From: Shigella phage vB_SdyM_006
Sequence record: MK295204
Direction: 5' to 3' (one strand)
DNA: 64,000 nucleotides
Numbering within the stretch: position 1 is the first letter of the stretch; each line of letters begins with the position of its first letter. The position numbers and the translations under genes were made by a program. Under the pieces are notes generated by a model, which had not been told where the DNA came from, did not search any database, and worked only from the letters and a program-made list of their open reading frames with translations. This document shows positions 1 through 64,000 of the stretch, piece after piece.

Positions 1-2046
1 TTATAGATCCTTTGGTTTTAAGTTATCATTTATAATTTTAACTTGTTCTGATGTTAATTCCGGTAAGTTAAAAATATAATAATACAATACAGGGTATTTA
101 TCGCGAATATTGTATTCGTTAGATTCAAAAATAGTTTCTGCTTGTAATTCTATTTTTTGTAATTCATCATATAATTCTGGGTCAGAATACATCGTAACAC
201 GTTTTAATTCATGATACTGACTTGGATTAATTTTGGGTTTATAATCTTTAATATTAGCAAGGTCTTTAATCCATGGTAATTTTTTAATTACATCACCATT
301 TAAAAATTTAGTTGAGTAATTAACAGGGATAGAATACGCTGTTAATTTTGCTTTTTTAATCTTTTCAGATACCAAATCTATAGCATTTGTTTCTTCGCAA
401 TAACGATATGCGGCTGGACGTATTACATGGATTTCTTTTATATCTAGATATTCACAAATTTTAACAGCCAAACGTTCTGCAATATATTTTCTATTATCAG
501 GTGAACATATAATGCTATTATCAAATGAATACAACACCGGCCCTTTTATTTCTCTGACTTCAGAAGCTGTCATAAATTTATCACGTTTAGAAAAATATTT
601 GTTCCATTTATCTTCTACTAATGACCATACTTGAACATTAGAAGCTTTAGGACGAGCTTCAGCAGGTTTTACTGATTTATACTTCTGTCTTAGTTCTGAT
701 AATTTATATAGTGTGACATCTTTACCCATAAATTCATTAATTGAATCTATAGCATATGTATCAGTATCTTTTACTACAACACATAATGAGTCAACACGAA
801 AATCAGTTGTCATGCCTCTAATAGTAGAAATTTTATTTTTACCTTTAGCGTCATCAATGATAACTACTAAATTGTCTACAGAAAAATTAAGGACTGAACT
901 TATATTCTTCTTATATTTTGTTGCTGTCTTGTATTGACCAATTCGTACTAATTTAGGAGCATTGCAAATATAATAACCTTGGAGTTCTAAGTTTGGAAAA
1001 TCATTATACTTTTTAACTAAGCCTGCAATTCGACCAAACTTTTCAGAAGAAAACCTTTGAGTAATATATGTGCTTAATGTGTATGGCTTATTATTAACGT
1101 ATCTAAGTAAAGCACGTTCGTCGTCAAAAGAATCAATATCCTTTTTAATTTCAGCAAATAGTTTATCTGTAACTTCTTTTATACGAGTTTTAATATTATT
1201 AGTTGTTTCTTCATCATAAGAAATTTCTTCACGAGAAGGAGCAATATCAAGTTCGCCTAATTTAAAACGTACAAATAACTTTTTATCATAATCTCTTAAG
1301 ACACGTATTCCAGAAAAATCGAAATGTTCACTTTTTAATGGATATCTAATTTTGCCCATAATAGCATAGACTTCAGTTTTATCATAGGCAATACCAGATT
1401 CACTAAAGAATGCTTCTTTATTAGGTAAATATTTAACATCTAATTGTTGACCAATAAAATTAGGCTTGATATCACAGAAAGTAGCAAATACGTAATGTGC
1501 TTCACCATACCATTTAGAAACATCTTTTTCTAAAACAGGAACAGTGACTTCTAATCCAGAAGGACTATCATCTTCAACATCAAATGTTGGAATTAATGAA
1601 GGTTCACCATTGTCTAAGCATGCTGTATATCCACGAGCTCGACCTTCAAAACGAGAAACAATAGAAAATGTTTCTGTATATCCAAATGGAGATTTAGAGC
1701 CAAGACCTAATGCTCCAATAAAATCGTTTGAATCAGATTTTGTTGATTCAAAATATGTTGTGTACATATGTGTAACATCTTCATCTGATAATCCAGGACC
1801 ATAGTCTCGAATAATAAAACGTGGGTCAATAGCAGAAGGAAGTGTAATGTCAAATGATTTAGTGTGCCCAGCTAAAAGATGAGCATCTGCAGCGTTACAA
1901 CTCAATTCACGAATAATTGCTCTAATCTGATTTGAATATAAGTTTTGTGATAAAACTTTAAATGCTTTAGCAGACGTGGCAATTGTAAATTTAGTGGAGC
2001 CTTTTTGGCTCCCTAACATGGTTTCATTAGTATTATGTAACTTCAT
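1..2046 (-). CDS. rIIA: rIIA protein (membrane-associated, GHKL-ATPase-like N-terminus)
   Basis: 681 aa; N-terminus MKLHNTNETMLGSQKGSTKFTIATSAKAFKVLSQNLYSNQIRAIIREL and DFIGALGLGSKSPF match remembered T4 rIIA; first gene of T4-type map; ATG at 2044-2046. Confidence 0.85.
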   Translation of the reverse strand: MKLHNTNETMLGSQKGSTKFTIATSAKAFKVLSQNLYSNQIRAIIRELSCNAADAHLLAGHTKSFDITLPSAIDPRFIIRDYGPGLSDEDVTHMYTTYFESTKSDSNDFIGALGLGSKSPFGYTETFSIVSRFEGRARGYTACLDNGEPSLIPTFDVEDDSPSGLEVTVPVLEKDVSKWYGEAHYVFATFCDIKPNFIGQQLDVKYLPNKEAFFSESGIAYDKTEVYAIMGKIRYPLKSEHFDFSGIRVLRDYDKKLFVRFKLGELDIAPSREEISYDEETTNNIKTRIKEVTDKLFAEIKKDIDSFDDERALLRYVNNKPYTLSTYITQRFSSEKFGRIAGLVKKYNDFPNLELQGYYICNAPKLVRIGQYKTATKYKKNISSVLNFSVDNLVVIIDDAKGKNKISTIRGMTTDFRVDSLCVVVKDTDTYAIDSINEFMGKDVTLYKLSELRQKYKSVKPAEARPKASNVQVWSLVEDKWNKYFSKRDKFMTASEVREIKGPVLYSFDNSIICSPDNRKYIAERLAVKICEYLDIKEIHVIRPAAYRYCEETNAIDLVSEKIKKAKLTAYSIPVNYSTKFLNGDVIKKLPWIKDLANIKDYKPKINPSQYHELKRVTMYSDPELYDELQKIELQAETIFESNEYNIRDKYPVLYYYIFNLPELTSEQVKIINDNLKPKDL

Positions 2047-2258
2047 TATTCACCTTTAGTATAAACTTTTTTAGTATAAACTTTATTTAATTCCCAGATA
2101 CATTTTTCGATACTATGTCCTTTAATATAATATTCTATGTCATTAATAGAAACTTCTAAAATATAGTATATTAAATCAGGATAAAAGCCAACAGAATAAA
2201 CCGGAGTTAATTCACCTTTATAAACTTTCCCTTCAATATCAATTCCAATATCAGCCAT
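2046..2258 (-). CDS. hypothetical protein (rIIA.1 position)
   Basis: 70 aa ORF, ATG start, 1-nt overlap with rIIA start; identity by position only. Confidence 0.4.
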   Translation of the reverse strand: MADIGIDIEGKVYKGELTPVYSVGFYPDLIYYILEVSINDIEYYIKGHSIEKCIWELNKVYTKKVYTKGE

Positions 2259-2267
2259 AATTCTACC

Positions 2268-2498
2268 TTAATCAAAAAAGTCTTGACGTTTTTCTAGTAG
2301 TTTACGAGCACCAAATAACGCATCTTCGATAGTAGTACCAAATTCTACCACGCATTCTTTGTTATCATTATAGACTTTAACTTCATATCCAATTAATTCG
2401 ACATAAAACGTCATCATTTCATAAATGGGAAGTACGGAGACTTCCCGTACTTTTCCTTTAAACCAAAAACCAACTTCACTTGTCATGATTTCATCCAT
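2268..2498 (-). CDS. hypothetical protein
   Basis: 76 aa ORF, ATG start, overlaps stop of topoisomerase gene (translational coupling). Confidence 0.35.
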   Translation of the reverse strand: MDEIMTSEVGFWFKGKVREVSVLPIYEMMTFYVELIGYEVKVYNDNKECVVEFGTTIEDALFGARKLLEKRQDFFD

Positions 2499-4306
2499 TC
2501 TTTTCTAAGCTCTGCATTATCACCAAATAACATTTCAAAAAGTTCTTTATAATTATCAGGCAGCTCAACAACGTCGTATACCGGTTTTTTAAGAACACGT
2601 TCGTATTCTTCAGAAGTTAATGACGCAAGCCCTTTAATATATCTAGGAGAACTCCAACCTTTTAATTTCGGTTTTTCTTTTTCGTATTCTTCAGCATTAT
2701 AATACCATTTTTGTTCTTTACCTTTTTGGATAATAATTAAAGGTGTTTTACAAAAACGGATTCTTTGTTCTTTATACAGTTCTGGCCATTTAGCAAAAAA
2801 TGCTAATAATGAAGGATAAATTGAACCTTGGCCATCGACATCGGCATCCGTCATAATAGCTATATTATCATACATTAAATTTTCAGGTTTTTCGCCAAGA
2901 ACAAGTCCTGTAATAGCCATGATATCAAATGCTTCTTTACTAGCCATAATATCAACATCTTTCATACCCCAAGTATTTAAAAATTTACCACGTAATGGAT
3001 AACCACCTTGTGTATCTTGGTCTCGAGATGTTAATAATTCATTTAAAGCAGAATCACCTTCTGTTAAAAACAGAGTAGTACCAGTTCCAGGTTTTCCATA
3101 TAAGTTAGCTTTAATATGTTTTGCAACTTTAGCCTTAGCAGCTTTTTTTGCTGCTTTTGTAGCCGCAGCCTGTTCAGCAGCAAGTTTACGTGCTAATACT
3201 GCTTCAATAATTGGCATTAAAACCGCTTCATTTCTCATTAACTGAGAAGCTAATTTTTTAACGTCAATATCGACATGGTTTTTAACTTCACCCCATGTAT
3301 TTGATAATCGTTCTTTTGTTTGACTATCAAACTTAAGATTACTCATATCACGAACAAATAAAAGTAGTGTCAAACATTCTTTAATTCGAGCTTTTGTGAT
3401 ATCAATTTTAAACTTACGCTTAATCATAGGCATAAGTTCAGTACATAATTCGTCCATCAACCAATCAACATGAGAGCCACCTTTTTTAGTATGGATATTA
3501 TTAACATAAGAGATATGTCTGAATCCATCAGGTGAGCGTCCAATGGCGACAGAGCAATTAGTTTGGTCTAAGACAATAGATTCTTCATCAAACTGTTTAG
3601 AATACTTCTTGAAGTTCCCTACGACTTTCTTACCATTAAATTTAAATTCAATATCAGGAAATACAACAGCTAGTGTCATTAAACGGTCAAGTGTCACATT
3701 TTTATATACATCAGATAAACTTGTATCATCAAAATGTTCAAAATCTGGAACAAATTTTACTTCTGTTCCGTGATAAGATGCTTTTTTAGTTTTCCATGAA
3801 ATATTTTCTGCACCGTCAGTACAATTAACTGTAATTTCTGTTTCGCCATTACAAGTCACACCAACAAATAATGTAGAGAAAATATTTGTTAACGCAGAAC
3901 CAACACCATTCATCCCACCAGTTTTACGTTCCGAGTCATCGCCAAAATTACCGCCAGCTCGAGGACGTGTCCATGCAGCAACAGGACCTGGGATTTCATC
4001 ACCTTCAGGAGTTAAGACTAAAGCCTGTGGTAATCCGCGACCATTATCTTTAACAGTTACAGTATCATTTTCGATAGAAACTTCAATTTTATTAGCGAAT
4101 TTAAAATTAGTTCTAATAGCTTCATCTACTGAGTTATCAATAATTTCGTCTATAATCTTAACAATACCAGGAACATATTTTATAGTGGTATACTCACCAA
4201 ACAAAAATTGTTCATTATTTTCTGATGATGAAGAACCAATATACATCCCAGAACGTTTAATGATATGTTCACGGTCACTTAAAATTTTAATTTCGTGTTT
4301 ATTCAT
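2483..4306 (-). CDS. 39: DNA topoisomerase II large subunit (gp39 with gp60-equivalent C-terminus fused)
   Basis: 607 aa; MNKHEIKILSDREHIIKRSGMYIGSS, GyrB-like ATPase motifs (DNGRGLP, GGMNGVGS), close to remembered T4 gp39; continuous ORF covering the region split into 39 and 60 in T4. Confidence 0.85.
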   Translation of the reverse strand: MNKHEIKILSDREHIIKRSGMYIGSSSSENNEQFLFGEYTTIKYVPGIVKIIDEIIDNSVDEAIRTNFKFANKIEVSIENDTVTVKDNGRGLPQALVLTPEGDEIPGPVAAWTRPRAGGNFGDDSERKTGGMNGVGSALTNIFSTLFVGVTCNGETEITVNCTDGAENISWKTKKASYHGTEVKFVPDFEHFDDTSLSDVYKNVTLDRLMTLAVVFPDIEFKFNGKKVVGNFKKYSKQFDEESIVLDQTNCSVAIGRSPDGFRHISYVNNIHTKKGGSHVDWLMDELCTELMPMIKRKFKIDITKARIKECLTLLLFVRDMSNLKFDSQTKERLSNTWGEVKNHVDIDVKKLASQLMRNEAVLMPIIEAVLARKLAAEQAAATKAAKKAAKAKVAKHIKANLYGKPGTGTTLFLTEGDSALNELLTSRDQDTQGGYPLRGKFLNTWGMKDVDIMASKEAFDIMAITGLVLGEKPENLMYDNIAIMTDADVDGQGSIYPSLLAFFAKWPELYKEQRIRFCKTPLIIIQKGKEQKWYYNAEEYEKEKPKLKGWSSPRYIKGLASLTSEEYERVLKKPVYDVVELPDNYKELFEMLFGDNAELRKEWMKS

Positions 4307-4320
4307 TATGTCTCCTTGAT

Positions 4321-4659
4321 TTAAGACGGCATCTTATCAAAAATAAAAACATAAGCATTATGTTCTTCTACCGAAAATGGTTTAACAGAAACTTCTAAAT
4401 ATTTTAAGTCTTCTTCATACATATAAGCAGAAAAATCTTTTATATCTCTTAAAGAATGTTCTTGATGTTTAAGAAGATCTCCTATTAATTTAGGATTCTG
4501 GTCCCAAACTTTAACTGGTTTTCTATATACATGAGTGATTCTAAAAGGTCTGTTATCTAACATCCATTGGTATTTGTTGAAAAGCTTCCACTGTTCAGTA
4601 TATTCTGGATTTAATCTATATAAACAATTTTGACTTAGTTCTTTTGCTGGCACCCACAT
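4321..4659 (-). CDS. hypothetical protein (goF position)
   Basis: 112 aa ORF, ATG start; position downstream of gene 39 as goF in T4; no motif recognised. Confidence 0.3.
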   Translation of the reverse strand: MWVPAKELSQNCLYRLNPEYTEQWKLFNKYQWMLDNRPFRITHVYRKPVKVWDQNPKLIGDLLKHQEHSLRDIKDFSAYMYEEDLKYLEVSVKPFSVEEHNAYVFIFDKMPS

Positions 4660-4673
4660 ATTGTCTCCATACT

Positions 4674-4694
4674 AAAAAGGACCCGAAGGTCCTT
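4674..4694 (-). terminator. intrinsic terminator hairpin (GGACC-UUCG-GGUCC plus U-run on minus strand)
   Basis: aaaaaggacccgaaggtcctt; 7-bp stem, tetraloop, A-run on plus = U-run after hairpin on minus; sits between two minus-strand genes. Confidence 0.6.
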
Positions 4695-4707
4695 AATTCA
4701 GATTAGA

Positions 4708-5100
4708 TTAGAAAAATGCTTCTAATAATTTACAAAGAGATTCTGCTTGTTCTTTTGTTTTAACTTCTAGATTCAATTTAATACTTTTACTAGAGACTTC
4801 AGTCACATCATCTTTTGGTTGTATTTCTAAATGAGAAGAATTATCTAAAGAAACACAGTATTTGTCTAAATCAAAATCAGATAGTACATAGGTGGGATAT
4901 TCTTTTGAATCAAAAATATAACCGCCACCCCAATAAAATTTTTCACATGAAATGACTTGGTCATAATCACGAAGAAATGGTTTTTCTATAAGGTCATTAT
5001 CAATTACATACTTTTTAAAATCTTTAGAAGCTTGATGATTTTTATTACTGGTAAAATCTAAAAATGCTGACATGGATTTAAATCTAAAAGTTTTAAACAT
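4708..5100 (-). CDS. hypothetical protein, member of 3-copy tandem paralog family
   Basis: 130 aa; shares FKFKS-like N-terminal motif and LLxxIEK-like C-terminus with the next two ORFs. Confidence 0.45.
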   Translation of the reverse strand: MFKTFRFKSMSAFLDFTSNKNHQASKDFKKYVIDNDLIEKPFLRDYDQVISCEKFYWGGGYIFDSKEYPTYVLSDFDLDKYCVSLDNSSHLEIQPKDDVTEVSSKSIKLNLEVKTKEQAESLCKLLEAFF

Positions 5101-5102
5101 TT

Positions 5103-5531
5103 TTAAGCCTTTTCAATATAATCTAAAAGTGTATTAATAAGTTCACGTGCTTCTTTAACTGATGTCACAGAAGATGATATTAATAATTCCTTTTTAGGTG
5201 TATCAGATTCTTTAAAATCACTTAGTTCTAAATATTCTAGAATACTCGAATCTAACTGAGACCCGATCATAGGAAAAACATAGCTTTCTTCGCCGAAATC
5301 GTCAAAAACTTGCCCATTAGAAAATACAAGTTTTAAACCTGGTAAAGGATCATCAACATTAGCTTGCTCTAATTCATAATCTTCAAAATGGAAAAGTTCA
5401 AATGGGGTGTCAAATAAATTATGATAATTAATAAACCGGATAAATCTTTGTCTAACTGGGATATCATGTCGCTCATAATGTCTAATCAACATATCAGAAG
5501 ATTTAATTTTAAATTTACCTAAACTAGTCAT
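5103..5531 (-). CDS. hypothetical protein, member of 3-copy tandem paralog family
   Basis: 142 aa; MTSLGKFKIKSSD... ...LLDYIEKA. Confidence 0.45.
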   Translation of the reverse strand: MTSLGKFKIKSSDMLIRHYERHDIPVRQRFIRFINYHNLFDTPFELFHFEDYELEQANVDDPLPGLKLVFSNGQVFDDFGEESYVFPMIGSQLDSSILEYLELSDFKESDTPKKELLISSSVTSVKEARELINTLLDYIEKA

Positions 5532-5533
5532 AA

Positions 5534-5947
5534 TTATTTCTCGATAAAATCTAAAAGTTTAATAATTAAAGCCTTTGCATCAGCTTTAGTAATAATAGGG
5601 CTGTCAACTACAATACCGTGACTTAAATTTAATTCAGCAGGACATATATAAGTGAGCATCACTGGATTTAAACGTGTGGCATTGTTTTCAAGATTAAAAA
5701 TATAGTAATCTAAATCTGCATCAGTAAATACCATGCCGTTTTCAAAAACAACTTCAATATCATTCAAATAATAGTCTTTAGATTCTACAATTCTAATATT
5801 AAAAGCAGAATCTCTAAGATTGTTTGACACTAAAAACTCGGCAAATTTAAGTCTTGAGATATTAAAAGTTTCTGCTCCAACATAATCTTTAATACTTTTT
5901 TCTGATTTGAACTTAAAAGTTCCTAGGTCTTTAATTAATTTGCTCAT
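5534..5947 (-). CDS. hypothetical protein, member of 3-copy tandem paralog family
   Basis: Track ORF 5534..5965; start moved to in-frame ATG at 5947 (AAGG Shine-Dalgarno, ATGA overlap with upstream gene); ...LGTFKFKSEK... ...LLDFIEK. Confidence 0.45.
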   Translation of the reverse strand: MSKLIKDLGTFKFKSEKSIKDYVGAETFNISRLKFAEFLVSNNLRDSAFNIRIVESKDYYLNDIEVVFENGMVFTDADLDYYIFNLENNATRLNPVMLTYICPAELNLSHGIVVDSPIITKADAKALIIKLLDFIEK

Positions 5948-6885
5948 AATACGGCCTTTGCCCATTTAGAAGTTTTGGATTTGATTTGTTGATTCAACTC
6001 ATCAATAACAACACACATTAAGTCTTTGTCATTAACCAGTTCATATTCAGGTTTACTACGATAATTCAGCCATAATGTATCGATTAAACAGTTAATAACA
6101 TCAGCTGCTTCACCAGTAGCGCATTCATCAACTTCATCTTGACGAAATGTAGCTTTAGAATATTCGCCAACTTCTTCTACTAAGTGTGCAAATACAATTG
6201 CTAAATCACGTTCAGGTGCTTTAATACACATTTTAACAGTTGGACTAATGTCTAAAATGGGTTCACAATCGAAAGATTCAATTGTCATTTTATCTAGCTC
6301 TTTTTGGTCTGCGTATTGAACAATGCTTAAATGTGTTAATTCAAAAAATTCTTTTTCGCGCTTATTGTATTGTTCTGTTCCAAAATCACCTAAATGGGCA
6401 AATGACCAAAACATTTCACCTTGGTTGTCAAAGTATTCGCCATTTAGACTAATAGATGTAGGATGACCATCTTTATCTGCTTCCAAAATAGTTAAAGTGT
6501 TAATACCTATTTTTGAATATTTTGCATTTAAAATAGGGTATAGCTCCTTTTGTTCACGTGTAATTTGTTGTGGAAGAGCTACAAAAGTATATGTACGTCC
6601 GGCCTGAAGTAATTTACGACGTGTGAATGCTTGTGCTAAACTAGATTTTGATAAAACACACCAAAACTGGTCTTTTTCATAGTCTTCTAATTCAATAATT
6701 TGATTATTGACAAGAATTTTAGACGCGCCTTCAAAGTCAATACCGTTTTGATTTATAGAAACGGTTTCTAAAATTTGAACTTCCATATTATCAAATAGCT
6801 CAATTCCACGTTCTTCTAAAATGTGTGAAAACGAACCAGTTGAAGCAGAAGAAAGATTTAATGTATATAATGCACCGTTATTCAT
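5944..6885 (-). CDS. hypothetical protein with C-terminal MazG-like NTP-pyrophosphohydrolase motif
   Basis: 313 aa; C-terminal segment LAIVFAHLVEEVGEYSKATFRQDEVDECATGEAADVINCLIDTL resembles MazG EExxE/ExxD helices; N-terminal 220 aa unassigned. Confidence 0.4.
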   Translation of the reverse strand: MNNGALYTLNLSSASTGSFSHILEERGIELFDNMEVQILETVSINQNGIDFEGASKILVNNQIIELEDYEKDQFWCVLSKSSLAQAFTRRKLLQAGRTYTFVALPQQITREQKELYPILNAKYSKIGINTLTILEADKDGHPTSISLNGEYFDNQGEMFWSFAHLGDFGTEQYNKREKEFFELTHLSIVQYADQKELDKMTIESFDCEPILDISPTVKMCIKAPERDLAIVFAHLVEEVGEYSKATFRQDEVDECATGEAADVINCLIDTLWLNYRSKPEYELVNDKDLMCVVIDELNQQIKSKTSKWAKAVL

Positions 6886-6889
6886 AATA

Positions 6890-7105
6890 TTATCCTCTTA
6901 AATTTTCAAAAAAGAACTCAGTTTTAGCATCAGTTCCAGTTGAACTGATAACACGTGTATAAACTTCAACGACTTTATTGTTTTCAAACACATAAAGATT
7001 TGTTAAATGAATCATATGAGAAACACAAGATTCTTTTTGGGTCACAGACATTGTATTTGAATATAAAACATCTTCAAATTGGTCACGACTAATTTCGATT
7101 TTCAT
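6890..7105 (-). CDS. hypothetical protein
   Basis: 71 aa ORF, ATG start. Confidence 0.3.
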   Translation of the reverse strand: MKIEISRDQFEDVLYSNTMSVTQKESCVSHMIHLTNLYVFENNKVVEVYTRVISSTGTDAKTEFFFENLRG

Positions 7106-7152
7106 TATAAACTCCGTTGTATTTGTTTTGATGTTTGTATAGTACTAAATAA

Positions 7153-7173
7153 AAGAGGTCTTGTAAACCTCTT
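7153..7173 (-). terminator. putative intrinsic terminator hairpin
   Basis: aagaggt-cttgtaa-acctctt followed by T/A-rich runs on both strands; intergenic after dexA stop. Confidence 0.4.
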
Positions 7174-7180
7174 TTTTGAA

Positions 7181-7861
7181 TTATTTTTTAATTGATACAG
7201 GATCGATATCTTGTTCGTCTGGGACTTCTTCTAATCCAAGAGCATATCGTTCTGCAGTTTTAAGCATAATAATGTCTTTAGCACAGTCATGAATAGAGTC
7301 ATGCAAAACAAACCCGTTTAAAACACCTTTACGAATAGGACACATTGTCATATCACGGTCTAATAAAAGCTTTCTAATAGAAGTTCTTGTGTCATTTTGG
7401 TTCCAGAAAACAATGAATTCTTTTTTAAATGTATCAATATCTTCGATCTTAACACCAGAATCAAGTTCACGTTGTGTTATCATGTGTTTTAAAATTGGAA
7501 AGTCAAAAGACATACCACGAGAATATCCTTGAGACTTCCAGAAATCAATTCCTTGAGAGTCTAAATATTCTTTTAATATATCTAAACCTTCATTAATAGA
7601 CACATCCTGTGGGGACCTGGCTAAATTCTTTTTAGCTTCTTGTGATTGTCCTTTCCACCATTCAACAGTAGATTTATAGAAAACTCTTTTTCCTTTTTGT
7701 GAAGCCAAATCAAATTTAATTCGGAGACCACGTTTAACTAAATCTTCAAACGATTCAACTATAGTTGGGTCTGAATTAAATGTTATAATAGAAAGGTCGA
7801 TAACAGCCGAATCTGGCTGATTACCAAAAGTTTCTAAGTCAAATACAAAATCAATTGCCAT
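7181..7861 (-). CDS. dexA: exonuclease A (DnaQ-like 3'-5' exonuclease)
   Basis: Track ORF 7181..7951 begins at an upstream alternative start; in-frame ATG at 7861 gives MAIDFVFDLETFGNQ (DnaQ exo motif I), 1-nt TAATG overlap with dda stop; T4 order dda-dexA. Confidence 0.7.
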   Translation of the reverse strand: MAIDFVFDLETFGNQPDSAVIDLSIITFNSDPTIVESFEDLVKRGLRIKFDLASQKGKRVFYKSTVEWWKGQSQEAKKNLARSPQDVSINEGLDILKEYLDSQGIDFWKSQGYSRGMSFDFPILKHMITQRELDSGVKIEDIDTFKKEFIVFWNQNDTRTSIRKLLLDRDMTMCPIRKGVLNGFVLHDSIHDCAKDIIMLKTAERYALGLEEVPDEQDIDPVSIKK

Positions 7862-9183
7862 TATATATACCACACATTTTTCTGAGCACGAGTTGTTCCA
7901 ACATACAATAACTGTGAAGCAACATCGACTTCTGCATATTTTATAATACAAGGAGTATAAAGAAAACTATTTTTTACAGTAACACCTTGTGCCTTATGAA
8001 TTGTACTACATGGTATTGGTTTAACTTTGGAAAATGCATCTTTGATTTCCCAGAAATCATCCCAATAAGCACGCCCATTTCCTGATTTATATTGTTGGGC
8101 AACTTTACCTAAAAACATCCAAAGTTGAGTCTGGTTTTCTTCACCATAAACAACGTTAATGTAATTCGTTGTACCTTCGTCAATAGATTGAACTTTTAAA
8201 AGAAAATATGGCAAACTGATTTTAAAATCAACACCACGACATTCTAGTTTACGGTTCATTTCTTTTATTTCTAGAACTTGTACAACTTCGCCGTTATTAA
8301 AGATGATTTCTTTCATCTTTTTACCTTCAAACTTAATAGTTTGCATAAACGGCTCTTGCATTACTAAAGATTCACCCACAATAAATGGTGCTTCAGACTT
8401 ATAAAAATTCTTACGAATGATCTGGTTTAATTTGTCAACAGATTTATTTGTGTATGCAAAAAATCTATTATCAAAAAAATCTTCTTGACATTTAATTTGC
8501 TTAAAATAATCCAGCATCATATCACGTAAAGACGATGGGTGGAAAACGCCTTCTCCATTCTGGATGTTTTCTCGAATCCACCCACCATTTCTAATTTCTG
8601 TAGCAACTTCAATAATAGGTTGATTAGAACGTTTTACTTCTGTTAGATGCATTTGTTTAAAACGCTGATCTGTAAAAAATCTTGATACACCTGGATCGTC
8701 TTGTGGCTTCAACTGGGCTTTATCACCAATAGCAATAACAAGAGTCCAAGGCATAATATTATTCATTAATAACTCAAAAAGCTTAGTGTCATAAAATGAA
8801 GCTTCTTCACAAATAAGAACACGAATTTTATCTAATTCTGGAGCCTTGCGTTGTTCAAAAATACGGTGCTCTTCGTATGTGACTGGGTTTATTTTTAAGA
8901 TACTATGAATTGTAGAAACTTCTCGGCCTGTAAAATCTGCAAGAACTTTTTTAGATGCGTGTGTTGGTGCAGCTAAAACAACCCCAGGAATACCTTCTTG
9001 TTCAATAAAGTCCATAATAAACTTCATTAACAAACTTTTACCTGTACCTGCAGGGCCATTAATAGTTAAATGCGATACTTTAGCTTTCCAATTTGATTCT
9101 TGTTCATAAGCTTGTGTTATTAAATCTGTCGCACATTCATACGCTTCCCTTTGACCTTTTGTCAAGTCGTCAAATTCAATCAT
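7861..9183 (-). CDS. dda: Dda DNA helicase (SF1)
   Basis: 440 aa; HLTINGPAGTGKS Walker A, AAPTHASKKVL, STIHSILKINPVTYEE match remembered T4 Dda. Confidence 0.85.
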   Translation of the reverse strand: MIEFDDLTKGQREAYECATDLITQAYEQESNWKAKVSHLTINGPAGTGKSLLMKFIMDFIEQEGIPGVVLAAPTHASKKVLADFTGREVSTIHSILKINPVTYEEHRIFEQRKAPELDKIRVLICEEASFYDTKLFELLMNNIMPWTLVIAIGDKAQLKPQDDPGVSRFFTDQRFKQMHLTEVKRSNQPIIEVATEIRNGGWIRENIQNGEGVFHPSSLRDMMLDYFKQIKCQEDFFDNRFFAYTNKSVDKLNQIIRKNFYKSEAPFIVGESLVMQEPFMQTIKFEGKKMKEIIFNNGEVVQVLEIKEMNRKLECRGVDFKISLPYFLLKVQSIDEGTTNYINVVYGEENQTQLWMFLGKVAQQYKSGNGRAYWDDFWEIKDAFSKVKPIPCSTIHKAQGVTVKNSFLYTPCIIKYAEVDVASQLLYVGTTRAQKNVWYI

Positions 9184-9473
9184 ACTATTTTCACCCTTTT
9201 AACATAAAGTGTATCTAACATTCTCTTATAGAGTGTCGTCAAATATTCCGGTTTGTTGATTATTGTTTTTTCCTCTCGTTTAAACCAAAGGAATCGATGA
9301 TATTTTATATTGTATTTTGGTTTAAGCTCTTTAGAAAGATATTCTTTAAAACGTTTAAAGGCCTCATTAGAGAGACCTTTTGTTTTATATATCATTAGAA
9401 CTTGAGTATCAGGGTCTTGACATATAACATCAAATCCTGAAGAGTCTTTGTAGACTATCGCATAATAATACAT
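9180..9473 (-). CDS. hypothetical protein (dda.1 position)
   Basis: 97 aa, ATG start, ATGA overlap with dda. Confidence 0.35.
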   Translation of the reverse strand: MYYYAIVYKDSSGFDVICQDPDTQVLMIYKTKGLSNEAFKRFKEYLSKELKPKYNIKYHRFLWFKREEKTIINKPEYLTTLYKRMLDTLYVKRVKIV

Positions 9474-10089
9474 AAAGTTCTTTTCCTACTCTTTTATAAG
9501 AAGAATCTAATGAAATACCTAAATATAATTTTAATTTATCTAATTTAGATAGCTTATTAAATCTTTCTCCAGACTTAATAATAGTTTTTAATATACTAAT
9601 ATCTTTATCTTTAGATTTAACACATTTTTTATATTCTTTATTAAGACGTTTCATTTGCGCTTCTTTTAATCTAACAGATTCTGCTAATTGTTTATCATTT
9701 GGACAACACGCTAAACGCTTTTTAAGTTGGTTCAATTTTATTTGAGCTCTATCAAGTCCAGCTTTTGTTGTCTCTTTTGAGTTTTCACGTGATTTAATTA
9801 TAGCTTTAAGACCTTCTATATCTCGGTCGCCTTTATATTGATTATAAATTCCTTTGATAGGAATAACATTCCCTTTAACATAACCTTTGGAATTATCGAA
9901 TCGTTCAAAAGTAAGAGCATTCGGGTCATTTCGTTTAAATGACACAGAAATCGGTTCATCTGAATAAGCACACTTTGTTTGCTCACAAATATTTTGAACG
10001 TATCGCTTGGATAAATTAAACTCTTTATTGCGGGCTTTAGCAGACTGTTTTAAGTGCTTGAATTTACTACTTAATTGTTTAGAATCCAT
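9430..10089 (-). CDS. hypothetical protein, basic, coiled-coil C-terminus
   Basis: 219 aa, ATG with strong AGGAGG Shine-Dalgarno; occupies the srd/modA/modB region of T4 but no ART or sigma motif recognised. Confidence 0.4.
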   Translation of the reverse strand: MDSKQLSSKFKHLKQSAKARNKEFNLSKRYVQNICEQTKCAYSDEPISVSFKRNDPNALTFERFDNSKGYVKGNVIPIKGIYNQYKGDRDIEGLKAIIKSRENSKETTKAGLDRAQIKLNQLKKRLACCPNDKQLAESVRLKEAQMKRLNKEYKKCVKSKDKDISILKTIIKSGERFNKLSKLDKLKLYLGISLDSSYKRVGKELYVLLCDSLQRLFRI

Positions 10090-10145
10090 TTTTTCCTCCT
10101 AGATTTGATGGAAAGAATAATATAATAATCTAGGAGGAATGTAAA

Positions 10146-10340
10146 CTAATTAATGTAAACTATTTTTCCATTGATAGAGTATGTGATGGAAATTTCTTTT
10201 TTAAATCTATCTTTAATGCTTTCCGGGTAAATAGGAAGAATAGAATCGACAATTCTTAATTGGTCTTCTACACTCATAGAAGGACTAACAGGAAAGCCTT
10301 GTTTTTGAAGGATTCTAGACATTTGCATTAATGTTAGCAT
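10146..10340 (-). CDS. hypothetical protein
   Basis: 64 aa ORF, ATG start, stop-start overlap with gene 56. Confidence 0.3.
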   Translation of the reverse strand: MLTLMQMSRILQKQGFPVSPSMSVEDQLRIVDSILPIYPESIKDRFKKEISITYSINGKIVYIN

Positions 10341-10864
10341 TAATAACCTCGGCTTTGACGATCAAAGTTCTCTGCATTTTTTAAATAATACAAAACAAAG
10401 ATTTCTTCTGAAGACATACCAAGTCCAATAAGTTTATTCATAAAGAAATGCACTTGGTCAATCAATTCAAATTTTACTTCAAGTTGATCTGCTTCCGATA
10501 ACTCATCAAAAGGTTTTTTAGACATTTCTTCATGGCGAGCTTTCCAAGGTTTCCATACTGCTGATGCTTCTTTATCGCCATTAGACATACCGCCTAAAGA
10601 TGTATATAATTCACGGGTTTCGTCGTTTAAATAGTCATCTTGACTACGCATCCATTTAAGGATATCGCCACAAGTTTTTAATTCATCAGGTGACTGATTA
10701 TTAAATGGTTTATTTTTTGCTAAAAACACTTGCAATGATTTTTGCATATCAAGCATAACTTGTAAAGGATCACGTCCTGTTGAAACAATATCAGAATATG
10801 CTTCACGTGCTTTTGATAAAGAGTCTTCATCTACTAAAGTTGAACATACATTAAAATGAGCCAT
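10340..10864 (-). CDS. 56: dCTP pyrophosphatase gp56 (MazG-like)
   Basis: 174 aa; MAHFNVCS...DPLQVMLDMQKSLQ...ETRELYTSLGGMSNGDKEASAVWKPWK...EEIFVLYYLKNAENFDRQSRGY closely matches remembered T4 gp56. Confidence 0.8.
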   Translation of the reverse strand: MAHFNVCSTLVDEDSLSKAREAYSDIVSTGRDPLQVMLDMQKSLQVFLAKNKPFNNQSPDELKTCGDILKWMRSQDDYLNDETRELYTSLGGMSNGDKEASAVWKPWKARHEEMSKKPFDELSEADQLEVKFELIDQVHFFMNKLIGLGMSSEEIFVLYYLKNAENFDRQSRGY

Positions 10865-10872
10865 AATTTTCC

Positions 10873-11436
10873 TTATTCATAATGGATTAAAGTTTTTTGT
10901 GGTTGAGTAACGTTAATAACAGAACAAATTTTATCACATGACGGGTCTAAAGCTGAAATCCAAAAACCTGAGTCGTTCCATAAAGGCTCTTCAGAATATG
11001 CATAGATATCACCGTTTCGGTTTGTAGCAATATAATTTTTATCCTTTTTTATAAAAAGGGTTTTGCCAAAATATTCAACTTGTTTATATATCTCTTCAAC
11101 ACAATGGTCCCAAATAATTGAAGGGTCTTCTTGTTTAATTAAAAAATCTTTTGCTTCTTGTTCGGTATCAAAATAAAGACCTTCTGGTTTATGTGAACCG
11201 ACATAATAAAAAATTCTGTCTGGTGTATTTACTTGTTCTAAATCTTTTAATCTGTATGTATTAAATGCACCATTATCCCAGTTCACTTTAACACAATATC
11301 CATTAGTACCTTGATATTCTTCAGTAATTGTCCCTTCGACATGTGGATTTTCACGTTCTGGATTGGTAGAGTACCATTCAGAAGTTTTAGAAATACGTAC
11401 ACGATTACCTGGATAAAGCTGGTTTTTCTCTAACAT
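10873..11436 (-). CDS. hypothetical protein, tandem paralog family (copy A)
   Basis: 187 aa; N-terminal GNRVRISKTSEW...NP..EGTIT motif and C-terminal NYIATNRNGDIY shared with next ORFs. Confidence 0.45.
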   Translation of the reverse strand: MLEKNQLYPGNRVRISKTSEWYSTNPERENPHVEGTITEEYQGTNGYCVKVNWDNGAFNTYRLKDLEQVNTPDRIFYYVGSHKPEGLYFDTEQEAKDFLIKQEDPSIIWDHCVEEIYKQVEYFGKTLFIKKDKNYIATNRNGDIYAYSEEPLWNDSGFWISALDPSCDKICSVINVTQPQKTLIHYE

Positions 11437-11651
11437 TATACTTTCCTTAAACTTTTAGTCCAATGCACATTAATAGAGCATTTATCAATATAAAATATAT
11501 CACCAGGTGTAACCCAAATATACCCAGGATTTAAATATGGCCTTTTAGTGAATCCATATAAACGCCCATCAGATTCCATAGCAACATATTTTACATCATC
11601 ATTAACAGATAACTGTAGACCTAAATAATCTACAGTTTTTGTATTAACCAT
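11436..11651 (-). CDS. hypothetical protein, truncated paralog (C-terminal domain only)
   Basis: 71 aa; DYLGLQLSVNDDVKYVAMESDGRLYGF resembles C-terminal halves of flanking paralogs. Confidence 0.35.
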   Translation of the reverse strand: MVNTKTVDYLGLQLSVNDDVKYVAMESDGRLYGFTKRPYLNPGYIWVTPGDIFYIDKCSINVHWTKSLRKV

Positions 11652-12201
11652 ATTCTACAAGAGAATTTTTAGCTGTAAACGGTGCAGCACTGTTAAAACT
11701 ACCAATCCAATAGCAATTTTTATCGTAGGCCCGCCATTTTTGTAATAGATTATCGTATTCTGGTTTATCCCAGAATCCATTTACAATACCATCGACATTA
11801 GTAGCAATATAATTAATTGATTCCGGGACTTCAAATTCTTTGCCTAAGTAGTTCAGAACTTTTGTTTTGTCTTTAGGTCTTTCAACAAAAGAGCCCCAAT
11901 CAATAGTTTTTAATTGCAAATTACGTAAATGTTCTTTTGCTTCTTGTTCGGTGTCAAATACTTGAAGTGTTTCATTATTAAGAACACCATACACAAACAC
12001 TGGGTTGTTTACTAAATACAGATCTTCTTCTTTGTATTCATTATAAGACCCAAGGTCCCATTTTACACCAATAGGAAGAGTATTTCCAACAACAATGTCA
12101 GTTATAGTTCCTTCACAATTTGGATTAGCCTCTGTATTACCAGCAGCAATCCAATTAGAATTAGAACTAATTTTTACACGATCGCCTTTTTTAAATTTCA
12201 T
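11644..12201 (-). CDS. hypothetical protein, tandem paralog family (copy B)
   Basis: 185 aa; MKFKKGDRVKISSNSNW...NPNCEGTITD; FDTEQEAKEHL shared with copy A (FDTEQEAKDFL). Confidence 0.45.
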   Translation of the reverse strand: MKFKKGDRVKISSNSNWIAAGNTEANPNCEGTITDIVVGNTLPIGVKWDLGSYNEYKEEDLYLVNNPVFVYGVLNNETLQVFDTEQEAKEHLRNLQLKTIDWGSFVERPKDKTKVLNYLGKEFEVPESINYIATNVDGIVNGFWDKPEYDNLLQKWRAYDKNCYWIGSFNSAAPFTAKNSLVEYG

Positions 12202-12776
12202 TATAATTCCACCAAAGAATTTTTAGGATTTTCGATAACTTCTGCTCTAATAAGCAGTTCTACTTCTATGTCGCCACACTCGTCAGACCAAATACCGTCA
12301 TCTTCGTCATAAGTAGGTTTATGCATAAACGAATAAATATCGCCATCTTCATCAGTAGCAATATAATAATGGTCATCTTTAACTAATAATTCAACACCAA
12401 GATAATTAACAGATTTATATCCAGGAATATGTTGTTTATACGAAACTTTAAGTTTTGGTTCTTTATATGTAAGTTTTTCTAATTCCAAATTAGCCGTATG
12501 TAGTGAAGCAAATGTGCCATTTTTAGGGTCACCAAAAAATCCAATAGTGTAAAGAATTTTAGGCTCTATATTTTTAGCAGAAACTAAATCTTCTCCACGA
12601 TAAGTATTCGTGTAGCCCGAGTCCCATTGAACCTTGATAAAATGAGTGTCTTCATCGATTTGAGGGTACAATTCAATAACTATTCCTTTTACATCAGATG
12701 GGTTGTGGTCTGACTTGCCAAAATATTGTGAGCCAGGAGCAAGTAATACTTTATCACCGATATTAAATTCGCTCAT
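12201..12776 (-). CDS. hypothetical protein, tandem paralog family (copy C)
   Basis: 191 aa; MSEFNIGDKVLLAPGSQYF...NPSDVKGIVIE; HYYIATDEDGDIYSF. Confidence 0.45.
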   Translation of the reverse strand: MSEFNIGDKVLLAPGSQYFGKSDHNPSDVKGIVIELYPQIDEDTHFIKVQWDSGYTNTYRGEDLVSAKNIEPKILYTIGFFGDPKNGTFASLHTANLELEKLTYKEPKLKVSYKQHIPGYKSVNYLGVELLVKDDHYYIATDEDGDIYSFMHKPTYDEDDGIWSDECGDIEVELLIRAEVIENPKNSLVEL

Positions 12777-12786
12777 TATGAGTCCT

Positions 12787-13239
12787 TTATTTTAAGATAT
12801 TTGAAGCTAATTGGATATCATAAAAGGATAACCCAATTAAGCCATTAACTTGAATGAAGTTGCCTTCTAGGCCATATACATAATGCTGAATAGAATCATC
12901 TAATACAACATATTTTTCGACTTTATGGTCTAAAACATACCTTAAGATACTTACACCGCGTGATCGTCCGCCACCAGTATAATCTATTGTATCATAGATG
13001 TCTATTCCTAGAGCTTCAGAGATTTCTTTTTCTCGCTCTTTGCATTTGGGGTCTCCAGACGGTCTGGCCCAAGAAGAAATTAAAACAACTTTAGCGTCGA
13101 CACACGATAATAGGTCATGGAAACGTTGCAATTCATAGTGTCCAATATAACCTAAACGTGTTCTAACTGCTAAATCATCGTCAAAACATGATCGTTGGCT
13201 ATTTAACACACCGTCAATATCAAGAAATATCACATTCAT
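12787..13239 (-). CDS. HAD-superfamily hydrolase-like protein
   Basis: Track ORF 12787..13254; start moved to ATG at 13239 (TAATG coupling); MNVIFLDIDGVLN = HAD motif I (DxDG). Confidence 0.45.
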   Translation of the reverse strand: MNVIFLDIDGVLNSQRSCFDDDLAVRTRLGYIGHYELQRFHDLLSCVDAKVVLISSWARPSGDPKCKEREKEISEALGIDIYDTIDYTGGGRSRGVSILRYVLDHKVEKYVVLDDSIQHYVYGLEGNFIQVNGLIGLSFYDIQLASNILK

Positions 13240-13424
13240 TAGTTTTCTTCCCATGCATCACATTCTGTTGTGTCATCACGAACTACGTCTTCGTCAATTA
13301 ACACACCACAACCGTATTCTTCAACATCTTTTAAAGCCTCTTCAATTGTTTCAGCTTCAACTTCATAAATCCGTCGTCCGCGAACATATCCTGAAAAGTT
13401 TACTCCAACTTTAAATTTGGCCAT
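13239..13424 (-). CDS. hypothetical acidic small protein
   Basis: Track start is TTG; first ATG at 13424 with GGAG Shine-Dalgarno; 61 aa. Confidence 0.3.
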   Translation of the reverse strand: MAKFKVGVNFSGYVRGRRIYEVEAETIEEALKDVEEYGCGVLIDEDVVRDDTTECDAWEEN

Positions 13425-13740
13425 ATTCTTCTCCAATTTTAATTAAAATTTTTGCCAATGCTTCTTGGTATGTTTTTCCTGCTAAACTAGAGTCAAAATT
13501 AGAACTTATTAAGCTATCACTTTCCGAAGTCCAAAAATCTCTATGATGTGTAACAGAAATTTTATGCTTCTCGATAACTTCAAAAATATTCTTAGGTGGA
13601 TTTTTAAAGAAGTCGAATTCATACCAATTATATCCATCACCCCAATGAATAGTATCACCAGAACCATCAGACACATCTTCCCAGTCAACAAACAAAGAAA
13701 GTAATTTTTGATTCATTTCTTTTTTAGTCATATCAGACAT
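13411..13740 (-). CDS. hypothetical protein
   Basis: 109 aa ORF, ATG start. Confidence 0.35.
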   Translation of the reverse strand: MSDMTKKEMNQKLLSLFVDWEDVSDGSGDTIHWGDGYNWYEFDFFKNPPKNIFEVIEKHKISVTHHRDFWTSESDSLISSNFDSSLAGKTYQEALAKILIKIGEEYGQI

Positions 13741-13742
13741 AA

Positions 13743-14762
13743 TTATCCCTTACAGTATTTTGCATGTCTAAGTTTAGCTTCCAATCCAGAACATATATTA
13801 TCTTTCATATATTGCTCTATTTCTTCTGCAGTAGCACCTTCTTTAACAATCATATCATTGACATCTTTGGATGTAAACTTTAATTTATCCCACATAACAA
13901 CTTTTTCACCGGCTTCAATTAATTTTTCCAGACGTTTTGATGTATCTGGATGTCTAGGTTCATTATCTAGTACCCACACACGAGTATGCGGGAATGGAAC
14001 AAAATCAAGACTTAAAGTACCGCCTGTTATTGCACAGGAATTAGGAATAAACAAAGAATCTAACGGCCCTTCAAACATAAAAACAGTTTTATTTGGGTCA
14101 ACTGTATCTTGTCCGTATATCTTAGTAGAACTCTCAGAAGCTTTTATTGTCACATATTTTGCATTAGATTTCTTTAAAGCCCTTCCTTGGAAACTTTCTA
14201 TCTCACCATCTTTATTGAAAATAGGAATAACTAATCTATATTCTTGTTTTGGCGTGTCGTAAGTCCCAGGAACAACACTGTTACATAATCCTTGCCAATC
14301 TGTAGTAAACCATAACCTTGACCATTTGTCTTTAGGAATCTTCCTGGCCTTAACATAAGATATAATAGGGTGCGATTCCGGTAATTTATCTAATCGTTCA
14401 GAAAAATTTAATTTTTCTATTATCTTTTTAGGGGCATGTTTGGGTTCGAATTTTTCTACGGGTTTATAAAAAACATTTTGTTCTTTTCTGCGCTCCATTA
14501 ATAAAGAAGGCCAGAGTTCAGGATGATGGTCTTTAACAAATTCAGTAAAAGGTCTGCTATAATCACAGTTAAAGCATTTTACCCAGAGACAATCCATTTC
14601 TTGGAGTTCTATAATCCAGAATCTAGCTTTAGTTTCAGAAACAGCCGAATCACCACAAATAGGACACCTACAGTTAACCCTAAATGGTGAATTACTAGTC
14701 TTTTTATACATTGGTTCAAATCTGACAATATTGTCAGCAAAATCATAATCAGCTAAAAACAT
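13743..14762 (-). CDS. 61: DNA primase gp61
   Basis: 339 aa; zinc ribbon CRCPICGDS...C..C, then VKARKIPKDKWSRLWFTTDW, ESFQGRALKK, RVWVLDNEPRHPDT, SKDVNDMIVKEGAT match remembered T4 gp61. Confidence 0.85.
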   Translation of the reverse strand: MFLADYDFADNIVRFEPMYKKTSNSPFRVNCRCPICGDSAVSETKARFWIIELQEMDCLWVKCFNCDYSRPFTEFVKDHHPELWPSLLMERRKEQNVFYKPVEKFEPKHAPKKIIEKLNFSERLDKLPESHPIISYVKARKIPKDKWSRLWFTTDWQGLCNSVVPGTYDTPKQEYRLVIPIFNKDGEIESFQGRALKKSNAKYVTIKASESSTKIYGQDTVDPNKTVFMFEGPLDSLFIPNSCAITGGTLSLDFVPFPHTRVWVLDNEPRHPDTSKRLEKLIEAGEKVVMWDKLKFTSKDVNDMIVKEGATAEEIEQYMKDNICSGLEAKLRHAKYCKG

Positions 14763-14775
14763 ATATCCTCTATAC

Positions 14776-14798
14776 CAAAAAAGGAGCCATGGCTCCTT
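14776..14798 (-). terminator. intrinsic terminator hairpin
   Basis: aaaaaaggagccatggctcctt palindrome with A-run (U-run on minus) between 123-aa ORF and gene 61. Confidence 0.5.
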
Positions 14799-14809
14799 TA
14801 TATCATAAT

Positions 14810-15181
14810 TTAATTAGTAGCATCTTTTTTCTTTTTCTTGCCTAATTTATTAGGGCCTTTTGAAGTAATAGAACCGGTGGTTTTTCCTGATGCAATGTTT
14901 TCTATACTTCCACCAGAATCGCCAGCTACCATTTCTTCTATAATCGGATGTTCTAAAAATGATTCATCCAAATTATAGTCATCCATTATCTCATATACTT
15001 TTTTAACCCGTTCAGCATAAATTTTTGAACCTTGCTTTAACCACCTTACATCTTTGTGTAACCGGGTATAAGAAGGGTCATGCATAACAAATTTAATAAC
15101 ATCACCGTTTTCATTAATGATGCCTTTTTTAAAGGCATCCCATTCAGTAAAAGGCATTTCTAATAATTCAATTATGCTCAT
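14810..15181 (-). CDS. hypothetical protein with lysine-rich C-terminal tail
   Basis: 123 aa, ATG start, ATGA overlap with gene 41. Confidence 0.35.
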   Translation of the reverse strand: MSIIELLEMPFTEWDAFKKGIINENGDVIKFVMHDPSYTRLHKDVRWLKQGSKIYAERVKKVYEIMDDYNLDESFLEHPIIEEMVAGDSGGSIENIASGKTTGSITSKGPNKLGKKKKKDATN

Positions 15182-16599
15182 AAAATTAATCCTTCTAAAC
15201 TATCTGCTAATTTATCAATCTTATCACGAGTATTTAATTCTGCTTGGTTAATCATTTTACCTTGGACTACATTAAGGTCTGGTTCTTCTTTGATAGTCGA
15301 ATCAGTTTCTACCCAGCGTTGATTACCCTTTTTAACAATTAAATTAAACTTGTTCCATTTATTTTTATCTCCATATCGAGATTTAATTTGTTTAATTAAT
15401 TGTTGTCCCATTTGGGCCAGTTCTTCTGTTTCTACAACACCCAACATAAAATCTGCTGTGGCTGGTAAACCTGCTGATTCAGCCACATCTGCCATTTCCA
15501 TATCAGACGCTGACCAGGCTTGTCTTCCGGTTTGAGCAGCTGTCCATAGTACTGTTTGGGTTTCAATAGCAAGACCACGTAATTCTTCAGCAATTGCTTT
15601 AATTAAAGTATAGCTATTTTCTGTGAATTTTAAACGAGTACTACCACAAATGCCAAGATAGTCGATAATAATAACATCTGGAATAAACCCATCTTTTAAT
15701 TTAAGTTCATTTAAAAGAGCTCGGAATGTATTAGCATTAGCGCCGCCAGTCGGATATTGTTTGAATTTTAATCTTCCTGGGGTTTTTCCACCGGAACCTT
15801 TTTTAAGGCGTTCCATTTTTGCCTTAAATTCCGCATAAGTAATATTATTATTATCAATGTCATCTAATGAGACATCCAGTAAATTGGCGTCAATACGTTT
15901 TGCACAGACATGCTCTGCCATTTCCATACTGATATATAAAACGTTATATCCAGTTTGTAAATAGTCTGCAGCTAAAGAACATAGACCAAGTGATTTACCA
16001 ACGTTAACACCTGCCATTAAAATGTTAAGTGTACCTTTTTCAGCACCACCTTTAGTTATTCTATTAAGAATAGATAGTTTAAAAGGAATCTTATTAGCTT
16101 TTGTTTGGTACAATAACCAGCGTTTTTCATAATCATCAAAATAATCATGACCAATATCAGAATCAAAGCAAATAGACAATGCTTCTTGAAGAATCTCAGG
16201 AATAATTCCTTTATCTGGGAGTCTTTTATCGCGTTTGGATTCTTCTAAAGTTGCATTAGTTTGAATTTCGATACTTTTAGACATAGCATTATAAAGAGCT
16301 ATATCTTGGACATACTTTTCTGTAGATTTGACCAGCCAATCAAAATCTTCAGGAGTATTTTTCATTTTCCCTAAAAATTCTTTAGCGGCTTTAAATTGGG
16401 CTTCACCAAGAGAACTATTATCAATAGCAATATCTAATGCTGTCATTGATGGGACAGATTTAAATTCTTCTACGTGTTTTTTAATAGTGTCAAAAACCGT
16501 TTTAGAAGACCCGTCAAAATATTCTTGTTTTAAATATGGCCATACTTTAATGAAATAGTCTTTATTATAAATTAGCTGAGATAATATTACATTAACCAT
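15178..16599 (-). CDS. 41: replicative DNA helicase gp41 (DnaB-like)
   Basis: 473 aa; NILMAGVNVGKSLGL Walker A, RecA-like core, size and position as T4 gp41. Confidence 0.85.
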   Translation of the reverse strand: MVNVILSQLIYNKDYFIKVWPYLKQEYFDGSSKTVFDTIKKHVEEFKSVPSMTALDIAIDNSSLGEAQFKAAKEFLGKMKNTPEDFDWLVKSTEKYVQDIALYNAMSKSIEIQTNATLEESKRDKRLPDKGIIPEILQEALSICFDSDIGHDYFDDYEKRWLLYQTKANKIPFKLSILNRITKGGAEKGTLNILMAGVNVGKSLGLCSLAADYLQTGYNVLYISMEMAEHVCAKRIDANLLDVSLDDIDNNNITYAEFKAKMERLKKGSGGKTPGRLKFKQYPTGGANANTFRALLNELKLKDGFIPDVIIIDYLGICGSTRLKFTENSYTLIKAIAEELRGLAIETQTVLWTAAQTGRQAWSASDMEMADVAESAGLPATADFMLGVVETEELAQMGQQLIKQIKSRYGDKNKWNKFNLIVKKGNQRWVETDSTIKEEPDLNVVQGKMINQAELNTRDKIDKLADSLEGLIL

Positions 16600-16961
16600 T
16601 AGTGTCCCTTAAAGATGTCAAAAATACTAAAACCTTTTTTAACTTCAGTATTTTCAATTTGTGTTTTAATACATTTTTCTATGTGAGGTTCTAAAATATC
16701 TTTAGGTAAATCAGAAAGCGTAGAATAATCATATTCTACTTTACCGTTTTTAATATCTATAGAATGGATATACACTAAGTGTGGAGTATTATTGATTAAT
16801 ACAATTATTTCTTGGATAACATTTTTCATAGATTCTTTAACAACTTCTAATGACTTTTCATATATCTCTTGGTCATTTCCGATGTCATCAAGAATCTTAA
16901 ATTCTTGGTCAAAGTTTTGCATAGATATAGTTTCCGCAGTCCCAAATTCGTCGAAGACCAT
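16599..16961 (-). CDS. hypothetical protein (gene 40 position)
   Basis: 120 aa, ATG start; lies between gene 41 and the uvsX side as gene 40 does in T4; sequence not recognised. Confidence 0.3.
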   Translation of the reverse strand: MVFDEFGTAETISMQNFDQEFKILDDIGNDQEIYEKSLEVVKESMKNVIQEIIVLINNTPHLVYIHSIDIKNGKVEYDYSTLSDLPKDILEPHIEKCIKTQIENTEVKKGFSIFDIFKGH

Positions 16962-18288
16962 TATTATAACAGTTTTCTACTTCAGTTAATTTAGGATTAA
17001 AATAGTTAAGTTTATCTTTTAATTTATGTTTCATAAAAGACGATCGATGATATAACTTATCCTTTACAACATAATAATAACATGGTTCTGTTGTTCCAAT
17101 ATAAGTAAGGGCTAGTTTATTATACACATTACCTTGAGACCATCGTCTATTGGCATAAGATATAAACGATAAACCATTAAGAAGTCTAGAAGCTCCGCCA
17201 ACAACAGTATGTCCTATTTTAGAACATAATCTAAGAAGTTCTAGGTCATAATTATTATTATATCTAGTTTTACCTAAAACAGCCACTTGGACTAGTTCAT
17301 TATTATAAAATAGGCCTTTGTATATCGAACCAGGGCATTTTCCTTGTAAATGATTCTGTTCAACGAACTCATTAGCAAGCTGCTTATCTATATCCTTTAA
17401 TTCACACTTACGAGCATAAATTCTTTTAGATAACCCAAGTTTGTTTTTTATGACAGATTTCCATATTTCTTTTTTAATAGGGTCAATCCATTCGCTTTCA
17501 AAAATATGAAGAAGATGTATTCCTTTAGATTCACATAATTCGGTTTTATCTAAATGATACTTAGATAATCGTTTATCATCTTCTTTTGTTCCTGAAGAAT
17601 GCCAATAAATGCCATTAAATTCTATTGCCAGGGAATGACCAGGAACATAAATATCTAATTCATATGGTAATATAACTTGTTTAGTGTTGTGTTCACAGGA
17701 CACACCTAGAGAACACACGTAGTCATATACTTCTTGTTCTAATTGAGATTTTCCTGATAATGATTTAATAGGATACCCATGTTTTTCCATGAACTTAAAA
17801 GCAGAGGAATGAGAATTTAAAGATAGTCCAAAATGCTCAGCAACATAAGTCCAATGTTTATTTGATAAAGATTCCATTATCTCTTTATTTTTTATGTCAT
17901 CCAGGTTTTTATATTCCAATTGTAGTGGATGTTCACCTAGATTATATTTCTTTCCTCCCCATTTTCGTTGTTTACCGTATTTAGAAACACACGTTGCTTT
18001 TGTTTTGTCTTGGACTTTTTTAGATTTAATAGAACATCTATTAGAACAGACTTCAAGAAGTTTATTTCTATATACAATAACTGGTTTACCACAATGGCAT
18101 TTAGGTATATCATTAGAACAATTTATTCCATTTTCAAGAAACACAACAACCTGGGGTAAAGACACCCCAGGAAAGTTTTTAGTTATTTCTTGAAATAAGT
18201 CTTTACGGTTCTTTTCTAGCCAGGCTAAATTTCTTTTAGAAACTAATCGCCCATTAGAATAGCATAAAGATTTTATTTCATTTATCAT
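16909..18288 (-). CDS. putative freestanding nuclease (homing-endonuclease-like), Cys-rich N-terminus plus Vsr/DUF559-like PD-(D/E)xK motif
   Basis: 459 aa inserted between uvsX and gene 40 (absent in T4 there); CHCGKP...CSNRC; ELDIYVPGHSLAIEFNGIYWHS resembles Vsr-type endonuclease core; ATGA coupling to uvsX. Confidence 0.4.
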   Translation of the reverse strand: MINEIKSLCYSNGRLVSKRNLAWLEKNRKDLFQEITKNFPGVSLPQVVVFLENGINCSNDIPKCHCGKPVIVYRNKLLEVCSNRCSIKSKKVQDKTKATCVSKYGKQRKWGGKKYNLGEHPLQLEYKNLDDIKNKEIMESLSNKHWTYVAEHFGLSLNSHSSAFKFMEKHGYPIKSLSGKSQLEQEVYDYVCSLGVSCEHNTKQVILPYELDIYVPGHSLAIEFNGIYWHSSGTKEDDKRLSKYHLDKTELCESKGIHLLHIFESEWIDPIKKEIWKSVIKNKLGLSKRIYARKCELKDIDKQLANEFVEQNHLQGKCPGSIYKGLFYNNELVQVAVLGKTRYNNNYDLELLRLCSKIGHTVVGGASRLLNGLSFISYANRRWSQGNVYNKLALTYIGTTEPCYYYVVKDKLYHRSSFMKHKLKDKLNYFNPKLTEVENCYNNGLRRIWDCGNYIYAKL

Positions 18289-19436
18289 AGTTCGTCCATA
18301 GCATTAAGTTCTTCAATAGTAGAACGAATACCAGATGAACCAAAAACGTGTTCTTCCACTTTTAGATTCATTAAGTCTTCAACTTCTTGTTCTACTGATT
18401 CGTCATTAATCATCTGTCCTAATTTATAACGTGTTTCAATAGCTTCACGGAACGGGCCATGTTTTAATAATGGTCCCCAGAATGCTACGCATCTTGTATC
18501 TTTAGCACGCCAATTCTTTTCTTCAGGAACGATTTCACCCGTTTCTGTGTCTAAAAATGCTTGAGTATACCAGCCATTTTTAGGTTTAACAACAAATCCT
18601 AATTCCAGACCCATATCAAGCAAACCAGAATAAGGGTCAATACCGCCATCAAATGTGACATCAATAAAGAATTTAGATTTTTCTTTAACTGTACGTGATT
18701 TTTCGACATTTAATACAAATTGATAACCTTGAAGATCTGTACCATCTTTAATTTGACGTCGACCAATAATATATACATTATCAGCAGAATACATTACACC
18801 TGTTCCGCCTGTCATAACAGTTTTACTAAACATTTCCATTGTTTCAATTGTATGGTTAATCCCGACACATGGAATATCTTTTAATGTAAAATATGGAGTG
18901 GCCATACGGAACAATGATTTTAACTGCTTGGCCCGTGTCATATCTGCAACAGATTTTTCATTTAATGCATCTTCAACTTCTTTCTTAGAAGCCAGGTTAC
19001 CAATAGAGTCGATAAATACAATAACCTTTTCACCTCGTTCAATAGTTTCTAATTGATTAATCATATCAATTTTAAGTTCTTCAACGTTTTTAACTGGTGT
19101 ATGAACAACACGGTCTGGGTCAACACCCATAGAACGAAGATAAGCACTTGTGATACCAAATTCTGAGTCATAAAATAAGCAAATTGCATCTTTATATGCT
19201 TTCATATAAGCAGCAACTAATGTTAAACCCATATTTGATTTAAAGTGTTTACTTGGACCAGCTAAAATAGTAATACCAGATTGAAGGCCACCTGTGATAT
19301 CACCGGACAATGCAATATTTAATGTTGGAATTTTAGTTCTTACAACAGACTTCTCATTAAAAAACTTTGATTCACTAAGTACAGAAGTCATTTTATTTGT
19401 TGAAGCTTTCATTAAACGTGTTTTTAAGTCTGACAT
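18285..19436 (-). CDS. uvsX: UvsX recombinase (RecA/Rad51-like)
   Basis: 383 aa; MSDLKTRLMKASTNK...ILAGPSKHFKSN...near-collinear with remembered T4 UvsX. Confidence 0.9.
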   Translation of the reverse strand: MSDLKTRLMKASTNKMTSVLSESKFFNEKSVVRTKIPTLNIALSGDITGGLQSGITILAGPSKHFKSNMGLTLVAAYMKAYKDAICLFYDSEFGITSAYLRSMGVDPDRVVHTPVKNVEELKIDMINQLETIERGEKVIVFIDSIGNLASKKEVEDALNEKSVADMTRAKQLKSLFRMATPYFTLKDIPCVGINHTIETMEMFSKTVMTGGTGVMYSADNVYIIGRRQIKDGTDLQGYQFVLNVEKSRTVKEKSKFFIDVTFDGGIDPYSGLLDMGLELGFVVKPKNGWYTQAFLDTETGEIVPEEKNWRAKDTRCVAFWGPLLKHGPFREAIETRYKLGQMINDESVEQEVEDLMNLKVEEHVFGSSGIRSTIEELNAMDEL

Positions 19437-19490
19437 TTTTTATCCTTTAAAAATGACAAACATAATATTTTACTCAAATCACAAATTAAT

Positions 19491-20405
19491 TTAGATTTCC
19501 CAAATTGGGCCTTGAACTATAATATCTTCGTATTTAGGTAATGCATAAATGCATTGTACATTACATTTAAAATATATAAATTCTGCTAAACCTGGATGGA
19601 ATACTTTTTCTGGGTTTTCTTCATATATGATAGTTGGTTTAGACTTCAATGCATGGTAATAATTAGGCTTATTTAATTTTAATAATTCACAATCAGGATA
19701 TTTTTCTTTATCCCAAGAATCATTAGGGTCTGTTATAACCAATTTCAAATCATATCTTTTACATAGTTTATACACATAATCAAAATCATAACATTTATCT
19801 GATATCCTAAACGGAAAGAATACTGTATTCTTCCAATCAAAGTCTATACAAGATTGTTGCATAAACTTCTCAGGAACACCAGGACGAATTACTTCTTGTG
19901 TGACAAGTATTTTATCACTATACGCCCCATAACTAACTAGAACGTCTTTCTGGCACTTATTTAAGACTGTTGTATAGATACTTGAGTTAACAGATTCAAC
20001 ATCAGTATAAATGAACTCGTCTATATATGATCTTGGATTCAAAGGGTCTTTAGTAATATTAAAATTATAAAATACTGGAAAGGTTCCTTTATATCCTGTT
20101 ATATCAGAAACTACTGCATCTAAATGGTAAAATTCGGCAATAGAATCGATAATAAATGTATTATATTCCCAGAAATATTTTCGAGTTTTATATGCATTTT
20201 CTTGATAAACAACTTCTTCAAAAATCACGTTAGGAAAATATTCTTTAAGTTCAGTTATATCTTCGCATTGTAAACTATGAGGAATTACAATTACATCTCC
20301 ATCTTGGTACCGATTTAAATGTAATTGAAGATTACCGTCTTTTAACAGGGAGTATTTCCCTGTTTTATAAGACCTCATAGAATAGATAGGCACAATTAAA
20401 TTCAT
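19491..20405 (-). CDS. hypothetical protein in beta-gt position (candidate transferase, unproven)
   Basis: 304 aa, ATG start; occupies the slot of beta-glucosyltransferase next to gene 42 but shows no resemblance to remembered T4 beta-gt. Confidence 0.3.
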   Translation of the reverse strand: MNLIVPIYSMRSYKTGKYSLLKDGNLQLHLNRYQDGDVIVIPHSLQCEDITELKEYFPNVIFEEVVYQENAYKTRKYFWEYNTFIIDSIAEFYHLDAVVSDITGYKGTFPVFYNFNITKDPLNPRSYIDEFIYTDVESVNSSIYTTVLNKCQKDVLVSYGAYSDKILVTQEVIRPGVPEKFMQQSCIDFDWKNTVFFPFRISDKCYDFDYVYKLCKRYDLKLVITDPNDSWDKEKYPDCELLKLNKPNYYHALKSKPTIIYEENPEKVFHPGLAEFIYFKCNVQCIYALPKYEDIIVQGPIWEI

Positions 20406-20415
20406 AATTATTCTC

Positions 20416-21108
20416 TTATAGAAATGAATTTACATATTCTATATCACGTTCAAAAATATGCGCAGAAACCATTGAATGTGTGTAATGGCCAATTTCTACG
20501 TTACATTCTGAAGCAATATATTCCATTAATTTACCTTGTAAGTAAATATCAAGTTGTAATACTATAGCACAATTTTGAGAACGCATATGAGTATGGGCAT
20601 ATAATTTATTATCACGAATATAATATGTGACAGAATCAGTACATGGATATTCCAATGTTTCGTCGTCAAGTGATAATAATGCTTGGTCTTGTTCTTGAAG
20701 AATTTGAAAAACAACACGTCTCGAACCAGGTTTTTCTTTAAGTTCTTTAAGTAAAACTGGAAGTTGAGCTACAATACGAGGACCATAGAATGTATTGAAG
20801 TTTTCTGGAAGGATATCGCTTTTAGGCTTATCAATAAATTTAGCAACATTAGGATATTCTTTAAATGCTTCAATAGCGTTGGTCCCACCAGAAATCATAA
20901 ATTGCCAGAAATCTTCTGCGTACTTATAATCAATACGGTTTATTTTTTCGTCACTAAATTTATATGTAGAAGGGTCCATTACACGAAATGTTAATGACCC
21001 TATTTCTCTACATGGCCCAATACGAGAATCTACTTTAAATTCATATAGATCAATAACGGTTTCATTAACAGCTTTAAAAGCTTCTTCAAAAGTATTTCTG
21101 ATAATCAT
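20416..21108 (-). CDS. 42: dCMP hydroxymethylase-like (thymidylate synthase superfamily) gp42
   Basis: 230 aa; EYPCTDSVTYYIRD (active-site Cys region) and RSQNCAIVLQLD resemble gp42/TS motifs; position as T4 gene 42. Confidence 0.7.
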   Translation of the reverse strand: MIIRNTFEEAFKAVNETVIDLYEFKVDSRIGPCREIGSLTFRVMDPSTYKFSDEKINRIDYKYAEDFWQFMISGGTNAIEAFKEYPNVAKFIDKPKSDILPENFNTFYGPRIVAQLPVLLKELKEKPGSRRVVFQILQEQDQALLSLDDETLEYPCTDSVTYYIRDNKLYAHTHMRSQNCAIVLQLDIYLQGKLMEYIASECNVEIGHYTHSMVSAHIFERDIEYVNSFL

Positions 21109-21479
21109 AACATTTCCTGTAATTTTTTAGAGTAATTCATTAAAAACACTAATAATGGTTGTGCCTCTGGTGGTGTTTGTTGTAATTTTTTAGATTCAAC
21201 GACACCATTATACACTGGAAATCCTTTAGCCTTTTTGGTTTGACCTATTTTAATGGCTAATTTATTACGTGCATTAAACAATTCGATCATTTGTTTATCT
21301 ATTTCTTGAATAGCTTTACGATCTTCGTCTAATGTGTCTTTAACATGCCCTTTTAATTGTTCTTTTAATTGTTCTTTGATTAATCTTTGATTACATTCTT
21401 TAATAAATCCTTTAGGAAACGGTGGTACTTCTATCCCAGGATAAATAGGCCAAACCGGTGCGCCATCTATATGATGCAT
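21105..21479 (-). CDS. chorismate mutase-like (AroQ class) protein
   Basis: 124 aa; residues ~45-124 DRKAIQEIDKQMIELFNARNKLAIKIGQTKK...YSKKLQE align to AroQ catalytic positions (R, R, K, E, S, Q); ATGA coupling with gene 42. Confidence 0.45.
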   Translation of the reverse strand: MHHIDGAPVWPIYPGIEVPPFPKGFIKECNQRLIKEQLKEQLKGHVKDTLDEDRKAIQEIDKQMIELFNARNKLAIKIGQTKKAKGFPVYNGVVESKKLQQTPPEAQPLLVFLMNYSKKLQEML

Positions 21480-21664
21480 TATTTCACCTCTATTGAAATG
21501 TTTATACGTTCTACAGGTCTAGGAAGTTCTAAATAAATATTATTTCCTTTAGACCTTACTTTATATCCTTGGGCTTTAAATGTATCTATAATGATTTGTT
21601 TACAGCTACTTGAATAAATCACACCATTTTTATTAGGAGTATCGGTCTCAATTAATTTTACCAT
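21479..21664 (-). CDS. hypothetical protein
   Basis: 61 aa, ATG start, 1-nt overlaps on both sides. Confidence 0.3.
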   Translation of the reverse strand: MVKLIETDTPNKNGVIYSSSCKQIIIDTFKAQGYKVRSKGNNIYLELPRPVERINISIEVK

Positions 21665-21873
21665 TATTTACCTACTATTTTGCCAGTTTCTGGTCCTTCA
21701 TACAAAGTGGACTTTACTATAAAGTCACTTAACCCTTTATTATATCTTTTAAACTTTGACACTTCAGAATCACATATTAATTGAGCTAGATTCTCTTGAT
21801 ACATCATTAAGCAGGGAATAACCCTGCTTAAAAAGGTTTTCTTTGTATTAATTTTCTGGATATCTTGATTCAT
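21664..21873 (-). CDS. hypothetical protein
   Basis: Track start is GTG at 21882; first ATG at 21873; overlaps 3' end of next ORF. Confidence 0.25.
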   Translation of the reverse strand: MNQDIQKINTKKTFLSRVIPCLMMYQENLAQLICDSEVSKFKRYNKGLSDFIVKSTLYEGPETGKIVGK

Positions 21874-23014
21874 CGTCAGCACCGTCTAAAACTTTAATTT
21901 CAATTTCGTCTGGACGACGATCATTTTTAGATAATTGACGTTTATAATATCGTTCACAATATTTACAAGTCGTTCCGCAGATTTCGTTAGCACAATCAAA
22001 ATCAGGGTGTTTAAACCATCGTTTCTCTAAAAATCCATCTAACAATGATGTTTCTAAATACACCTGGTGTTCATGATCTAATTCTGATTTACCATTATAA
22101 ATTGTTTCTAATGGTTTCCAAAGTTCAAGTAAATTACCTGTGAATTGTTCTGATGCATAGGCTTCTAGAACTTTAACAATATATTCTGTTGTGCCTGTAC
22201 GTCCAGAAACTTTAAATTGAGAAATACCAATAGAACGATATAACTCTAAATCTTGTGGACGAACAAATCGAGTTCTAAGCCAGTTAAACGGGTCTGTATC
22301 ACGGGCTTTAATACAATGTTGCATTGGATATCCACCTAAAGATTGAGCATCTTCAGCTGTTATATCTGTAGAATGGAAAATATAACAAGAATCTCTGTAA
22401 GAACAGTGTGTTGTATATCCTTTACCAGCATTAGAACAAAATTCATTAACTAAGACTTCAAAAATAATATTATTTTTATTACAGAACTCAGCTGCACGTT
22501 TTAAGAACGAAACACTTCGGTTTTTATGAATACCACAACAAACTTTTTTAATATTATATTGGTCATGAAGATATTTTATTTGTGTGACAGCATCAACGTG
22601 TAGAATAGTCGAAACTTCAAATTGAATATGTTTATTTACTTCACGGATGATTTCCATAATAATTGGATTGGCAACAGTCACACGATAAACGCCAATACTC
22701 CATAAATATTGAACATAATCTTGGATGGCTTTCTTTTTCCAATCCTGTAGTTCACGTTTAGAGCCAGGGTTAATCGTGTTCAAAGTATAGTTGAAACATA
22801 TTCCTAAATCATTACAACGTTGTACGTATATTTCTAGTTGTTCGTCTTTGACATCCGGTAATCTAAAATCTGGTCGTGCTGCAGCAAAAGCCATTGCACG
22901 TGTACTTCCATAAACTTCATTAATAACACTATTAGGATATTTTTCGTTTAATTCAACGATTTTATCAAGTAAAGCCAAATCAAAATTTGTTCCTACTTTA
23001 AATGTATTTTTCAT
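21848..23014 (-). CDS. peptidase U32-family-like protein (RlhA/TrhP/UbiU-type, candidate Fe-S hydroxylase)
   Basis: Track start TTG 23032 lies in terminator hairpin; ATG at 23014 has AAGGA Shine-Dalgarno; GISQFKVSGRTGTTEY resembles U32 signature G[VI]xx[FL]K[IV]EGR; EFCSNAGKGYTTHCS Cys motif; C-terminal CxxxxCxxxCxxC. Confidence 0.45.
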   Translation of the reverse strand: MKNTFKVGTNFDLALLDKIVELNEKYPNSVINEVYGSTRAMAFAAARPDFRLPDVKDEQLEIYVQRCNDLGICFNYTLNTINPGSKRELQDWKKKAIQDYVQYLWSIGVYRVTVANPIIMEIIREVNKHIQFEVSTILHVDAVTQIKYLHDQYNIKKVCCGIHKNRSVSFLKRAAEFCNKNNIIFEVLVNEFCSNAGKGYTTHCSYRDSCYIFHSTDITAEDAQSLGGYPMQHCIKARDTDPFNWLRTRFVRPQDLELYRSIGISQFKVSGRTGTTEYIVKVLEAYASEQFTGNLLELWKPLETIYNGKSELDHEHQVYLETSLLDGFLEKRWFKHPDFDCANEICGTTCKYCERYYKRQLSKNDRRPDEIEIKVLDGADDESRYPEN

Positions 23015-23030
23015 TTTAGTCCTTATTACC

Positions 23031-23049
23031 AAAAAGGCCTTTCGGCCTT
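23031..23049 (-). terminator. intrinsic terminator hairpin (AAGGCC-GAAA-GGCCUU plus U-run)
   Basis: aaaaaggcctttcggcctt; near-identical copy at 47483-47502. Confidence 0.55.
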
Positions 23050-23052
23050 ATA

Positions 23053-23259
23053 TTATTTTTTCTTTAACTGTGTTGCTGCGTCTTCTAATTTAAGAGACAT
23101 ATCTTTAAAATTAACATCTTTGCCTTGAATACCAGAAACAATGCCAGAAACAAGAATCATAAATGCTAATAATACCGCAAACAATAATACAAAAACCGAA
23201 CACGCTACACCAATAAGAATACCTAATACAAGATTTTTAAAATAGTTTAATACTTTCAT
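23053..23259 (-). CDS. small membrane protein (imm-like by position)
   Basis: 68 aa, hydrophobic LVLGILIGVACSVFVLLFAVLLAFMILVSGIV; lies between genes 42 and 43 as imm in T4. Confidence 0.35.
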   Translation of the reverse strand: MKVLNYFKNLVLGILIGVACSVFVLLFAVLLAFMILVSGIVSGIQGKDVNFKDMSLKLEDAATQLKKK

Positions 23260-23819
23260 AATTGTCCTAATTTCGTGTTAATATAATTTGTTACATCTGC
23301 ATAAGAATAACCAGATAGAACATTATTATTTGAATCATGTTCTAATAACTTAAAATTTCTAATACCAAATTCTTCATAAAACATGTCATACACCGTAATG
23401 ATATCATTGAACTGTTCTTTTGATAACTTAATTAAGTCATCTTCAAAATCAGAATTAATTTTATTTCTAGTTAATCCGATAACCAAACATTTGTTTTTTA
23501 AATTAATAAGGTCCATAACATAATTATTAAATGTTTCTTGAGTCTCTTTAATAACAAATGATTTACCATGGTGTTTACGATAGATATAATAAACCATATT
23601 ACTTAAAAAGCAACGGTCTAATATATACTTTTTAGATGGGTCTAAATGATTTAGCATTGTATCAAAAATTGCTACTTCATTACGAGTAGCAATAGTAAAT
23701 AATCCATCTGAAGTTTTCTTAGGGAACTCTAATAAAGTAAATCCTTCATTATTGATTAAGTGTTGTATTAGAGTTGTTTTACCAGTATTATCAGGTCCTT
23801 CAATAGCAACAATATTCAT
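23256..23819 (-). CDS. P-loop kinase (thymidylate/nucleoside-kinase-like)
   Basis: 187 aa; MNIVAIEGPDNTGKTTL Walker A at N-terminus typical of small nucleotide/sugar kinases; ATGA coupling. Confidence 0.5.
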   Translation of the reverse strand: MNIVAIEGPDNTGKTTLIQHLINNEGFTLLEFPKKTSDGLFTIATRNEVAIFDTMLNHLDPSKKYILDRCFLSNMVYYIYRKHHGKSFVIKETQETFNNYVMDLINLKNKCLVIGLTRNKINSDFEDDLIKLSKEQFNDIITVYDMFYEEFGIRNFKLLEHDSNNNVLSGYSYADVTNYINTKLGQL

Positions 23820-24193
23820 TTTATCTCCGGAGTATATGGTTTGGCCGATTCTAAAGTAGACATTCTAACATGGTTTTTAAATGTTTGTGGGTCCATTGCT
23901 TTGTCATCGATAATCCAGTCATAAGATGGTTTATGGGTCAAAAGCTCATGATATTTCAATCCAATTTTATTAAGATTAATAACGAGTCCAGGAACTATTT
24001 CTGATGCTATTTTACCAGGTCCAACAGAAGTCATACCACGAGAAGTATAAAGTGTGATATGATGGCCCTGGTCGTACAGGGCGTTAATCATAGCTACCAT
24101 TTCTTCATCAGGTACAAAGTTCTCATAATCTCTATTATTATTCCATAATGTGATTGTATTATCAATGTCAAAAAACAGTTTTAAAGGTTTCAT
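23816..24193 (-). CDS. HAD-superfamily phosphatase
   Basis: 125 aa; LFFDIDNTIT = HAD motif I DxDxT; ATGA coupling with flanking genes. Confidence 0.55.
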   Translation of the reverse strand: MKPLKLFFDIDNTITLWNNNRDYENFVPDEEMVAMINALYDQGHHITLYTSRGMTSVGPGKIASEIVPGLVINLNKIGLKYHELLTHKPSYDWIIDDKAMDPQTFKNHVRMSTLESAKPYTPEIK

Positions 24194-25839
24194 TTAATTA
24201 AAATCCATTGTTTATGCAATTCTGATTGAATATGATTCATCATATAAACTTGTCCGGTTTCTCTATCATGGAGTTCCCATTTAGAAGGACATTTAGTAAT
24301 AATAGAGGCTGTCACGGGTTCTTTTGTTTCAGGAACTATTGCTCCATCTGTAAGGACACGTGGAAGCCCTTTAACAAATGAAGTTAATAAGTACATTCCA
24401 TAAAAATATGCAGATACCGCTTTTAATGGATTATTTTTAAAATATCCACCTAATGCTATCCAGATAATTCCTAGCCATAATTTATGTTTTGGCGTAACAA
24501 AATCTTGGTCTAAATAATCTGTCATTAAAGGTTTAATATCAACTATTGCTGAATCTCCTTCAATAGATAGACCACCCCATAATGGGTCTGCATTAAACTC
24601 GTCATATCCACTTAAAGCATAGAGAATTTTAGCTTCGTCATAAGTTCGTGGACCATAAAGTTCAGTGTGTCCAAAATATCCTCGTGGGTCAATAAATTTT
24701 ATTTCATTATCATCACTAAGCATAATATTACTAAAATTTAAGTCACCATGAATTAATTGATATTCTGTTTCTTTTAAATGAGGTAAAACTCTTTTTAAAA
24801 GACGGTTCAATGAGCCAATTTTAACCCCGTTAACATATTTGATTCCAAAAGAATCAATCATGTCTTGAATAGATGCACACCGGTCAATAACTTTTGTATA
24901 AGCTTCTTGTTTAATGTCGGCATCAATCTGATTCTTTTCAGGAATATATCTATCCCCAAATACACTTTCTTTGAGAATTTTTGGCAATAATTCTGGTGTA
25001 AACTTTTCATACATAGAAGAACCGTAGATTCTTTCCATTGTCATGATATTACATGTTTCTGTAGGTGTCATATAAATCATAGGAACATTACGGACACCTT
25101 TTAAATTAAGATACCAATTAAGTTCCTTTTTCTGAAGTTCTTCACCTTTAGGGTTTAAAGCTTTTTTAATAACATAACCATCTTTTAATGTAATTTCATT
25201 AAACTCTCGATTTAATTCTTTACTATCATGGGCTTGCCTTAATTTAGGAATATCGCCAATATCAATTAAATCAAATAAACTTTCTTCTTGAAAATCTGAA
25301 GCTTTTAAAAACTCTACAAAATCATGCCCTTTAGTTATATAATCAGGAATAGGTTCTAAAAAATCAAAATTTGTTTGATAGATACCAACGATGTTTCCAC
25401 CTGTAGCACCAACGTTATCGATTTTTCCATCTTTAAAACTATATCGACATTTATCCCCGTAAGTATAAATTTTATTTTTACCCCATTCGAATTCACGTCG
25501 TCCGTAAAATTTAGGAATAACATCACACCAATTGTAAATGACATTATGTCCATCAACATCAGAATGGATTTTATTAATTGCATACATAGAACCGTATGCT
25601 TCATCAACACATCTAACAGTTATAGTTAAGCCCATAGTTTTTGCATAACCTTGAACAAGGTCTTTAAATTTACTATGGACTACAACAATAATTTCTTCTG
25701 CCCCAACATTAGTATACAAATCATATAAATGTTTTAAAACAGTATGTTGTTTATAATTGACTAAGACTTTTGGAATATGTGATGTAATAGGATAAAGTCT
25801 GGTCGCAAGACCAGAACCAAGAATAACAACTTTCTTCAT
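24190..25839 (-). CDS. bifunctional sugar-1-phosphate nucleotidyltransferase / APH-choline-kinase-like kinase
   Basis: 549 aa; N-terminal VVILGSGLATRLYP (G-x-G-T-R-L NTP-transferase motif); C-terminal LIHGDLNFSNIML...IDPRG (Brenner kinase motif). Confidence 0.6.
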   Translation of the reverse strand: MKKVVILGSGLATRLYPITSHIPKVLVNYKQHTVLKHLYDLYTNVGAEEIIVVVHSKFKDLVQGYAKTMGLTITVRCVDEAYGSMYAINKIHSDVDGHNVIYNWCDVIPKFYGRREFEWGKNKIYTYGDKCRYSFKDGKIDNVGATGGNIVGIYQTNFDFLEPIPDYITKGHDFVEFLKASDFQEESLFDLIDIGDIPKLRQAHDSKELNREFNEITLKDGYVIKKALNPKGEELQKKELNWYLNLKGVRNVPMIYMTPTETCNIMTMERIYGSSMYEKFTPELLPKILKESVFGDRYIPEKNQIDADIKQEAYTKVIDRCASIQDMIDSFGIKYVNGVKIGSLNRLLKRVLPHLKETEYQLIHGDLNFSNIMLSDDNEIKFIDPRGYFGHTELYGPRTYDEAKILYALSGYDEFNADPLWGGLSIEGDSAIVDIKPLMTDYLDQDFVTPKHKLWLGIIWIALGGYFKNNPLKAVSAYFYGMYLLTSFVKGLPRVLTDGAIVPETKEPVTASIITKCPSKWELHDRETGQVYMMNHIQSELHKQWILIK

Positions 25840-25886
25840 TTCAAATCCTTATTAATTTAGTGTATAAGAATAGTATCATTAAATTC

Positions 25887-26519
25887 TTATAAGCTCTCAC
25901 TTTTAAGGGCTTTACCTAATGACCCACCAGGATGAAATGTTAAAAAGTCTTGACGTGTAAATCCACGTTCTGCAGATAGATTAATAGCAAAGGTGTCAAT
26001 TAGTGCTAAAAGAACTGTTGTGCTTGTAGTTGGAGCGAGATTGTTCTCATCTGATTCTACAACGTTACCAGTACAAAAATCATAGTCAAAAATAGAACGT
26101 GTACCTTGGTATAGGTCTTCATTACAATGTAACAAGATTTGTTTAACATTTGGTCTAATCTGACGTAGATGTTGAGCAGCATATAAAAGTTCTTGTGTTT
26201 TACCAGAACGAGAAATATGAATAATAACATCATTAGGACCAATAAAACCTGCATCGCCGTGAGAATAATGAGCTGTATTTAAATACATACTTGGAATTCC
26301 AAGTGAAGCAAATGTTTCTGAAGCCTTAGTGGCGATATTAGCATTTTTACCAATGCCTGTTATGATTACTCGACTTTCATAGTTAGATAAACCAGGCGCT
26401 CTTAGAACGTCTAATATTTGATTATACTTATCGGCATCCATTGTAATAGTAAGTCCAAGCGCATGTAAAGTTTTAGCTTGAATCATAATAGAACTACAAG
26501 CTCTTTTAATTGGATTCAT
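25887..26519 (-). CDS. SIS-domain sugar-phosphate isomerase (KdsD/GutQ-like arabinose-5-phosphate isomerase)
   Basis: 210 aa; VIITGIGKNANIATK...HISRSGKTQEL...APTTSTTVLLALIDTFA...HPGGSLGKAL aligns with KdsD SIS domain. Confidence 0.65.
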   Translation of the reverse strand: MNPIKRACSSIMIQAKTLHALGLTITMDADKYNQILDVLRAPGLSNYESRVIITGIGKNANIATKASETFASLGIPSMYLNTAHYSHGDAGFIGPNDVIIHISRSGKTQELLYAAQHLRQIRPNVKQILLHCNEDLYQGTRSIFDYDFCTGNVVESDENNLAPTTSTTVLLALIDTFAINLSAERGFTRQDFLTFHPGGSLGKALKSESL

Positions 26520-26969
26520 TTATTTTTTCTCGCAAAGTTTCTTTAATGTAGGAATGTCATACTTAACAACCTGAGAATAATCACCAGTTGTCATTGCATT
26601 TTGTTGCATAACACGGTATGTGATAACAGCTCGTTGATAACAATTGAGCTCAACTTTTTTAGGTTGTTCCATTGGAGGAAGATTTCTATCTTTAGCTAAT
26701 TGAGCGTCAACTCGTGCTGAAGCTTCTGCGATTTCAGCACGAACACGTAATCTGTCTGCTTCTCTTTTGGCATCAAGTTGACGTTCTAATTCAGCTCTAG
26801 ATTGATATTGTGGATTTTTATTAAAATAAGCGATTCCATTAGATGTTGATGCTAACTGCCCAGATTGTTGCATTCTAGCTTCACGTTTAGCTTTATAAGC
26901 TTCGTATTCAGCTTGGCTCATACATCCAGTCATAGTTAAACAAATAAGGCCGATTAAAATGTGTTTCAT
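26520..26969 (-). CDS. predicted lipoprotein
   Basis: Track start TTG; ATG at 26969 with GAGGAG Shine-Dalgarno; MKHILIGLICLTMTGC signal plus lipobox; Ala/Arg/Gln-rich mature part. Confidence 0.45.
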   Translation of the reverse strand: MKHILIGLICLTMTGCMSQAEYEAYKAKREARMQQSGQLASTSNGIAYFNKNPQYQSRAELERQLDAKREADRLRVRAEIAEASARVDAQLAKDRNLPPMEQPKKVELNCYQRAVITYRVMQQNAMTTGDYSQVVKYDIPTLKKLCEKK

Positions 26970-27024
26970 AATATGTCTCCTCAATAAATTTAATCGGAAC
27001 TATATCACTTATTTTGTGTCAGCA

Positions 27025-29736
27025 TTAAAAATCAAACAAATCAGCTAAAGAAGATTTTTTCTCATAATCGATTTTAGCGGCTGATGTAAATGATGTTAAA
27101 GGTTTAACAAAAGTTTTATTAAACAATTCTTGATAGTCAAGATTCCGTTTAACAAATTCTTCAATTTCTTGTGGTAAATCAGATCCAGATGGCCAAGAAA
27201 TACATTTTTCATTGAACGGATTGCCTTCTTTTAATGGAAGAACTTTAACTTTCTCACCTTCAAAAATAGGAGGAGCACCATCAACATGTTTTGTTGCTCG
27301 ATTATATGCTAATACACCTTTAACATGATAAGGACATCCTTTAGTAGGAAATCCTTCTGCATCAGAATACTTCATAAGATTATTAGCACTTGATACAGAA
27401 GCTATTGAGCTATAATCGTTTTCTCTGAATTGTTTTTCAAATTCTTTATAATATTCTTGTAATGATTCTTCACCTTCTTGAAGCATTCTTCGAATACATT
27501 CTTTTAACGCAACTTGACAACTTTTTGGTGTACTAGATTTTTGTGTTTCTAGACCCATGATTTTTAATTCTGGTGTTTCGTATCTGGTACCTTCCATATC
27601 CCAGACATTTAATGCATATCGTTTCTTAGCAGTCCAGAATCCACCAAGACCTTTTGTTCCTAGAGGAGGACCAGCAATGGCTTCTCGGTCCATGAACATC
27701 AAATGTTCTCTGTTGTTCATGTATTCTTTTAATTCACGATACGCTGTATCAATTGCAGGTTCCATTTTCTTAGAAGCAAATTCTGATAAGAAATCTACTA
27801 ATTTTTGTGTATCATTATTAAATTTGTGTTCAATTTTATCAACTAAATTATCAACACACACATAAACAGAATCCGTGTCACCTGCAATGACATAAGAATG
27901 ATTTTCTGTTCCAAGTGTTGCATTTAAATATTCGTTAATTTTACGTTCAATCCATTGGATTGCTAGTTGTCCAAATAATGTAATAGCTGATGCATTTCGT
28001 AAATCATAGTAACGGAAGTAAATATTACCTAAAGCGCCATAACAAGAGTTAATCAATAATTTTCTGTTAATTTGGGCTGTATTAGATGTTACAATAACCC
28101 ACTCGCAGTATTCTAATAATTTCTCTAAAGATTCTTTAGAAGCAGTATTTAATAAAGCTTTAAAGTCTTCATTAAAATCAAATCTGCCGTCAACTTCTGG
28201 TAATGTTAAGTTACCAAATTGATCTTTATGAATTGCAGCTTTTACTAATTCTGCATTACGTTTAGCTGCTAACATATATCCTTTATGTTCTTTACGCTGT
28301 AAGAATACTTTTTCTACTTCTTCAGGAATAACGCCTTTATATGTTTTATCATACATCCAACCATTAGGAGAACATGAATAAACATCACTTGGTCTTGGAG
28401 CAGTTTTATTAATATAATCCGACATTGGCGAAACAGGGAAGCTTCCTACTAATGTTTCTGGACTAATATTACCTTGTCTAATGATACTTGGGTACAGACT
28501 TGTAAGGTCAAAACTTAAGACCCAACGATACGCATTAGGAATAGGTTCTTTAACATAAGCACCTGGATAACTCTGTCTGATATGTTGTTTTAATTCAGGA
28601 ATAACTTTCTTTTTATCTTTAAGTGAGTTAAAGATAATTGCATCCCAAGTTTTAATAGGACTAAACACTGATTGAATTTGCATTTTAGAATAATATCCAA
28701 GAGATAATGCAAGTTCAATAAACTGACGTTTCTTATCAATTGCCTGTACACGATTAACGTCTTCGATGTTATAACTAATATATCGGTTATGATTTAACAT
28801 CCTTAATTTATTAATCGCCCCGTCATATTTTAATTTACCTTTACCAGTTTCGTATTCAGCAATAAAATCTAAATTATAAGCTGGCTGATTAGTAAAACTA
28901 AATTTCTTATATAAGTCTAAATAATCAAGAATAGAAACACCCATGATATCAAAAATTTGTTTATCACCATAAATGTTTTGAATTACTTTAGAACGTATTT
29001 TACGACATGGAGACATTCTCTTTGCAACTCGTTCACCTAAAACATTAGTGATTCTATTAATGATATAAGGAATATCAAAACCTTCTACGTTCCAACCAGT
29101 AAAAATAACAGGAGGTTTTTCTTCCCATAATCGAACATATTCTAATAATAATTCTTCTTCTGTTTCGAAAGGAAGATAAACAACTTTATCAATAATTTCT
29201 TGAGATAATTCGTCACCACCTTGATTTTCTGGTAACGCAGCTAATTTAGAGTCCCATTTAGAGACACTGCCAAAAGCAGAATTTAATAAGTCAAATACAT
29301 AAAACTTATCATCAATCGAATCGTAATGGGTGATTGCATCTATTTCGTATAGAGCTAGTTCTGGTTTAGGAAAATCAGTACCAGTAACTTCGATATCACA
29401 GTTTGCAATACGAATGTATTTTCGATTATACATAACATCGTAAGCATAATTATCGCTGATGTACGCTAATTTAAAATCATCCATACCCATGACTTCTTGG
29501 CCTACATCTTTCATTCGTTTAGACCAATCACGTGCATCTTGGATAGTCTTAAATTTTTTACGTGTACAATACTTTCCATAGATATCTTTATATTTTGTTT
29601 CAGTTCCTTCTACTGTGTGCCAAAACAATGATGGTTCATATTGTACCGTTCGACGTCGTTCTTTACCATCTGAATCGATATATCGTTCAAAAATGTTATT
29701 ACCAATTTGTTCTACATTTAAATAAAATGGTTTCAT
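27025..29736 (-). CDS. 43: DNA polymerase gp43 (family B)
   Basis: 903 aa; MKPFYLNVEQIGNNIFERYID..., exo and pol motifs (FDIE, YGDTDS-like GDTDSVYV, SLYPSII) collinear with remembered T4 gp43. Confidence 0.9.
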   Translation of the reverse strand: MKPFYLNVEQIGNNIFERYIDSDGKERRRTVQYEPSLFWHTVEGTETKYKDIYGKYCTRKKFKTIQDARDWSKRMKDVGQEVMGMDDFKLAYISDNYAYDVMYNRKYIRIANCDIEVTGTDFPKPELALYEIDAITHYDSIDDKFYVFDLLNSAFGSVSKWDSKLAALPENQGGDELSQEIIDKVVYLPFETEEELLLEYVRLWEEKPPVIFTGWNVEGFDIPYIINRITNVLGERVAKRMSPCRKIRSKVIQNIYGDKQIFDIMGVSILDYLDLYKKFSFTNQPAYNLDFIAEYETGKGKLKYDGAINKLRMLNHNRYISYNIEDVNRVQAIDKKRQFIELALSLGYYSKMQIQSVFSPIKTWDAIIFNSLKDKKKVIPELKQHIRQSYPGAYVKEPIPNAYRWVLSFDLTSLYPSIIRQGNISPETLVGSFPVSPMSDYINKTAPRPSDVYSCSPNGWMYDKTYKGVIPEEVEKVFLQRKEHKGYMLAAKRNAELVKAAIHKDQFGNLTLPEVDGRFDFNEDFKALLNTASKESLEKLLEYCEWVIVTSNTAQINRKLLINSCYGALGNIYFRYYDLRNASAITLFGQLAIQWIERKINEYLNATLGTENHSYVIAGDTDSVYVCVDNLVDKIEHKFNNDTQKLVDFLSEFASKKMEPAIDTAYRELKEYMNNREHLMFMDREAIAGPPLGTKGLGGFWTAKKRYALNVWDMEGTRYETPELKIMGLETQKSSTPKSCQVALKECIRRMLQEGEESLQEYYKEFEKQFRENDYSSIASVSSANNLMKYSDAEGFPTKGCPYHVKGVLAYNRATKHVDGAPPIFEGEKVKVLPLKEGNPFNEKCISWPSGSDLPQEIEEFVKRNLDYQELFNKTFVKPLTSFTSAAKIDYEKKSSLADLFDF

Positions 29737-29790
29737 GTATTTTCCTAGTTTTAATTCCGAGTGATTAGAATATTAAAAGGGACGTTGTCC

Positions 29791-29988
29791 CTATATTTCG
29801 ACTACTGTTCTTTCCCAGTTTGGAAATCTATCTGCGTTGTATGTAAAAACCGATATACATTTTATTTCTGGGTTAGTTCGAACAGCTTTAGATACTTGTG
29901 TTGCTATTTGTTGGGTCATTGATTGTGATTCGAAAAAAGAAGGGCCTCTAGAGGCCACATTCCAAAATTCTTTATTATAATAATCCAT
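29791..29988 (-). CDS. hypothetical protein
   Basis: Track start GTG; first ATG at 29988 immediately after regA stop; 65 aa. Confidence 0.3.
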   Translation of the reverse strand: MDYYNKEFWNVASRGPSFFESQSMTQQIATQVSKAVRTNPEIKCISVFTYNADRFPNWERTVVEI

Positions 29989-29989
29989 A

Positions 29990-30355
29990 TTAATTACCAA
30001 TTCGATATTTGTGGATAAGTTTCCAATCTTCTTTTTGTTTAAAAGAAATAACACGGAAATTATGTTCTTCTGGAAGGTCTAAACTTTGTCCTTTAATAAT
30101 ATCACAAAGTTCCCAAGACTCTAATAAAGTTGCGATAGAATCTCGACGTTGAATGTCTTCTTTAGAAATATCAACTTTACGTCCGTCTAATTTTAATAAT
30201 TCTTTAAAATGGACAATAAAGTATTTTCCTTGTTTTTGGAGAATATGACAGCTTTGATATAGTTCTTTTTTAGAATTATTCGCAATACCAATTCGAGTTA
30301 ATGTTTCACGGATTTTTAGAAAATCTTCAGGAGTTTTTAATTTAATTTCAATCAT
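29990..30355 (-). CDS. regA: translational repressor RegA
   Basis: Start moved from TTG to ATG at 30355; MIEIKLKTPEDFLKIRETLTRIGIANN...NFRVISFKQKEDWKL matches remembered T4 RegA (122 aa). Confidence 0.8.
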   Translation of the reverse strand: MIEIKLKTPEDFLKIRETLTRIGIANNSKKELYQSCHILQKQGKYFIVHFKELLKLDGRKVDISKEDIQRRDSIATLLESWELCDIIKGQSLDLPEEHNFRVISFKQKEDWKLIHKYRIGN

Positions 30356-30357
30356 AA

Positions 30358-30930
30358 TTACCAAGCCTTTACAAGTTTATTGATTTTTGTTCTATCGGTT
30401 TTATTTTTAATAACTGTTTTTAAGAAATCTTCAGTTACCATAGCCTTAGTTTTCTTTAAAAAATTAGTTAAAGTTCCTTTGGCTTTCATTATTTTATAAT
30501 ATTCATCTGCATCTCTTGTATTAATTACAAAATAATTAGAGATTAATTGTAATATTACTTTATATTCGGAATCATCATTATATTTTGCCCATTTTCCATA
30601 GCGTTTTCCAGCTTGTATCGATGCACGATAATAATTATAATGGGCCTCATCTGATAATTCAGAACCATATAGATTCATATAATGAACTGGGATAATACAA
30701 TCTACATGTTGACTCAAAGCATTGTCAACCCAATGCTTTGAGTATTGTTCAGATTGCTCAATTGTTAAATCATTTTTTGATACGGTTATCCCATTTAAAA
30801 TAGAAAACATAACATTTTCGGAATCTTCTTTAAAGGAATCTGCTAGTTTCTTAACAGTGTCCCAATCTTGATTCATCCATGCTAATTCGTGTTCGTTTAA
30901 ATCAGGTTCGTCTTCAAATAAATTATACAT
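30358..30930 (-). CDS. 62: clamp loader small subunit gp62
   Basis: 190 aa; LNEHELAWMNQDW...GKRYGKWAK resembles T4 gp62; position between 44 and regA. Confidence 0.8.
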   Translation of the reverse strand: MYNLFEDEPDLNEHELAWMNQDWDTVKKLADSFKEDSENVMFSILNGITVSKNDLTIEQSEQYSKHWVDNALSQHVDCIIPVHYMNLYGSELSDEAHYNYYRASIQAGKRYGKWAKYNDDSEYKVILQLISNYFVINTRDADEYYKIMKAKGTLTNFLKKTKAMVTEDFLKTVIKNKTDRTKINKLVKAW

Positions 30931-31885
30931 TCCATGTTAATCCCACAGCTAAGCTGACAAAAGTTGACATTAACAAAAGTTCTGTATTAGATGCTAGGCC
31001 AAAAAATTTATTAGCATCACCTACGGTCTCATACATATGGACAACACCTACTGGTTTTAATAGTGGGTATAATTCATTAGCTAGTTGAAGTATAAAGGTT
31101 TTAAAGTCTGGGGCATATTTTATTGCAAGAACTCGTAAATCTTTTATATTTTTATTCTTTAATGCTGTTATCACATCATCAATTTGTGATTTTTTGTCTA
31201 CAATACGACTTAAAATACCAGTATCAATTTTACCGTTTACAGAATAGATATCAAGTTCATTAACGGTTTTTCTTAAATCAGGAAAATTCTGTTTAACTAA
31301 ATGAGCCAAGATCTTAATATCTTCTATTTCAATATTTTCGGCTTTACAAATTTCAGTACAACGTTTAATCATGTCCTTCATCATCGTGATTTTATCTTCA
31401 TCTGATGGGTCAGTGAATTTAATAACACGAGCACGAGACTGAAGTGGTTTAATAATACCTTCTAAATTATTTGCCGTAATAATAATTGAGCAATTTTTAG
31501 AATAGGTTTCCATAAAAGACCGTAAATGACGTTGTGCATCACCTAATCCAGCTCTATCAAATTCATCAATAATGATAATTTTATTGCGTCCTTCTAAAGA
31601 ACCAGATGAAGCAAAAGGTGTTAATTGTGTTCTAATAAAGTCAATCTTACAGTCTGCACCATTAACAAACATATATTCAGAATTAGTTTGTTTAGCCAGG
31701 ATTAAAGCTGTTGTAGTTTTACCTGTTCCTGGGCTAGGTGATGTTAAAATTAAATGCGGAATACGGCCCTTATTAATAAGGGCATTAAACGTTTCTTTAT
31801 CATGTTTAGGTAAAATACATTCATCAATAGTTTGAGGGCGATATTTCTGCTCAAACATAAACTCGTCTTTATTAATAGAAATCAT
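30923..31885 (-). CDS. 44: clamp loader large subunit gp44 (AAA+)
   Basis: 320 aa; FEQKYRPQTIDECILP, SPSPGTGKTT Walker A, IIIIDEFD Walker B. Confidence 0.85.
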   Translation of the reverse strand: MISINKDEFMFEQKYRPQTIDECILPKHDKETFNALINKGRIPHLILTSPSPGTGKTTTALILAKQTNSEYMFVNGADCKIDFIRTQLTPFASSGSLEGRNKIIIIDEFDRAGLGDAQRHLRSFMETYSKNCSIIITANNLEGIIKPLQSRARVIKFTDPSDEDKITMMKDMIKRCTEICKAENIEIEDIKILAHLVKQNFPDLRKTVNELDIYSVNGKIDTGILSRIVDKKSQIDDVITALKNKNIKDLRVLAIKYAPDFKTFILQLANELYPLLKPVGVVHMYETVGDANKFFGLASNTELLLMSTFVSLAVGLTWNV

Positions 31886-31899
31886 AACATTAGTTTACC

Positions 31900-32580
31900 T
31901 TAAAATGTGTGAGATGATTCTTGTTCCAGTACAATAACGTATTTAAATGTAGGTGTTTCGAATTTAATTGCGCCTTTACTTGAAATCATAATTTTATAAT
32001 CAGCCATCAGTAACTTCATGTTATTCATGTTGATAACAAATTTAAATGTTTCTGAAGATTCCCATTCACCTACTTCGATGGAAAATAAAACTTTTTCTAA
32101 ACTAGAATCCACAGCTTTATTATAACCGTTAATCACAATTTTATTGTCTAATGATTCAATAGCAATAGTATCAGCACCAACAGCACGAGTCATTTTAGTG
32201 ATTTGCTGGAGATCTTCAGCTTTTAATTCAAAAATAACGTCAGCAACAGGAAAACCAATCGGATTTTTCGGAACAACAATCGTACTTAAATCTGCTGTAG
32301 CAAAAAATACTTCAGTTCGATCATTTTTAATGACAGCCACACGTTCGCGTTCATTATGGGTAATTGTCGCATCTTCACCAACAAGACTCAAAATAGATAA
32401 AAATCCAGGTAAATCATAAATAGGCATTTCTGAATCGATTTCATCAGCAATAGTTGCATCAGCATAAATTGTCTTGTTAATAGCTCGGGTCATGATAAAA
32501 TTGCCTGGTTTTAAAACAATACCAGGATTAATAGAACTAAAGTTTTTAAGAACAGTTAAAGTGTCTTTACTAAATTTCAT
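31900..32580 (-). CDS. 45: sliding clamp gp45
   Basis: 226 aa; MKFSKDTLTVLKNFSSINPGIVLKPGNFIMTRAIN collinear with remembered T4 gp45. Confidence 0.85.
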   Translation of the reverse strand: MKFSKDTLTVLKNFSSINPGIVLKPGNFIMTRAINKTIYADATIADEIDSEMPIYDLPGFLSILSLVGEDATITHNERERVAVIKNDRTEVFFATADLSTIVVPKNPIGFPVADVIFELKAEDLQQITKMTRAVGADTIAIESLDNKIVINGYNKAVDSSLEKVLFSIEVGEWESSETFKFVINMNNMKLLMADYKIMISSKGAIKFETPTFKYVIVLEQESSHTF

Positions 32581-32589
32581 TATATTACC

Positions 32590-32910
32590 TTATTTCAAAT
32601 TTTTAATTACTATTGAGGCTGCTTTTAATAATACATCAGAAGTATCGATTTGATATTTCTCTTCAAGAATATCAGTTCCTGGAATTAACTTTGCGCCGTT
32701 AGCAATGGCTGTTGTTTTATAATCTTTTAACCATTGAACATATTCTTTAGATACTTTTGAATCAAGGTCTTTATATAAAGAAAACCGTTGTTCTTTTGGT
32801 AAAGAGAGGAATTTTGTTTTATGTTTTTCCGGTAATTGTGATACCCATGCTTGACGAATTGCATTTTTAAAATCTTTATCTTTGAGTTTAGTTTCTTTAA
32901 TCATATACAT
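32590..32910 (-). CDS. hypothetical protein (rpbA position)
   Basis: Track start TTG; first ATG at 32910; position as rpbA after gene 45. Confidence 0.35.
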   Translation of the reverse strand: MYMIKETKLKDKDFKNAIRQAWVSQLPEKHKTKFLSLPKEQRFSLYKDLDSKVSKEYVQWLKDYKTTAIANGAKLIPGTDILEEKYQIDTSDVLLKAASIVIKNLK

Positions 32911-33079
32911 CCTCAACAGTCCAGTAATTGTGTCTGTTATTCATAATTTTAGGAAGTTCGTCTCCGAACTTCTCTTCAAGTTGTTGTTTTGTAACCAGTA
33001 TTATATCATCTGAGTATCTATTGCAAAGATAATATTTTTTTATTTCTGGATAAGTTTCTAAATCTGTAAATAATCTCAT
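32897..33079 (-). CDS. hypothetical protein
   Basis: 60 aa, ATG start, ATGA coupling with gene 46. Confidence 0.3.
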   Translation of the reverse strand: MRLFTDLETYPEIKKYYLCNRYSDDIILVTKQQLEEKFGDELPKIMNNRHNYWTVEDVYD

Positions 33080-34761
33080 TGTTCTTCTTTAACTGTAAAT
33101 CGGCCAACTTTATTCATTATAATATGTCTATCATAATCTTGTGGATTATGGTCACTATGAGAAATAATAAACACGTTATGATCTTCCATTGAATTAAGAA
33201 TTGACATGATTCCTTTAGAAGCCTCAGAATCCATACTACCATCAAAAACTTCATCTAAAAACAACGTTTTTATATTAACACCAGATATCATCGATGCAAT
33301 ATCATGCCATGTAAATAAAATTGCCGAATCAATTCTTGCCTTTTCACCTTCACTAAACGAAAAATAAGAAAATGTTTCTCGTCCACGAGAATTAATAGTT
33401 TCTACAAATTCTTCGTTTAAAGTGACTTGATAATCAGCACCTAATTTAGATAAATGTTTATTCAGTTGTTTATTAAACAAAGGAATATATTTAGAAATTA
33501 TGGCGCCTTTAATACCAGAATCTTTTAACATCTCTGTTAAAATACCTCTATGATATTTTTCCATAACCATATCGGTTTTAAGTTTAACAATTTTATCAAG
33601 ATCTTTTAGTAAAGCTTCGATTTTATCTGTGTTATCGATTTTTTCTTTTGATGCTTGCTCTATTGCTGAATTTAATTTATCAACATTGCTTGACGCCTTT
33701 AATATTGATTCTGTAATAGACCGGATTTCCATGTTCAGTTCAGAAACTTTTCGTTCTTGCTGTCTAAACATATCAAGTTTGTGTTCAACGTCTTTAGACA
33801 TATCAGAAAGCTTATTTAAGGCATTATCACACTTAGTAATAGATTCTTTAATGACTGGGACTTTAGACGTTCCTTGAAGTTCCTGCATACATGTAGGACA
33901 TGCACCACCTTTATCATATAATGATACAACTCGTGTGTAATTATCCTTTTCAGCCTTGACTTTAGAAATAGCTTGAACAATTTTAGTCATAGATAATTGT
34001 GGATTATCGCCTAAAACTATTTCTGATAATTGTTTTTGCAATTCTTCTATTTTAGCTTTACCTTCTTGTATTTCAGAAAGTTGTTTATCTTTTAATTCTT
34101 GGTACCGTTCAATATTAGCAGAAGACATTTTTTCTTGAGATTCTGCAAATTCTTTTTGGACCTTTAATTGGGCATCAATAGAATCTTTTTTAGTATCAAC
34201 AATAGCAAGCTTTTGATTTAATTCTCTGATGTAAGTTTTATTAAGTTTATCCATCACCCCTAATGTGTTTACATTTAAAAGGTCTTCTACTAACCTACGT
34301 CTTTCCGGGGTCTTTTGTTGCATAAAAGGAATAAAGCCTGCAGTACCAAGGACAATTGTATTTTTAAACGTTTCCATATTCATTCCAATCATTTGTTCAA
34401 ACTTTTCTTGGAAATCTTTTACAGAAGCATCTTCGTCTAAAGGTTGTCCATTAACTTGGATTTCAAATACAGTTGGCTTTTGTCCTCGTTTAACATAATA
34501 TTCATCAGAGCCGTATTTAAACCACAAGTCAACTAATAATTCTTTTTTATTAAATGTGTTAACTAATAAACCCTTTTTAATAGGTCTAAATGGTTTTCCG
34601 AATAATGCAAAACATACTGCTTCTAGCATAGTACTTTTACCAGCACCATTTTTACCTGTAATAAGTGTTTTATGGTGTTGGTCTAATGAAATATCAATAG
34701 GAGATTGTCCTACTGATAATATGTTTTTGTATTTTACTCTAATTAATTTAAATTCTTTCAT
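33076..34761 (-). CDS. 46: recombination endonuclease subunit gp46 (SbcC/Rad50-like ATPase)
   Basis: 561 aa; TGKNGAGKSTMLEA Walker A, long coiled coil, C-terminal LFLDEVFDGSMD signature/Walker B. Confidence 0.85.
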   Translation of the reverse strand: MKEFKLIRVKYKNILSVGQSPIDISLDQHHKTLITGKNGAGKSTMLEAVCFALFGKPFRPIKKGLLVNTFNKKELLVDLWFKYGSDEYYVKRGQKPTVFEIQVNGQPLDEDASVKDFQEKFEQMIGMNMETFKNTIVLGTAGFIPFMQQKTPERRRLVEDLLNVNTLGVMDKLNKTYIRELNQKLAIVDTKKDSIDAQLKVQKEFAESQEKMSSANIERYQELKDKQLSEIQEGKAKIEELQKQLSEIVLGDNPQLSMTKIVQAISKVKAEKDNYTRVVSLYDKGGACPTCMQELQGTSKVPVIKESITKCDNALNKLSDMSKDVEHKLDMFRQQERKVSELNMEIRSITESILKASSNVDKLNSAIEQASKEKIDNTDKIEALLKDLDKIVKLKTDMVMEKYHRGILTEMLKDSGIKGAIISKYIPLFNKQLNKHLSKLGADYQVTLNEEFVETINSRGRETFSYFSFSEGEKARIDSAILFTWHDIASMISGVNIKTLFLDEVFDGSMDSEASKGIMSILNSMEDHNVFIISHSDHNPQDYDRHIIMNKVGRFTVKEEQ

Positions 34762-35780
34762 TATGAGTTAACCGATTCAACATGTAGGCTTAAGGCATAT
34801 TTAAATAATATTTCTTTTTCGTCTTCAGACAAGCCTTCTAATGCATTGATATATTCTCGAATGATAGTTTCTAAACTTTCAACAACAATATCATCAGAGT
34901 CATCAACTTCAGGTCCATCTGTAGCTACTTTAGAAACAACCTTTAATGAATGGACTACGGATTCTAATTTAGATTCAAATTCTGTAAATTTATCATCCAT
35001 TTTATTAACAATAACACGAACAGCGATATCTTTATAATCTTCAGGGTTAATATCTGAAGGATATTGAACACGTTGGTGCCACATTGTTTTATTTTGAACA
35101 AACTCTACACTAGAATCTTTAGGGTTAAATATCCATACACCTCTAGGGTCATCCTCATCGCCAGCAGTAATTGAATATGGAGTTCCAATATATAATACAT
35201 TACCAGCTTCAGAAATCGTATGGAAGTGGCCTGAATAGACTTTATCATATTTTTTAAGAAAGTCTGGTTCTAGTCCATGGGATTTCATTCCTTTATAAAA
35301 ATAAAATCCGTTTAATTCCCAATGTCCAATACATATTTTAGCATTAGACTTTTTAATATGGTCTAAAATCTCTTTAGTGTTTTCATCGCACATCCAAGGA
35401 ATTAAATCAATTAATGTTCCTTCTATTTCGACTGTTGTTGGTTTATCATAAATTGTTATATTATCATGTTTTGATAATAATTCCGAAACCGAGTTAGGAT
35501 GGATTTTATTTTTGAAATGTAAATCATGATTACCAATAATAACATGCAAGTTAATACCAGCTTCTTTAAGTAAATCCACATTTTCTCTACTAAATTCCAT
35601 TGTGACATGTGTAATGGCTTTACGTACATCGAACCAATCACCAAATTGAATAACTTCTGTGATTTTGTTTTGTTTACAAATTTCGATAATTTGTTTTATT
35701 GAATCTCTTTGGATATTTTGAATCCAAGGGTCGTCTTTAGCGACCCCATAATGTAAATCACCTACAAATAAAATCATCAT
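34761..35780 (-). CDS. 47: recombination endonuclease subunit gp47 (SbcD/Mre11-like phosphoesterase)
   Basis: Track start is GTG at 35810; ATG at 35780 with AAGGA Shine-Dalgarno gives MMILFVGDLHYG (Mre11 motif I), GNHD motif present. Confidence 0.8.
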   Translation of the reverse strand: MMILFVGDLHYGVAKDDPWIQNIQRDSIKQIIEICKQNKITEVIQFGDWFDVRKAITHVTMEFSRENVDLLKEAGINLHVIIGNHDLHFKNKIHPNSVSELLSKHDNITIYDKPTTVEIEGTLIDLIPWMCDENTKEILDHIKKSNAKICIGHWELNGFYFYKGMKSHGLEPDFLKKYDKVYSGHFHTISEAGNVLYIGTPYSITAGDEDDPRGVWIFNPKDSSVEFVQNKTMWHQRVQYPSDINPEDYKDIAVRVIVNKMDDKFTEFESKLESVVHSLKVVSKVATDGPEVDDSDDIVVESLETIIREYINALEGLSEDEKEILFKYALSLHVESVNS

Positions 35781-35794
35781 AATATCCTTGTCAA

Positions 35795-35989
35795 TTAAAA
35801 TTGATACCACTTTTTAATTCGTGCATTATCAGCAATAACTTCTTCTTTACCAGAGAAATTATAAGGAACCTGTGTAGATATCATCTTTGCACTTTTTTTA
35901 TTAAGCTTTACAAAATAATCATTGCCAAATTCAAATAAAGAATCAGGCTTAAGTTTTTTAAATGTCGTCTTTAGTATCATTTTTAGCAT
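35795..35989 (-). CDS. hypothetical protein
   Basis: Track start TTG; first ATG at 35989; 64 aa. Confidence 0.3.
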   Translation of the reverse strand: MLKMILKTTFKKLKPDSLFEFGNDYFVKLNKKSAKMISTQVPYNFSGKEEVIADNARIKKWYQF

Positions 35990-36287
35990 CTTCAATTATT
36001 TTAAATAAGGCTTTTCTTGATGTTTCATAACAATAGTCAAGAACTGCTTTATCTGTTGATTGTTTATAAATTTTACGAAGTTTACCTAAAGCATAAACAA
36101 ATTGTTCTTTATTACCTTTAAGTAAAGAATCTTCATAAAGTCCTTTTAAACGTTTAATTTCTCGTCGTTCTTTACGAAGAATAACGTCGGCCCGTTTTTT
36201 AGCTTCTTCAAAAAGTTTTTCTTCATAGTCTTTAACTTCAGGGTCTAATTGAGATAAAGAATCAATTTTTATTTCTTGATTAGTCAT
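35958..36287 (-). CDS. hypothetical protein
   Basis: Track start TTG; first ATG at 36287; 109 aa. Confidence 0.3.
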   Translation of the reverse strand: MTNQEIKIDSLSQLDPEVKDYEEKLFEEAKKRADVILRKERREIKRLKGLYEDSLLKGNKEQFVYALGKLRKIYKQSTDKAVLDYCYETSRKALFKIIEDAKNDTKDDI

Positions 36288-36483
36288 TATATTTCCATTC
36301 AAAATCAAAATAAATATTAAAATCCTCTATAGTATAGAAATAAGAAAACTCTCCCTGTTCAACAGAGATTGTCTCATCATATACATTAGTCGGATCAATT
36401 AAAACTGGTATATTGTACTTCTCTTTTAATAGAAGCTTAATAAGATATGGTAATGCATTTATATCGTTATATTCTTCAATCAT
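36280..36483 (-). CDS. hypothetical small protein
   Basis: Full track ORF (to 36588) overlaps gene 55 by >100 nt; internal ATG at 36483 avoids overlap; weak call. Confidence 0.2.
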
Positions 36484-37024
36484 CGGGGTTAGATTGAGTT
36501 TCTGCTTTAAGTAATTCATAAAAATCATCCAATGTCGGTCCTGTATCATCAGCCTTTTTTGACCCGCTAGATTTAACAGAACTTTCATAAGAGTTTAATT
36601 TATCATATATGTCTTGTATAAACGTTTCGTCTGCAATTTGAGATAAATCTGTATCAAATTCATCATAAACGTTATGGACAAAGTAGCTATATTTTATTGC
36701 CATTTCTTTTCGTTCTTTTTTAATACGCTGAACAAATGCATTAAAACAAGCCTTAGTGATGTAAGCATGTGGATTATTATATTTCTTCTCATCAAAGCCA
36801 TATAAACCTTTTATAGTAGCTTCAATACCGTCCCAATACATTTCTTGTTTCCAATCAGGTGTATATCCAGAAAAGTTATAACGATAGGAAAGGCCTTCAG
36901 CTATAAGCATAATAGCGCGTCCAATAGAATCAGGGATTTTTACCTGATAACCAGCATCATAACAGTCTTGTTTCCACTTACAAATTTCTTTATATAATTC
37001 TTTATTGTTAATATAATTATTCAT
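36476..37024 (-). CDS. 55: late-transcription sigma factor gp55
   Basis: Start moved from TTG to ATG at 37024 (GGAGG Shine-Dalgarno 6 nt upstream); [22 protein letters not shown]...[24 protein letters not shown] matches remembered T4 gp55. Confidence 0.85.
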
Positions 37025-37073
37025 CAAGAACCTCCAAGTTAATTATATACAAAAATAATATTTTGCATTTGCA

Positions 37074-37096
37074 ATCAAGGAGCTGCGCTCCTTGAT
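37074..37096. terminator. GC-rich perfect hairpin with T-run on plus strand only
   Basis: atcaaggagc-tgc-gctccttgat (10-bp stem) followed by atatttttattatttt on plus strand; on minus strand no U-run follows. Confidence 0.35.
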
Positions 37097-37129
37097 ATTT
37101 TTATTATTTTATTAAGTTCTTTATATATT

Positions 37130-37232
37130 ATATATAACTATTAAGTAATAAATTAGTAACTCTAGTAAATTAATTTATTAAAAGTCTAGTATATTCTATA
37201 TAACTATTAAGTAATAAATTAATAACTCTATG
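37130..37232. repeat. two ~34-bp direct repeats (1 mismatch) spaced ~67 bp in intergenic region
   Basis: tatataactattaagtaataaatta[g/a]taactcta at ~37131-37164 and ~37197-37230; minus-strand reading contains GTTACT...17 nt...TATATAAT-like sigma70/T4-early promoter elements. Confidence 0.6.
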
Positions 37233-37235
37233 TTA

Positions 37236-38657
37236 CTATTTTCTGGTATGTTCTATCCAGTCTTTTACTATTTTTTGATCTTCTATATTATCAGGGTCTA
37301 ATTTTCTACCTAGTTTTCTTAGAAGATACATATAACGATATTTTTCTTTAGTAGTCATTTCGTATTGTTTTTGAAATGATAATCGCTTTCTTGTTTGTTT
37401 TGCTTTAGGAACTTCTAACATGTAATCAGTACAGATAGTAGCATTTTTAAAATACTTATCTTTTATATACTTTGCTAATCTCATATCAGGAACAAATAAA
37501 TTAACTTTTTTATTGCTTTTATTGACCCGGATATTAGTTCTTGCACATAATTGAAAAGCCGGTTCAAGATATTTTGATACTATATAAGCGTTAACTAATT
37601 CATCTTCTTCTAACCCTGCTGATATAGCAAGTTCTTTTAGTATAGGAATTTGCCATGGTAATGGGTTAAAGCTAAACATGACTACAACGTTCCTATAATC
37701 CGTATAGGAGTTTAATCCATGTGGGTTATATGGAACTTCAAGTCCTTTATTAAAACGCGCCCTGTATGAATTCCTGGTGTATATAAATGGCTCATCTCCA
37801 ATTAACCCGTCAAGAATATTTTTGATTCTGGAATAATTGGTTAAACCATCAATTTCTTTATCAGCATTATGTTTAGACCAAGAATTTTCAAACATAACGT
37901 TTATTTGGATTCTTGAAGTATTAGAATATTCTTTAAATACGAGTTTATCTTCTAGAGGTGATTTAACAAAATCCCATTTGTTAAAATATTTTAGAATTTT
38001 ACCAGTAAAAGTGTCTTCTATATTTGCTGCAGAAATAGTTACTTTATCAAAAACTTCCCAATCTTTACTAGACACGTCATTAATAAAATAGCATGTTGCG
38101 CCAGATTCCGTTTTAGATATTTTTGTTGGAATACCTTGTAATAAAGCTTTGTATAAAGGGAGTAAACTCACACAGATATCATCTAATTGGTTAATACCCT
38201 GTAATGCAAGTTCTTCTATTTCTTCTTTATATTTTTCATCTAAAATAAGATCTGATAATCCATCACTTATAGGAAGACAATATTTAAGGATTTCTTCTAA
38301 ATTATGAGAAAACGTAAATTTATTAAATGACACTAATTCTGGGACTTCATCAATATATAGACTAAATCCTTTGAACTTACTAAAATCCGTAATTGATAAC
38401 AATGCAGAATGAGTTATAAACAAAACATCTGCTTGTGTTTCTTCAATAGCTTTATTAACAGACTTTGAGCCAAGTTTATTGTCAGAATCAATTAATACCC
38501 CTTGTCCGCCCAACGAGCAAAAATAATCAAAGGATTGCTTAGACAAAAGCCTCGATATCGAGGCTATAATTGATTTTTCTTTTTTATTGACAATATTTTC
38601 TACAATGGCTTTAGTCTTTCCAGCAGCTGGAATTGCTTTTAAGACTTCAATTTTCAT
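37236..38657 (-). CDS. P-loop NTPase (Walker A and B), function unknown
   Basis: 473 aa; KAIPAAGKTKA Walker A near N-terminus, LYIDEVPE Walker B; no counterpart of this size remembered between nrdH and 55 in T4. Confidence 0.45.
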   Translation of the reverse strand: MKIEVLKAIPAAGKTKAIVENIVNKKEKSIIASISRLLSKQSFDYFCSLGGQGVLIDSDNKLGSKSVNKAIEETQADVLFITHSALLSITDFSKFKGFSLYIDEVPELVSFNKFTFSHNLEEILKYCLPISDGLSDLILDEKYKEEIEELALQGINQLDDICVSLLPLYKALLQGIPTKISKTESGATCYFINDVSSKDWEVFDKVTISAANIEDTFTGKILKYFNKWDFVKSPLEDKLVFKEYSNTSRIQINVMFENSWSKHNADKEIDGLTNYSRIKNILDGLIGDEPFIYTRNSYRARFNKGLEVPYNPHGLNSYTDYRNVVVMFSFNPLPWQIPILKELAISAGLEEDELVNAYIVSKYLEPAFQLCARTNIRVNKSNKKVNLFVPDMRLAKYIKDKYFKNATICTDYMLEVPKAKQTRKRLSFQKQYEMTTKEKYRYMYLLRKLGRKLDPDNIEDQKIVKDWIEHTRK

Positions 38658-38968
38658 TATTTAAATCCATTTGCACGTAATTTTTTATATTTACGAATAC
38701 CTTTTGTAGTAATTTCTGTAGGACCTTGGATATTAGGCTCGACACCAAATGCCTGAATACCAAAGTTATTTAGAATAGACTCTACCATAATTTCTCTAAT
38801 ACCTGTTTTAGAAATTTGGTGATGGTCTTTGTTAAGAGAGGAATGAAGCTTTTGTTCATGTATATCTAAAAATCTTGGAGTTACAATTTTATCTTCACTT
38901 AATAATTCTTCAGCGATAGGAAAAATATAATTTTTAATTTCATTGCGAAGTAACTTACTCATAATCAT
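38657..38968 (-). CDS. hypothetical protein
   Basis: Track start TTG; ATG at 38968; 1-nt overlap with ATPase gene. Confidence 0.3.
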   Translation of the reverse strand: MIMSKLLRNEIKNYIFPIAEELLSEDKIVTPRFLDIHEQKLHSSLNKDHHQISKTGIREIMVESILNNFGIQAFGVEPNIQGPTEITTKGIRKYKKLRANGFK

Positions 38969-39233
38969 CTCCAATATATTTTTTTAATCCAGATAAACCA
39001 CCAACTGATTTATCATTAATGAATATTTGTGGGTATATAATACTAAGGTTTTGTTTATTAAGCATTTTTGCTAGAGAAATAATTGTTTCTCTGTGATAAT
39101 CAAATCCTTCTGGTGTATTATATAGAACCGGGATAAAAGTGTACTCTAATTTATGTTCTTCACATAATCTAACAGCTTCTTTACATGAATAACAACGACC
39201 AACTTCTTCAGGAATGCCATAAATTATTATCAT
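38955..39233 (-). CDS. nrdH: glutaredoxin-like protein NrdH
   Basis: 92 aa; CYSC redox motif near N-terminus, thioredoxin-fold length; adjacent to nrdG/nrdD. Confidence 0.6.
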   Translation of the reverse strand: MIIIYGIPEEVGRCYSCKEAVRLCEEHKLEYTFIPVLYNTPEGFDYHRETIISLAKMLNKQNLSIIYPQIFINDKSVGGLSGLKKYIGDDYE

Positions 39234-39466
39234 AAAAATTTAGTAAGGCCAACATTCATATAAAATCTATGTTTGATATTAGGACCTTTAACTTCAATTG
39301 CCATTTTGTCATAAATTATCCAAATATACTGATAATCTACATCAGAAGGGAGATTGAACATATTATTGTCTTCTAATTTAGCATTTAAAAATTTAATGCT
39401 TAAAAAGCCTAATCCAAAGTCACATTCTTCCCAACTTCGGATTCCTAGTTGTTCTTCAATTGTCAT
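39230..39466 (-). CDS. hypothetical protein (paralog of next ORF)
   Basis: 78 aa; GIRSWEECDF...NMFNLP similar to GIESWESDWF...NIFGLP in neighbour. Confidence 0.35.
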   Translation of the reverse strand: MTIEEQLGIRSWEECDFGLGFLSIKFLNAKLEDNNMFNLPSDVDYQYIWIIYDKMAIEVKGPNIKHRFYMNVGLTKFL

Positions 39467-39467
39467 A

Positions 39468-39710
39468 TTATTCTCTTTCTAAAATAAATTTTTTAATATT
39501 GTAATCTATACCATCAGATTCTTCAACGTCTTTAACATTGAAGCCATCGCCATAATAAGTTATAGAATAATAATTAGGCAAATTTTCTGGTTTAGGAGGC
39601 AATCCAAATATGTTATTTTCTTTTAGGACAACACCACAAAAACATTCTTGTTCTCTATCAAACCAATCAGATTCCCAGCTTTCAATACCATAAGCATCAT
39701 CTAAAATCAT
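39468..39710 (-). CDS. hypothetical protein (paralog of previous ORF)
   Basis: 80 aa, ATG start. Confidence 0.35.
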   Translation of the reverse strand: MILDDAYGIESWESDWFDREQECFCGVVLKENNIFGLPPKPENLPNYYSITYYGDGFNVKDVEESDGIDYNIKKFILERE

Positions 39711-39718
39711 AATAACCC

Positions 39719-40195
39719 CTAGTTATAGTTAACCCATTTATTATTAATTTTTCTATACATTTTTTGATTATCTGAACCACGATAAGGCTTATCAGTTGGT
39801 TTAGTATAGTCATACTTTCCATCTATAATAACATCAACATACTCTAAAAGCTCTAAGGCTTCTTCTGGGATATCATTAAATTCATATCCGGTCCAAAGCC
39901 ATACATCTTTCCCTGTTTGTTCTTTAACTTTTTTACAGATATCAATAACGGATTTAATGTTAGAACGATACAAAGGGTCGCCGCCTGTGATTGTTAAACC
40001 TTTAATATATGATTTATTAACCATAGAGATTAAATCGTCTAGAGTTGATTCTGTGAACTCCTGTCCATTACGCTGGTTCCAAGTAGACTTGTTATAGCAT
40101 TGTTCACATTTATGAGAACATCCAGTAACAAAAAGGACCGTTCTAAATCCTTCGCCGTTTAAAGAATCACATGGGACAAGTGATGCATAATTCAT
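39719..40195 (-). CDS. nrdG: anaerobic ribonucleotide reductase activating protein NrdG (radical SAM)
   Basis: Start moved to ATG at 40195 (GGAG Shine-Dalgarno); MNYASLVPCD...FVTGCSHKCEQCYN (CxxxCxxC), GGDPLY; matches T4 NrdG. Confidence 0.8.
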   Translation of the reverse strand: MNYASLVPCDSLNGEGFRTVLFVTGCSHKCEQCYNKSTWNQRNGQEFTESTLDDLISMVNKSYIKGLTITGGDPLYRSNIKSVIDICKKVKEQTGKDVWLWTGYEFNDIPEEALELLEYVDVIIDGKYDYTKPTDKPYRGSDNQKMYRKINNKWVNYN

Positions 40196-40209
40196 TTTAT
40201 TCTCCATAC

Positions 40210-40231
40210 CAAAAAGGACCCGAAGGTCCTT
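40210..40231 (-). terminator. intrinsic terminator hairpin (identical to 4674-4694 element)
   Basis: aaaaaggacccgaaggtcctt; U-run on minus strand; upstream of nrdG start. Confidence 0.6.
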
Positions 40232-40233
40232 AA

Positions 40234-40566
40234 TTAACAATAAGCGTAGCATTCATTAGATTTTTTCTTATATACAGAATCACTATTTGTCCAGTCAACA
40301 TCTTCGGGGTCAAAATAACATTCTGCATCTTCATATGAACTTTCTAATCTAAGAGCTTTATGGGCAATTAGACGTTTGTCAGAACGAGATATTTTAGCTT
40401 GAACATTTTTAACTTCGGAAGAGATTCCTTTCCAACGTTTAGGTTTATCAGAGTGAAAAATATTATTTGATACTTCTGTTTGACAGATATTACCACGTGG
40501 TTTTCTTGAAGTAACATCATAATAACCATTATTTTTAACAGTTTTTCTTCTAATAGTTTTACCCAT
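40234..40566 (-). CDS. hypothetical basic protein
   Basis: 110 aa, ATG start. Confidence 0.35.
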   Translation of the reverse strand: MGKTIRRKTVKNNGYYDVTSRKPRGNICQTEVSNNIFHSDKPKRWKGISSEVKNVQAKISRSDKRLIAHKALRLESSYEDAECYFDPEDVDWTNSDSVYKKKSNECYAYC

Positions 40567-40575
40567 ATTAATTCC

Positions 40576-40839
40576 TTATGCTAAATGTCTACTCAAATGC
40601 GAAAACCCATTATCTTCTAACTTTTTAATATTTCTTTCTAAAGAATCTTTGTCGTATACAAAATACCCATCATCGGCTTTTATAATAGTACTTTGGCCAG
40701 TTTCAGGGTCTCTTGCAATAGCCAAACCAATATGATGAAGGACTGTTGTATTAATAAAATACAAAAGACCTAAATCCGACATATCATTCCAGTCTAATTC
40801 TGGTTTTTCTGGAATAATATTAATTCCTCTTTGTTGCAT
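40576..40839 (-). CDS. hypothetical protein
   Basis: 87 aa, ATG start. Confidence 0.3.
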   Translation of the reverse strand: MQQRGINIIPEKPELDWNDMSDLGLLYFINTTVLHHIGLAIARDPETGQSTIIKADDGYFVYDKDSLERNIKKLEDNGFSHLSRHLA

Positions 40840-40849
40840 ATATTAATCC

Positions 40850-41041
40850 TTAAAACAATTGGATTCGTTCTTCTAAAATATTTTCATATTCTATCATAGT
40901 GTTTAATTGAACTGTTAATAAAGCTTGTTCTTTTTCACTTAAAGAGTTAAACATGTCGGTCGTTCTAAAAGATGATAATTTATAAATTTTATCACTTAAT
41001 TCGGTCTTTTCATCAATTACTCGTTGTTGATGTGGTTGCAT
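40850..41041 (-). CDS. hypothetical protein
   Basis: 63 aa, ATG start. Confidence 0.3.
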   Translation of the reverse strand: MQPHQQRVIDEKTELSDKIYKLSSFRTTDMFNSLSEKEQALLTVQLNTMIEYENILEERIQLF

Positions 41042-41084
41042 ATATTAATCCTTTATCAAATCCAGTGGCAGGATGCCATGGTAA

Positions 41085-42956
41085 TTAGTCTAATTTATCA
41101 TTTAATATTGGTTTAGCAATATGTTTTGTTCTATGGATAACTTCTTTTTGTTTACCTTCGTTAAACCCACGAGAAGCAGGATTTCCAAGATATCCACAGG
41201 TACGACGGACAACAGACATTTTCTTTACATCCATTTCACCACATTTTGGACATTTAAACCCATTTTCTGTAGGAATAAATTCTCCATGGAATTCACATGT
41301 AAAGCATTGGTCAACAGGAGTATTTGTTCCAAAATAATCTAGATTTTCTACAGCATAATCCCAGACCTGTTCTAATGCATCAAGATTATCCTTCATATTA
41401 GGGAGCTCAACATAAGAAATATGACCACCAGATGCAATACGGTGATAATCCTTTTCAAATTCAATTTTCTCAAATGGATTAACTTTACGTTCAACATCAA
41501 GATGGAAACTATTTGTGTACCAACCTTTATCTGTAATTCCTTTAACAGAACCAAATTCTGCTTTATCTAATTTGCAGAATCTGTGACATAAACTTTCTGC
41601 GGGAGTAGAATAAAGACTAAATGCATATCCAGTTTCTTCTTTCCATTTAGAAAGATAATAATTTATTTCTTTAAGAATATGTTTACCAAATTCTTGGGCT
41701 TCTTTATTATCAAATGGTTCATCATTAAAAATCAGTTTTAATGTTTCGTGTAAACCAATATATCCTAGCGAAATAGAACTTCGTCCATTTTTAAATAATG
41801 ATAATATTTCGTCATTAGGGTTCATACGAACACCAAAAGCGCCACCACAATATAAAATTGGAGCTACAGAAGCTTTTGCACCACGTAAAGAATCAATTCT
41901 AGTCATAAGAGCAGTATAACAGAGGCCAAGACGATCTCTCAATGATTGGATATATGATTCTTTAGATAAATTGTCACTACCTAATTCCAGGGCTATTCTA
42001 GGAAGATTTAATGTGACTACACCTAGATTATTGCGTCCATCTAAAATTTCTTTGCCATTTTCTTTATAGACACTTAAAAAAGATCTACACCCCATAGGAG
42101 AAACTGGGACCGAACTACCGGTTATTTCTTTATTAATTTTAGACGAAATAATATCTGGGTACATTCTTTTAGCTGAACATTCTAATGCTAATTTTTTAAT
42201 AAAATAATTAGGGTCTTCAGGTTTAAGATTAATTCCTTCTTCAATAAAGAAGACTAATTTAGGAAATATCGCAGTTACTTCATCTTTGCCTAAGCCTTTA
42301 ATTCTATTTTTAAGAATAGCTTCTTGGATAACTGTGCCGGCCCATGAAGTAGAAGTTCCAAAAGAAATAGTCACAAATGGCGTTTGTCCATTAGAGCTAA
42401 AAAGCGTATTTATTTCATATTCATACGCTTGGAAAGCGTCATAAACATCTTTTTCTGTCTTCTTCATAGCATAATCTTCCCAATCAGGAATACGCCATTC
42501 AAAAGCTTCATTAAGATGTTTTTGGTATGTAGCTTCTACGTAAGGCTCAAGAACAACATCAACATTTGCAAATGTTGTTCCACCATATTGATGAGAAGCA
42601 ACTTGGGCTGTGACTTGGGCCATAATTGCACAAGCTACACCAATTGATTTAGGTGTTTCTATTTCCGCGTTACCAAGCTTAAATCCATTTTCAAACATGC
42701 CTTTTAAATCAACTAAACAACAATTTGTAAAAGGCAGTGATACACTATAATCTAAGTCATGATAATGAATAATACCTTTGTCGTGTGCTTCTACGACATT
42801 AGAAGGCAATCTACTACGAGCCACGTACTTGGAAGCAATTCCGGCCAGTAAGTCACGTTGAGTAGGAAAGACACCATAGGGCTTGTTTGCATTTTCTGTA
42901 GAAAGTTCATTTGATTCACGATTACATACCTCATTAATTTGAGAAATTAAGTTCAT
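41085..42956 (-). CDS. nrdD: anaerobic ribonucleoside-triphosphate reductase NrdD (glycyl radical enzyme)
   Basis: 623 aa; C-terminal zinc ribbon CFTCEF...CPKCG and glycyl radical motif RRTCGYLG; continuous ORF (no intron). Confidence 0.85.
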   Translation of the reverse strand: MNLISQINEVCNRESNELSTENANKPYGVFPTQRDLLAGIASKYVARSRLPSNVVEAHDKGIIHYHDLDYSVSLPFTNCCLVDLKGMFENGFKLGNAEIETPKSIGVACAIMAQVTAQVASHQYGGTTFANVDVVLEPYVEATYQKHLNEAFEWRIPDWEDYAMKKTEKDVYDAFQAYEYEINTLFSSNGQTPFVTISFGTSTSWAGTVIQEAILKNRIKGLGKDEVTAIFPKLVFFIEEGINLKPEDPNYFIKKLALECSAKRMYPDIISSKINKEITGSSVPVSPMGCRSFLSVYKENGKEILDGRNNLGVVTLNLPRIALELGSDNLSKESYIQSLRDRLGLCYTALMTRIDSLRGAKASVAPILYCGGAFGVRMNPNDEILSLFKNGRSSISLGYIGLHETLKLIFNDEPFDNKEAQEFGKHILKEINYYLSKWKEETGYAFSLYSTPAESLCHRFCKLDKAEFGSVKGITDKGWYTNSFHLDVERKVNPFEKIEFEKDYHRIASGGHISYVELPNMKDNLDALEQVWDYAVENLDYFGTNTPVDQCFTCEFHGEFIPTENGFKCPKCGEMDVKKMSVVRRTCGYLGNPASRGFNEGKQKEVIHRTKHIAKPILNDKLD

Positions 42957-43423
42957 TTTAAAGATTTCCTTAAAGCTTTTTTGTATCTTTTAGTTAACTC
43001 GGTTTTTGTATCTGTTTCTAGATATTCAAATCCGTGTAATACCATTTCTTCTATCATTTCTTCTTTAGACAACCGAGAAAACTCTTTAGATTTGTCTATT
43101 ATATACTGTGGATGGATAGGATTTTCACTGCTGTCTTTTTTTAAGTAAAATAAAAGGTTCTCCATCCAATTAATATATTCTACTTTAGATTTTAGTCCTG
43201 AACGATTAAATTTATGCTTCAACTGTCCTTCTGCTGCATTACATAAAGGGCATAATAATCCACGAACTCTTCCAGCTTCAGGACCAGATAACGCATGGTC
43301 ATGGTCCAAATGATTTTTTTGAACATCTTTATCTAATTCTAAACGACAAATACAACAAAGGCCCTTTTGGGCCTTATATAATTTTTCTTTTTCTTGTTTA
43401 AATGATTTTCCGGATAATAACAT
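42953..43423 (-). CDS. 49: recombination endonuclease VII gp49
   Basis: 156 aa; GLCCICRLELD...NHLDHDHALSGPEAGRVRGLLCPLCNAAEGQLKHKFNRSGLK closely matches remembered T4 endo VII. Confidence 0.85.
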   Translation of the reverse strand: MLLSGKSFKQEKEKLYKAQKGLCCICRLELDKDVQKNHLDHDHALSGPEAGRVRGLLCPLCNAAEGQLKHKFNRSGLKSKVEYINWMENLLFYLKKDSSENPIHPQYIIDKSKEFSRLSKEEMIEEMVLHGFEYLETDTKTELTKRYKKALRKSLK

Positions 43424-43462
43424 TATAACCCCTATAATTTATCATATAGAGGTATTTATTAA

Positions 43463-43717
43463 TCACCAAACCAAATATTGTGGAGTCAGCTTTTTAGTAT
43501 ACTTAATAAGATTTCTTATTTGTTTTCTTGTAGGTTTAACATCAAAAACATTTAAAGCCACACGTTCATGTGGATATTCACCCACTTTAACTTTTAATGT
43601 CCATCCTAAAACTATATGTGGAGCCATTTTACAATAAGAAATTTGTACCTTTACCGGATTTTTAGCATCATTACTTGAATACTGTATAATTGATGGTGTA
43701 TTAATTTCATAGCTCAT
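43463..43717 (-). CDS. hypothetical protein
   Basis: 84 aa, ATG start. Confidence 0.3.
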   Translation of the reverse strand: MSYEINTPSIIQYSSNDAKNPVKVQISYCKMAPHIVLGWTLKVKVGEYPHERVALNVFDVKPTRKQIRNLIKYTKKLTPQYLVW

Positions 43718-43720
43718 AGC

Positions 43721-43876
43721 TCATAGTTCACCTGTCTCATACCATTTTTGTTCTTGCTCATCTGTATCAAAGAAACCTTCAAGTCCAGTAGGAAGAGCAC
43801 CCGAAATTCTACTTAGAAGGCTATATAATTTTTCGTTTTGGTCTTCTAAATAAGCAATACGATCTTTATCGTTCAT
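43721..43876 (-). CDS. hypothetical small protein
   Basis: Track ORF extends to 43924 overlapping nrdC; ATG at 43876 follows nrdC stop with AAGGA Shine-Dalgarno. Confidence 0.25.
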   Translation of the reverse strand: MNDKDRIAYLEDQNEKLYSLLSRISGALPTGLEGFFDTDEQEQKWYETGEL

Positions 43877-44138
43877 TAATATATTCCTTAAATTTATCAA
43901 ATCCACCAATAGATTTATCATCAATAAAAATCTGTGGCATTGTTAATCCAACTTCTGAGCGTCGGTTTAAACGTTGTACTAATTCATCAATAACTTGTTT
44001 ATTAAGAACAGGTCCTTCAGATTCTGAAACAGGAATAAAAGTATATTCGAGTTTTTTAACATCTGCTAATCGTTTAGCGTTAATACATGGAACACATTTA
44101 AAGTGTTTAGGGTCAAATCCGTAAATTTCTATTTTCAT
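43866..44138 (-). CDS. nrdC: glutaredoxin NrdC
   Basis: 90 aa; MKIEIYGFDPKHFKCVPCINAKRL...GLTMPQIFIDDKSIGGFDKFKEY matches remembered T4 NrdC. Confidence 0.75.
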   Translation of the reverse strand: MKIEIYGFDPKHFKCVPCINAKRLADVKKLEYTFIPVSESEGPVLNKQVIDELVQRLNRRSEVGLTMPQIFIDDKSIGGFDKFKEYINER

Positions 44139-44404
44139 TTAGATACTGCCATTCTTGTTAATACTGCAGGTAAAGTGAATAATGTAATACTTGGGTGGTC
44201 GACCCAATCGATTTCTTCTACTTCGCCATCATCATCTACAATAGTTTCTTTAAAGAAATCGGCTTCACGAAAATATTGACCTGCAACAGAAGAAAATTGT
44301 TCGCGATTAAGGCCATATTTAGCTAGGGTTTCATCAGAAACTTCTTCATTAGTTAAAACATCAATAGAATGAAAATATTTAGATTTTGTTCTTGTTACTT
44401 GCAT
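44135..44404 (-). CDS. hypothetical protein
   Basis: 89 aa, ATG, ATGA coupling. Confidence 0.3.
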   Translation of the reverse strand: MQVTRTKSKYFHSIDVLTNEEVSDETLAKYGLNREQFSSVAGQYFREADFFKETIVDDDGEVEEIDWVDHPSITLFTLPAVLTRMAVSK

Positions 44405-44414
44405 ATAAATGACC

Positions 44415-44639
44415 TTATTTAATTAAAAAATTGACATAACGTTTACACACGGTATGGATAAAAATAAACACATTTGAAATGATAGTGAGAGTAAAAATTA
44501 ATGGCCACAACAATAAAAGTATAACAAAAGCCTGTACAGGGCTCTCGATATCCATTGTTTTTAATCTAGAATCAAATTTAAAACAAGCAGAAGCTATAAC
44601 GAAAGATACTACAATATAACTAATAATATACAATAGCAT
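44415..44639 (-). CDS. hypothetical membrane protein
   Basis: 74 aa, two hydrophobic segments. Confidence 0.3.
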   Translation of the reverse strand: MLLYIISYIVVSFVIASACFKFDSRLKTMDIESPVQAFVILLLLWPLIFTLTIISNVFIFIHTVCKRYVNFLIK

Positions 44640-44652
44640 TTTATTTCCTCAA

Positions 44653-44832
44653 TTAAAAAGTCATTTTGCAATGTCGACATTTATATTTTAAGTCTTTATA
44701 TTGCCATGATACTAATTGCACCTGGTTTGTCCCACACCCCGGACAGTGCGGAATATTTTTAGAAGCATCTTCACGACGCTTCACCATTTCTTCTACTTTT
44801 TCCCAATTAATAATATCTTTATGAAGAACCAT
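44653..44832 (-). CDS. small zinc-ribbon protein (not in ORF track, 59 aa)
   Basis: Hand-translated: MVLHKDIINWEKVEEMVKRREDASKNIPHCPGCGTNQVQLVSWQYKDLKYKCRHCKMTF; CPGCG...CRHC four-Cys ribbon; fills gap between flanking genes. Confidence 0.35.
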   Translation of the reverse strand: MVLHKDIINWEKVEEMVKRREDASKNIPHCPGCGTNQVQLVSWQYKDLKYKCRHCKMTF

Positions 44833-44834
44833 TA

Positions 44835-45830
44835 TTATTCCTTAAAATTGTAGTAGCTTTTTACTTCTTGTAAATAAACATCATGGATAAACTTATTCCA
44901 AAATTCTGTATCAACCTGTTTAGGCATACCATTTTTAGCAGCAATTATTGCTTTCTTTTCAACATCATCTACAATTGCTTCTAAATTCTGTTGAACGAGT
45001 TTAAAATCGATTTTACCTTGTTTGATATCTAATATTTGTCCTGACATTTTTAATGGCATAACTAAATCGCCAGTATCATAGATTTCGGCTAATTGTACAC
45101 CTGCTCTATATGCATGGCTTAAAGCTTTCCAATCAATACCTTCATTAGCTTCTGCTTTACGAGCTCGTTCGCCATAATTTTGTTCTAGTTTAACAAGAAC
45201 TTTGTTGAATTCAGCATTAGTGAGTGTATCTTGGAATTTTCGGTCTAATAGGCTATAAAATGTTTGTTTACCCGTTTTTTCATTTTCTGTGCTTGTCCAG
45301 AATGCAACACTTGATTTAGGAAGAGCACCTTTCATATGTTCTAAACGAATTGGTGCTCCATTATCAAACACAGGACCCCAGTCATTTGAAACTTTTAACG
45401 CAGCTCTTAACGCAGCTAATCTTGAACCTTTTACACCGTATTTCGATGCCTGTTTACGAACATATCCTAAATAGGCCTTCATATTAGTTGTATAAAATCT
45501 CGAACGATTATCTCTAATAAACCGCCATACTTCTGGTAAATCAGAATGAATGACCATTTGGTCTGGTGCATGGATTAAATCAAGCGCTACGGTTTCACCA
45601 GATGCCGCTAGGTTTAAAAAGTATTTTAACGAATATAATTCATGATCAACATCATCTGAAGTGTTCTTAGATGACCCAGGATTGGTATTCATGTTAAAAT
45701 GCTCTTTAACACGACATGAAATAATACTTTTGGCATCTGGAATATAAATTTCTTTATAATCTAAATCCGATTCTGGAGTACTAGTTCCATATAAATGAGA
45801 ACCAAATAAAATTTTTGCTACAGATTTCAT
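44835..45830 (-). CDS. hypothetical protein with Pol-beta-type nucleotidyltransferase-like N-terminal motif
   Basis: 331 aa; FGSHLYGTSTPESDLDYK resembles G[SG]x(9-13)DxD NTase signature. Confidence 0.35.
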   Translation of the reverse strand: MKSVAKILFGSHLYGTSTPESDLDYKEIYIPDAKSIISCRVKEHFNMNTNPGSSKNTSDDVDHELYSLKYFLNLAASGETVALDLIHAPDQMVIHSDLPEVWRFIRDNRSRFYTTNMKAYLGYVRKQASKYGVKGSRLAALRAALKVSNDWGPVFDNGAPIRLEHMKGALPKSSVAFWTSTENEKTGKQTFYSLLDRKFQDTLTNAEFNKVLVKLEQNYGERARKAEANEGIDWKALSHAYRAGVQLAEIYDTGDLVMPLKMSGQILDIKQGKIDFKLVQQNLEAIVDDVEKKAIIAAKNGMPKQVDTEFWNKFIHDVYLQEVKSYYNFKE

Positions 45831-45832
45831 TA

Positions 45833-46306
45833 TTATTCCTGTTCTTGTAAAGAATTAATAGTATCATTATAAATTCGTTTAGCTTTTTCTTTGTCCGAAA
45901 CGTATCCAAAAAGATAATCTAAAGCTTCTTTCGAAATATCTTGATACTTCACTTTCCACTCTTTGTAGTATTCGGTCAATTGCTGGTCTTTTTTAAACAA
46001 TTCATCTAATAAAGGAATGACTTTTTTATAATGGAAAATACAGGTTCCAATAACTTCCGAAATGTATTCATCTTTAACAGGAGTGCCAGACGTAATTAAA
46101 TTATCTGTGATTTGTAAATTAAAGAACGCTGTTTTGCAATCTGATAACACTGGATTGTTAAAAGCATACAAGTCTTCACATAATTCAGTTATTCGTTTTT
46201 CTGCTTTCTTTTGTTTTGCTGACGGGTTAACAAGCCCACCGAATAATTGGATTGGAGGATATTTTGCAATATTAGAAATAAAAGTTCTTTGTAATTGTAA
46301 AGACAT
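45833..46306 (-). CDS. hypothetical protein
   Basis: 157 aa, ATG start. Confidence 0.3.
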   Translation of the reverse strand: MSLQLQRTFISNIAKYPPIQLFGGLVNPSAKQKKAEKRITELCEDLYAFNNPVLSDCKTAFFNLQITDNLITSGTPVKDEYISEVIGTCIFHYKKVIPLLDELFKKDQQLTEYYKEWKVKYQDISKEALDYLFGYVSDKEKAKRIYNDTINSLQEQE

Positions 46307-46315
46307 ACTTTATCC

Positions 46316-46534
46316 TTATAATAAAACCCATTTGCCATTGTAGTTATTATCATCATTATCTGTAGACACAATAAGATGATCACCGTCAGTCCAAAGTTTA
46401 ATTTTGTAAAGATCATCGCATATACGCCTAGCGTAGTAAATTCTGTTTTCTTCAATGCCATTAACTAAGTTATTATGGTCATCTTTATTACTAATACAGC
46501 CTAATTTAACTAATTGTGTCATTCTTTCATCCAT
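46316..46534 (-). CDS. hypothetical protein
   Basis: 72 aa, ATG start. Confidence 0.3.
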   Translation of the reverse strand: MDERMTQLVKLGCISNKDDHNNLVNGIEENRIYYARRICDDLYKIKLWTDGDHLIVSTDNDDNNYNGKWVLL

Positions 46535-46752
46535 CCATACACAGAATATTTAATTTTAAAATCCATTTCTTCAGAATATGTATATGACTGTGTCATTCTA
46601 TTATACTCAACAACTATATCTTTAGCGTTTGGATTTGAAAAAATAGCTACAGGATTTAATCCCATAGCAGAATAAACAACATCACTTTTAAATTTATAAT
46701 CTAAGCCATTAACTTTGTATACTTTATTTTCTTTTAACATTGTGGTTCCCAT
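46519..46752 (-). CDS. hypothetical protein
   Basis: 77 aa, ATG start. Confidence 0.3.
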   Translation of the reverse strand: MGTTMLKENKVYKVNGLDYKFKSDVVYSAMGLNPVAIFSNPNAKDIVVEYNRMTQSYTYSEEMDFKIKYSVYGWMKE

Positions 46753-47312
46753 TTTAAATTAAAGGCGTCCATTGCTGTGTTATCGGAGCTGCGAATAAGA
46801 ATTGGTTCTTTATCGTCTTCTTGTATTAATACAGTCTTATCTGTTAAATACAAAACTTTAAATTGTTTGCCTTTATTCGAAGTGATAACATCATCTTCTT
46901 TAAGTTGTACCCAAGAATAGCCTTTAGTTTCTTTTGACCAGGTCATATCGGATAAATTAATCGGATTATTATTTTTATAAACTGTCAAAATCATATTTGC
47001 AGGAATTATAATAGACCCTGAAGAAATAAACTCATATAAATTGACACCTTTAAAAGATGACATGATGTTCCCAAGAACAGCACCAGAGCTAAATTGTTTA
47101 GAAATCACGCTTATTGTATCTCTTAAAGGACTTACATAAATTACTTTGGCCTTAAGACGAAATGGAAGAGCAGTGTTTTGATATAAAGGGGCCCACATAT
47201 CTATAGGGTCTTTAATTGGCTTTTCTGATAAAATAATTTCAATTTGATCATCTTCTTTTAAATGAACCGCTGTTTTAGTTGTAGTTCCGTATTTACTTTG
47301 TAAAATAGCCAT
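46734..47312 (-). CDS. hypothetical protein
   Basis: 192 aa, ATG start. Confidence 0.35.
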   Translation of the reverse strand: MAILQSKYGTTTKTAVHLKEDDQIEIILSEKPIKDPIDMWAPLYQNTALPFRLKAKVIYVSPLRDTISVISKQFSSGAVLGNIMSSFKGVNLYEFISSGSIIIPANMILTVYKNNNPINLSDMTWSKETKGYSWVQLKEDDVITSNKGKQFKVLYLTDKTVLIQEDDKEPILIRSSDNTAMDAFNLKWEPQC

Positions 47313-47482
47313 TATGCACCTTGATATACTTGTTCAATAATTAATTTAAGTTTTAATGCATCTTCTTTAGATAAAACAACAAGGTCATCATCTTGTTCAA
47401 TAATAAAATTATCGGTTTTATCTGAAATGCCTGCTTTAAAATCATCACTAATAAATTTATTTCCAATCCACATAATTTCTCC

Positions 47483-47502
47483 AAAAAAGGCCTTTCGGCC
47501 TT
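47483..47502 (-). terminator. intrinsic terminator hairpin (AAGGCC-GAAA-GGCCUU plus U6)
   Basis: aaaaaaggcctttcggcctt immediately downstream of stop at 47506; same element as 23031-23049. Confidence 0.6.
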
Positions 47503-47505
47503 GTA

Positions 47506-48228
47506 TTATTTAAATTCGATAAAGTTACAATGTTTGCCTTTAAAAGATTCATGGATTTCTTCAGTTAAAGATTTCTCACGTAATTCAATATCTTTTTTGA
47601 TATTAGTATGTTCTAAACGAGCTTTAAGTTTTCTTTGTGCAATCTTTTTAGGGATATAATCACAGAATAGCCAAACACCGCCAACAATAATGACAAACAC
47701 AAGACAACATACAACTGCAAATAGAATAGCACCTAGAATATAAGCACCGATTGTTAATCCAGTTCCAAGAGTAATACCATAATAAGTAAGAATATTAATT
47801 AATGCTGTTCCACCTAAAGAACCAAAAGCACCACATAAAGCAGCAATAAGGAATGTAAAGAACAAACTTCGACCTAATAAATTCCAGAAATACCCACAGA
47901 TGCTTTTTGGCATACTAGCTTTAGGTGTAATTAATTTAGTTAATTTATAGTGCCAAGTATCTTTTTTAATTTCAATTTTCGGTGCAACAGAAGATAATCT
48001 GATGTCAACAATATCATTACCCCAGATATGATACTCATTATCAATAACTTTAAAATCTGTATTAACAATATAGCCATTTGAAAATACAAAGATATCGTGT
48101 TTATTAGATTTAGCGAGTTCAATTAAATTATTTGCAATTATAGATGCTTCTTCTTTAGTGGCCCATTCAGAATTAATACGGTGCCATTTAGGAGTTTCGG
48201 TATTAATTAAAAGTTCAATAGTATACAT
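47506..48228 (-). CDS. hypothetical membrane protein
   Basis: 240 aa; central Gly/Ala-rich transmembrane block (FFTFLIAALCGAFGSLGG...VFVIIVGGVWL). Confidence 0.35.
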   Translation of the reverse strand: MYTIELLINTETPKWHRINSEWATKEEASIIANNLIELAKSNKHDIFVFSNGYIVNTDFKVIDNEYHIWGNDIVDIRLSSVAPKIEIKKDTWHYKLTKLITPKASMPKSICGYFWNLLGRSLFFTFLIAALCGAFGSLGGTALINILTYYGITLGTGLTIGAYILGAILFAVVCCLVFVIIVGGVWLFCDYIPKKIAQRKLKARLEHTNIKKDIELREKSLTEEIHESFKGKHCNFIEFK

Positions 48229-48446
48229 TATATTTCCTTAAAAGAGTTTAGTAAAGCTTTAAATCTACGAAGTTCATCAATATCTGCACCAGAAGTTATA
48301 ACACCACTAAATTCAAAAGCATAGTCAAATTCGTCTTTATATTTGTGTTGAATTAAAACTGTTTGACGACGATTTAACGGTCCATAATTAATAATGCGTT
48401 TTGTTCTAACAGGAACACCTTCGGTAATTTCAGTTTTTATTTCCAT
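48228..48446 (-). CDS. hypothetical protein
   Basis: 72 aa, ATG start. Confidence 0.3.
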   Translation of the reverse strand: MEIKTEITEGVPVRTKRIINYGPLNRRQTVLIQHKYKDEFDYAFEFSGVITSGADIDELRRFKALLNSFKEI

Positions 48447-48708
48447 CTCGGTTCTCTAGCTCTGTCTCTGGTAAACAAGAAATGCCAGAAGAAGCGTTTT
48501 GATATGAGGCCATGACCCAACATGTCACTTTATACTCAGAATCTTTAATTTTAAAAATAGTTGGCTCATACTCAAACTTGTACCAGCCGGATTTAGATTT
48601 AAGGCTGATTGATGTTGTCTTTACATCTAAGACATCTAATGTTTTTTGTTTATCTTCGGCATAAGCACTAACAGATAAAGCAACTAACAAAGCAATTAAG
48701 TACTTCAT
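48430..48708 (-). CDS. hypothetical secreted protein
   Basis: 92 aa; MKYLIALLVALSVSAYA signal peptide. Confidence 0.35.
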   Translation of the reverse strand: MKYLIALLVALSVSAYAEDKQKTLDVLDVKTTSISLKSKSGWYKFEYEPTIFKIKDSEYKVTCWVMASYQNASSGISCLPETELENRDGNKN

Positions 48709-48915
48709 TTAAAGCCCTTTATTCTTAATAAAATGAGTATTCCATGTATTTGAATTGAATGCCCAGATTAAAATAGCAAGCCATCCAAAAACAGTCCATC
48801 CAAAAACAAAGTTAGCAATAAAAATAGAAGTCTTTGCACAATGATCTCTGTACCATGCCACAAAGAATGGTAAAAAATAAACAACAACTAAAGCTATCAG
48901 AGTTAAAAGTTCCAT
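48709..48915 (-). CDS. hypothetical membrane protein
   Basis: 68 aa, hydrophobic. Confidence 0.3.
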   Translation of the reverse strand: MELLTLIALVVVYFLPFFVAWYRDHCAKTSIFIANFVFGWTVFGWLAILIWAFNSNTWNTHFIKNKGL

Positions 48916-49109
48916 TACTGTTCCTTTTTAATTAAACGAGATGCATAAGGAATTTCGTCATTAAATTTAATAAAACGTTCTTTTTCAATGAGAAGTCCAA
49001 GACCATAAACAACTATACCAGTTAAACCAGTATACATAACAATATACTCCATAGATTCAACAATAATTGTATCACCTATGTTAATAAGACCTAATTCTGA
49101 TAGCTTCAT
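48915..49109 (-). CDS. hypothetical membrane protein
   Basis: 64 aa, hydrophobic core. Confidence 0.3.
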   Translation of the reverse strand: MKLSELGLINIGDTIIVESMEYIVMYTGLTGIVVYGLGLLIEKERFIKFNDEIPYASRLIKKEQ

Positions 49110-49110
49110 T

Positions 49111-49296
49111 TTAACCTCTATCTTTTAAAGATTGACGACGTTGGTCGTATTGATATTCTTGAACAAGACGTTCTATTTGTGACTGTGACAGAACTACACA
49201 ATCATGACCTTGGTCTAGCATATACGAACCAGATTCGGTAGATGTTACTCTTACATCTAAGTTTCTGTTTTTATTATCAACCAAATAAAAATGCAT
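49111..49296 (-). CDS. hypothetical protein
   Basis: 61 aa, ATG start. Confidence 0.3.
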   Translation of the reverse strand: MHFYLVDNKNRNLDVRVTSTESGSYMLDQGHDCVVLSQSQIERLVQEYQYDQRRQSLKDRG

Positions 49297-49422
49297 TAAT
49301 CCTCCAGAAACTGCTTTTTATGTTTTTGTTTACGATTTGAATCTTGTTCACATTTCTTTTTATCTTTGTGAACTGAAGCACGATTAAAGTCGTGTTTAGC
49401 TACAAAATTATTTTGTTTCATA

Positions 49423-49686
49423 TTACCTCAACTGTGAGTCTTTAGAACCACGTCTGTTGTAATAAGATGTGGTTATAATATCATGACTTTCTTGACAAGT
49501 ACAACAATAATTACAATTTTTTATTATTTGTCTACGACGTTCAGGGATCTCTTCACCACAATCAAGACAGTATATATCATTATTTGAAGAAGAATTGAGC
49601 AGGCTTAACCTGGCCCACTCAATAGCATCTTTTATGATAGCTTCTTTAGTTGCAAAACTATCATCTGAAGGACCCCATCCGTTCAT
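49423..49686 (-). CDS. DksA/TraR-like C4 zinc-finger protein
   Basis: 87 aa; CLDCGEEIPERRRQIIKNCNYCCTCQ resembles DksA/TraR C4 finger. Confidence 0.4.
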   Translation of the reverse strand: MNGWGPSDDSFATKEAIIKDAIEWARLSLLNSSSNNDIYCLDCGEEIPERRRQIIKNCNYCCTCQESHDIITTSYYNRRGSKDSQLR

Positions 49687-50001
49687 TTAAGCACCTATAA
49701 AAACCATCATTGCAGCAATAAGAACATTTTCATGAGAAGCCGATAAATCAAAAGTAAATGTAGTAGGGCCTACATGTTTAAGATTTTTATACGCAGCTGG
49801 GTTAAGATGTTCTTCAAAATTAATAGAAATATTGTGTTTGCTCATAATAGGTAAAGCTTGTTCAACGTTAAAACACGGATTAAAAATAATCCAAGAATCA
49901 CGAAGACGGATTTCAAAATTGTGCTTAAAGCAAACCACTTCCAGGCCTAATTTTTCTGCTACTTTTTTATTAAGATAAAATACATTTTCTGCACTAATCA
50001 T
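49687..50001 (-). CDS. hypothetical protein
   Basis: 104 aa, ATG start. Confidence 0.3.
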   Translation of the reverse strand: MISAENVFYLNKKVAEKLGLEVVCFKHNFEIRLRDSWIIFNPCFNVEQALPIMSKHNISINFEEHLNPAAYKNLKHVGPTTFTFDLSASHENVLIAAMMVFIGA

Positions 50002-50570
50002 TTCTGCACCATAAAATTGTAAATAAATCGATAAACATCATCAGGGTTTTTCTGTTCCCAGATATCTAATTTTGGCTCATGGGAGACAATCTTCTGATAA
50101 TGATTGTGCACATTTAAATGATTTTGATGAAGCCAATTAACAAATGCTTGGCCAATTCGCTGAGTACCCTTATCAGCTTCTTTATCCCAATACATGTACC
50201 AATCATGCATGTCACAGTAATTTAAAAGTTTAGGGATGTCTTTTTGAAGAGAATCAATAAATTTTTGTTTTTCATGCGCAGATAATGCTTCGTAATCATC
50301 AAGAGTCATTGTGGGCTCACATTTTGTATTGCTGAATTTTAAAGCATCTACATACATATTAAAGGCTTTAACATTTTTATTTCCATTAAAACCTAAATCA
50401 TCAATGCAGACGGTTTTGACTTGTAGGTTATTAGTCAGAACAGAAATACTTCTGTTAGATGGATTCCAATGACTAACAACTTCATATTCAATAACATTTT
50501 TATTTTGGCCTGAAACACCAACATAAAACTTTTTACCGATATTTAAATCAGTCAGTTTAATACTAGACAT
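49998..50570 (-). CDS. hypothetical protein
   Basis: 190 aa, ATG start. Confidence 0.35.
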   Translation of the reverse strand: MSSIKLTDLNIGKKFYVGVSGQNKNVIEYEVVSHWNPSNRSISVLTNNLQVKTVCIDDLGFNGNKNVKAFNMYVDALKFSNTKCEPTMTLDDYEALSAHEKQKFIDSLQKDIPKLLNYCDMHDWYMYWDKEADKGTQRIGQAFVNWLHQNHLNVHNHYQKIVSHEPKLDIWEQKNPDDVYRFIYNFMVQK

Positions 50571-50573
50571 AAA

Positions 50574-50738
50574 TCACCGTTTAAAGTTTTTAGAATGATA
50601 AGATTTATCTTGAGCAACTGGTAAGTCAAGAACGTCAGAAATACCAATTTTAGCTGGGCGAGCTGTCAGCCTATCTTGGACATCAACTTTCTTTTCAAAC
50701 TGACCAGCTAACAGGTAATATAAACGATCATTAGACAT
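50574..50738 (-). CDS. hypothetical small protein (not in ORF track, 54 aa)
   Basis: Hand-translated MSNDRLYYLLAGQFEKKVDVQDRL...; ATG with GGAGAG Shine-Dalgarno. Confidence 0.25.
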   Translation of the reverse strand: MSNDRLYYLLAGQFEKKVDVQDRLTARPAKIGISDVLDLPVAQDKSYHSKNFKR

Positions 50739-50803
50739 AATTCTCTCCATTTGTTTTAATGAGGCTATACTATTACAAAATATAGCCTTTGTACACTTAT
50801 TTT

Positions 50804-51226
50804 TTAGATTTTTTCAAAACCTGATTCGTCGCAATCATTTTCATCATAAAACACGGTGTACCCAAGTTTTATCATAGCTTGTAGAGTAGCATTCATGATA
50901 TCAATATTTTCTTCAGAATGGTTCATATTTAAATAAACATAAGCAGAATCACCTGTATGCTCTTTATACTCGTCTTCATTAATTGTCACAACAAAAATAG
51001 ATTTTGGTGATTTGTTTCGTGTAAAATACAGTCGAAAGCACTCTAAATTGTAAGCAATAAGTTCACAAATGGAATTAGTTTTATTTCTCACATTTAAAGA
51101 TTCAAATGAATCTTTAAAAATAGATGAATTTAATTCTTTAGATTCTAAATTGATGCAATCAATAATATCGTTTACTGCTTTGATTTTATCATCACAAAGA
51201 ATCAAAGCTCTAGAACACATTCCCAT
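50804..51226 (-). CDS. hypothetical protein
   Basis: 140 aa, ATG start. Confidence 0.3.
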   Translation of the reverse strand: MGMCSRALILCDDKIKAVNDIIDCINLESKELNSSIFKDSFESLNVRNKTNSICELIAYNLECFRLYFTRNKSPKSIFVVTINEDEYKEHTGDSAYVYLNMNHSEENIDIMNATLQAMIKLGYTVFYDENDCDESGFEKI

Positions 51227-51227
51227 T

Positions 51228-51839
51228 TTATTGTCCCTCTACTTTTTTAGTCATGGAATCAAAAACTAAACCAACACTTTCATTCAAAACAGATTTTAAA
51301 GAATTAAACATCTGTCCATCATTCATATGACTCAACCGATCATAAGCGACCCAACCTGCATCATTAGTAAATGTACCCCATTCAGATTCAAAAAATGCAC
51401 GAACTTTCTCGATTTCTTCTTTAGTTGGCACTTTTAATCCAACAAAAGTGTCTTCTAATTTTTGTTCCAAGTTACGAGACGTTTCTCTGTATACTGCTTC
51501 TAAAGAACCAATAAGAATTGACGGATCACGAGTATACGCTAAAGCTTCTTCATAAGTATAAAATGAAAAGTGATTATTGTAACGAGAACGATCAGGATTA
51601 GGCATAATGATGTTCATATCTTGTAAAGAACGCTTAACAATTTGGTCTGGGTCATAAGGCGATTTACAATCTACCCACCAGGCCCATGCCTCAGTATATC
51701 TGAATTTTTCATTGTATGGCAAAGAAACAACGGTCAATTTAACTGCATTATTAATATTAGAACCACTAATAGTTTGACCATACCCAACATAAAAAGTAAA
51801 TCCAGGAACAAGGTCTTCAAACTTAACATTCTTAATCAT
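51228..51839 (-). CDS. hypothetical protein
   Basis: 203 aa, ATG start. Confidence 0.35.
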   Translation of the reverse strand: MIKNVKFEDLVPGFTFYVGYGQTISGSNINNAVKLTVVSLPYNEKFRYTEAWAWWVDCKSPYDPDQIVKRSLQDMNIIMPNPDRSRYNNHFSFYTYEEALAYTRDPSILIGSLEAVYRETSRNLEQKLEDTFVGLKVPTKEEIEKVRAFFESEWGTFTNDAGWVAYDRLSHMNDGQMFNSLKSVLNESVGLVFDSMTKKVEGQ

Positions 51840-51916
51840 GATAATTCTCCTTTGATTTGATAAAGCTTATAATATCATAGACCAAGGCAAAGTAAACAAT
51901 TATTTTCATTTAAAAC

Positions 51917-51941
51917 CAAAAAAGGAACCTTTTGGTTCCTT
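51917..51941 (-). terminator. intrinsic terminator hairpin overlapping stop codon
   Basis: aaaaaaggaaccttttggttcctt; U-run on minus; same stem as 63721-63746 element. Confidence 0.55.
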
Positions 51942-52314
51942 ATGATAACGATAACAAATACTTAGTCTTTTTACAAAGTGTCATAATTTCATCTAATGCA
52001 GATTGTCCTGCACTACAAGTCGAGTCGTAGATTTCTTCTCCTAAAGAAATTATTTTATCTAATATTTCTGTAGATGATTCTATTTTTGTTGGGAAATTTC
52101 TAGTGTAAGCACCACCACTCCCTAGATATATCTCAACAAATGTGTCTATTAATTCTGGCATATCTTCATAGAAATCTTCATATACTTTATGATGCGCATA
52201 GCTTTTTGTTTCGAAGTGATATGAGTGCATGTAAGAAGAACTTATTAAACATAATCCAATAAATTCACTATGCCTTGTAGACTTGGGTTTTACAAACGTA
52301 GAAAAATCATTCAT
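51940..52314 (-). CDS. hypothetical protein (rI.-1 position)
   Basis: 124 aa, ATG, overlaps rI stop. Confidence 0.3.
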   Translation of the reverse strand: MNDFSTFVKPKSTRHSEFIGLCLISSSYMHSYHFETKSYAHHKVYEDFYEDMPELIDTFVEIYLGSGGAYTRNFPTKIESSTEILDKIISLGEEIYDSTCSAGQSALDEIMTLCKKTKYLLSLS

Positions 52315-52609
52315 CGTGTACTAATTCCTTTTTAAGATTGTATACGTATTCTTGTGCTGCTGTTTTGCCATCTTCACTACATTTGTTATTTTGACAGTTT
52401 GTTTCTTCCCATTTGGTTCTAATGAAAGCATAAAACTGCTCAGATTCTTCTTTAGAAGGTTCTTTCAATTTACTGTACACAGACATGGCACCTTCAGCGT
52501 ATACATTAAAATATTTATCGTCTGATGCATACGCGCTAGAAAACCCAATGCATAGTGTTAAAACACATGCAATTATGCCAGGTGAAAAGTAATTTTTGAA
52601 CTCGGCCAT
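52307..52609 (-). CDS. rI: lysis-inhibition regulator rI-like (signal-anchored periplasmic protein)
   Basis: 100 aa; N-terminal hydrophobic anchor GIIACVLTLCIGFSSAYA; EQFYAFIRTKWEE resembles remembered rI segment; located just 5'-distal of tk as in T4. Confidence 0.5.
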   Translation of the reverse strand: MAEFKNYFSPGIIACVLTLCIGFSSAYASDDKYFNVYAEGAMSVYSKLKEPSKEESEQFYAFIRTKWEETNCQNNKCSEDGKTAAQEYVYNLKKELVHDE

Positions 52610-52636
52610 AAGGCCTCCATTATTCTAGTAAATCAT

Positions 52637-52849
52637 TTAATGACTTATAATCTTAAATTTATAAATCATCTTGACTTCAGAGAAATAGTTGAGTAGCTTT
52701 TTATACTGCAAATAATCAGCATGACTTTGGGTTTTATCAAACTCAAGCTCTGCCATTTTTAAACACGGCTTAAATTCTCTTATATGAATACCTAGTTCTA
52801 ATGCTGACATATTTCTTAAAGTTTTTTTAGAAAGCATATCAATAGTCAT
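52637..52849 (-). CDS. hypothetical protein
   Basis: 70 aa, ATG start. Confidence 0.3.
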   Translation of the reverse strand: MTIDMLSKKTLRNMSALELGIHIREFKPCLKMAELEFDKTQSHADYLQYKKLLNYFSEVKMIYKFKIISH

Positions 52850-52870
52850 AAAATCTCCAGTCAGTTTATA

Positions 52871-53437
52871 TTATTTATTAAATTCAAAATAATGCTTACG
52901 ACAAAATGATTTGTACTTATCATCACCTCCTATTTCAATTGTGTCTCCTTCTTTAACTGCTTTTCCTGAAGGGCTACACTTTGCTGTATGGGTTGCTTTT
53001 CTTCCACACCAACAAACTGCTTTTAGTTCTTCTAATTTATCAGCCCAGGCTAATAAAGCAGCTGAGCCTTCAAACAATTCACCTTTAAAATCAGTTTTTA
53101 ACCCAAAGCACATAACTGGGATCTGATGATTGTCGACAATTTTTGTCAATTGAAGAACCTGAGCCTTTGTTAAAAATTGACATTCATCAATAAGAATAGC
53201 TGCATTGTTTGTACCAATACTTAAATAAAGATTATACAAATCAGTTTCTTTAGAAAATAAAATACACTGTTCTTTTATCCCAACCCTACTAGAAATAACA
53301 CCTTTATCACGAGTATCAATATCGGGTTTAAGAAGTAAACAACTCATTTTTTGCTCTTTATAATTATTATTAACGGATAACAATTTTAAAGATTTACCAG
53401 CTGCCATAGAACCATATACAAAATACAATTGAGCCAT
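52871..53437 (-). CDS. tk: thymidine kinase
   Basis: Start moved to ATG at 53437 (AAGGA Shine-Dalgarno); MAQLYFVYGSMAAGKS Walker A, ILIDECQFL, C-terminal zinc site CWCG...CRKH; matches remembered T4 Tk. Confidence 0.8.
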   Translation of the reverse strand: MAQLYFVYGSMAAGKSLKLLSVNNNYKEQKMSCLLLKPDIDTRDKGVISSRVGIKEQCILFSKETDLYNLYLSIGTNNAAILIDECQFLTKAQVLQLTKIVDNHQIPVMCFGLKTDFKGELFEGSAALLAWADKLEELKAVCWCGRKATHTAKCSPSGKAVKEGDTIEIGGDDKYKSFCRKHYFEFNK

Positions 53438-53438
53438 A

Positions 53439-53651
53439 TTATTCCTTAATCCATTTAACCCAAAGAACACATTCTGCTTCTTTAGGTTTACCTGTTTTTG
53501 TTTTATAAGTATATACTACTTTGTGTTCTAAAAATTTAATAGGGTCTGTTAAGCCTACCCATGTCTTAGTTTCTCTAATAGATTCATGATGACTCAGAGA
53601 AATAAGGCGTCCTTCTTTTTCCATTTTAAATGGATGCGGTAAATGTGTCAT
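53439..53651 (-). CDS. hypothetical protein
   Basis: 70 aa, ATG start. Confidence 0.3.
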   Translation of the reverse strand: MTHLPHPFKMEKEGRLISLSHHESIRETKTWVGLTDPIKFLEHKVVYTYKTKTGKPKEAECVLWVKWIKE

Positions 53652-53767
53652 TCAAATGTACCTCTAAAAGCAAAAAATATACAAATAGCCAAAACTGGAA
53701 AAAGAATAACAGAAACTAAGGTATTAATAAACAATTCGCTAAGTAAAAATTCCATATTTGTTCCAAA

Positions 53768-54208
53768 TTATTTTAATTCTTTAAATCTCATTTTATCATG
53801 ACCATCTATTCGATAAGTCCCGTATTGTCCAACATTATCCACTATATTAACAACAATTTCACCATTGCAAACTCTAAATAGTCTAGCAAGTTTAGTCACT
53901 TCATACTTATTGATAATAAACTGGGGACCAAGAATGTCCCCATGAACTGCTCGATTACACCCAGAAACAAAAAATTTACCATTAGGAATAGATATAGAAT
54001 CAGAATGGTCAATTAAAGAATAAAATGTTGCTCCAAAGACACGTTTTTTAGGTTGCCAAACAATTTCTATATTTGACTTTTTGAGACCTGCATTTTCTAT
54101 CAAAGACCCAGATATTCCGTATAATTTAGGATTTACATATCCTGGGACTTCATACCATGAGAAAGTGCAAGAACTAAAAAATATAAGACATGCTAATAAG
54201 TATTTCAT
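53768..54208 (-). CDS. hypothetical secreted protein or lipoprotein
   Basis: 146 aa; MKYLLACLIFFSSCTF signal/lipobox-like. Confidence 0.35.
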   Translation of the reverse strand: MKYLLACLIFFSSCTFSWYEVPGYVNPKLYGISGSLIENAGLKKSNIEIVWQPKKRVFGATFYSLIDHSDSISIPNGKFFVSGCNRAVHGDILGPQFIINKYEVTKLARLFRVCNGEIVVNIVDNVGQYGTYRIDGHDKMRFKELK

Positions 54209-54519
54209 TGATTTATCCCTGCAATGTATTTGTCCATTAATGCTCCTCTATATGTTTCACATATTTCGCTATTAGGCGCCTTTTCGCATAAAGAAGATAG
54301 TGAATTTGCTTTATTTTTTAAAGCAGATATTTTGTACTCCGCATCTTTTTTTGATTGTAAAAATCCTTCATGAAAAGAAGTGCTCAATTCAACAGATAAA
54401 ATATTGATACATTCTATATCATCACCACAAAAGTATTTTGCTACATCTATAGATTCTGACATATTATTAGATGCAATCACCGGAAATGTTACTAAAAATA
54501 ACAATAAAAGTTTTTTCAT
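54205..54519 (-). CDS. hypothetical secreted protein
   Basis: 104 aa; MKKLLLLFLVTFPVIAS signal peptide. Confidence 0.35.
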   Translation of the reverse strand: MKKLLLLFLVTFPVIASNNMSESIDVAKYFCGDDIECINILSVELSTSFHEGFLQSKKDAEYKISALKNKANSLSSLCEKAPNSEICETYRGALMDKYIAGINQ

Positions 54520-54522
54520 AAC

Positions 54523-55083
54523 TTACTCCATTGTGTTTCCTACAATAGAATTAGATTTAAGATATTCTGCAATTGTTCGAACTTCATAAGAATATGTTTG
54601 TCCAGGTTTATATTTCCAATTATAGCCGGCATTGTAGCTTGCCAAAGCTTTATTGATATCTCCTTTATGGACTTTTAACCAACTTTTAAGTTCTACATGG
54701 CTCCAATATGCAGAATTTCCTCTATCTAATAGTTCTTTAATTATATCAGAATCTGGCTTAGGAGTTCCGGCTAATTTAAGACGGTTCCTAACAGTTTTAA
54801 TATAATTTTGGAACATACCATAAGCATGGTGGTTTTTCCGGTAAACTACCAAATTTGGGTTCTCGTACCCAGAACTTTCTTTAAATGCTATAGCAGCAAA
54901 TATATACCCAAGATGCTCTTCATCTTTTTCAAAGTCTCTTGGTTCTCCGTTTTTGTTAAATTGTTGTCCAAAATGGTATGCATAATTTAGATTATCATAT
55001 TGTTCGTATGATAAATTATTAGGCAAATAAACTGCACTACAAGAAACCGAGACAAATAATAAAGCGATTAATAAATATTTCAA
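54523..55083 (-). CDS. secreted lytic transglycosylase (SLT domain)-like protein
   Basis: 186 aa; signal peptide; AIAFKESSG (catalytic E-S), AYGMFQ, SYNAGYN SLT-like motifs; apparent TTG start overlapping regB stop. Confidence 0.5.
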   Translation of the reverse strand: MKYLLIALLFVSVSCSAVYLPNNLSYEQYDNLNYAYHFGQQFNKNGEPRDFEKDEEHLGYIFAAIAFKESSGYENPNLVVYRKNHHAYGMFQNYIKTVRNRLKLAGTPKPDSDIIKELLDRGNSAYWSHVELKSWLKVHKGDINKALASYNAGYNWKYKPGQTYSYEVRTIAEYLKSNSIVGNTME

Positions 55084-55499
55084 AATTTAATTACCTTTGT
55101 TGAAATTTTAGATGATAAACGTGTTGGATTAACTATAGCCATACGACATGTTAATCCATATGTTCCCTGTGTTCCTTCAGATGAAGTGAATCCAATCCAT
55201 AGTTTCCCATCTGTAATTTCTAACCTAGTAGGTCTATATTCGATATTAGGGTCTGGATTTTCTATAGGCATATCAGGCAATTTACAGTAGTCTAAAATAG
55301 ATTCCTTTGCCTGATATAATTTATTTAATAGACTAAAAATATCACTTAACGGAATTCCACGTTCTAAAGTCCTGTCAATAATATGACTTTGGAATTTAAT
55401 ATGGAACCCAGCGTTTTCTTGATTTAATTTTGAGTTAATTTCTGAGAAAGCATCAGCGAACTTCCTACGTGCTTTGGCTCGTTCTACATGAATGTTCAT
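55080..55499 (-). CDS. regB: endoribonuclease RegB
   Basis: 139 aa; ...IEYRPTRLEITDGKLWIGFT...CRMAIVNPTRLSSKISTKVIKF matches remembered T4 RegB. Confidence 0.75.
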   Translation of the reverse strand: MNIHVERAKARRKFADAFSEINSKLNQENAGFHIKFQSHIIDRTLERGIPLSDIFSLLNKLYQAKESILDYCKLPDMPIENPDPNIEYRPTRLEITDGKLWIGFTSSEGTQGTYGLTCRMAIVNPTRLSSKISTKVIKF

Positions 55500-55897
55500 T
55501 AAATAGTCTCCAATTTTTTACCATAAAACTTATACCAATCAGGTTTTTGAGCGATTTTTTCATCTAATCTTGATTTAGATAAAGATATATCGTCTTCAGA
55601 CGGTGTATAATCATTATACCATTCTTTAGGAAAAATGAAATCAATTTTTTCAAAAGAAATGTTAAAGCCACGTTTTTTACATTCTTGGACTATCTGTTGT
55701 TGGCGAATTTCTAAAAATTTGAGTTTGTTATAAAAGAATTTGACATGACCTGTACCAAGGACGTAGTTGGCAGGAATTTTGACTGGTTTACCAAAAGCTT
55801 TTAAAGCCAAAGTAAACACACGTGGAAGTTCGCGATATTCAGCGATGAGATGTTGATCGGTAAGAAGTGCTGGGTCTAAAAGATTAATACGTGTCAT
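55499..55897 (-). CDS. denV: endonuclease V (pyrimidine dimer DNA glycosylase) DenV
   Basis: 132 aa; MTRINL...DQHLIAEYRELPRVF...GTGHVKFFYNKLKFL...RLDEKIAQKPDWYKFYG matches remembered T4 DenV. Confidence 0.85.
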   Translation of the reverse strand: MTRINLLDPALLTDQHLIAEYRELPRVFTLALKAFGKPVKIPANYVLGTGHVKFFYNKLKFLEIRQQQIVQECKKRGFNISFEKIDFIFPKEWYNDYTPSEDDISLSKSRLDEKIAQKPDWYKFYGKKLETI

Positions 55898-55949
55898 ATA
55901 TCCTCCATTAATTTAAGAATATACTAACACGTATTTTTATTAAAGTAAA

Positions 55950-56318
55950 CTAAATTGTATCAGTAAATGTTCTGTTAATTACATCTTCTTTCTGTTCATC
56001 AGTTAAAGAATTAAATCTAACAGCGTATCCAGAAACTCGGATAGTTAACTGTGGGTATTTTTCTGGATTTTCTCTTGCGTCTAATAACATTTCTTTGTTC
56101 AATACATTAACATTTAGATGCTGGCCACCTTCGATTCGTGGAGCAAATTCTAAAGCTAAATCTTTTTGAGTAGAATTACCAAATGAAGTCATTGGAACAA
56201 CTTCATCTTCTTTAAAATATTTTGATGCTAAAATTCTACAATTATTTGTTTCTGTATCTACTAAAAAGATTGTTCCATAAAAAGGACCAGAAACAAGTTG
56301 TCTTGCTTGAATTGACAT
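55950..56318 (-). CDS. autonomous glycyl radical cofactor (GrcA/YfiD-like; T4 Y06I-type)
   Basis: 122 aa; [11 protein letters not shown]...[34 protein letters not shown] nearly identical in pattern to E. coli GrcA glycyl-radical domain. Confidence 0.85.
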
Positions 56319-56482
56319 TATTTTACCTCGTACATGTATGGATTAGTATCGTTAATATCTTTAACAAATCCATAGAATTTTTTATTGACATATAATGCAA
56401 TAGCATTTTTATGTTGGACCCATGCTAAATTATATAACTTATCAGAATTACCAAACGCACCTTTAGCTTCATTTAAAATCAT
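56318..56482 (-). CDS. hypothetical small protein (not in ORF track, 54 aa)
   Basis: Hand-translated [54 protein letters not shown]; TAATG coupling to GrcA-like gene. Confidence 0.25.
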
Positions 56483-56484
56483 AA

Positions 56485-56973
56485 TCAACACCCAATAAAA
56501 TATATAATAGGATAATAGCCAGTAAAAGCTATTGTACTTGTTAAAGCATCAATAAAATCAAAAGTGTTAAGTCCCATAGGTTCTTCAATAATAAAAATTG
56601 GAGAATTTAAACAACGGCCTCTAAAACGATTATGCCAACTTGGATTGGATAATGCTCTTCTGGAAGCTTTAATAAACTCTACACTTTTAATAGGTTTAAT
56701 GCCTGTCTTTTCAACATGGCCATTATATTTTAGTTTTGTGTCTAAAGCAGTATGCCCGATAATAAAAATATCTCTATGTGGATTTCTTAGTTTTTGTTCT
56801 AAAGCAAATTCTGATATTTGAGTAGATTTGTAAGTTTGACGTCCAAAATCAAGTTTGCATTGACGATATTCATAAACTACACTAAATATTGAACGTGTTA
56901 CCGTCCTCATTTTATTAGTATCATTTGCTTCACATTTATCTAAAAATTGTGTCATTAAATCATAGTAGTTCAT
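56485..56973 (-). CDS. hypothetical protein
   Basis: 162 aa, ATG start. Confidence 0.35.
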   Translation of the reverse strand: MNYYDLMTQFLDKCEANDTNKMRTVTRSIFSVVYEYRQCKLDFGRQTYKSTQISEFALEQKLRNPHRDIFIIGHTALDTKLKYNGHVEKTGIKPIKSVEFIKASRRALSNPSWHNRFRGRCLNSPIFIIEEPMGLNTFDFIDALTSTIAFTGYYPIIYFIGC

Positions 56974-57164
56974 TTGTTTCTCCTAATGGCCTTACTAGAT
57001 GAAATAGTAAGGCGTAGTGATAATTTAAGTTAAAATAGCCTTTTCTAATATTTCTGCTTTGGTCCAAGTAATGCCAAAACATTCCATTGGCGTTTTATCG
57101 TTAGTAAATAAATTGTTTACTAGTTGTTTGCACTCAATTTCTATGAGTTTTAAATCGGTTTCTG

Positions 57165-57347
57165 TCATAGATTTACTTCTTTAATTACAATTTTTTCGCT
57201 ATACCCAGGATAATCACATTTAATATAACTATCTTGGGATAATTTACTTTCAAACATCCAATCTTCTAATTGTTGTTCACCAGAACATGACATAAAGGCC
57301 ATAAACGATTCGGCTAAATGGTCATCAATCTCTATAGTAATTTGCAT
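57165..57347 (-). CDS. hypothetical acidic small protein
   Basis: 60 aa, ATG start. Confidence 0.3.
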   Translation of the reverse strand: MQITIEIDDHLAESFMAFMSCSGEQQLEDWMFESKLSQDSYIKCDYPGYSEKIVIKEVNL

Positions 57348-57348
57348 A

Positions 57349-57720
57349 TTATCTCTTTAATTGGAAATGAGGACCATCTTTAAATGTTTTCCAATCACCA
57401 CCCCATTCTATAGCAATACCAAGTTCATTTGCTGCTTGTTTCATTGCTTTGGCAACGAGTTCAAATTTAGACCAATCTTGCCATGGGATAGCTTTATTAA
57501 CTAATGGTCCTAAGTCTACGGCTTCACCTGTCAAATGATAAGAATTCATAGTTTTAGAAACGCCTTTTCGGACATTTTCTTTTTGCTGTTCTACCGAACG
57601 TAGGCCTTCAATAACCATAAAATCTATCTCGGTTATTTGAATTGCTCGCTCTACAACTTTAACAAGCTCAGGTTTAACGCCTTTTAATCTATCTTTTGAT
57701 CTTTGTGATAATACGTACAT
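57349..57720 (-). CDS. endolysin, L-alanyl-D-glutamate peptidase (peptidase M15C)
   Basis: 123 aa; NSYHLTGEAVDL (SxHxxGxAxD) and DGPHFQL (zinc ligands) as in T5-type M15 endolysin; replaces T4 e-lysozyme in this region. Confidence 0.65.
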   Translation of the reverse strand: MYVLSQRSKDRLKGVKPELVKVVERAIQITEIDFMVIEGLRSVEQQKENVRKGVSKTMNSYHLTGEAVDLGPLVNKAIPWQDWSKFELVAKAMKQAANELGIAIEWGGDWKTFKDGPHFQLKR

Positions 57721-57759
57721 AAGTTTCTCCTTTGTTTGCTTATGTACGTATTTATTAAA

Positions 57760-58209
57760 TTAGAAATCCTTATATCCTGGTGATAATTCACTAAGCATGT
57801 CTAAAAAGTGTTTAGAATCTGCAGCTAGCTCATCTTTGTTAACAGCCAATAGAATTGGTTCATTAAGTAGATTATACTTTTTAACCATTGCTTTAAAATA
57901 TGCTAAAAGATGATTATCAGTTTTTACTGATACATGGATATCGTCATCATAAGAATCAAACCCGTCATCATAAGTAGTATATCCATAAATGGTAAATACA
58001 ACATTTTTTAATTCTTCTAAAGGATTTTCTACATCAGGGAAATGCTTAGTTAATAAAGGTTTTAGACTTTCGCCATAAGAAGCAAGCACTTTATCTGTTA
58101 GTTCTAAAGTAATCTCACATTCAACCATGTCGTGTTTAATTCGTCCACCTTCTTCAAAATCACCAACTTCAGCAATTAAATCAAATAGTTCTTTATCGTT
58201 AATAATCAT
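57760..58209 (-). CDS. hypothetical acidic protein
   Basis: 149 aa, ATG start. Confidence 0.3.
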   Translation of the reverse strand: MIINDKELFDLIAEVGDFEEGGRIKHDMVECEITLELTDKVLASYGESLKPLLTKHFPDVENPLEELKNVVFTIYGYTTYDDGFDSYDDDIHVSVKTDNHLLAYFKAMVKKYNLLNEPILLAVNKDELAADSKHFLDMLSELSPGYKDF

Positions 58210-58450
58210 TTTGTTTCCTTAAAATAGATGTACCATAATTAATATAATAAACATCATCTTTGTCTAAGCAACAGGTTCCAATAAAAATCTTATGGGTACA
58301 AGATTGCAATGAAGCTAATGCTTCTTTAAATGTTATTGCATTAACTACAGCAAGTTCATTTGTTAAGATGGTATGATTGCCTACATAAGCAAAATCATAT
58401 TCACTATTATTGATGACCCTAATAATAGTTGTTGGATGTATTTCGGTCAT
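58199..58450 (-). CDS. hypothetical protein
   Basis: 83 aa, ATG start. Confidence 0.3.
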   Translation of the reverse strand: MTEIHPTTIIRVINNSEYDFAYVGNHTILTNELAVVNAITFKEALASLQSCTHKIFIGTCCLDKDDVYYINYGTSILRKQNDY

Positions 58451-58740
58451 TGAATTTTATCCTTAAACCGTTCTTGTGTCCATTCGTCAAGTCGTATAAT
58501 AAAGTCGTTATCAGTAGGGCCTATATATTTTTCTACTGCTAAAATATGAAGTTCTACTACAGAAGACGTATCATTATAAACAGCTTGGGCCAATTCTTCT
58601 AGAGACCCTTTAAATGCTCTAGAATAACATTGACCTAAAACACCTGAACTAATAAAAACTGGCTCAGTTTGTCGTTTTACAGATAAATTAGGATAAAAAT
58701 ATTTTACAAGATTAATAAACTCTTCAGTTAAGTCTGTCAT
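58447..58740 (-). CDS. hypothetical protein
   Basis: 97 aa, ATG, ATGA coupling. Confidence 0.3.
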   Translation of the reverse strand: MTDLTEEFINLVKYFYPNLSVKRQTEPVFISSGVLGQCYSRAFKGSLEELAQAVYNDTSSVVELHILAVEKYIGPTDNDFIIRLDEWTQERFKDKIQ

Positions 58741-59147
58741 AAATCTAGTACCTTAATTAACAATTTAGCCTGGGATTTTGAGCAATATTTAGAGATATCA
58801 TTCAAATCAACCCATTTAAATTGGTCGTTTTCTGGGAATGTTTTACCATATTTAGTATACATACTAGTACATACACAGGTCTCAGCATCAGGAAAGTGTT
58901 CACTATCATATAAAAACAAATGCATGTTTTTGCCTTTATAATAAAAGTGTTCGCCCAAATCAATTAGTTCTTCAGGGTCTTTAACATCAAAATTTGTTTC
59001 TTCTTTAACTTCTCTTAAAGCGGCTTCTAATGCTGTTTCACCTTCATCAATATGGCCTTTAGGAATACCCCAATAAGGAGTATTTGTTGCATGGCATAAA
59101 AGGATTTGTTCGTTTTTTATAAAAATAATTCCAGATGAGATTTCCAT
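58737..59147 (-). CDS. nudE: Nudix hydrolase NudE
   Basis: 136 aa; Nudix box GHIDEGETALEAALREVKEETN. Confidence 0.7.
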   Translation of the reverse strand: MEISSGIIFIKNEQILLCHATNTPYWGIPKGHIDEGETALEAALREVKEETNFDVKDPEELIDLGEHFYYKGKNMHLFLYDSEHFPDAETCVCTSMYTKYGKTFPENDQFKWVDLNDISKYCSKSQAKLLIKVLDL

Positions 59148-59155
59148 TTTTATCC

Positions 59156-59377
59156 TTAATATTCAGCGTTATATAATCGAGACATAAGGTCTCTTAACAT
59201 TTTTGCTTCTTCATTAGATAGACTTAATGATTCGCGATAATTAATGTCACTTGGGATATCTGAATTATTTTTTAAAGTGTCAAATAAAACATCCATGCCA
59301 TGTTCTGTAAATTCTACATCCTCACAGAACAAATAATGATCACTAGATTCGCTAGTGATATGAAAAGCTATATACAT
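59156..59377 (-). CDS. hypothetical protein
   Basis: 73 aa. Confidence 0.3.
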   Translation of the reverse strand: MYIAFHITSESSDHYLFCEDVEFTEHGMDVLFDTLKNNSDIPSDINYRESLSLSNEEAKMLRDLMSRLYNAEY

Positions 59378-59637
59378 TTTATATCCTCTATAATTGAAAG
59401 AGTGTAATTAAGACTATATTTAAATTGTGTGGATTCACTCCATGAGACATCTCCTCGATATCCATACATAGTATCATAAACTATAAGAACACGGTCAGCA
59501 CCATTATCTAATAAAAAGCCATAATAAATTGTAAATTGACGGTCTTTAACACTATTATAGATATAGCAGTCTTTATATCCTAAAGTGGTTTTTATTTTTA
59601 AGGTGCTTCCAATTTCAATTACTAAATTAGGGTTCAT
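59368..59637 (-). CDS. hypothetical protein
   Basis: 89 aa. Confidence 0.3.
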   Translation of the reverse strand: MNPNLVIEIGSTLKIKTTLGYKDCYIYNSVKDRQFTIYYGFLLDNGADRVLIVYDTMYGYRGDVSWSESTQFKYSLNYTLSIIEDIKCI

Positions 59638-59897
59638 TTTCTTTTGGCCTTTATATAATCGTTTATATTTTCTATGCGTTCTAATTCTTTTTCTTTTTTA
59701 ATAGACCTGTAATTAAACACATATTTTATGCCTTCATAAATGAAAATCATAATAGGTATAACTACCATTACAGAACTACATAGTAAAAATATTTGTCCTT
59801 TATTAAAATCTTCTGATAAAGTCTCGTCAATTAGTCCGGATATTAAAACTGCTATGCATGACCACATAAGCCAGATTACTAAAATTGTCTCAACCAT
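59634..59897 (-). CDS. hypothetical membrane protein
   Basis: 87 aa; two hydrophobic helices. Confidence 0.3.
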   Translation of the reverse strand: MVETILVIWLMWSCIAVLISGLIDETLSEDFNKGQIFLLCSSVMVVIPIMIFIYEGIKYVFNYRSIKKEKELERIENINDYIKAKRK

Positions 59898-60163
59898 TAT
59901 AAATGTCCTCGCTTAGAGTTAATGTATGTCTCGACTTCTCTTTTTGTACGGTCAAAAGCTTCTTTTTGCTCATATACTTCTTGAGATTTTTTATATTGCT
60001 TATTAGCATTGATTTCTTTATAATTAGCAGCATATACGTAAATATAAAAGGCCCAGACCATAGGACAAATCATGGATGTAAATTTAGTATAAAACGGTTT
60101 GTTTACAATAGGATATAAACACCAAAAGAAGAACGTAAATATAATATAATTAGCCCAAATCAT
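59897..60163 (-). CDS. hypothetical membrane protein
   Basis: 88 aa; hydrophobic N-terminal half. Confidence 0.3.
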   Translation of the reverse strand: MIWANYIIFTFFFWCLYPIVNKPFYTKFTSMICPMVWAFYIYVYAANYKEINANKQYKKSQEVYEQKEAFDRTKREVETYINSKRGHL

Positions 60164-60639
60164 TTTGTGTCTCCTTTAATTTCATCAAGAAAGTCAAAAT
60201 AAGCGTTAGGATAAAACAATAGAATAAATGGTGTCATTGCTAGCCCAATAGAATACAATATCATACTCAATAAATCTGTAGAATAATGTATAAAGAAAGG
60301 CCAAACTATTAAAATATACATCATTATCATAAAAATAGTGTTCATCATATAAATATTGGACAATTTATGCGGTACACTGTAATACCCGTTTTGGTATCTA
60401 TTGTTATTATTACTTAATGAAATTACAATATCACCTACCGTCTCTTTATCGAAACCTAAATTTATTGTTTCAAACATGACAAAGAGTCCTAAAACTATAC
60501 AACTTATTAAAAATAATAATGAATATGCAAACCCTGCTCCTGTGTTTGCCCACATATCAAATGAGAACAATGTATTTCCAGATAACACAAGTAAAAATAT
60601 AAAGACAACTTTGTTGATTTGAGATAATAAATAATTCAT
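60160..60639 (-). CDS. hypothetical polytopic membrane protein
   Basis: 159 aa; several hydrophobic segments. Confidence 0.35.
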   Translation of the reverse strand: MNYLLSQINKVVFIFLLVLSGNTLFSFDMWANTGAGFAYSLLFLISCIVLGLFVMFETINLGFDKETVGDIVISLSNNNNRYQNGYYSVPHKLSNIYMMNTIFMIMMYILIVWPFFIHYSTDLLSMILYSIGLAMTPFILLFYPNAYFDFLDEIKGDTK

Positions 60640-61127
60640 AATTTTTTCCTACATTGCATAATATATTCTTCAAGAAAAGTTAATTTATTTTCCAGAACGT
60701 CTAAATATTCTTTTTCAAAATTAAAAACAAATTCAATAAGGTCAACATTAGTATTAAAGCATTTTCTATAAGATTCAAAAGATGAAAAATAATGTGCATT
60801 ATCTACGCCAACAAAAAAAGTAATGGCTATATCATCCTTTTTAAAACCAAATAACACATTTGATGATTTTAATGTATCTTCAATTTGGTCAAACTGTATA
60901 ATTGTTTTATTTTTGTCGTCTTTATAAGAAGTAGAATAACACCATATGGATTTAAATGGGTACACTATATCATTTAAAGAACAGTGATTCAACAAGATAT
61001 TTTTTATAGCATTAGCTTTAGCTTCAGGCATATTAAATAGTGGAATCACATAAGAAGTATCGCTTAGTTTTGAATATTTAGAAATAGGGTCTACTAATCT
61101 TAGTACTTCATTAAGCCATTGTTGCAT
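60636..61127 (-). CDS. hypothetical protein
   Basis: 163 aa; ATG with GGAGG Shine-Dalgarno. Confidence 0.35.
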   Translation of the reverse strand: MQQWLNEVLRLVDPISKYSKLSDTSYVIPLFNMPEAKANAIKNILLNHCSLNDIVYPFKSIWCYSTSYKDDKNKTIIQFDQIEDTLKSSNVLFGFKKDDIAITFFVGVDNAHYFSSFESYRKCFNTNVDLIEFVFNFEKEYLDVLENKLTFLEEYIMQCRKKL

Positions 61128-61144
61128 TATAACCTCCTAGTAAA

Positions 61145-61162
61145 ATGGGCCTTTCGGCCCAT
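61145..61162 (-). terminator. putative terminator hairpin
   Basis: atgggcc-tttc-ggcccat followed on minus strand by TTTT then Shine-Dalgarno of next gene. Confidence 0.4.
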
Positions 61163-61177
61163 TAATCAGTTTACTGA

Positions 61178-61774
61178 TTATTTGTTAAAAGTATCAACAT
61201 ATAATTCGAGTTCAGACATATTAACCGAAACATTAGAGCTTTCTGTAAATGTGTCAACTTCTGTAATAATAGTATCAACATCTACTAATACATGGTCTGT
61301 AGAAGCCATTACATCTTCAGGTAATTTGATACCTAATGCATCAGTTTCTTTGTTCAATTTAATAACTTCTAAATTAGCTTTAATTTCTTCTAATTTATCA
61401 GCAAGTTCAACAACTTTTTCTGCGATCGTAATAATAGATTTTTTACGATTTTCAACTTCGGTTTCTAAAGCTTCACCCAATTTTTTATATTGCAAAGCAG
61501 CGATAAAATATGCTTTTGGCACGGCTTGTTCTTTGCTTTTTAAGAGACGAATATGGTCTTCTTTTAGTTTACTGTTTTTAAAGTGGTCTTGAGCCTTGGC
61601 TTTTAAGTGCTCAATGCTTTGAGTTGCAGTAATTTCAGCATGACGTAAACTGTCAATTTTATTGATGATTAACGTCGCAGCTTGGGTATAACGTTCTTCA
61701 GCAGATAAATTGCTTTTGAAGAAAGAAGTTAATTTAGTAGATACGAAGTTTTTAGCAGTTTTTAATAAGCTCAT
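61178..61774 (-). CDS. hypothetical coiled-coil protein
   Basis: 198 aa; heptad-rich, Lys/Glu-rich. Confidence 0.35.
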   Translation of the reverse strand: MSLLKTAKNFVSTKLTSFFKSNLSAEERYTQAATLIINKIDSLRHAEITATQSIEHLKAKAQDHFKNSKLKEDHIRLLKSKEQAVPKAYFIAALQYKKLGEALETEVENRKKSIITIAEKVVELADKLEEIKANLEVIKLNKETDALGIKLPEDVMASTDHVLVDVDTIITEVDTFTESSNVSVNMSELELYVDTFNK

Positions 61775-61965
61775 TTTATTTCCTTACATGTATTAGTTTC
61801 AAAATCAACAATAATATTTTTACGTTCAATGCCAAGATTAATTAATTTAGAAATACATTGACCTTGGATTTTTTGGTCTTCTAAACCTTTAGAAACACTT
61901 TTAGATAATGCACTCCATGAAAAACAAATAACTATTAAAATAACACATCCAATTAAATATTTCAT
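61771..61965 (-). CDS. hypothetical secreted small protein
   Basis: Track ORF to 62025; ATG at 61965 with GGAG Shine-Dalgarno gives MKYLIGCVILIVICFSWSALS signal peptide. Confidence 0.3.
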   Translation of the reverse strand: MKYLIGCVILIVICFSWSALSKSVSKGLEDQKIQGQCISKLINLGIERKNIIVDFETNTCKEIK

Positions 61966-62031
61966 GATATACTCCATTTGTTTTGATGTGTCTATAGTAT
62001 TATAGATTTTTTGTGTTGTAAACATTTATTT

Positions 62032-62487
62032 TTAATTTTTTGAAATTAATTTTCGACATTGGTTTATGTATGCTTTGCGCTGGTTGTCCTCTAATTTTTC
62101 TAGATACGCAGCTTTTTGATCTTTAAAATTAACTAATCTTTCACTTATCTTATTAAATGTATCAGATTTAAGATAAAATACAGATCTTTTAGATTTAAAT
62201 TCAAAATAAGCTATAACAGTTCTTGACACATTTTCTCCTGGCTTCACTTGTGTCCTAGTACTTAATGGAAAATTCAAGTACATTGCAGCTGTGTATTCAG
62301 CCAAGAAGAAAGTCACTTTATCGACGTTATATAAGAGCCAGGACAATATATCATCTTCATTGATATATCTAAATTCAGATTCAATTAAAAGCCTATACCG
62401 AAGATCTGAGACTTGACATTTGCCAGCTTCATAAGAAGGCTCAAAACTTTCTGTGATGACAGAAAGTTCATCTAAATTATAATTCAT
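62032..62487 (-). CDS. hypothetical protein, tandem paralog family (copy 1)
   Basis: 151 aa; shares YxxxxxxVxFxxAEYTAAMYLNFPL and C-terminal AYIxxCRK with next two ORFs. Confidence 0.4.
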   Translation of the reverse strand: MNYNLDELSVITESFEPSYEAGKCQVSDLRYRLLIESEFRYINEDDILSWLLYNVDKVTFFLAEYTAAMYLNFPLSTRTQVKPGENVSRTVIAYFEFKSKRSVFYLKSDTFNKISERLVNFKDQKAAYLEKLEDNQRKAYINQCRKLISKN

Positions 62488-62914
62488 TTAGAGATTCCTT
62501 TATTTTATTTCTACATGATTCAATATAAGCTAAACGTTCAGAAGTTTTGATGGCTTCAATAAATTTGGTTCTTTTATTTTTAAAATCGTCAAACTCAGAA
62601 TATACACTATTGAAAAAATCAGCATCTAAATATACTACGTATTTTTTGTCGTCAAGCATAAATTCAGCTATAACCATACTAGTATATTTTGGGGCTTTTG
62701 AGCCAAGATATATTTTATTTAAACCTTTTAATGGAAAATTCCCGTATGTAGCATACTCGTAGTCAGCGCAATAAAATCTAACAGAACTTACATTATGGTA
62801 CATCCAATTGACAAAGTACTTAGTATACTGTTTATTTTTTCTACGTAAATCAGCAACTAAATATCCTGCTTCTTCTTCATCAAATAATGCAATAAAGTCA
62901 AAATTATTTTTCAT
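62477..62914 (-). CDS. hypothetical protein, tandem paralog family (copy 2)
   Basis: Track start TTG at 62950; first ATG 62914; YCADYEYATYGNFPL, AYIESCRNKIK. Confidence 0.4.
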   Translation of the reverse strand: MKNNFDFIALFDEEEAGYLVADLRRKNKQYTKYFVNWMYHNVSSVRFYCADYEYATYGNFPLKGLNKIYLGSKAPKYTSMVIAEFMLDDKKYVVYLDADFFNSVYSEFDDFKNKRTKFIEAIKTSERLAYIESCRNKIKESLNEL

Positions 62915-63374
62915 GGGTATGACCTTTAATTTTACGACGACATTTTTCAATATAGAAGTCTAATTCATTGGTATACTTAGAATTTACATAAATTTGTTTA
63001 TTTTTACTAAAACCTGAAATACCTTTTAAAACACCTTTGGCTTGATTATAGTCTATAAAGAACACATGTTCTTTATTATCGTACATAAATCTTAAAGCAA
63101 AAGTATCTTTATAGATATTAGATTCTTTTGTAACGATAGAATTAGTAGATTTATCAAGTGGCAAATTACATGCAAGAGCACAAGTATACTCACACTCATA
63201 TAATGTCACATAATTTGTATTAGTATACAAAAAATCTAGAATCTCATCAGAGGTCCAAGCTTTCTCAATATCATTTCCTAGAACACGTAGTTTCCAAAAA
63301 GTGGATTGACGTATATCAGCCCAGATAACATTATTATCTTTGCCTGCTTCAGGTCCTTTAAAAATATCAATCAT
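62904..63374 (-). CDS. hypothetical protein, tandem paralog family (copy 3)
   Basis: 156 aa; ECEYTCALACNLPL, FYIEKCRRKIK. Confidence 0.4.
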   Translation of the reverse strand: MIDIFKGPEAGKDNNVIWADIRQSTFWKLRVLGNDIEKAWTSDEILDFLYTNTNYVTLYECEYTCALACNLPLDKSTNSIVTKESNIYKDTFALRFMYDNKEHVFFIDYNQAKGVLKGISGFSKNKQIYVNSKYTNELDFYIEKCRRKIKGHTHEK

Positions 63375-63664
63375 TATATCCTCTCACAAAAAGCCCAATT
63401 AGCATGATAAACTGAAGCGCCTTTAGTATCATTCATGCACACTAAGTCTACAGGAGACACCACTCTATATAAAACAGGTTCTCCACCTAATGAACGCGCA
63501 GCTCTTCCGGCATAAATTTTAGCCAAACCTAAATCTTCAGTAAAGAAAACTCGGTCTAAATTTTTCTTACGTCCTTTTTCAGAAATAGTCTCAGTTGTTT
63601 CTGGTGGAAGTAACATATGTTCAATACCACATACAGAAGAAGAACCATGATAAAAAGTTTTCAT
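63374..63664 (-). CDS. small protein with Arr-like (rifampin ADP-ribosyltransferase-type) motif pattern
   Basis: 96 aa; FYHGSSS near N-terminus, then RVFFTEDL and GGEPVLYRV resemble Arr H-G-T / Y-F-S / Y-I-Y-x-V-E pattern; weak, by eye. Confidence 0.3.
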   Translation of the reverse strand: MKTFYHGSSSVCGIEHMLLPPETTETISEKGRKKNLDRVFFTEDLGLAKIYAGRAARSLGGEPVLYRVVSPVDLVCMNDTKGASVYHANWAFCERI

Positions 63665-63720
63665 TATAGACTCCGTTTTTAAATTATGTAGCTATTATAC
63701 ACACAATTTTTAATTTGTAC

Positions 63721-63746
63721 ATACTATAAACGAAAAAAGGAACCAA
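63721..63746 (-). terminator. intrinsic terminator hairpin (bidirectional-looking)
   Basis: cgaaaaaaggaaccaaaaggttcctt; U-run on minus strand; follows stop of partial gene at 63752. Confidence 0.55.
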
Positions 63747-63751
63747 AAGGT

Positions 63752-64000
63752 TCCTTTAATTTTAGATACATCCACCACAAGAACTATGTCGCCAATCTTC
63801 TTCGTTAATATGTGGATAAAGAGCATATAAGATTTTTTCGATATCTTTAAATCCATGTCTTTTTAAAGACGAAACTAATGAGTTAGTATCGTGTTTCAAC
63901 ATTAATTGGACCCAACTTTCTGGACTTAACCCTGCTGTATAAGAATCCCATTCTTCAGACCAATTATCGTCAAAACGCCAGGTGTCATAAGATTTACGTG
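63752..64000 (-). CDS. hypothetical protein, C-terminal fragment (N-terminus beyond window end)
   Basis: Hand-translated open frame ending ...HINEEDWRHSSCGGCI-stop at 63752; no start inside window. Confidence 0.35.

What the first reader, a model, noticed from the sequence alone, without database searches (positions are those of the whole stretch)
5944..6885. 313-aa protein with a C-terminal MazG-like domain in addition to gp56
The last ~90 aa carry an EEVGE...E..D MazG-type motif while the N-terminal 220 aa are unassigned. The genome already encodes the MazG-like dCTPase gp56, so a second MazG-like module fused to a novel domain may cleanse another nucleotide pool or counter nucleotide-based host signalling.
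Basis: partly seen in the sequence, partly recalled or inferred. Interest (0 to 1): 0.4.

Follow-up and report, generated by a model that had tools for sequence, protein, structure and literature searches.

The report
Second MazG-like pyrophosphatase with orphan N-terminus
A T4-like Proteus phage encodes, besides its known dCTPase, a second and so far untested nucleotide pyrophosphatase-type domain. This domain is common in related phages, but here it is fused to a 200-residue region found only in this phage genus; it is a real but fairly ordinary uncharacterised phage enzyme.

Summary
Window 5944-6885 (- strand) is a real 313-aa gene in a T4-like Proteus phage (genus Bragavirus, 97% identical to phiP4-3). 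It lies between cef and the topoisomerase gene 39.

Residues ~209-313 form a MazG-like all-alpha NTP pyrophosphohydrolase domain:
- PHROG 1247 matches at E 3.7e-19.
- The metal-binding motif E238-x-x-E241 ... E259-x-x-D262 is conserved across 54 relatives.
- Pfam itself gives no hit for this protein.

A gp56 dCTPase ortholog is present separately at 10340-10864.

The same ~105-aa module occurs in about 300 phage genomes, usually as a stand-alone gene at the same cef-39 position. Pharokka-type pipelines already label it "MazG-like pyrophosphatase". It does not appear in the listed T4-type Escherichia phages.

The N-terminal ~200 aa occur only in Proteus Bragavirus phages. They have no sequence relatives among 1.84 billion representative proteins, evolve faster, and are predicted at low confidence as two SH3-like beta units.

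Substrate and role are untested. The likeliest reading is an active early-expressed (d)NTP pyrophosphohydrolase with a lineage-specific accessory region. It is a new variant of a known kind, of modest interest.

The parts
5944..6885 (-). Whole 313-aa gene including stop. It is annotated 'hypothetical protein' in all Bragavirus records and belongs to PHROG 21738 (unknown function).
6316..6885 (-). N-terminal region, aa 1-190. It is an orphan, predicted as two beta-rich units (about aa 1-105 and 105-190) with weak resemblance to SH3-like barrels. It is found only in Proteus Bragavirus phages.
6262..6315 (-). Linker, aa 191-208. It is predicted disordered, is poorly conserved, and varies in length between Bragavirus phages.
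   Evidence: pLDDT < 50 for 191-208
5947..6261 (-). C-terminal MazG-like all-alpha NTP pyrophosphohydrolase domain, aa 209-313, with helices 214-222, 228-247, 256-277 and 286-312.
   Evidence: (dN/dS 0.009-0.078)
6163..6177 (-). EEVGE, aa 237-241. This is the first half of the metal-binding motif (E238-x-x-E241); E238, G240 and E241 are invariant in 54 sequences.
   Evidence: aligned in register with the EEVGE/EELGE of 1vmg and 2gta
6100..6111 (-). EAAD, aa 259-262. This is the second half of the motif (E259-x-x-D262), with 17 residues between E241 and E259. D262 is invariant and E259 nearly so.
6893..6899 (-). Shine-Dalgarno-like AAGAGGA, with 7 nt between it and the ATG, lying in the end of cef.
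   Evidence: read directly from the sequence
7139..7167 (-). Promoter-like site (TTTACA, 17 nt spacer, TACTAT) upstream of cef, overlapping a hairpin after dexA. It is a possible T4-type early promoter for cef, this gene and three downstream genes.
   Evidence: This is a consensus match only. A 'promoter' feature is listed under the match (query 1631-2878, i.e. window 5930-7177, which includes cef) in the Pm5461 record.
6890..7105 (-). cef (modifier of suppressor tRNAs), the gene immediately upstream. It is the conserved left anchor of the syntenic region.
4708..5947 (-). Three tandem paralogous genes (137, 142 and 130 aa; PHROG 15715/23695, unknown function) immediately downstream. The first overlaps the stop of the 313-aa gene (ATGA).
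4677..4694 (-). Terminator-like hairpin after the third paralog; a possible end of the transcription unit.
10340..10864 (-). gp56-type dCTP pyrophosphatase (174 aa). This is the other all-alpha NTP-PPase of the genome and a separate gene, listed as comparator.
   Evidence: It is not detected by the module's own HMM.

Best explanation
The gene encodes a two-part protein made early in infection. The C-terminal 105 residues are a catalytically competent MazG-type (all-alpha) nucleoside-triphosphate pyrophosphohydrolase. By analogy with solved family members, it pairs into dimers or tetramers. It would bind Mg2+ through E238, E241, E259 and D262 (plus E254) and cleave the alpha-beta bond of a (d)NTP-like substrate to give the monophosphate and pyrophosphate. 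K304, K307 and W308 of the last helix are likely phosphate or base contacts. It acts alongside gp56, not instead of it, on a different and still unknown nucleotide, either pool-shaping or house-cleaning. The N-terminal ~190 residues are a fast-evolving accessory region confined to Proteus Bragavirus phages. They are probably two small SH3-like beta-barrel units that tether or regulate the enzyme through a host- or phage-specific partner. What is shown: the gene, the domain boundaries, the fold class, motif conservation, the distribution, and stronger purifying selection on the C-terminal half. What is inferred: catalysis, oligomerisation, early expression, substrate class and the role of the N-terminus.
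Confidence: 0.6

Rival explanations
1. The enzyme hydrolyses a signalling nucleotide rather than DNA/RNA precursors. Candidates are (p)ppGpp, (p)ppApp or an immune second messenger. It would blunt the stringent response or abortive-infection defences, and the variable N-terminus would adapt it to the Proteus host.
For: A phage MazG-like protein, Atd1, hydrolyses ppGpp and protects against TIR effectors (bioRxiv 10.1101/2022.06.09.495361). The gene sits in the early cef-goF-motB-type region, rich in host-takeover genes. The N-terminus is fast-evolving and lineage-specific, as expected of a host-interaction part. A dedicated dCTPase already exists in the genome.
Against: The PcCB7V ORF I take to be Atd1 is an 86-aa PRA-PH-like protein with no detectable relation to this module beyond the EExxE motif (hhalign probability 0.4%). 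PcCB7V has no member of this family. The cyanophage MazG once proposed for this role does not cleave magic-spot nucleotides (PMC6850273, title and abstract). PADLOC and anti-defence libraries were not searched.
Confidence: 0.2
2. The MazG-like domain mainly serves the phage's modified-cytosine DNA pathway. It would be a second excluder of an unwanted dNTP (for example dCTP or dUTP backup, or unglycosylated or aberrant 5-hydroxy-dCTP species), working with gp56 and the 5hodCMP synthase cluster.
For: The window carries a thymidylate-synthase homolog, nucleotide kinase, sugar-nucleotide genes and gp56. Bragaviruses are listed among Straboviridae predicted to make arabinosyl-5-hydroxycytosine (PMC13326640). 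DCTPP1/RS21-C6, a modified-dCTP pyrophosphatase, is among the fold matches at 22% identity.
Against: The module is spread over many genera, including Aeromonas and Vequintavirinae-like phages, so it does not appear tied to one modification system. It is not named among RB69's pathway genes in the passages I read, and no RB69 or other T4-type Escherichia phage appears in the hit rows shown. It is about 13 kb from the modification cluster.
Confidence: 0.12
3. The protein is not primarily an enzyme. The MazG-like bundle would serve as an oligomerisation or ligand-sensing scaffold, as dimeric dUTPases act as signalling proteins, and the N-terminal barrels would carry the real activity, for example binding RNA polymerase or mRNA-metabolism factors as GoF-like neighbours may do.
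Against: All four metal ligands plus lysines and a tryptophan are invariant over distant relatives, most of which have no N-terminal domain at all. That pattern is what is expected of a working active site. The GoF and Tudor similarities are all below significance.
Confidence: 0.08

Closest known systems
Single-domain MazG-like NTP pyrophosphohydrolases (SSO3215 1vmg, B. subtilis YpjD 2gta, integron iMazG 2q5z/2q73, mouse RS21-C6/DCTPP1 2a3q/2oie)
   Same: Size of about 100 aa, an all-alpha bundle, and E-x-x-E ... E-x-x-D aligned in register. They are the best sequence-profile and fold matches, with up to 27% identity (1vmg).
   Different: No Pfam MazG hit for this protein. It has its own conserved signature (P-x-R before helix 1, GEAADVINC, K-x-x-KW at the C-terminus) and, here, a 205-aa N-terminal fusion. 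The substrate is unknown.
PHROG 1247 'MazG-like pyrophosphatase' (stand-alone ~105-112-aa genes of Klebsiella, Enterobacter, Serratia and Aeromonas T4-like phages)
   Same: Direct homologs (33-54% identity) in the same cef-39 position with the same invariant residues.
   Different: Those are stand-alone, or carry unrelated 60-100-aa N-terminal extensions. The Proteus protein adds about 205 aa with no detectable relatives.
T4-type gp56 dCTPase/dUTPase
   Same: Same superfamily by fold, per Table 1 of PMC13326640 for RB69 gp56. It is encoded in the same genome (10340-10864) and is an early nucleotide-pool enzyme.
   Different: No detectable sequence relation to the module. It is 174 aa, belongs to a different PHROG (173) and sits at a different locus. 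Its role in excluding dCTP is established knowledge; the role of the module is not.
MazZ of cyanophage S-2L (7ody)
   Different: MazZ works with PurZ and DatZ in 2-aminoadenine genomes (own knowledge). I did not look for purZ or datZ genes in the window. There is no closer similarity than to other MazG-like proteins.
Atd1 (Pectobacterium phage PcCB7V MazG-like ppGpp hydrolase)
   Same: A small phage MazG-like catalytic domain proposed to counter host responses.
   Different: It belongs to a different subfamily. The PcCB7V candidate ORF is PRA-PH-like with no significant similarity, and PcCB7V lacks this family.

Membership tests
All-alpha NTP pyrophosphohydrolase (MazG-like) superfamily | Four/five-helix all-alpha bundle fold | tested here: met
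All-alpha NTP pyrophosphohydrolase (MazG-like) superfamily | Metal-binding motif E-x-x-E, then 12-28 residues, then E-x-x-D (motif definition from own knowledge of the family literature) | tested here: met
   E238-x-x-E241, 17 residues, E259-x-x-D262. These are invariant or nearly invariant in 54 sequences and aligned in register to 1vmg and 2gta.
All-alpha NTP pyrophosphohydrolase (MazG-like) superfamily | Mg2+-dependent hydrolysis of (d)NTP to (d)NMP + PPi; dimer/tetramer assembly | not testable with these tools
Pfam MazG (PF03819) | Score at or above the curated gathering cut-off | tested here: not met
   No hit for the protein or its C-terminal 114 aa at E <= 10. 27 of 54 relatives hit only weakly (best E 4.9e-4).
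PHROG 1247 (MazG-like pyrophosphatase) | Significant match to the family HMM | tested here: met
   E 3.7e-19, aa 202-312. The Aeromonas phage 31 homolog's N-terminus also belongs to this PHROG.
gp56 dCTPase orthologs | Sequence similarity to gp56 (PHROG 173) and position near dda/srd | tested here: not met
   The module's HMM finds only itself in the window. gp56 is a separate gene at 10340-10864.
Atd1-type phage ppGpp hydrolase | Homology to the PcCB7V MazG-like ORF | tested here: not met
   hhalign probability 0.4%; no family member in the PcCB7V genome. I inferred which ORF is Atd1 from its annotation and its position next to the nucleotidyltransferase.
GoF/Frd2-like small proteins (PHROG 13003, PF03197), for the N-terminal region | Significant profile similarity | tested here: inconclusive
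   hhalign E 0.002 / probability 14% for aa 92-142, E 0.057, E 0.081. The N-terminus holds the same genomic position as the GoF-like gene in other phages.
SH3-like / Tudor-like small beta-barrels, for the N-terminal region | Five-stranded barrel fold match | tested here: inconclusive

The most novel reading that the evidence does not exclude
The conserved cef-39 MazG-like module is a phage counter-defence enzyme that destroys a host alarmone or immune nucleotide. The genus-specific N-terminal tandem barrels, perhaps a diverged GoF-like transcription/mRNA modulator fused onto it, would target it to a Proteus-specific partner such as RNA polymerase or a defence complex. That would make a new architecture coupling signal-nucleotide hydrolysis to host-machinery binding.
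Probability: 0.12. Interest if true: 0.65.

Novelty: new variant of a known kind. Interest (0 to 1): 0.3.

Why it matters
Many T4-like phages outside the classical T-even group, and some Vequintavirinae-like phages, carry this small MazG-type gene, yet none has been assayed and Pfam does not cover it. Knowing its substrate would show whether these phages need a second nucleotide-pool filter beside gp56, or whether they degrade host alarmones or immune nucleotides. The Proteus fusion gives a natural handle: the orphan N-terminus should point to the enzyme's partner. If the enzyme proves to be a plain house-cleaning NTPase, the result is only a better annotation.

Tried and rejected
1. N-terminus as a paralog of the three downstream tandem genes, suggested by an eye-caught motif 'G..F.D....Y.F'. 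hhalign gave probability 0.3%, so this was rejected at sequence level.
2. Internal duplication of the N-terminus. hhalign of the two halves gave E 0.04, probability about 1%, so it is unproven. The AF2 model does show two beta-rich units.
3. N-terminus related to the N-terminal extensions of the Aeromonas, Providencia and metagenomic MazG fusions. The scores were within the range of shuffled sequences, so this was rejected. The extensions look independently acquired. One of them (P0019) clearly is the neighbouring 75-aa gene fused on (E 1e-25).
4. N-terminus as a GoF/Frd2-like protein. All comparisons were sub-threshold, so this is kept only as a lead. The apparent link between the downstream paralogs and GoF-like proteins (probability 62%) did not hold with better alignments.
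5. An exhaustive HMMER search with the N-terminal profile found nothing outside the family itself; the one extra hit was a repeat artefact. The PDB sequence search with the full protein found nothing.
6. Atd1 as the closest characterised relative was rejected.
7. Literature searches for this gene family in Straboviridae or Bragavirus found nothing specific.

Full report
**What the window is.** The region is typical T4-like: topoisomerase gp39 (2483-4306), cef (6890-7105), dexA, dda, an srd-like gene and gp56, all on the minus strand. The 313-aa protein is 97% identical to a 'hypothetical protein' of Proteus phage phiP4-3 (Straboviridae, genus Bragavirus). The DNA of 4300-7200 is 98.1% identical to that phage.

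**The gene is real.**
- ORF 5944-6885 (-) starts at an ATG, with 7 nt separating it from the AAGAGGA upstream. It ends in ATGA, which overlaps the start of the next gene.
- Seven phage records (four distinct Proteus phages) and six metagenomic clusters encode full-length orthologs of 311-315 aa.
- Nei-Gojobori dN/dS is below 1 in both halves: 0.13-0.38 for aa 1-190 and 0.009-0.078 for aa 209-313. Both parts are therefore coding, and the C-terminal part is much more constrained.
- A promoter-like TTTACA-17-TACTAT lies upstream of cef, and a terminator-like hairpin follows the third downstream gene. Together they suggest one early unit of cef, this gene and three paralogs, but these are consensus matches only.

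**The C-terminal domain is MazG-like.**
- Pfam finds nothing, even at E <= 10.
- PHROG 1247 'MazG-like pyrophosphatase' matches aa 202-312 at E 3.7e-19.
- tblastn finds the domain in 244 phage records. A Klebsiella homolog finds 307 records, including Vequintavirinae-like phages such as 4MG, SSE121 and KpS8.
- A profile of ten relatives searched against PDB sequences returns YpjD (2gta), 5ie9, SSO3215 (1vmg) and iMazG (2q73, 2q5z) as its five best hits. Each is only E 0.12-0.45, but both acidic motifs align in register.
- Scanned one by one, 27 of 54 family members weakly hit Pfam MazG and 16 hit PRA-PH.
- AlphaFold2 on a 54-sequence alignment gives block-mean pLDDT of 74-93 for aa 211-310 and four long helices.
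- Foldseek was weaker (no E <= 1e-3) but pointed the same way.
- E238, G240, E241, D262, K304 and W308 are invariant. R226, E254, G258, E259, C266, D269 and K307 are nearly invariant.
- E238-x-x-E241, 17 residues, E259-x-x-D262 fits the family's metal-binding motif (motif definition from my own knowledge). I therefore take the domain to be an active enzyme.

**gp56 is separate.** The 174-aa protein at 10340-10864 matches PHROG 173 'nucleoside triphosphate pyrophosphohydrolase' at E 2e-36 and is annotated dCTP pyrophosphatase in phiP4-3. The module's own HMM finds no second copy in the window and does not detect gp56.

**Synteny and architecture.** The module sits between cef and gp39 in eight phages examined: Serratia 92A1 and X20, Pectobacterium PM2, Klebsiella 311F, Enterobacter AS6, Aeromonas 31, Stenotrophomonas IME13 and Providencia PSTCR6.
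- In five of them it is a stand-alone 104-115-aa gene. In the other three it carries an N-terminal extension, giving proteins of 170-211 aa.
- In most of these phages a GoF/Frd2-like gene lies between cef and the module. In Proteus phages the N-terminal 205 aa take that place.
- One metagenomic fusion (P0019) has as its N-terminus the 75-aa gene that is a separate upstream neighbour in Aeromonas phage 31 and IME13 (E 1e-25). Fusion of the module with neighbouring small genes therefore does happen.

**The N-terminal region.**
- tblastn at E <= 10 finds it only in Proteus phages.
- An exhaustive profile search of 1.84 billion representative proteins finds only its own cluster plus a repeat artefact.
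- PHROG gives only its own family, 21738.
- AF2 models (pLDDT 65-78) show two beta-rich units and a disordered linker at aa 191-208.
- I regard 'tandem SH3-like barrels' as plausible, not shown.
- Similarity to GoF/Frd2-like proteins stays below significance (E 0.002, probability 14%). Similarity to the downstream paralogs and to other lineages' extensions is absent.

**Function.** No experiment exists for this subfamily, and I found no paper on it.
- The best-supported reading is an early (d)NTP pyrophosphohydrolase with an unknown substrate and a lineage-specific accessory N-terminus.
- The signalling-nucleotide reading has a precedent in Atd1. However, the PcCB7V ORF that I take to be Atd1 belongs to another subfamily, and that phage lacks this family. 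Cyanophage MazG does not cleave magic-spot nucleotides (PMC6850273).
- A link to the predicted arabinosyl-5-hydroxycytosine pathway of Bragaviruses (PMC13326640; cluster seen) is possible. The module's wide distribution argues against a pathway-specific role.

**Verdict.** This is a new architectural variant of a known enzyme kind. The module is already labelled by PHROG-based annotation in other phages, while the Proteus protein is still 'hypothetical'. Interest is modest.

Noticed in passing
window 19491-26984 (- strand): A gene cluster next to DNA polymerase: a thymidylate-synthase homolog (20416-21108), a chorismate-mutase-II-like protein (21105-21479), a peptidase-U32-family protein (21848-23032), a thymidylate-kinase-like protein, an NTP-transferase+kinase fusion (24190-25839) and a SIS-domain protein (25887-26519). 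PMC13326640 lists Bragaviruses among phages predicted to make arabinosyl-5-hydroxycytosine via such a TS homolog, but never mentions U32 or chorismate mutase. U32 enzymes with prephenate carry out O2-independent hydroxylations (own knowledge), so this pair might be an anaerobic route to 5-hydroxycytosine.
   Followed up: partly
window 4708-5947 (- strand): Three tandem paralogous genes (137, 142 and 130 aa; PHROG 15715/23695, unknown function) directly downstream of the 313-aa gene. They are conserved in phiP4-3 and SJ_PmiM. A first hhalign hint of a GoF-like relationship (probability 62%) was not reproduced with better alignments.
   Followed up: partly
window 10873-12776 (- strand): Another tandem family upstream of gp56: 187-, 185- and 191-aa paralogs that begin with a similar SH3-like-looking motif ('G..V.I....W...'), plus a 71-aa gene matching their C-terminal part (PHROG 11307/1972, unknown function).
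   Followed up: no
window 5947-6261 versus L001 (phiP4-3): Synonymous divergence between the window and phiP4-3 is higher in the C-terminal domain (pS 0.34) than in the N-terminal region (pS 0.14), even though the protein is more conserved there. This may mark a recombination boundary inside the gene.
   Followed up: no
window 2483-4306 (- strand): The topoisomerase large subunit is one intact 607-aa ORF here. phiP4-3 annotates it as two CDSs, and SJ_PmiM has a homing endonuclease inserted in it.
   Followed up: no
window 9430-10089 (- strand): The 219-aa protein annotated 'anti-sigma factor' (Srd, PHROG 1400, E 8e-50) also matches HNH/endonuclease VII-type PHROGs in the same N-terminal stretch (E 8e-21 to 4e-8).
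   Followed up: no
window 12787-13254 (- strand): A 155-aa protein (PHROG 1818, unknown function) has a weak C-terminal match to a PHROG labelled Sir2 (NAD-dependent deacetylase), E 7.7e-7.
   Followed up: no
L014 2104-3985 (Pectobacterium phage PcCB7V): An 86-aa PRA-PH-like ORF (QQG33500.1) lies two genes from a nucleotidyltransferase. It is probably the published Atd1, though the paper text I read gives no accession.
   Followed up: partly

What the first reader, a model, noticed from the sequence alone, without database searches (positions are those of the whole stretch)
10873..12776. Tandem array of three full and one truncated paralog between gene 56 and the HAD gene
Three ~185-190-aa ORFs share an N-terminal G-[DN]-[RK]-V-x-I...NP...G-[TI] module and a C-terminal Y-I-A-T-[ND]-x-[DN]-G-D-I-Y module; a fourth 71-aa ORF carries only the C-terminal module. 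Local duplication and diversification is typical of fast-evolving host-interaction or anti-defence loci. Family function is unknown.
Basis: seen in the sequence. Interest (0 to 1): 0.45.

Follow-up and report, generated by a model that had tools for sequence, protein, structure and literature searches.

The report
Tandem two-domain phage accessory genes
Four neighbouring genes of a T4-like phage are real, anciently diverged relatives built from an SH3-like domain and a second, undescribed small beta domain; this is an ordinary variable accessory-gene cluster whose function is still unknown.

Summary
They are significantly paralogous (BLASTP E 4e-25 to 4e-14; t against C 4e-8).

The window is essentially Shigella phage vB_SdyM_006 (genus Bragavirus), genes 014-017, all annotated hypothetical.

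Each full copy has three parts:
- an N-terminal SH3-like barrel remotely homologous to the MIB/HERC2 domain (hhalign probability 93%)
- a short beta-beta-alpha segment
- a C-terminal all-beta domain of about 70 aa

The two domains are independent modules in other phage proteins. They occur alone, in tandem repeats of up to eight, or fused to enzymes.

The 71-aa ORF is a conserved stand-alone C-domain gene, not a decaying fragment.

Copy number between HAD and gene 56 ranges from 1 to 3.5 in related phages. It changes by cassette exchange at short conserved coding patches. dN/dS is 0.1-0.4, against about 0.05 for the flanking enzymes. That indicates relaxed constraint, not demonstrable positive selection.

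Function is untested. The best inference is non-catalytic early binding proteins. An anti-defence role is possible but has no direct support.

The parts
10873..11436 (-). Paralog A (187 aa; vBSdyM006_014), the slot next to gene 56. N module about 11221-11415, beta-beta-alpha segment about 11101-11220, C module about 10876-11100.
   Evidence: ORF. It matches phrog_11307 at E 1e-64. It is 97% identical to phiP4-3 gp161. The AF2 model has pLDDT 78, with an SH3-like barrel and an all-beta C domain.
11436..11651 (-). t: a 71-aa stand-alone C-module gene (vBSdyM006_015). Its ATG lies two codons before the stop of B (8-nt overlap), and its stop overlaps the ATG of A by 1 nt.
   Evidence: ORF. It matches phrog_1972 at E 2.9e-17. 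It is 100% identical in protein to phiP4-3 gp162, with 4 synonymous and 0 non-synonymous differences. AF2 gives pLDDT 95.5 and pTM 0.83.
11644..12201 (-). Paralog B (185 aa; vBSdyM006_016). N module 12001-12201, middle segment 11878-12000, C module 11647-11877.
   Evidence: ORF and family match. It is 42% identical to phiP4-3 gp163, which occupies the same slot. It is 96% identical to the copy on metagenome contig L019.
12201..12776 (-). Paralog C (191 aa; vBSdyM006_017), the slot next to HAD. It was found only in this phage and one metagenome contig. N module 12561-12773, middle segment 12432-12560, C module 12204-12431.
   Evidence: ORF and family match. It is 100% identical to vBSdyM006_017. 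It is 82% identical to the L019 copy, although the loci share 96% DNA identity overall.
11672..12805 (.). Variable cassette: most of B, all of C and the 3' end of the HAD gene. It has no DNA similarity to phiP4-3 or to any record in the phage collection.
   Evidence: A distant-mode blastn against 50,697 phage records found no match.
11652..11672 (.). Short conserved coding patch (KNSLVE, at the end of B), repeated at 12206-12226 (the end of C). It coincides with the homology breakpoint against phiP4-3 and is a candidate site for unequal or cassette recombination.
   Evidence: Repeat family D5, 86% identical copies. The breakpoint falls at 11671/11672.
10340..10864 (-). Flanking gene 56 (dCTPase/dUTPase). 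It lies immediately downstream of the array in every related phage examined.
12787..13254 (-). Flanking stand-alone HAD phosphatase gene (HAD_SAK_2 type). It lies immediately upstream of the array region in every related phage examined.
   Evidence: PF18143 match at E 3.9e-20. Synteny.

Best explanation
**What is shown**
- The locus encodes a family of small, soluble, acidic, non-enzymatic proteins. It sits in the plastic interval between gene 56 and the primase gene 61 of a T4-like Bragavirus.
- Each full-length member joins three parts: an SH3-fold barrel remotely homologous to the eukaryotic MIB/HERC2 peptide-recognition domain, a short beta-beta-alpha segment, and a roughly 70-aa all-beta domain that is not in Pfam or NCBIfam and has no solved-structure relative.
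- The 71-aa gene is that last domain on its own.
- The genes are tightly packed and translationally coupled. No terminator-like site on their strand lies between the hairpin upstream of gene 61 and gene 56, so co-transcription with gene 61, the HAD gene and gene 56 is likely.
- Copy number (1 to 3.5) and the allele in each slot change between related phages. The change happens by recombination at short conserved coding patches.

**What is inferred**
- The proteins probably act stoichiometrically as binders (adaptors, inhibitors or decoys) of host or phage proteins early in infection.
- The barrel would supply peptide recognition. The C domain would supply a second contact or self-association.
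- The paralogs would differ in target specificity.
For: **Paralogy and anatomy**
- The paralogy and the domain layout are established.

**N module**
- The Pfam MIB_HERC2 model is the recurrent best hit (5 of 10 family members, best E 9e-5).
- The family profile reaches a genuine protein with ten MIB/HERC2 domains at E 4e-12 in a library of 1.8 billion proteins.
- hhalign gives probability 93.4% and E 2.6e-7.
- The AF2 barrel finds SH3, KOW, Tudor and HERC2 folds.

**C module**
- The model has pLDDT 95.5.
- No Pfam or NCBIfam family matches.
- 26 uncharacterised phage proteins share the fold.
- tblastn finds it in 233 of 50,697 phage records but in only 1 of 72,556 plasmids.

**Modularity**
- Among the 150 best relatives plus a second copy of C from an earlier search (151 proteins in all), 106 have only N modules, 31 have only C modules and 14 have both. 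Repeats reach 8 C modules or 5 N modules per protein.

**No sign of catalysis**
- The invariant residues are hydrophobic, Gly, Pro, Asn, Tyr and Trp.
- The proteins are acidic, with pI 4.6-4.9.

**Real genes under constraint**
- dN/dS is 0.10-0.38.
- t has 4 synonymous and 0 non-synonymous changes.

**Expression class**
- Gene spacing is tight.
- The only minus-strand terminator-like site is at 14799-14780.
- The T4 late-promoter motif is nearly absent from the window.

**Slot variation and breakpoints**
- These are shown.
Against: - No experiment or annotated homologue gives any function. Every relative is 'hypothetical'.
- The inference that the proteins are binders rests on analogy with MIB/HERC2 and on the absence of catalytic motifs.
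- The N module scores below the Pfam gathering threshold (16.6-18.3 bits against 33.5).
- SH3-like barrels can also bind nucleic acids.
- The relative orientation of the domains is not predicted (pTM 0.40).
- Promoter assignment is not established. Consensus matches are at the chance level.
Confidence: 0.45

Rival explanations
1. Anti-defence or host-takeover arsenal. Each paralog neutralises a different host immunity or housekeeping protein, and copy number tracks the host range (Shigella against Proteus, Providencia and Morganella).
For: - The locus lies in a plastic interval, with cassette exchange and variable copy number.
- dN/dS is higher than in the flanking genes.
- Related N modules occur in a polyvalent-type protein with an ART-PolyVal domain.
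- The extra C-type copy is present in the phage isolated on S. dysenteriae and absent from the Proteus phage phiP4-3, which is otherwise about 98% identical in the adjoining DNA.
Against: - There is no similarity to any solved anti-defence protein.
- dN/dS stays below 1.
- T4 has no homologue, so no genetics can be borrowed.
- No anti-defence library was available to test against.
- Accessory genes vary in this way whatever their function.
Confidence: 0.2
2. Accessory scaffold subunits of the phage nucleotide-precursor or replication machinery. They would tether the dCTPase, the HAD phosphatase or other enzymes.
For: - The order HAD - array - gene 56 is conserved in all eleven related loci, plus SJ_PmiM on gene sizes, order and its dCTP pyrophosphatase annotation.
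- C modules are fused to a dCMP deaminase in 2 relatives, and an N module is fused to a dATP/dGTP diphosphohydrolase in 1.
- A protein with two C modules sits next to DHFR and thymidylate synthase genes.
Against: - The synteny lies within one group of related phages with collinear genomes, so it carries little functional weight.
- Enzyme fusions are 3 of 75 partner proteins.
- Most C-module genes sit among small unannotated early genes with no enzyme nearby.
- T4, the model for the dNTP-synthesising complex, lacks both modules.
- Variable copy number is unexpected for a core scaffold.
Confidence: 0.12
3. Nucleic-acid-binding proteins, with the SH3, KOW or Tudor-like barrel binding RNA or DNA, that regulate early mRNA or replication.
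For: The Foldseek hits of the barrel include KOW domains of ribosomal protein eS4, PetP and YorP. The genes sit among replication and transcription-control genes.
Against: - The proteins and each of their modules are acidic. Net charge is -6 to -17, and the N module has pI 5.3.
- The closest sequence family is the peptide-binding MIB/HERC2 domain.
- All fold matches are weak (E at least 5e-3).
Confidence: 0.1
4. The ORFs, or at least the 71-aa one, are non-functional remnants of duplication.
For: t has no clear Shine-Dalgarno sequence. It carries only one of the modules.
Against: - t has 4 synonymous and 0 non-synonymous changes against phiP4-3. It is 98.6% identical in L019.
- SJ_PmiM has a 70-aa ORF in the same slot.
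- Stand-alone C-module genes occur in many phages.
- The fold is predicted with very high confidence.
- No N-module remnant lies upstream of t, because its start overlaps the end of B.
Confidence: 0.03

Closest known systems
MIB/HERC2 domain (Pfam PF06701; SH3-fold substrate-recognition module of Mind bomb, HERC2 and HECTD1), and the related DUF4314 (PF14192)
   Same: The motif pattern is shared: G-x-R-V ... G-T-[IV] ... V-x-W-D-N-G-x-x-N-x-Y-R ... D-L. hhalign gives probability 93%. The model is an SH3-like barrel. UniProt names the phiP4-3 orthologue 'DUF4314 domain-containing'.
   Different: The match scores below the Pfam threshold. The W-K-W-G-x-Q-D-G loop of the eukaryotic domain is replaced by S-x-Y-Y...N-P. 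There is no E3-ligase context. The window proteins do not reach DUF4314 at E up to 1 in this Pfam copy.
PHROG families 11307 (full length), 18715 and 9469 (N module), 1972, 23941 and 19703 (C module)
   Same: The window proteins are clear members, with E values of 1e-64 to 3e-17.
   Different: These are catalogue clusters with no function assigned and no published domain description.
Plastic accessory-gene clusters of T4-like phages, such as the T4 interval between genes 56 and 61, which holds dam
   Same: The genomic position is the same (between genes 56 and 61). The genes are small and tightly packed, and the content differs from phage to phage.
   Different: T4 has neither module anywhere in the 150 kb scanned. 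The content here is a paralogous family rather than unrelated single genes.
Polyvalent proteins of phages and conjugative elements (Iyer et al. 2017, PMC5512222)
   Same: Related N modules occur in a large multidomain phage protein carrying an ART-PolyVal domain.
   Different: The window proteins are small and have no enzymatic domain. The paper does not describe either module. Both modules are virtually absent from plasmids.

Membership tests
MIB/HERC2 domain (PF06701) | Score at or above the Pfam gathering threshold (33.5 bits) | tested here: not met
   The scores are 16.6 and 18.3 bits for A and C, and B has no hit. Among 10 family members the best E-value is 8.9e-5.
MIB/HERC2 domain (PF06701) | Profile-level homology to genuine MIB/HERC2 repeats | tested here: met
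   hhalign gives probability 93.4% and E 2.6e-7 over 50 columns. The family profile hits a protein with ten MIB/HERC2 domains at E 4e-12.
MIB/HERC2 domain (PF06701) | SH3-like beta-barrel fold | tested here: inconclusive
   The AF2 model shows a five-strand barrel with pLDDT about 80-87. Foldseek hits are all SH3, KOW or Tudor folds, including HERC2 entry 9l8y, but the E-values are 5e-3 to 8e-2.
DUF4314 (PF14192) | Match to the Pfam model | tested here: not met
   The four window proteins have no hit at E up to 1. Two of 75 related proteins match. UniProt nevertheless labels the phiP4-3 orthologue DUF4314.
phrog_11307 | Full-length match to the family profile | tested here: met
   E-values are 1e-64 (A), 2.7e-37 (B) and 9.3e-34 (C). 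t matches the C-terminal third at 3.6e-9.
phrog_1972 (stand-alone or repeated C module) | Match to the family profile | tested here: met
   t matches at E 2.9e-17. A, B and C match at 7e-11, 9e-9 and 2e-12.
Known anti-phage defence proteins (PADLOC) | Match to any model | tested here: not met
   There is no hit apart from one chance-level match at E 0.019.
Known anti-defence proteins | Sequence or fold similarity to a characterised inhibitor | tested here: not met
Polyvalent proteins (Iyer et al. 2017) | Two or more effector or enzymatic domains in one polypeptide | tested here: not met
   The window proteins are 71-191 aa and contain only the N module, middle segment and C module. No enzymatic domain was found.
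Tandem paralogous gene array produced by local duplication | Adjacent genes on the same strand with significant mutual similarity | tested here: met
   Divergence of 28-35% identity shows the duplications are old.

The most novel reading that the evidence does not exclude
The roughly 70-aa C module is a new protein fold that defines a large family seen here almost only in phage records. It would act as a portable inhibitor or sensor-blocking unit against a host system. The Bragavirus array would then be a set of specificity variants, each steered by an MIB/HERC2-like recognition barrel and tuned to the host. The extra C-type copy would accompany the shift from Proteus to Shigella.
Probability: 0.12. 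Interest if true: 0.65.

Novelty: new member of a known kind. Interest (0 to 1): 0.33.

Why it matters
As a locus it is one more variable accessory-gene cluster in a T4-like phage. Its genes are already deposited as hypothetical proteins.

The useful by-product is a domain-level description of two modules that recur widely in phage proteins.

- One is a viral branch of the MIB/HERC2 SH3-fold domain.
- The other is a compact beta domain with a very confident predicted structure, no curated family and no solved relative. It is present in 233 sequenced phages and forms up to eight tandem repeats per protein.

Both modules are cheap, well-defined targets for structure determination and for interaction or anti-defence screens.

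The near-isogenic pair vB_SdyM_006 and phiP4-3 differs at this cassette, which offers a natural experiment on its role.

Tried and rejected
**Searches for a known function, all negative**
- Pfam, NCBIfam and PADLOC scans gave no usable function.
- Sequence searches of PDB with the family and C-module profiles gave only chance-level hits, apart from weak MIB1 and HECTD1 matches.
- HMM scans of 150 of the 169 kb of T4 found no homologue of either module, so no T4 gene name or genetics can be transferred.
- Literature searches for DUF4314 and for MIB/HERC2 together with bacteriophage found nothing. The polyvalent-protein and jumbo-phage papers do not mention these modules.

**Searches for more relatives, of little yield**
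- The word-indexed protein search found only near-identical relatives.

**Ideas tested and dropped**
- Guilt by association: C-module genes in Seurat, phAPEC8 and a Klebsiella phage lie among unannotated small genes. A 'head morphogenesis' label on one N-module protein belongs to a 248-aa protein among small early genes and was judged unreliable.
- N and C modules being related to each other: rejected (hhalign probability 0.2%).
- Positive selection: not supported (dN/dS 0.10-0.38).
- A paralog as donor for the mismatch cluster in gene A: none matches.
- RNA elements in the region: no Rfam match in the window.
- Promoter consensus matches inside the array are at the chance level (38 found, 33.5 expected).
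Full report
**1. Observation**

ORF listing shows four minus-strand ORFs exactly as described:

| ORF | Coordinates | Length |
|---|---|---|
| A | 10873-11436 | 187 aa |
| t | 11436-11651 | 71 aa |
| B | 11644-12201 | 185 aa |
| C | 12201-12776 | 191 aa |

- They are packed with 1-, 8- and 1-nt overlaps.
- Pairwise BLASTP gives A/B 34% identity (E 4e-25), A/C 30% (5e-17) and B/C 31% (4e-14).
- t aligns only with the C-terminal part of the others, best with C at 47% over 34 residues (E 4e-8).
- All four match phrog_11307. The N and C parts also match separate PHROG families.
- HMMs of the two modules find no other copy in the 64-kb window.
- The flanks are gene 56 (dCTPase, 10340-10864) and a HAD phosphatase of the HAD_SAK_2 type (12787-13254; PF18143, E 4e-20).
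- No Rfam family matches anywhere in the window.

**2. Identity of the window**

- Protein C is 100% identical to vBSdyM006_017 of Shigella phage vB_SdyM_006. A and B each fall in the same 90%-identity cluster as the phage's genes 014 and 016. The cluster holding t includes the accession of its gene 015.
- The phage was published as a T4-like phage closest to Proteus phage phiP4-3 (PMC7925395).
- The nearest record in the phage collection is phiP4-3, genus Bragavirus.
- All four genes are annotated 'hypothetical protein'.

**3. Anatomy of the proteins**

An alignment of ten full-length family members and an AlphaFold2 model of A (pLDDT 78) show three parts.

*N module (about residues 8-72), a five-strand SH3-like barrel*
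- Its recurrent best Pfam hit is MIB_HERC2, which is below threshold (16.6-18.3 bits against 33.5). Five of 10 members match, with a best E-value of 9e-5.
- The family profile reaches a protein with ten genuine MIB/HERC2 domains at E 4e-12 in an exhaustive search of 1.8 billion proteins.
- A profile-profile comparison gives probability 93.4% and E 2.6e-7.
- The top PDB sequence hits are Mind bomb 1 and HECTD1.
- Foldseek finds only weak SH3, KOW, Tudor and HERC2 matches.
- UniProt labels the phiP4-3 orthologue DUF4314, although this Pfam copy gives no such hit for the window proteins.
- I read it as a viral, shortened relative of the MIB/HERC2 domain, not a member by Pfam's own criterion.

*Middle segment (about residues 73-112), beta-beta-alpha*
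- It has a conserved F-x-T-E-x-E-A motif.
- It travels with the N module in N-only proteins, such as Pm5461 gp021.

*C module (about 70-75 residues), all-beta*
- Modelled on t with 42 diverse homologues, it gives pLDDT 95.5 and pTM 0.83.
- It has no Pfam or NCBIfam family.
- In the library of viral predicted structures, 26 proteins share the fold at E up to 1e-3. None has a functional name: the named ones are 'uncharacterized', apart from the DUF4314 label on phiP4-3 gp161. They include proteins of T4-like Vibrio, Aeromonas and Acinetobacter phages and of jumbo phages.

The N and C modules are unrelated to each other.

**4. Distribution**

- The exhaustive profile search found 2,396 cluster representatives at E up to 1e-3.
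- I classified the 150 best hits plus a second copy of C from an earlier search (151 proteins). Of these, 106 carry only N modules (1 to 5 copies), 31 carry only C modules (2 to 8 copies) and 14 carry both.
- Partner domains are rare and heterogeneous: dCMP deaminase (2), dATP/dGTP diphosphohydrolase (1), ART-PolyVal (1) and the L7/L12 C-terminal domain (1).
- tblastn with consensus sequences finds the C module in 233 of 50,697 phage records. These include Seuratvirus, Nonagvirus, Phapecoctavirus, Klebsiella siphophages and jumbo phages. The N module is found in 38 records.
- In plasmids, the C module occurs in 1 of 72,556 records and the N module in none.
- Genomic contexts are phage early regions full of small unannotated genes.
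- T4 has neither module in the 150 kb scanned. Its interval between genes 56 and 61 holds dam.

**5. The array in related phages**

The order HAD - array - gene 56 is conserved in every related phage examined, but the content of the array varies:

| Phage or contig | Array content (N = N module with middle segment, C = C module) |
|---|---|
| Window and ENA contig L019 | NC - NC - C - NC |
| phiP4-3 and SJ_PmiM | NC - C - NC |
| Pm5461 and PM2 | N - NC |
| PSTCR6 and contig L020 | NC - NC |
| Morganella MP1 | short NC - unrelated 273-aa gene - NC |
| PSTRCR_121 | unrelated 282-aa gene - NC |

- Proteins in the same slot are only 27-47% identical between these phages. gp56 is 69-100% identical and HAD 47-99%.
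- SJ_PmiM combines a phiP4-3-type allele in one slot with a Pm5461-type allele in another.
- Against phiP4-3, the window is 98% identical from 9000 to 11671. It then has no detectable DNA similarity from 11672 to 12805. After that, identity is 80-89%.
- The cassette 11672-12805 matches nothing in the phage collection, even in distant mode.
- The breakpoint coincides with a 21-nt coding patch (KNSLVE) that is repeated at the end of B and the end of C. Other short patches (FDTEQEAK, NYIAT) are also conserved at the DNA level between paralogs.
- This pattern indicates cassette exchange and unequal recombination at conserved motif-coding patches, not recent duplication.

**6. Selection**

| Comparison | Gene | Result |
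|---|---|---|
| vs L019 (96% nt identity) | HAD | dN/dS 0.04 |
| vs L019 | gp56 | dN/dS 0.05 |
| vs L019 | A | dN/dS 0.10 |
| vs L019 | C | dN/dS 0.31 |
| vs L019 | B | dN/dS 0.38 |
| vs phiP4-3 | t | 4 synonymous, 0 non-synonymous changes |

- C has elevated dS as well, and its last 45 residues are identical to the L019 copy. It is therefore mosaic.
- The genes are constrained, less tightly than the flanking enzymes. There is no evidence of positive selection.

**7. Expression**

- All genes from the primase gene to gene 56 are contiguous on the minus strand.
- The only terminator-like hairpin on that strand is at 14799-14780, upstream of the primase gene.
- The T4 late-promoter motif TATAAATA occurs once in the window against 16.6 expected.
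- Early or middle co-transcription is therefore likely, but it is inferred.

**8. Mechanism**

*Shown:* the domain composition, the modularity, the lack of conserved catalytic-type residues, and the acidic, soluble character of the proteins (pI 4.6-4.9).

*Inferred:*
- These are stoichiometric binding proteins. By analogy with MIB/HERC2 in Mind bomb, HERC2 and HECTD1, the barrel would recognise a peptide or protein surface. This role of MIB/HERC2 is established knowledge, and the PDB hits 4xi6 and 3dkm are those proteins.
- The C module would be a second interaction or self-association unit.
- I put about 0.45 on this general model.

*Rivals:*

| Rival reading | Probability |
|---|---|
| Anti-defence or host-takeover specialisation | about 0.2 |
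| Scaffold for nucleotide-metabolism enzymes | about 0.12 |
| Nucleic-acid binding | about 0.1 |
| Non-functional remnants | about 0.03 |

**9. Novelty and verdict**

- The locus is an ordinary kind of thing: a variable accessory-gene family in a plastic region of a T4-like genome, already deposited as hypothetical proteins and clustered in PHROGs.
- What is new is descriptive: the link to MIB/HERC2, and the recognition of a widespread, uncurated beta domain with a confident and apparently unmatched fold, seen here almost only in phage records.
- Interest is modest.

Noticed in passing
window 1-64000: The T4 late-promoter motif TATAAATA occurs once (60348-60355, + strand) against 16.6 +/- 4.1 expected from shuffles. 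That is a strong depletion, consistent with an early/middle-gene region read entirely from the minus strand.
   Followed up: partly
window 13236-13245 (junction); L001 4149-4937: A 262-aa gene lies between the HAD gene and the 61-aa gene in phiP4-3, Pm5461, PM2 and SJ_PmiM, and 69% identical copies occur in Morganella and Providencia phages. It is absent from the window. It has no Pfam match.
   Followed up: partly
window 11254-11292: Of the 13 nucleotide differences between gene A and its phiP4-3 orthologue, 11 fall in this 39-nt stretch. They change 5 residues flanking the invariant W-D-N-G-x-x-N-x-Y motif of the barrel. No sampled paralog looks like the donor. The stretch could be a short conversion tract or could mark specificity-determining positions.
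   Followed up: partly
window 12787-13254: A stand-alone HAD phosphatase of the HAD_SAK_2 type sits next to the dCTPase region in all related phages. Pfam describes this type from multidomain RNA-repair proteins. Its substrate is unknown.
   Followed up: no
L007 7620-12037 (GCA_040384185.1 contig JAWVGY010000536.1): Two adjacent genes of a roughly 62-kb phage-like contig encode proteins of 794 and 678 aa that consist almost entirely of 7-8 tandem C modules. It is unclear whether these form a closed ring or a string of domains.
   Followed up: no
L010 4164-6203 (JGI 3300007171): A 679-aa phage protein joins five or six C modules to a C-terminal dCMP deaminase domain. A second protein of this type is among the hits.
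   Followed up: no
window 9400-9970: Differences from phiP4-3 also cluster in the Srd-like anti-sigma gene (9430-10089): about 25 of the 55 mismatches in 9000-11671, with dN/dS 0.16.
   Followed up: no
window 1-64000: Nearly all ORFs of 90 aa or more in the first 30 kb are on the minus strand, and GC skew is negative in every 2-kb bin across the whole window.
   Followed up: no

What the first reader, a model, noticed from the sequence alone, without database searches (positions are those of the whole stretch)
16909..18288. 459-aa nuclease-like ORF inserted between uvsX and gene 40
T4 has no gene of this size here. The protein has a Cys-rich N-terminus and a central ELDIYVPGHSLAIEFNGIYWHS segment resembling the Vsr/DUF559 PD-(D/E)xK endonuclease core. 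It is translationally coupled to uvsX (ATGA) and overlaps the start of the downstream gene, as expected for a freestanding homing endonuclease.
Basis: partly seen in the sequence, partly recalled or inferred. Interest (0 to 1): 0.55.

Follow-up and report, generated by a model that had tools for sequence, protein, structure and literature searches.

The report
Hef-like homing endonuclease beside uvsX
The ORF is a real gene of a known type, a free-standing "Hef-like" homing endonuclease (a selfish DNA-cutting gene) wedged between the phage recombinase gene uvsX and head gene 40. It is already annotated as such in GenBank, and the role of its conserved Mom-like C-terminal domain is still unknown.

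Summary
A 459-aa ORF lies on the minus strand at 16909..18288. Its ATG overlaps the uvsX stop codon (ATGA), and its 3' end overlaps the start of gene 40.

The window is about 98.7% identical to Proteus phage phiP4-3. The protein is 100% identical to AUM58599.1, annotated "Hef-like homing endonuclease".

The protein has three modules:
- an N-terminal DNA-binding region with a Cys4 zinc ribbon and a helical, HTH-like unit;
- a Vsr/DUF559-like nuclease of the EDxHD homing-endonuclease family;
Its nearest solved relative is phage Mu Mom.

T4 and the Gualtarvirus phages join uvsX directly to gene 40. All sampled Bragavirus phages and Providencia phage PSTCR6 carry the insert.

Every full-length relative I looked up at 50% identity or more (seven metagenomic phages) also sits next to uvsX. 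Six lie just upstream of it and one lies inside a split intein in uvsX. More distant sublineages sit at gp23/24 or nrdA/B. This pattern is typical of a site-specific mobile endonuclease, probably one aimed at uvsX.

The gene is under purifying selection (dN/dS about 0.12). A conserved terminator-like hairpin lies 118 nt inside it.

The parts
16909..18288 (-). hef-like gene, 459 codons plus stop
   Evidence: ORF. 100% identical to phiP4-3 AUM58599.1 'Hef-like homing endonuclease'. PHROG 3339 'homing endonuclease' E 4.8e-152.
17779..18288 (-). N-terminal DNA-binding region (residues 1-170): helical domain, zinc ribbon, flexible linker, helical HTH-like unit
   Evidence: The AF2 model has helices at 2-52, 83-104 and 129-169, with low pLDDT at 105-128. 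No Pfam family matches except a weak A2L zinc ribbon. Homologs carry different N-terminal modules here, such as PF24308, PF05265 and PF14311. The DNA-binding role is inferred.
18025..18111 (-). Cys4 zinc ribbon (residues 60-88; C64, C66, C81, C85)
   Evidence: The four Cys are conserved in 45-47 of 52 homologs. Weak Pfam A2L_zn_ribbon hit at 60-82.
17434..17745 (-). Vsr-like (EDxHD) nuclease domain, residues 182-285; predicted active site E184, D212, E223, N225, H230, H245
16912..17433 (-). C-terminal Mom-like GNAT domain, residues 286-459
18285..18288 (-). ATGA overlap of the uvsX stop and the hef start
   Evidence: Sequence ...GAA CTA TGA / ATG ATA AAT.... The same junction occurs in SJ_PmiM and Pm5461.
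18140..18171 (-). Conserved terminator-like hairpin inside hef (nt +118..+139), followed by a T-rich run
   Evidence: CCTGGGGTGTCTTTACCCCAGG followed by TTGTTGTGTT. Seven GC-rich pairs are invariant in window, SJ_PmiM, Pm5461 and PSTCR6. The eighth pair shows a compensatory change, U-A to C-G. Function is inferred.
16909..16922 (-). Overlap of the hef 3' end with the gene 40 start (ATG at 16922)
   Evidence: The same 14-nt overlap is annotated in SJ_PmiM, Pm5461 and PSTCR6.
18285..19436 (-). uvsX (RecA-like recombinase), upstream neighbour and probable target gene
   Evidence: Pfam hits. All examined relatives at 50% identity or more are adjacent to or inside uvsX.
16599..16922 (-). gene 40 (head vertex assembly chaperone), downstream neighbour
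   Evidence: Pfam PF11113 E 7e-20 and PHROG 999. Annotation.

Best explanation
[quoted passage not shown] Hef-type enzymes are the phage branch of the Vsr-like 'EDxHD' family, and this copy is inserted between uvsX and gene 40 of a Bragavirus (Proteus phage phiP4-3-like) genome.

Shown here: the gene is intact, under purifying selection, and built from three modules. These are a variable N-terminal zinc-ribbon plus helical region, a Vsr-like nuclease with the family's catalytic residues, and a C-terminal Mom-like GNAT domain. The nuclease and GNAT domains together form the conserved core of the whole Hef family.

Inferred: the gene is transcribed with uvsX and translated by coupling at the ATGA junction. 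A conserved terminator-like hairpin 118 nt into the ORF probably keeps its expression low. In mixed infections the enzyme cuts the uvsX region of related phages that lack the gene. Recombinational repair then copies hef and neighbouring markers into the cut genome, which is homing or marker exclusion.

The target is probably within or next to uvsX. The closest relatives in seven other phage lineages are also tied to uvsX, at three different insertion points: upstream, inside a split intein, and downstream.

The GNAT domain's role is unresolved. I think it most likely acts as an obligatory DNA- or base-binding partner of the nuclease, and less likely as an active DNA-modifying transferase.
For: Identity: the protein is 100% identical to the annotated phiP4-3 'Hef-like homing endonuclease'. 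It is 54.8% identical to U5 Hef over residues 159-456, E 1e-92. PHROG 3339 'homing endonuclease' E 4.8e-152.

Nuclease: there is a profile hit to I-Bth0305I, and D212 and H230 align with that enzyme's D196 and H213, the residues mutated in 3r3p. E184, D212, E223, H230 and H245 are conserved in 47-51 of 52 homologs. Taylor et al. 2011 place Hef-type enzymes in the EDxHD family.

Presence and absence: the insert is absent from T4, Morganella MP1 and Providencia PSTRCR_127. It is present in phiP4-3, SJ_PmiM, PM2, Pm5461 and PSTCR6.

Locus association: P0006, P0009, P0013, P0020, P0021 and P0024 lie immediately upstream of uvsX. P0008 lies inside a split intein in uvsX. The degenerate copies in L022 lie inside a fractured uvsX. 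Sublineages at 41-47% identity sit between gp23 and gp24 in two subfamilies, and U5 Hef sits between nrdA and nrdB.

Selection: dN/dS is 0.12-0.13 overall and at most 0.24 in each domain.

Expression: ATGA junction; conserved hairpin with one compensatory pair; no T4-type late promoter nearby.
Against: No cleavage, target site or homing has been shown for this protein. The hef gene is present at the same site in every sampled Bragavirus and in PSTCR6. Its divergence is similar to, or somewhat above, that of the flanking genes (dS 0.96-0.98 against 0.59-0.78). It is therefore an old, vertically inherited resident, and there is no sign of recent transfer. Comparing the uvsX L2-loop DNA of hef-plus and hef-minus phages showed no diagnostic difference, so the target is not located. 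By my alignment the fifth EDxHD residue (Asp) is a conserved His (H245). A strongly conserved GNAT domain is not part of any characterised homing-endonuclease mechanism, and the standard homing model leaves it unexplained.
Confidence: 0.75

Rival explanations
1. It is a single-chain restriction-modification-like weapon. The Mom-like domain covalently modifies adenines in the phage's own DNA, and the fused nuclease attacks unmodified host or superinfecting phage DNA. This is the reading Iyer et al. proposed for REase-Mom fusions in jumbo phages.
For: Iyer et al. 2021 describe Mom domains fused to REase-fold nucleases and predict this function. The GNAT domain holds 21 of the 22 invariant columns. 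Counterparts of the Mom residues H58, R111, R151 and Y159 are invariant (H313, R353, R382, Y389), and a G364-G-A-S loop sits where GNATs bind a phosphate. The gene is fixed in the genus and under purifying selection. One homolog (P0116) has lost every nuclease catalytic residue but keeps all the GNAT invariants.
Against: Mom D149 is Asn (N380) in 51 of 52 homologs. The invariant Mom PRNxES motif, which contains the essential S124, falls in an alignment gap. The Pfam Mom score is below the gathering cut-off. Each sublineage is tied to one conserved gene (uvsX, gp23/24 or nrdA/B), which is the hallmark of site-specific homing endonucleases rather than general restriction enzymes. Genomes carry up to 11-12 copies, as selfish elements do. 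From memory of the Sandegren 2005 abstract, U5 Hef cleaves near its own gene and also cuts its own phage's DNA. In a co-infected cell a diffusible modifier cannot tell the two genomes apart.
Confidence: 0.12
2. It is a domesticated or stranded endonuclease. The gene arrived by homing long ago and no longer moves. It is kept because it benefits the phage, for example by excluding competing phage genomes or by stimulating recombination at the uvsX-40-41 operon.
For: The gene sits at the same site in all five Bragavirus records and in PSTCR6. Its divergence tracks the flanking genes, and dN/dS is 0.12. It overlaps both neighbours tightly and contains a conserved hairpin in the position where hef-less relatives carry the uvsX terminator.
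Against: This reading cannot be told apart from an active homing endonuclease in a population where hef-less alleles still circulate. Marker exclusion is itself a consequence of homing-type cleavage. The same sublineage has colonised at least three positions around uvsX in other phages, so it has been mobile.
Confidence: 0.1
3. It is a decaying, non-functional remnant of a homing endonuclease gene.
For: Homing endonuclease genes commonly degenerate once fixed. Degenerate Hef copies do exist in a fractured uvsX locus (L022).
Against: The ORF is full-length, all conserved catalytic and invariant residues are present, and every domain has dN/dS of 0.07-0.24 over dS of about 1.
Confidence: 0.03

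Closest known systems
Hef of T-even phage U5 (Sandegren, Nord and Sjoberg 2005, NAR 33:6203; GenBank AY262133)
   Same: 54.8% identity over the nuclease plus GNAT core (residues 159-456). Both are free-standing genes wedged between two conserved T4-type genes and overlapping both of them.
   Different: U5 Hef is 544 aa, has a different N-terminal region, and lies between nrdA and nrdB. This gene is 459 aa and lies between uvsX and gene 40. I could not read the 2005 paper here, so Hef's reported cleavage activity is cited from memory.
I-Bth0305I and the Vsr-like 'EDxHD' homing endonuclease family (Dassa 2009, PMC2677866; Taylor 2011, PMC3239194; PDB 3r3p)
   Same: The nuclease domain is homologous (profile E 6.9e-5). 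D212, N225, H230 and E184 align with D196, N208, H213 and E170. Both are associated with a recA-family gene. Relatives occur in 'fractured genes' with split inteins.
   Different: I-Bth0305I is intron-encoded, has NUMOD/HTH N-terminal modules, and ends with the nuclease domain. It has no GNAT domain. The last Asp of EDxHD aligns with a conserved His (H245) here.
Phage Mu Mom (PDB 8bv8), a GNAT-fold enzyme that uses Gly-tRNA(Gly) to carbamoylmethylate adenine N6 in dsDNA (PMC13219725; PMC7261163)
   Different: Identity is only 15-21%. The Pfam score is below the cut-off. D149 is Asn, and the PRNxES(S124) motif, W48 and W181 are not conserved. The domain is fused to a nuclease, whereas Mom stands alone. 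No modification activity is known.
REase-Mom fusion proteins of jumbo phages (Iyer, Anantharaman, Krishnan, Burroughs and Aravind 2021, PMC7824862)
   Same: The two-domain core is the same (a restriction-endonuclease-fold nuclease plus a Mom-family GNAT), so this is very probably the same protein family under another name.
   Different: That paper interprets the fusions as restriction plus protective modification. The Hef literature interprets them as homing endonucleases. In the passages I read, neither paper cites the other view.
E. coli Vsr and DUF559 proteins
   Same: Same fold and the same Asp/His catalytic core.
   Different: No evidence of a mismatch-repair role. The gene is phage-encoded and carries extra DNA-binding and GNAT domains. 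One source's label for a homolog, 'G:T-mismatch repair endonuclease' (P0004), is a fold-level name only.

Membership tests
Hef-like / EDxHD (Vsr-like) homing endonucleases | Significant sequence similarity to the founding member, Hef of phage U5 | tested here: met
   tblastn gives 54.8% identity over residues 159-456, E 1e-92. PHROG 3339 E 4.8e-152.
Hef-like / EDxHD (Vsr-like) homing endonucleases | Vsr-type nuclease fold | tested here: met
Hef-like / EDxHD (Vsr-like) homing endonucleases | Composite catalytic motif E...D..x..H..D | tested here: inconclusive
   E184, D212 and H230 are present and conserved in 47-51 of 52 homologs, and N225 matches I-Bth0305I N208. The final Asp (I-Bth D222, Vsr D97) aligns across a gap with the conserved H245, and D238 nearby is only 34 of 52 conserved.
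Hef-like / EDxHD (Vsr-like) homing endonucleases | Sporadic presence or absence between conserved genes of related genomes | tested here: met
   Absent from T4, MP1 and PSTRCR_127. Present in Bragavirus phages and PSTCR6. Relatives occupy three positions around uvsX.
Hef-like / EDxHD (Vsr-like) homing endonucleases | Site-specific cleavage near its own locus, and homing in mixed infection | not testable with these tools
   Needs enzyme assays and phage crosses.
Mom family (Pfam PF25680), DNA adenine carbamoylmethyl-transferases | Passes the curated family threshold | tested here: not met
   24.2 bits against a gathering score of 27.1, matching only profile positions 3-51. Some homologs do carry a precomputed PF25680 hit.
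Mom family (Pfam PF25680), DNA adenine carbamoylmethyl-transferases | GNAT fold closest to Mom | tested here: met
Mom family (Pfam PF25680), DNA adenine carbamoylmethyl-transferases | Residues essential for Mom activity: S124, R111, D149, R151, plus H58, Y59, W48, Y159, W181 | tested here: not met
   H313, R353, R382 and Y389 match H58, R111, R151 and Y159. However D149 is N380, Y59 is L314, W48 and W181 are not conserved, and S124 with its PRNxES motif falls in a gap. The near-invariant S367 at the start of helix alpha-3 is a possible but unproven substitute.
Mom family (Pfam PF25680), DNA adenine carbamoylmethyl-transferases | Modifies adenine in dsDNA using Gly-tRNA(Gly) | not testable with these tools
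   Needs LC-MS of DNA or in vitro assays.
Vsr very-short-patch repair endonucleases | Stand-alone enzyme of about 155 aa with the Vsr zinc site, acting on T:G mismatches, usually next to a dcm gene | tested here: not met
   This is a 459-aa three-domain phage protein in a uvsX-40 context. Pfam Vsr (PF03852) did not match at E<=1.

The most novel reading that the evidence does not exclude
Hef-type enzymes are bifunctional. On this reading the invariant Mom-like GNAT domain is catalytically active, transferring an acyl or aminoacyl group to a base in DNA at or near the cleavage site. Alternatively it flips the target base as an obligatory step in recognition. Either way, this very large phage family (about 15,000 representative clusters) would be a 'cut-and-mark' selfish element that links the homing-endonuclease and DNA-hypermodification fields. 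Supporting hints: invariant counterparts of four functionally important Mom residues (R111 and R151 essential; H58 and Y159 mutants drastically reduced), a conserved G-G-A-S loop at the GNAT phosphate-binding position, and one homolog that lost the nuclease site but kept the GNAT invariants.
Probability: 0.2. Interest if true: 0.7.

Novelty: already known. Interest (0 to 1): 0.3.

Why it matters
As a gene call it adds little. The identical protein is already annotated, and the family has been described three times: as Hef in 2005, as EDxHD in 2009/2011, and as REase-Mom fusions in 2021.

Two points are worth keeping. First, this Hef sublineage is tied to uvsX in at least eight phage lineages and at three insertion points, one of them a split intein. 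That gives a concrete, testable guess at the target gene, and it makes uvsX a hot spot shared by GIY-YIG-type, NUMOD3-containing and Vsr-like endonuclease genes.

Second, the two bodies of literature read the same nuclease plus GNAT core in incompatible ways, one as a homing endonuclease and the other as a restriction-modification unit. The function of the most conserved part of the protein, the Mom-like domain, has never been tested. Now that Mom's chemistry and structure are known, that experiment is practical.

Tried and rejected
1. Target site. I compared the uvsX L2-loop DNA, where relatives carry an intein, across hef-plus and hef-minus phages. There was no diagnostic substitution pattern, so the target remains unlocated.

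2. Direct comparison with Mu Mom. Pairwise BLASTP of the C-domain against Mu Mom gave only E 0.048. A profile against the single Mom sequence gave 6% probability. The relationship became convincing only with profile-profile comparison and fold comparison.

3. Dedicated promoter. The sigma-70-like scan was not above the shuffled expectation (24 sites against 18.2 +/- 3.5). The only T4 late-promoter box (TATAAATA) in the window is at 60348. I did not search for MotA-type middle promoters.

4. Papers not held. Sandegren 2005 and Iyer 2009 are not in the library. Statements about Hef's in vitro cleavage therefore rest on my memory of the abstract.

5. Spurious ORF or Vsr repair enzyme. Both were rejected on homology, selection, domain architecture and context.

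6. Second copy. The tblastn search found only one place in the phiP4-3 genome.
Full report
**1. The observation**

One search lists a 459-aa ORF at 16909..18288 on the minus strand, starting MINEIKSLCYSNG. The quoted segment ELDIYVPGHSLAIEFNGIYWHS is residues 210-231, and seven cysteines lie in the first 100 residues.

The upstream ORF (18285..19436, minus strand) is uvsX (Pfam T4_UVSX_C E 1.7e-34, RecA E 2.9e-11). The downstream ORF is gene 40 (Phage_head_chap E 7e-20; PHROG 999 'head vertex assembly chaperone'). Next comes the gp41 helicase.

The junction reads GAA CTA TGA, with the hef ATG formed by the A of CTA and the TG of TGA. The hef stop lies inside gene 40. The overlap is 14 nt if gene 40 starts at the ATG at 16922, as annotated in four related phages. 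It is 53 nt if gene 40 starts at the first in-frame ATG. In T4 itself, uvsX overlaps gene 40 directly, and the GIY-YIG gene segA sits on the other side of uvsX.

**2. Identity of the phage and the gene**

The 5.5-kb region is 98.7% identical to Proteus phage phiP4-3 (Straboviridae, Bragavirus). The protein is 100% identical to AUM58599.1, annotated 'Hef-like homing endonuclease'.

Orthologs occupy the same slot in SJ_PmiM, PM2 and Pm5461 (83-84% aa identity) and in Providencia phage PSTCR6 (67%). The sister genus Gualtarvirus (Morganella MP1, Providencia PSTRCR_127) has no insert. There the uvsX stop and the gene 40 start are 33 bp apart, and the gap holds a terminator hairpin, AGCCCGG-GAAA-CCGGGCT-TT.

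It is not met.

**3. Anatomy of the protein**

An alignment of 52 homologs (A1) gave an AlphaFold2 model with mean pLDDT 92.2.

*Residues 1-170.* These form helices, a beta-ribbon carrying C64, C66, C81 and C85 (conserved in 45-47 of 52 homologs), a low-confidence linker (105-128), and a four-helix unit (129-169) that looks like a helix-turn-helix. Pfam gives only a weak A2L zinc-ribbon hit. In homologs this N-terminal region is swapped for other modules such as PF24308, PF05265 and PF14311. That is expected of a modular DNA-binding domain, but the DNA-binding role is inferred.

*Residues 182-285.* This is a Vsr-type nuclease.
- Sequence hits go to the I-Bth0305I catalytic domain 3r3p: E 0.008 with the single sequence and 6.9e-5 with the profile.
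- Foldseek matches Vsr 1cw0 (prob 1.00, TMt 0.59).
- 3r3p is the D196A/H213A mutant, and those two positions align with D212 and H230. N225 aligns with N208 and E184 with E170.
- These residues, together with E223 and H245, are conserved in 47-51 of 52 homologs. N225 alternates with Asp.
- By my alignment the last Asp of the 'EDxHD' motif is replaced by the conserved H245. The alignment crosses a gap there, so this point is uncertain.

Taylor et al. 2011 already placed 'bacteriophage Hef type homing endonucleases' in this family.

It is a GNAT fold whose closest solved relative is phage Mu Mom.
- Foldseek rank 1 is 8bv8, E 1.7e-6.
- Pfam Mom gives E 3e-5, below the gathering score. PHROG 1384 'Mom-like' gives E 2.8e-7.
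- hhalign against a 36-member Mom alignment gives 82.5% probability, E 9.8e-6.

Of the 22 invariant columns in A1, 21 lie in this domain. Against the residues shown to matter for Mom activity, the result is mixed:
- H58, R111, R151 and Y159 have invariant counterparts (H313, R353, R382, Y389), and E108 matches E350.
- D149 is Asn (N380) in 51 of 52 homologs.
- Y59, W48 and W181 are not conserved.
- The Mom-invariant PRNxES motif, with the essential S124, falls in a gap.

In its place the family has an invariant or near-invariant V-V-G364-G-A-S367 loop at the start of helix alpha-3. GNATs bind the cofactor pyrophosphate at that position. This motif reading is my inference.

**4. Family size and architecture**

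The full protein has 2543 homologs at E<=1e-5 in the word-indexed search. The C-domain alone finds 15,007 representative clusters at E<=1e-3 and 10,543 at E<=1e-10. In nearly all of the best 150 it is the C-terminal end of a 450-680-aa protein. The nuclease plus GNAT pair is therefore the conserved core, and the N-terminus varies. Some phages carry many copies, with 11-12 places in Campylobacter phage genomes.

**5. Evidence bearing on mobility and target**

I looked up the genomic context of seven metagenomic relatives that share the full length at 50-59% identity.
- Six lie immediately upstream of uvsX, in otherwise different neighbourhoods: P0006, P0009, P0013, P0020, P0021 and P0024.
- The seventh, P0008 in L017, lies inside uvsX.

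In L017, uvsX is a 'fractured gene'. The N-part ends ...TVMTGG followed by an intein N-half (CVVKGTKLK...SDVHRF...). The C-part begins with an intein C-half (...VYDISV...NGVVTHN) followed by TGVMYSAD.... Pfam gives weak Hint and Intein_splicing hits on both halves. This is the arrangement Dassa et al. 2009 described for Vsr-like endonucleases.

Pm5461 (locus read) and, from its matching annotation and piece pattern, PM2 carry the same split intein at the same codon. In Pm5461 a 240-aa NUMOD3-containing ORF sits between the halves, in addition to the hef gene downstream. A further locus, L022, has uvsX split by about 5.8 kb containing two NUMOD3 genes and two partial Hef copies.

More distant relatives behave differently. 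Those at 41-47% identity sit between gp23 and gp24 in both Yersinia phage TG1 and Acinetobacter Lazarusvirus phages. U5 Hef sits between nrdA and nrdB.

So each sublineage is faithful to one conserved gene but not to one exact insertion point. This is the signature of free-standing homing endonucleases that cut inside a conserved neighbour. I infer that this sublineage targets uvsX. A comparison of uvsX L2-region DNA did not reveal the site.

**6. Selection**

Against SJ_PmiM and Pm5461, hef has dN/dS of 0.12-0.13. By domain the values are 0.21-0.24 (N-terminal), 0.07-0.11 (nuclease) and 0.07-0.08 (GNAT). Its dS is 0.96-0.98, somewhat above the flanking genes at 0.59-0.78.

The gene is therefore functional and old in this lineage, and there is no sign of recent acquisition. 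This is compatible with ongoing homing cycles in the wider population. It is also compatible with retention for a benefit such as marker exclusion.

**7. Expression (inferred)**

No T4-type late promoter is nearby. TATAAATA occurs once in 64 kb where 16.6 are expected, and that copy is at 60348. Sigma-70-like matches are not enriched. The ATGA overlap suggests translational coupling to uvsX.

At hef nt +118..+139 (window 18171..18150, minus strand) there is a GC-rich hairpin, CCTGGGGTGTCTTTACCCCAGG, followed by TTGTTGTGTT. This is notable in a genome of 31% GC.
- It is present at the same position in SJ_PmiM, Pm5461 and PSTCR6. Seven pairs are invariant, including third-codon positions, and the eighth pair shows a compensatory change from U-A to C-G.
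- It is absent from the five relatives that lie upstream of uvsX.
- Hef-less relatives have a terminator right after uvsX.

I therefore suggest that the hairpin preserves the uvsX terminator or 3'-stabiliser function and, as a side effect, limits full-length hef mRNA. This is untested.

**8. Comparison with the literature, and novelty**

The gene belongs to the Hef family of Sandegren et al. 2005, which I could not read here. Its abstract, as I remember it, reports site-specific cleavage near the gene, on both hef-plus and hef-minus DNA. The nuclease domain belongs to the EDxHD family.

[quoted passage not shown] 2021 interpret as a restriction-plus-protection unit. Some Acinetobacter phage records already say 'putative nuclease/acetyltransferase'. 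Nothing about the gene as a category is new, and this exact protein is already annotated, so I rate it 'already known'.

This analysis adds three things:
- the association with uvsX in three configurations;
- the conserved internal hairpin;
- a residue-level comparison with Mom now that its structure and essential residues are published.

**9. Verdict**

I am about 97% confident that this is a Hef-family member. I am about 75% confident in the whole working model: an active, site-preferring nuclease that drives homing or marker exclusion around uvsX.

The open question is the GNAT domain. I give about 20% to its being a catalytically active DNA-modifying or base-flipping partner, which would be the interesting outcome. 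Overall interest is 0.3.

Noticed in passing
window 18140..18171 (-); L006, L005 and L003 at the same hef position (+118..+139): A GC-rich terminator-like hairpin lies inside the hef coding sequence. It is conserved in four phages, with one compensatory base-pair change, in a genome of 31% GC. Hef-less relatives have a terminator directly after uvsX instead.
   Followed up: partly
L005 (Proteus phage Pm5461) 3780..6107; the same is likely in PM2: uvsX is a 'fractured gene'. A split intein is inserted at ...TVMTGG|C...THN|TGVMYSAD, with a 240-aa NUMOD3-containing endonuclease-like ORF between the intein halves. GenBank annotates the pieces simply as two 'RecA-like recombination protein' genes. 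The window's own uvsX is uninterrupted.
   Followed up: partly
L017 3091..6050 (metagenome contig ERZ1524541 NODE_216): The same split-intein site in uvsX is occupied by a Hef-like gene (P0008, 52% identical to the window protein). This links the free-standing Hef lineage to the intein-embedded Vsr-like endonucleases of Dassa et al. 2009.
   Followed up: partly
L022 1..7087 (Logan SRR27931752 contig): uvsX is split by about 5.8 kb containing two NUMOD3 genes and two complementary partial Hef copies. One (406 aa) has the N-terminus and an intact nuclease motif but a degenerate GNAT domain. The other (P0116, 281 aa) has every nuclease catalytic residue replaced but all GNAT invariants intact. 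This could be decay or a division of labour; it is unresolved.
   Followed up: partly
window, whole 64 kb: The T4 late-promoter box TATAAATA occurs only once (60348, + strand), against 16.6 +/- 4.1 expected from shuffles. It is strongly depleted.
   Followed up: no
window 18290..18330 (-), 3' end of uvsX: The predicted RNA fold of the uvsX-hef junction pairs the 40 nt just upstream of the hef ATG into a hairpin (201-nt region, z-score -5.3). This hairpin is not clearly conserved in PSTCR6.
   Followed up: partly
window 19491..20405 (-) and 20416..21108 (-): In place of T4's segA and beta-glucosyltransferase between uvsX and the gene 42 homolog, this phage has a 304-aa ORF of unknown function that is conserved in Bragavirus phages and PSTCR6. 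The 230-aa ORF beyond it appears to be the gene 42 / thymidylate-synthase-fold homolog, judging from its position and from the annotation of relatives.
   Followed up: no
L019 2965..4479 (Yersinia phage TG1) and L020 2845..4272 (Acinetobacter phage Apostate): A sister Hef sublineage (41-47% identity) sits between the major capsid gene 23 and vertex gene 24, on the opposite strand, in two different Straboviridae subfamilies.
   Followed up: no
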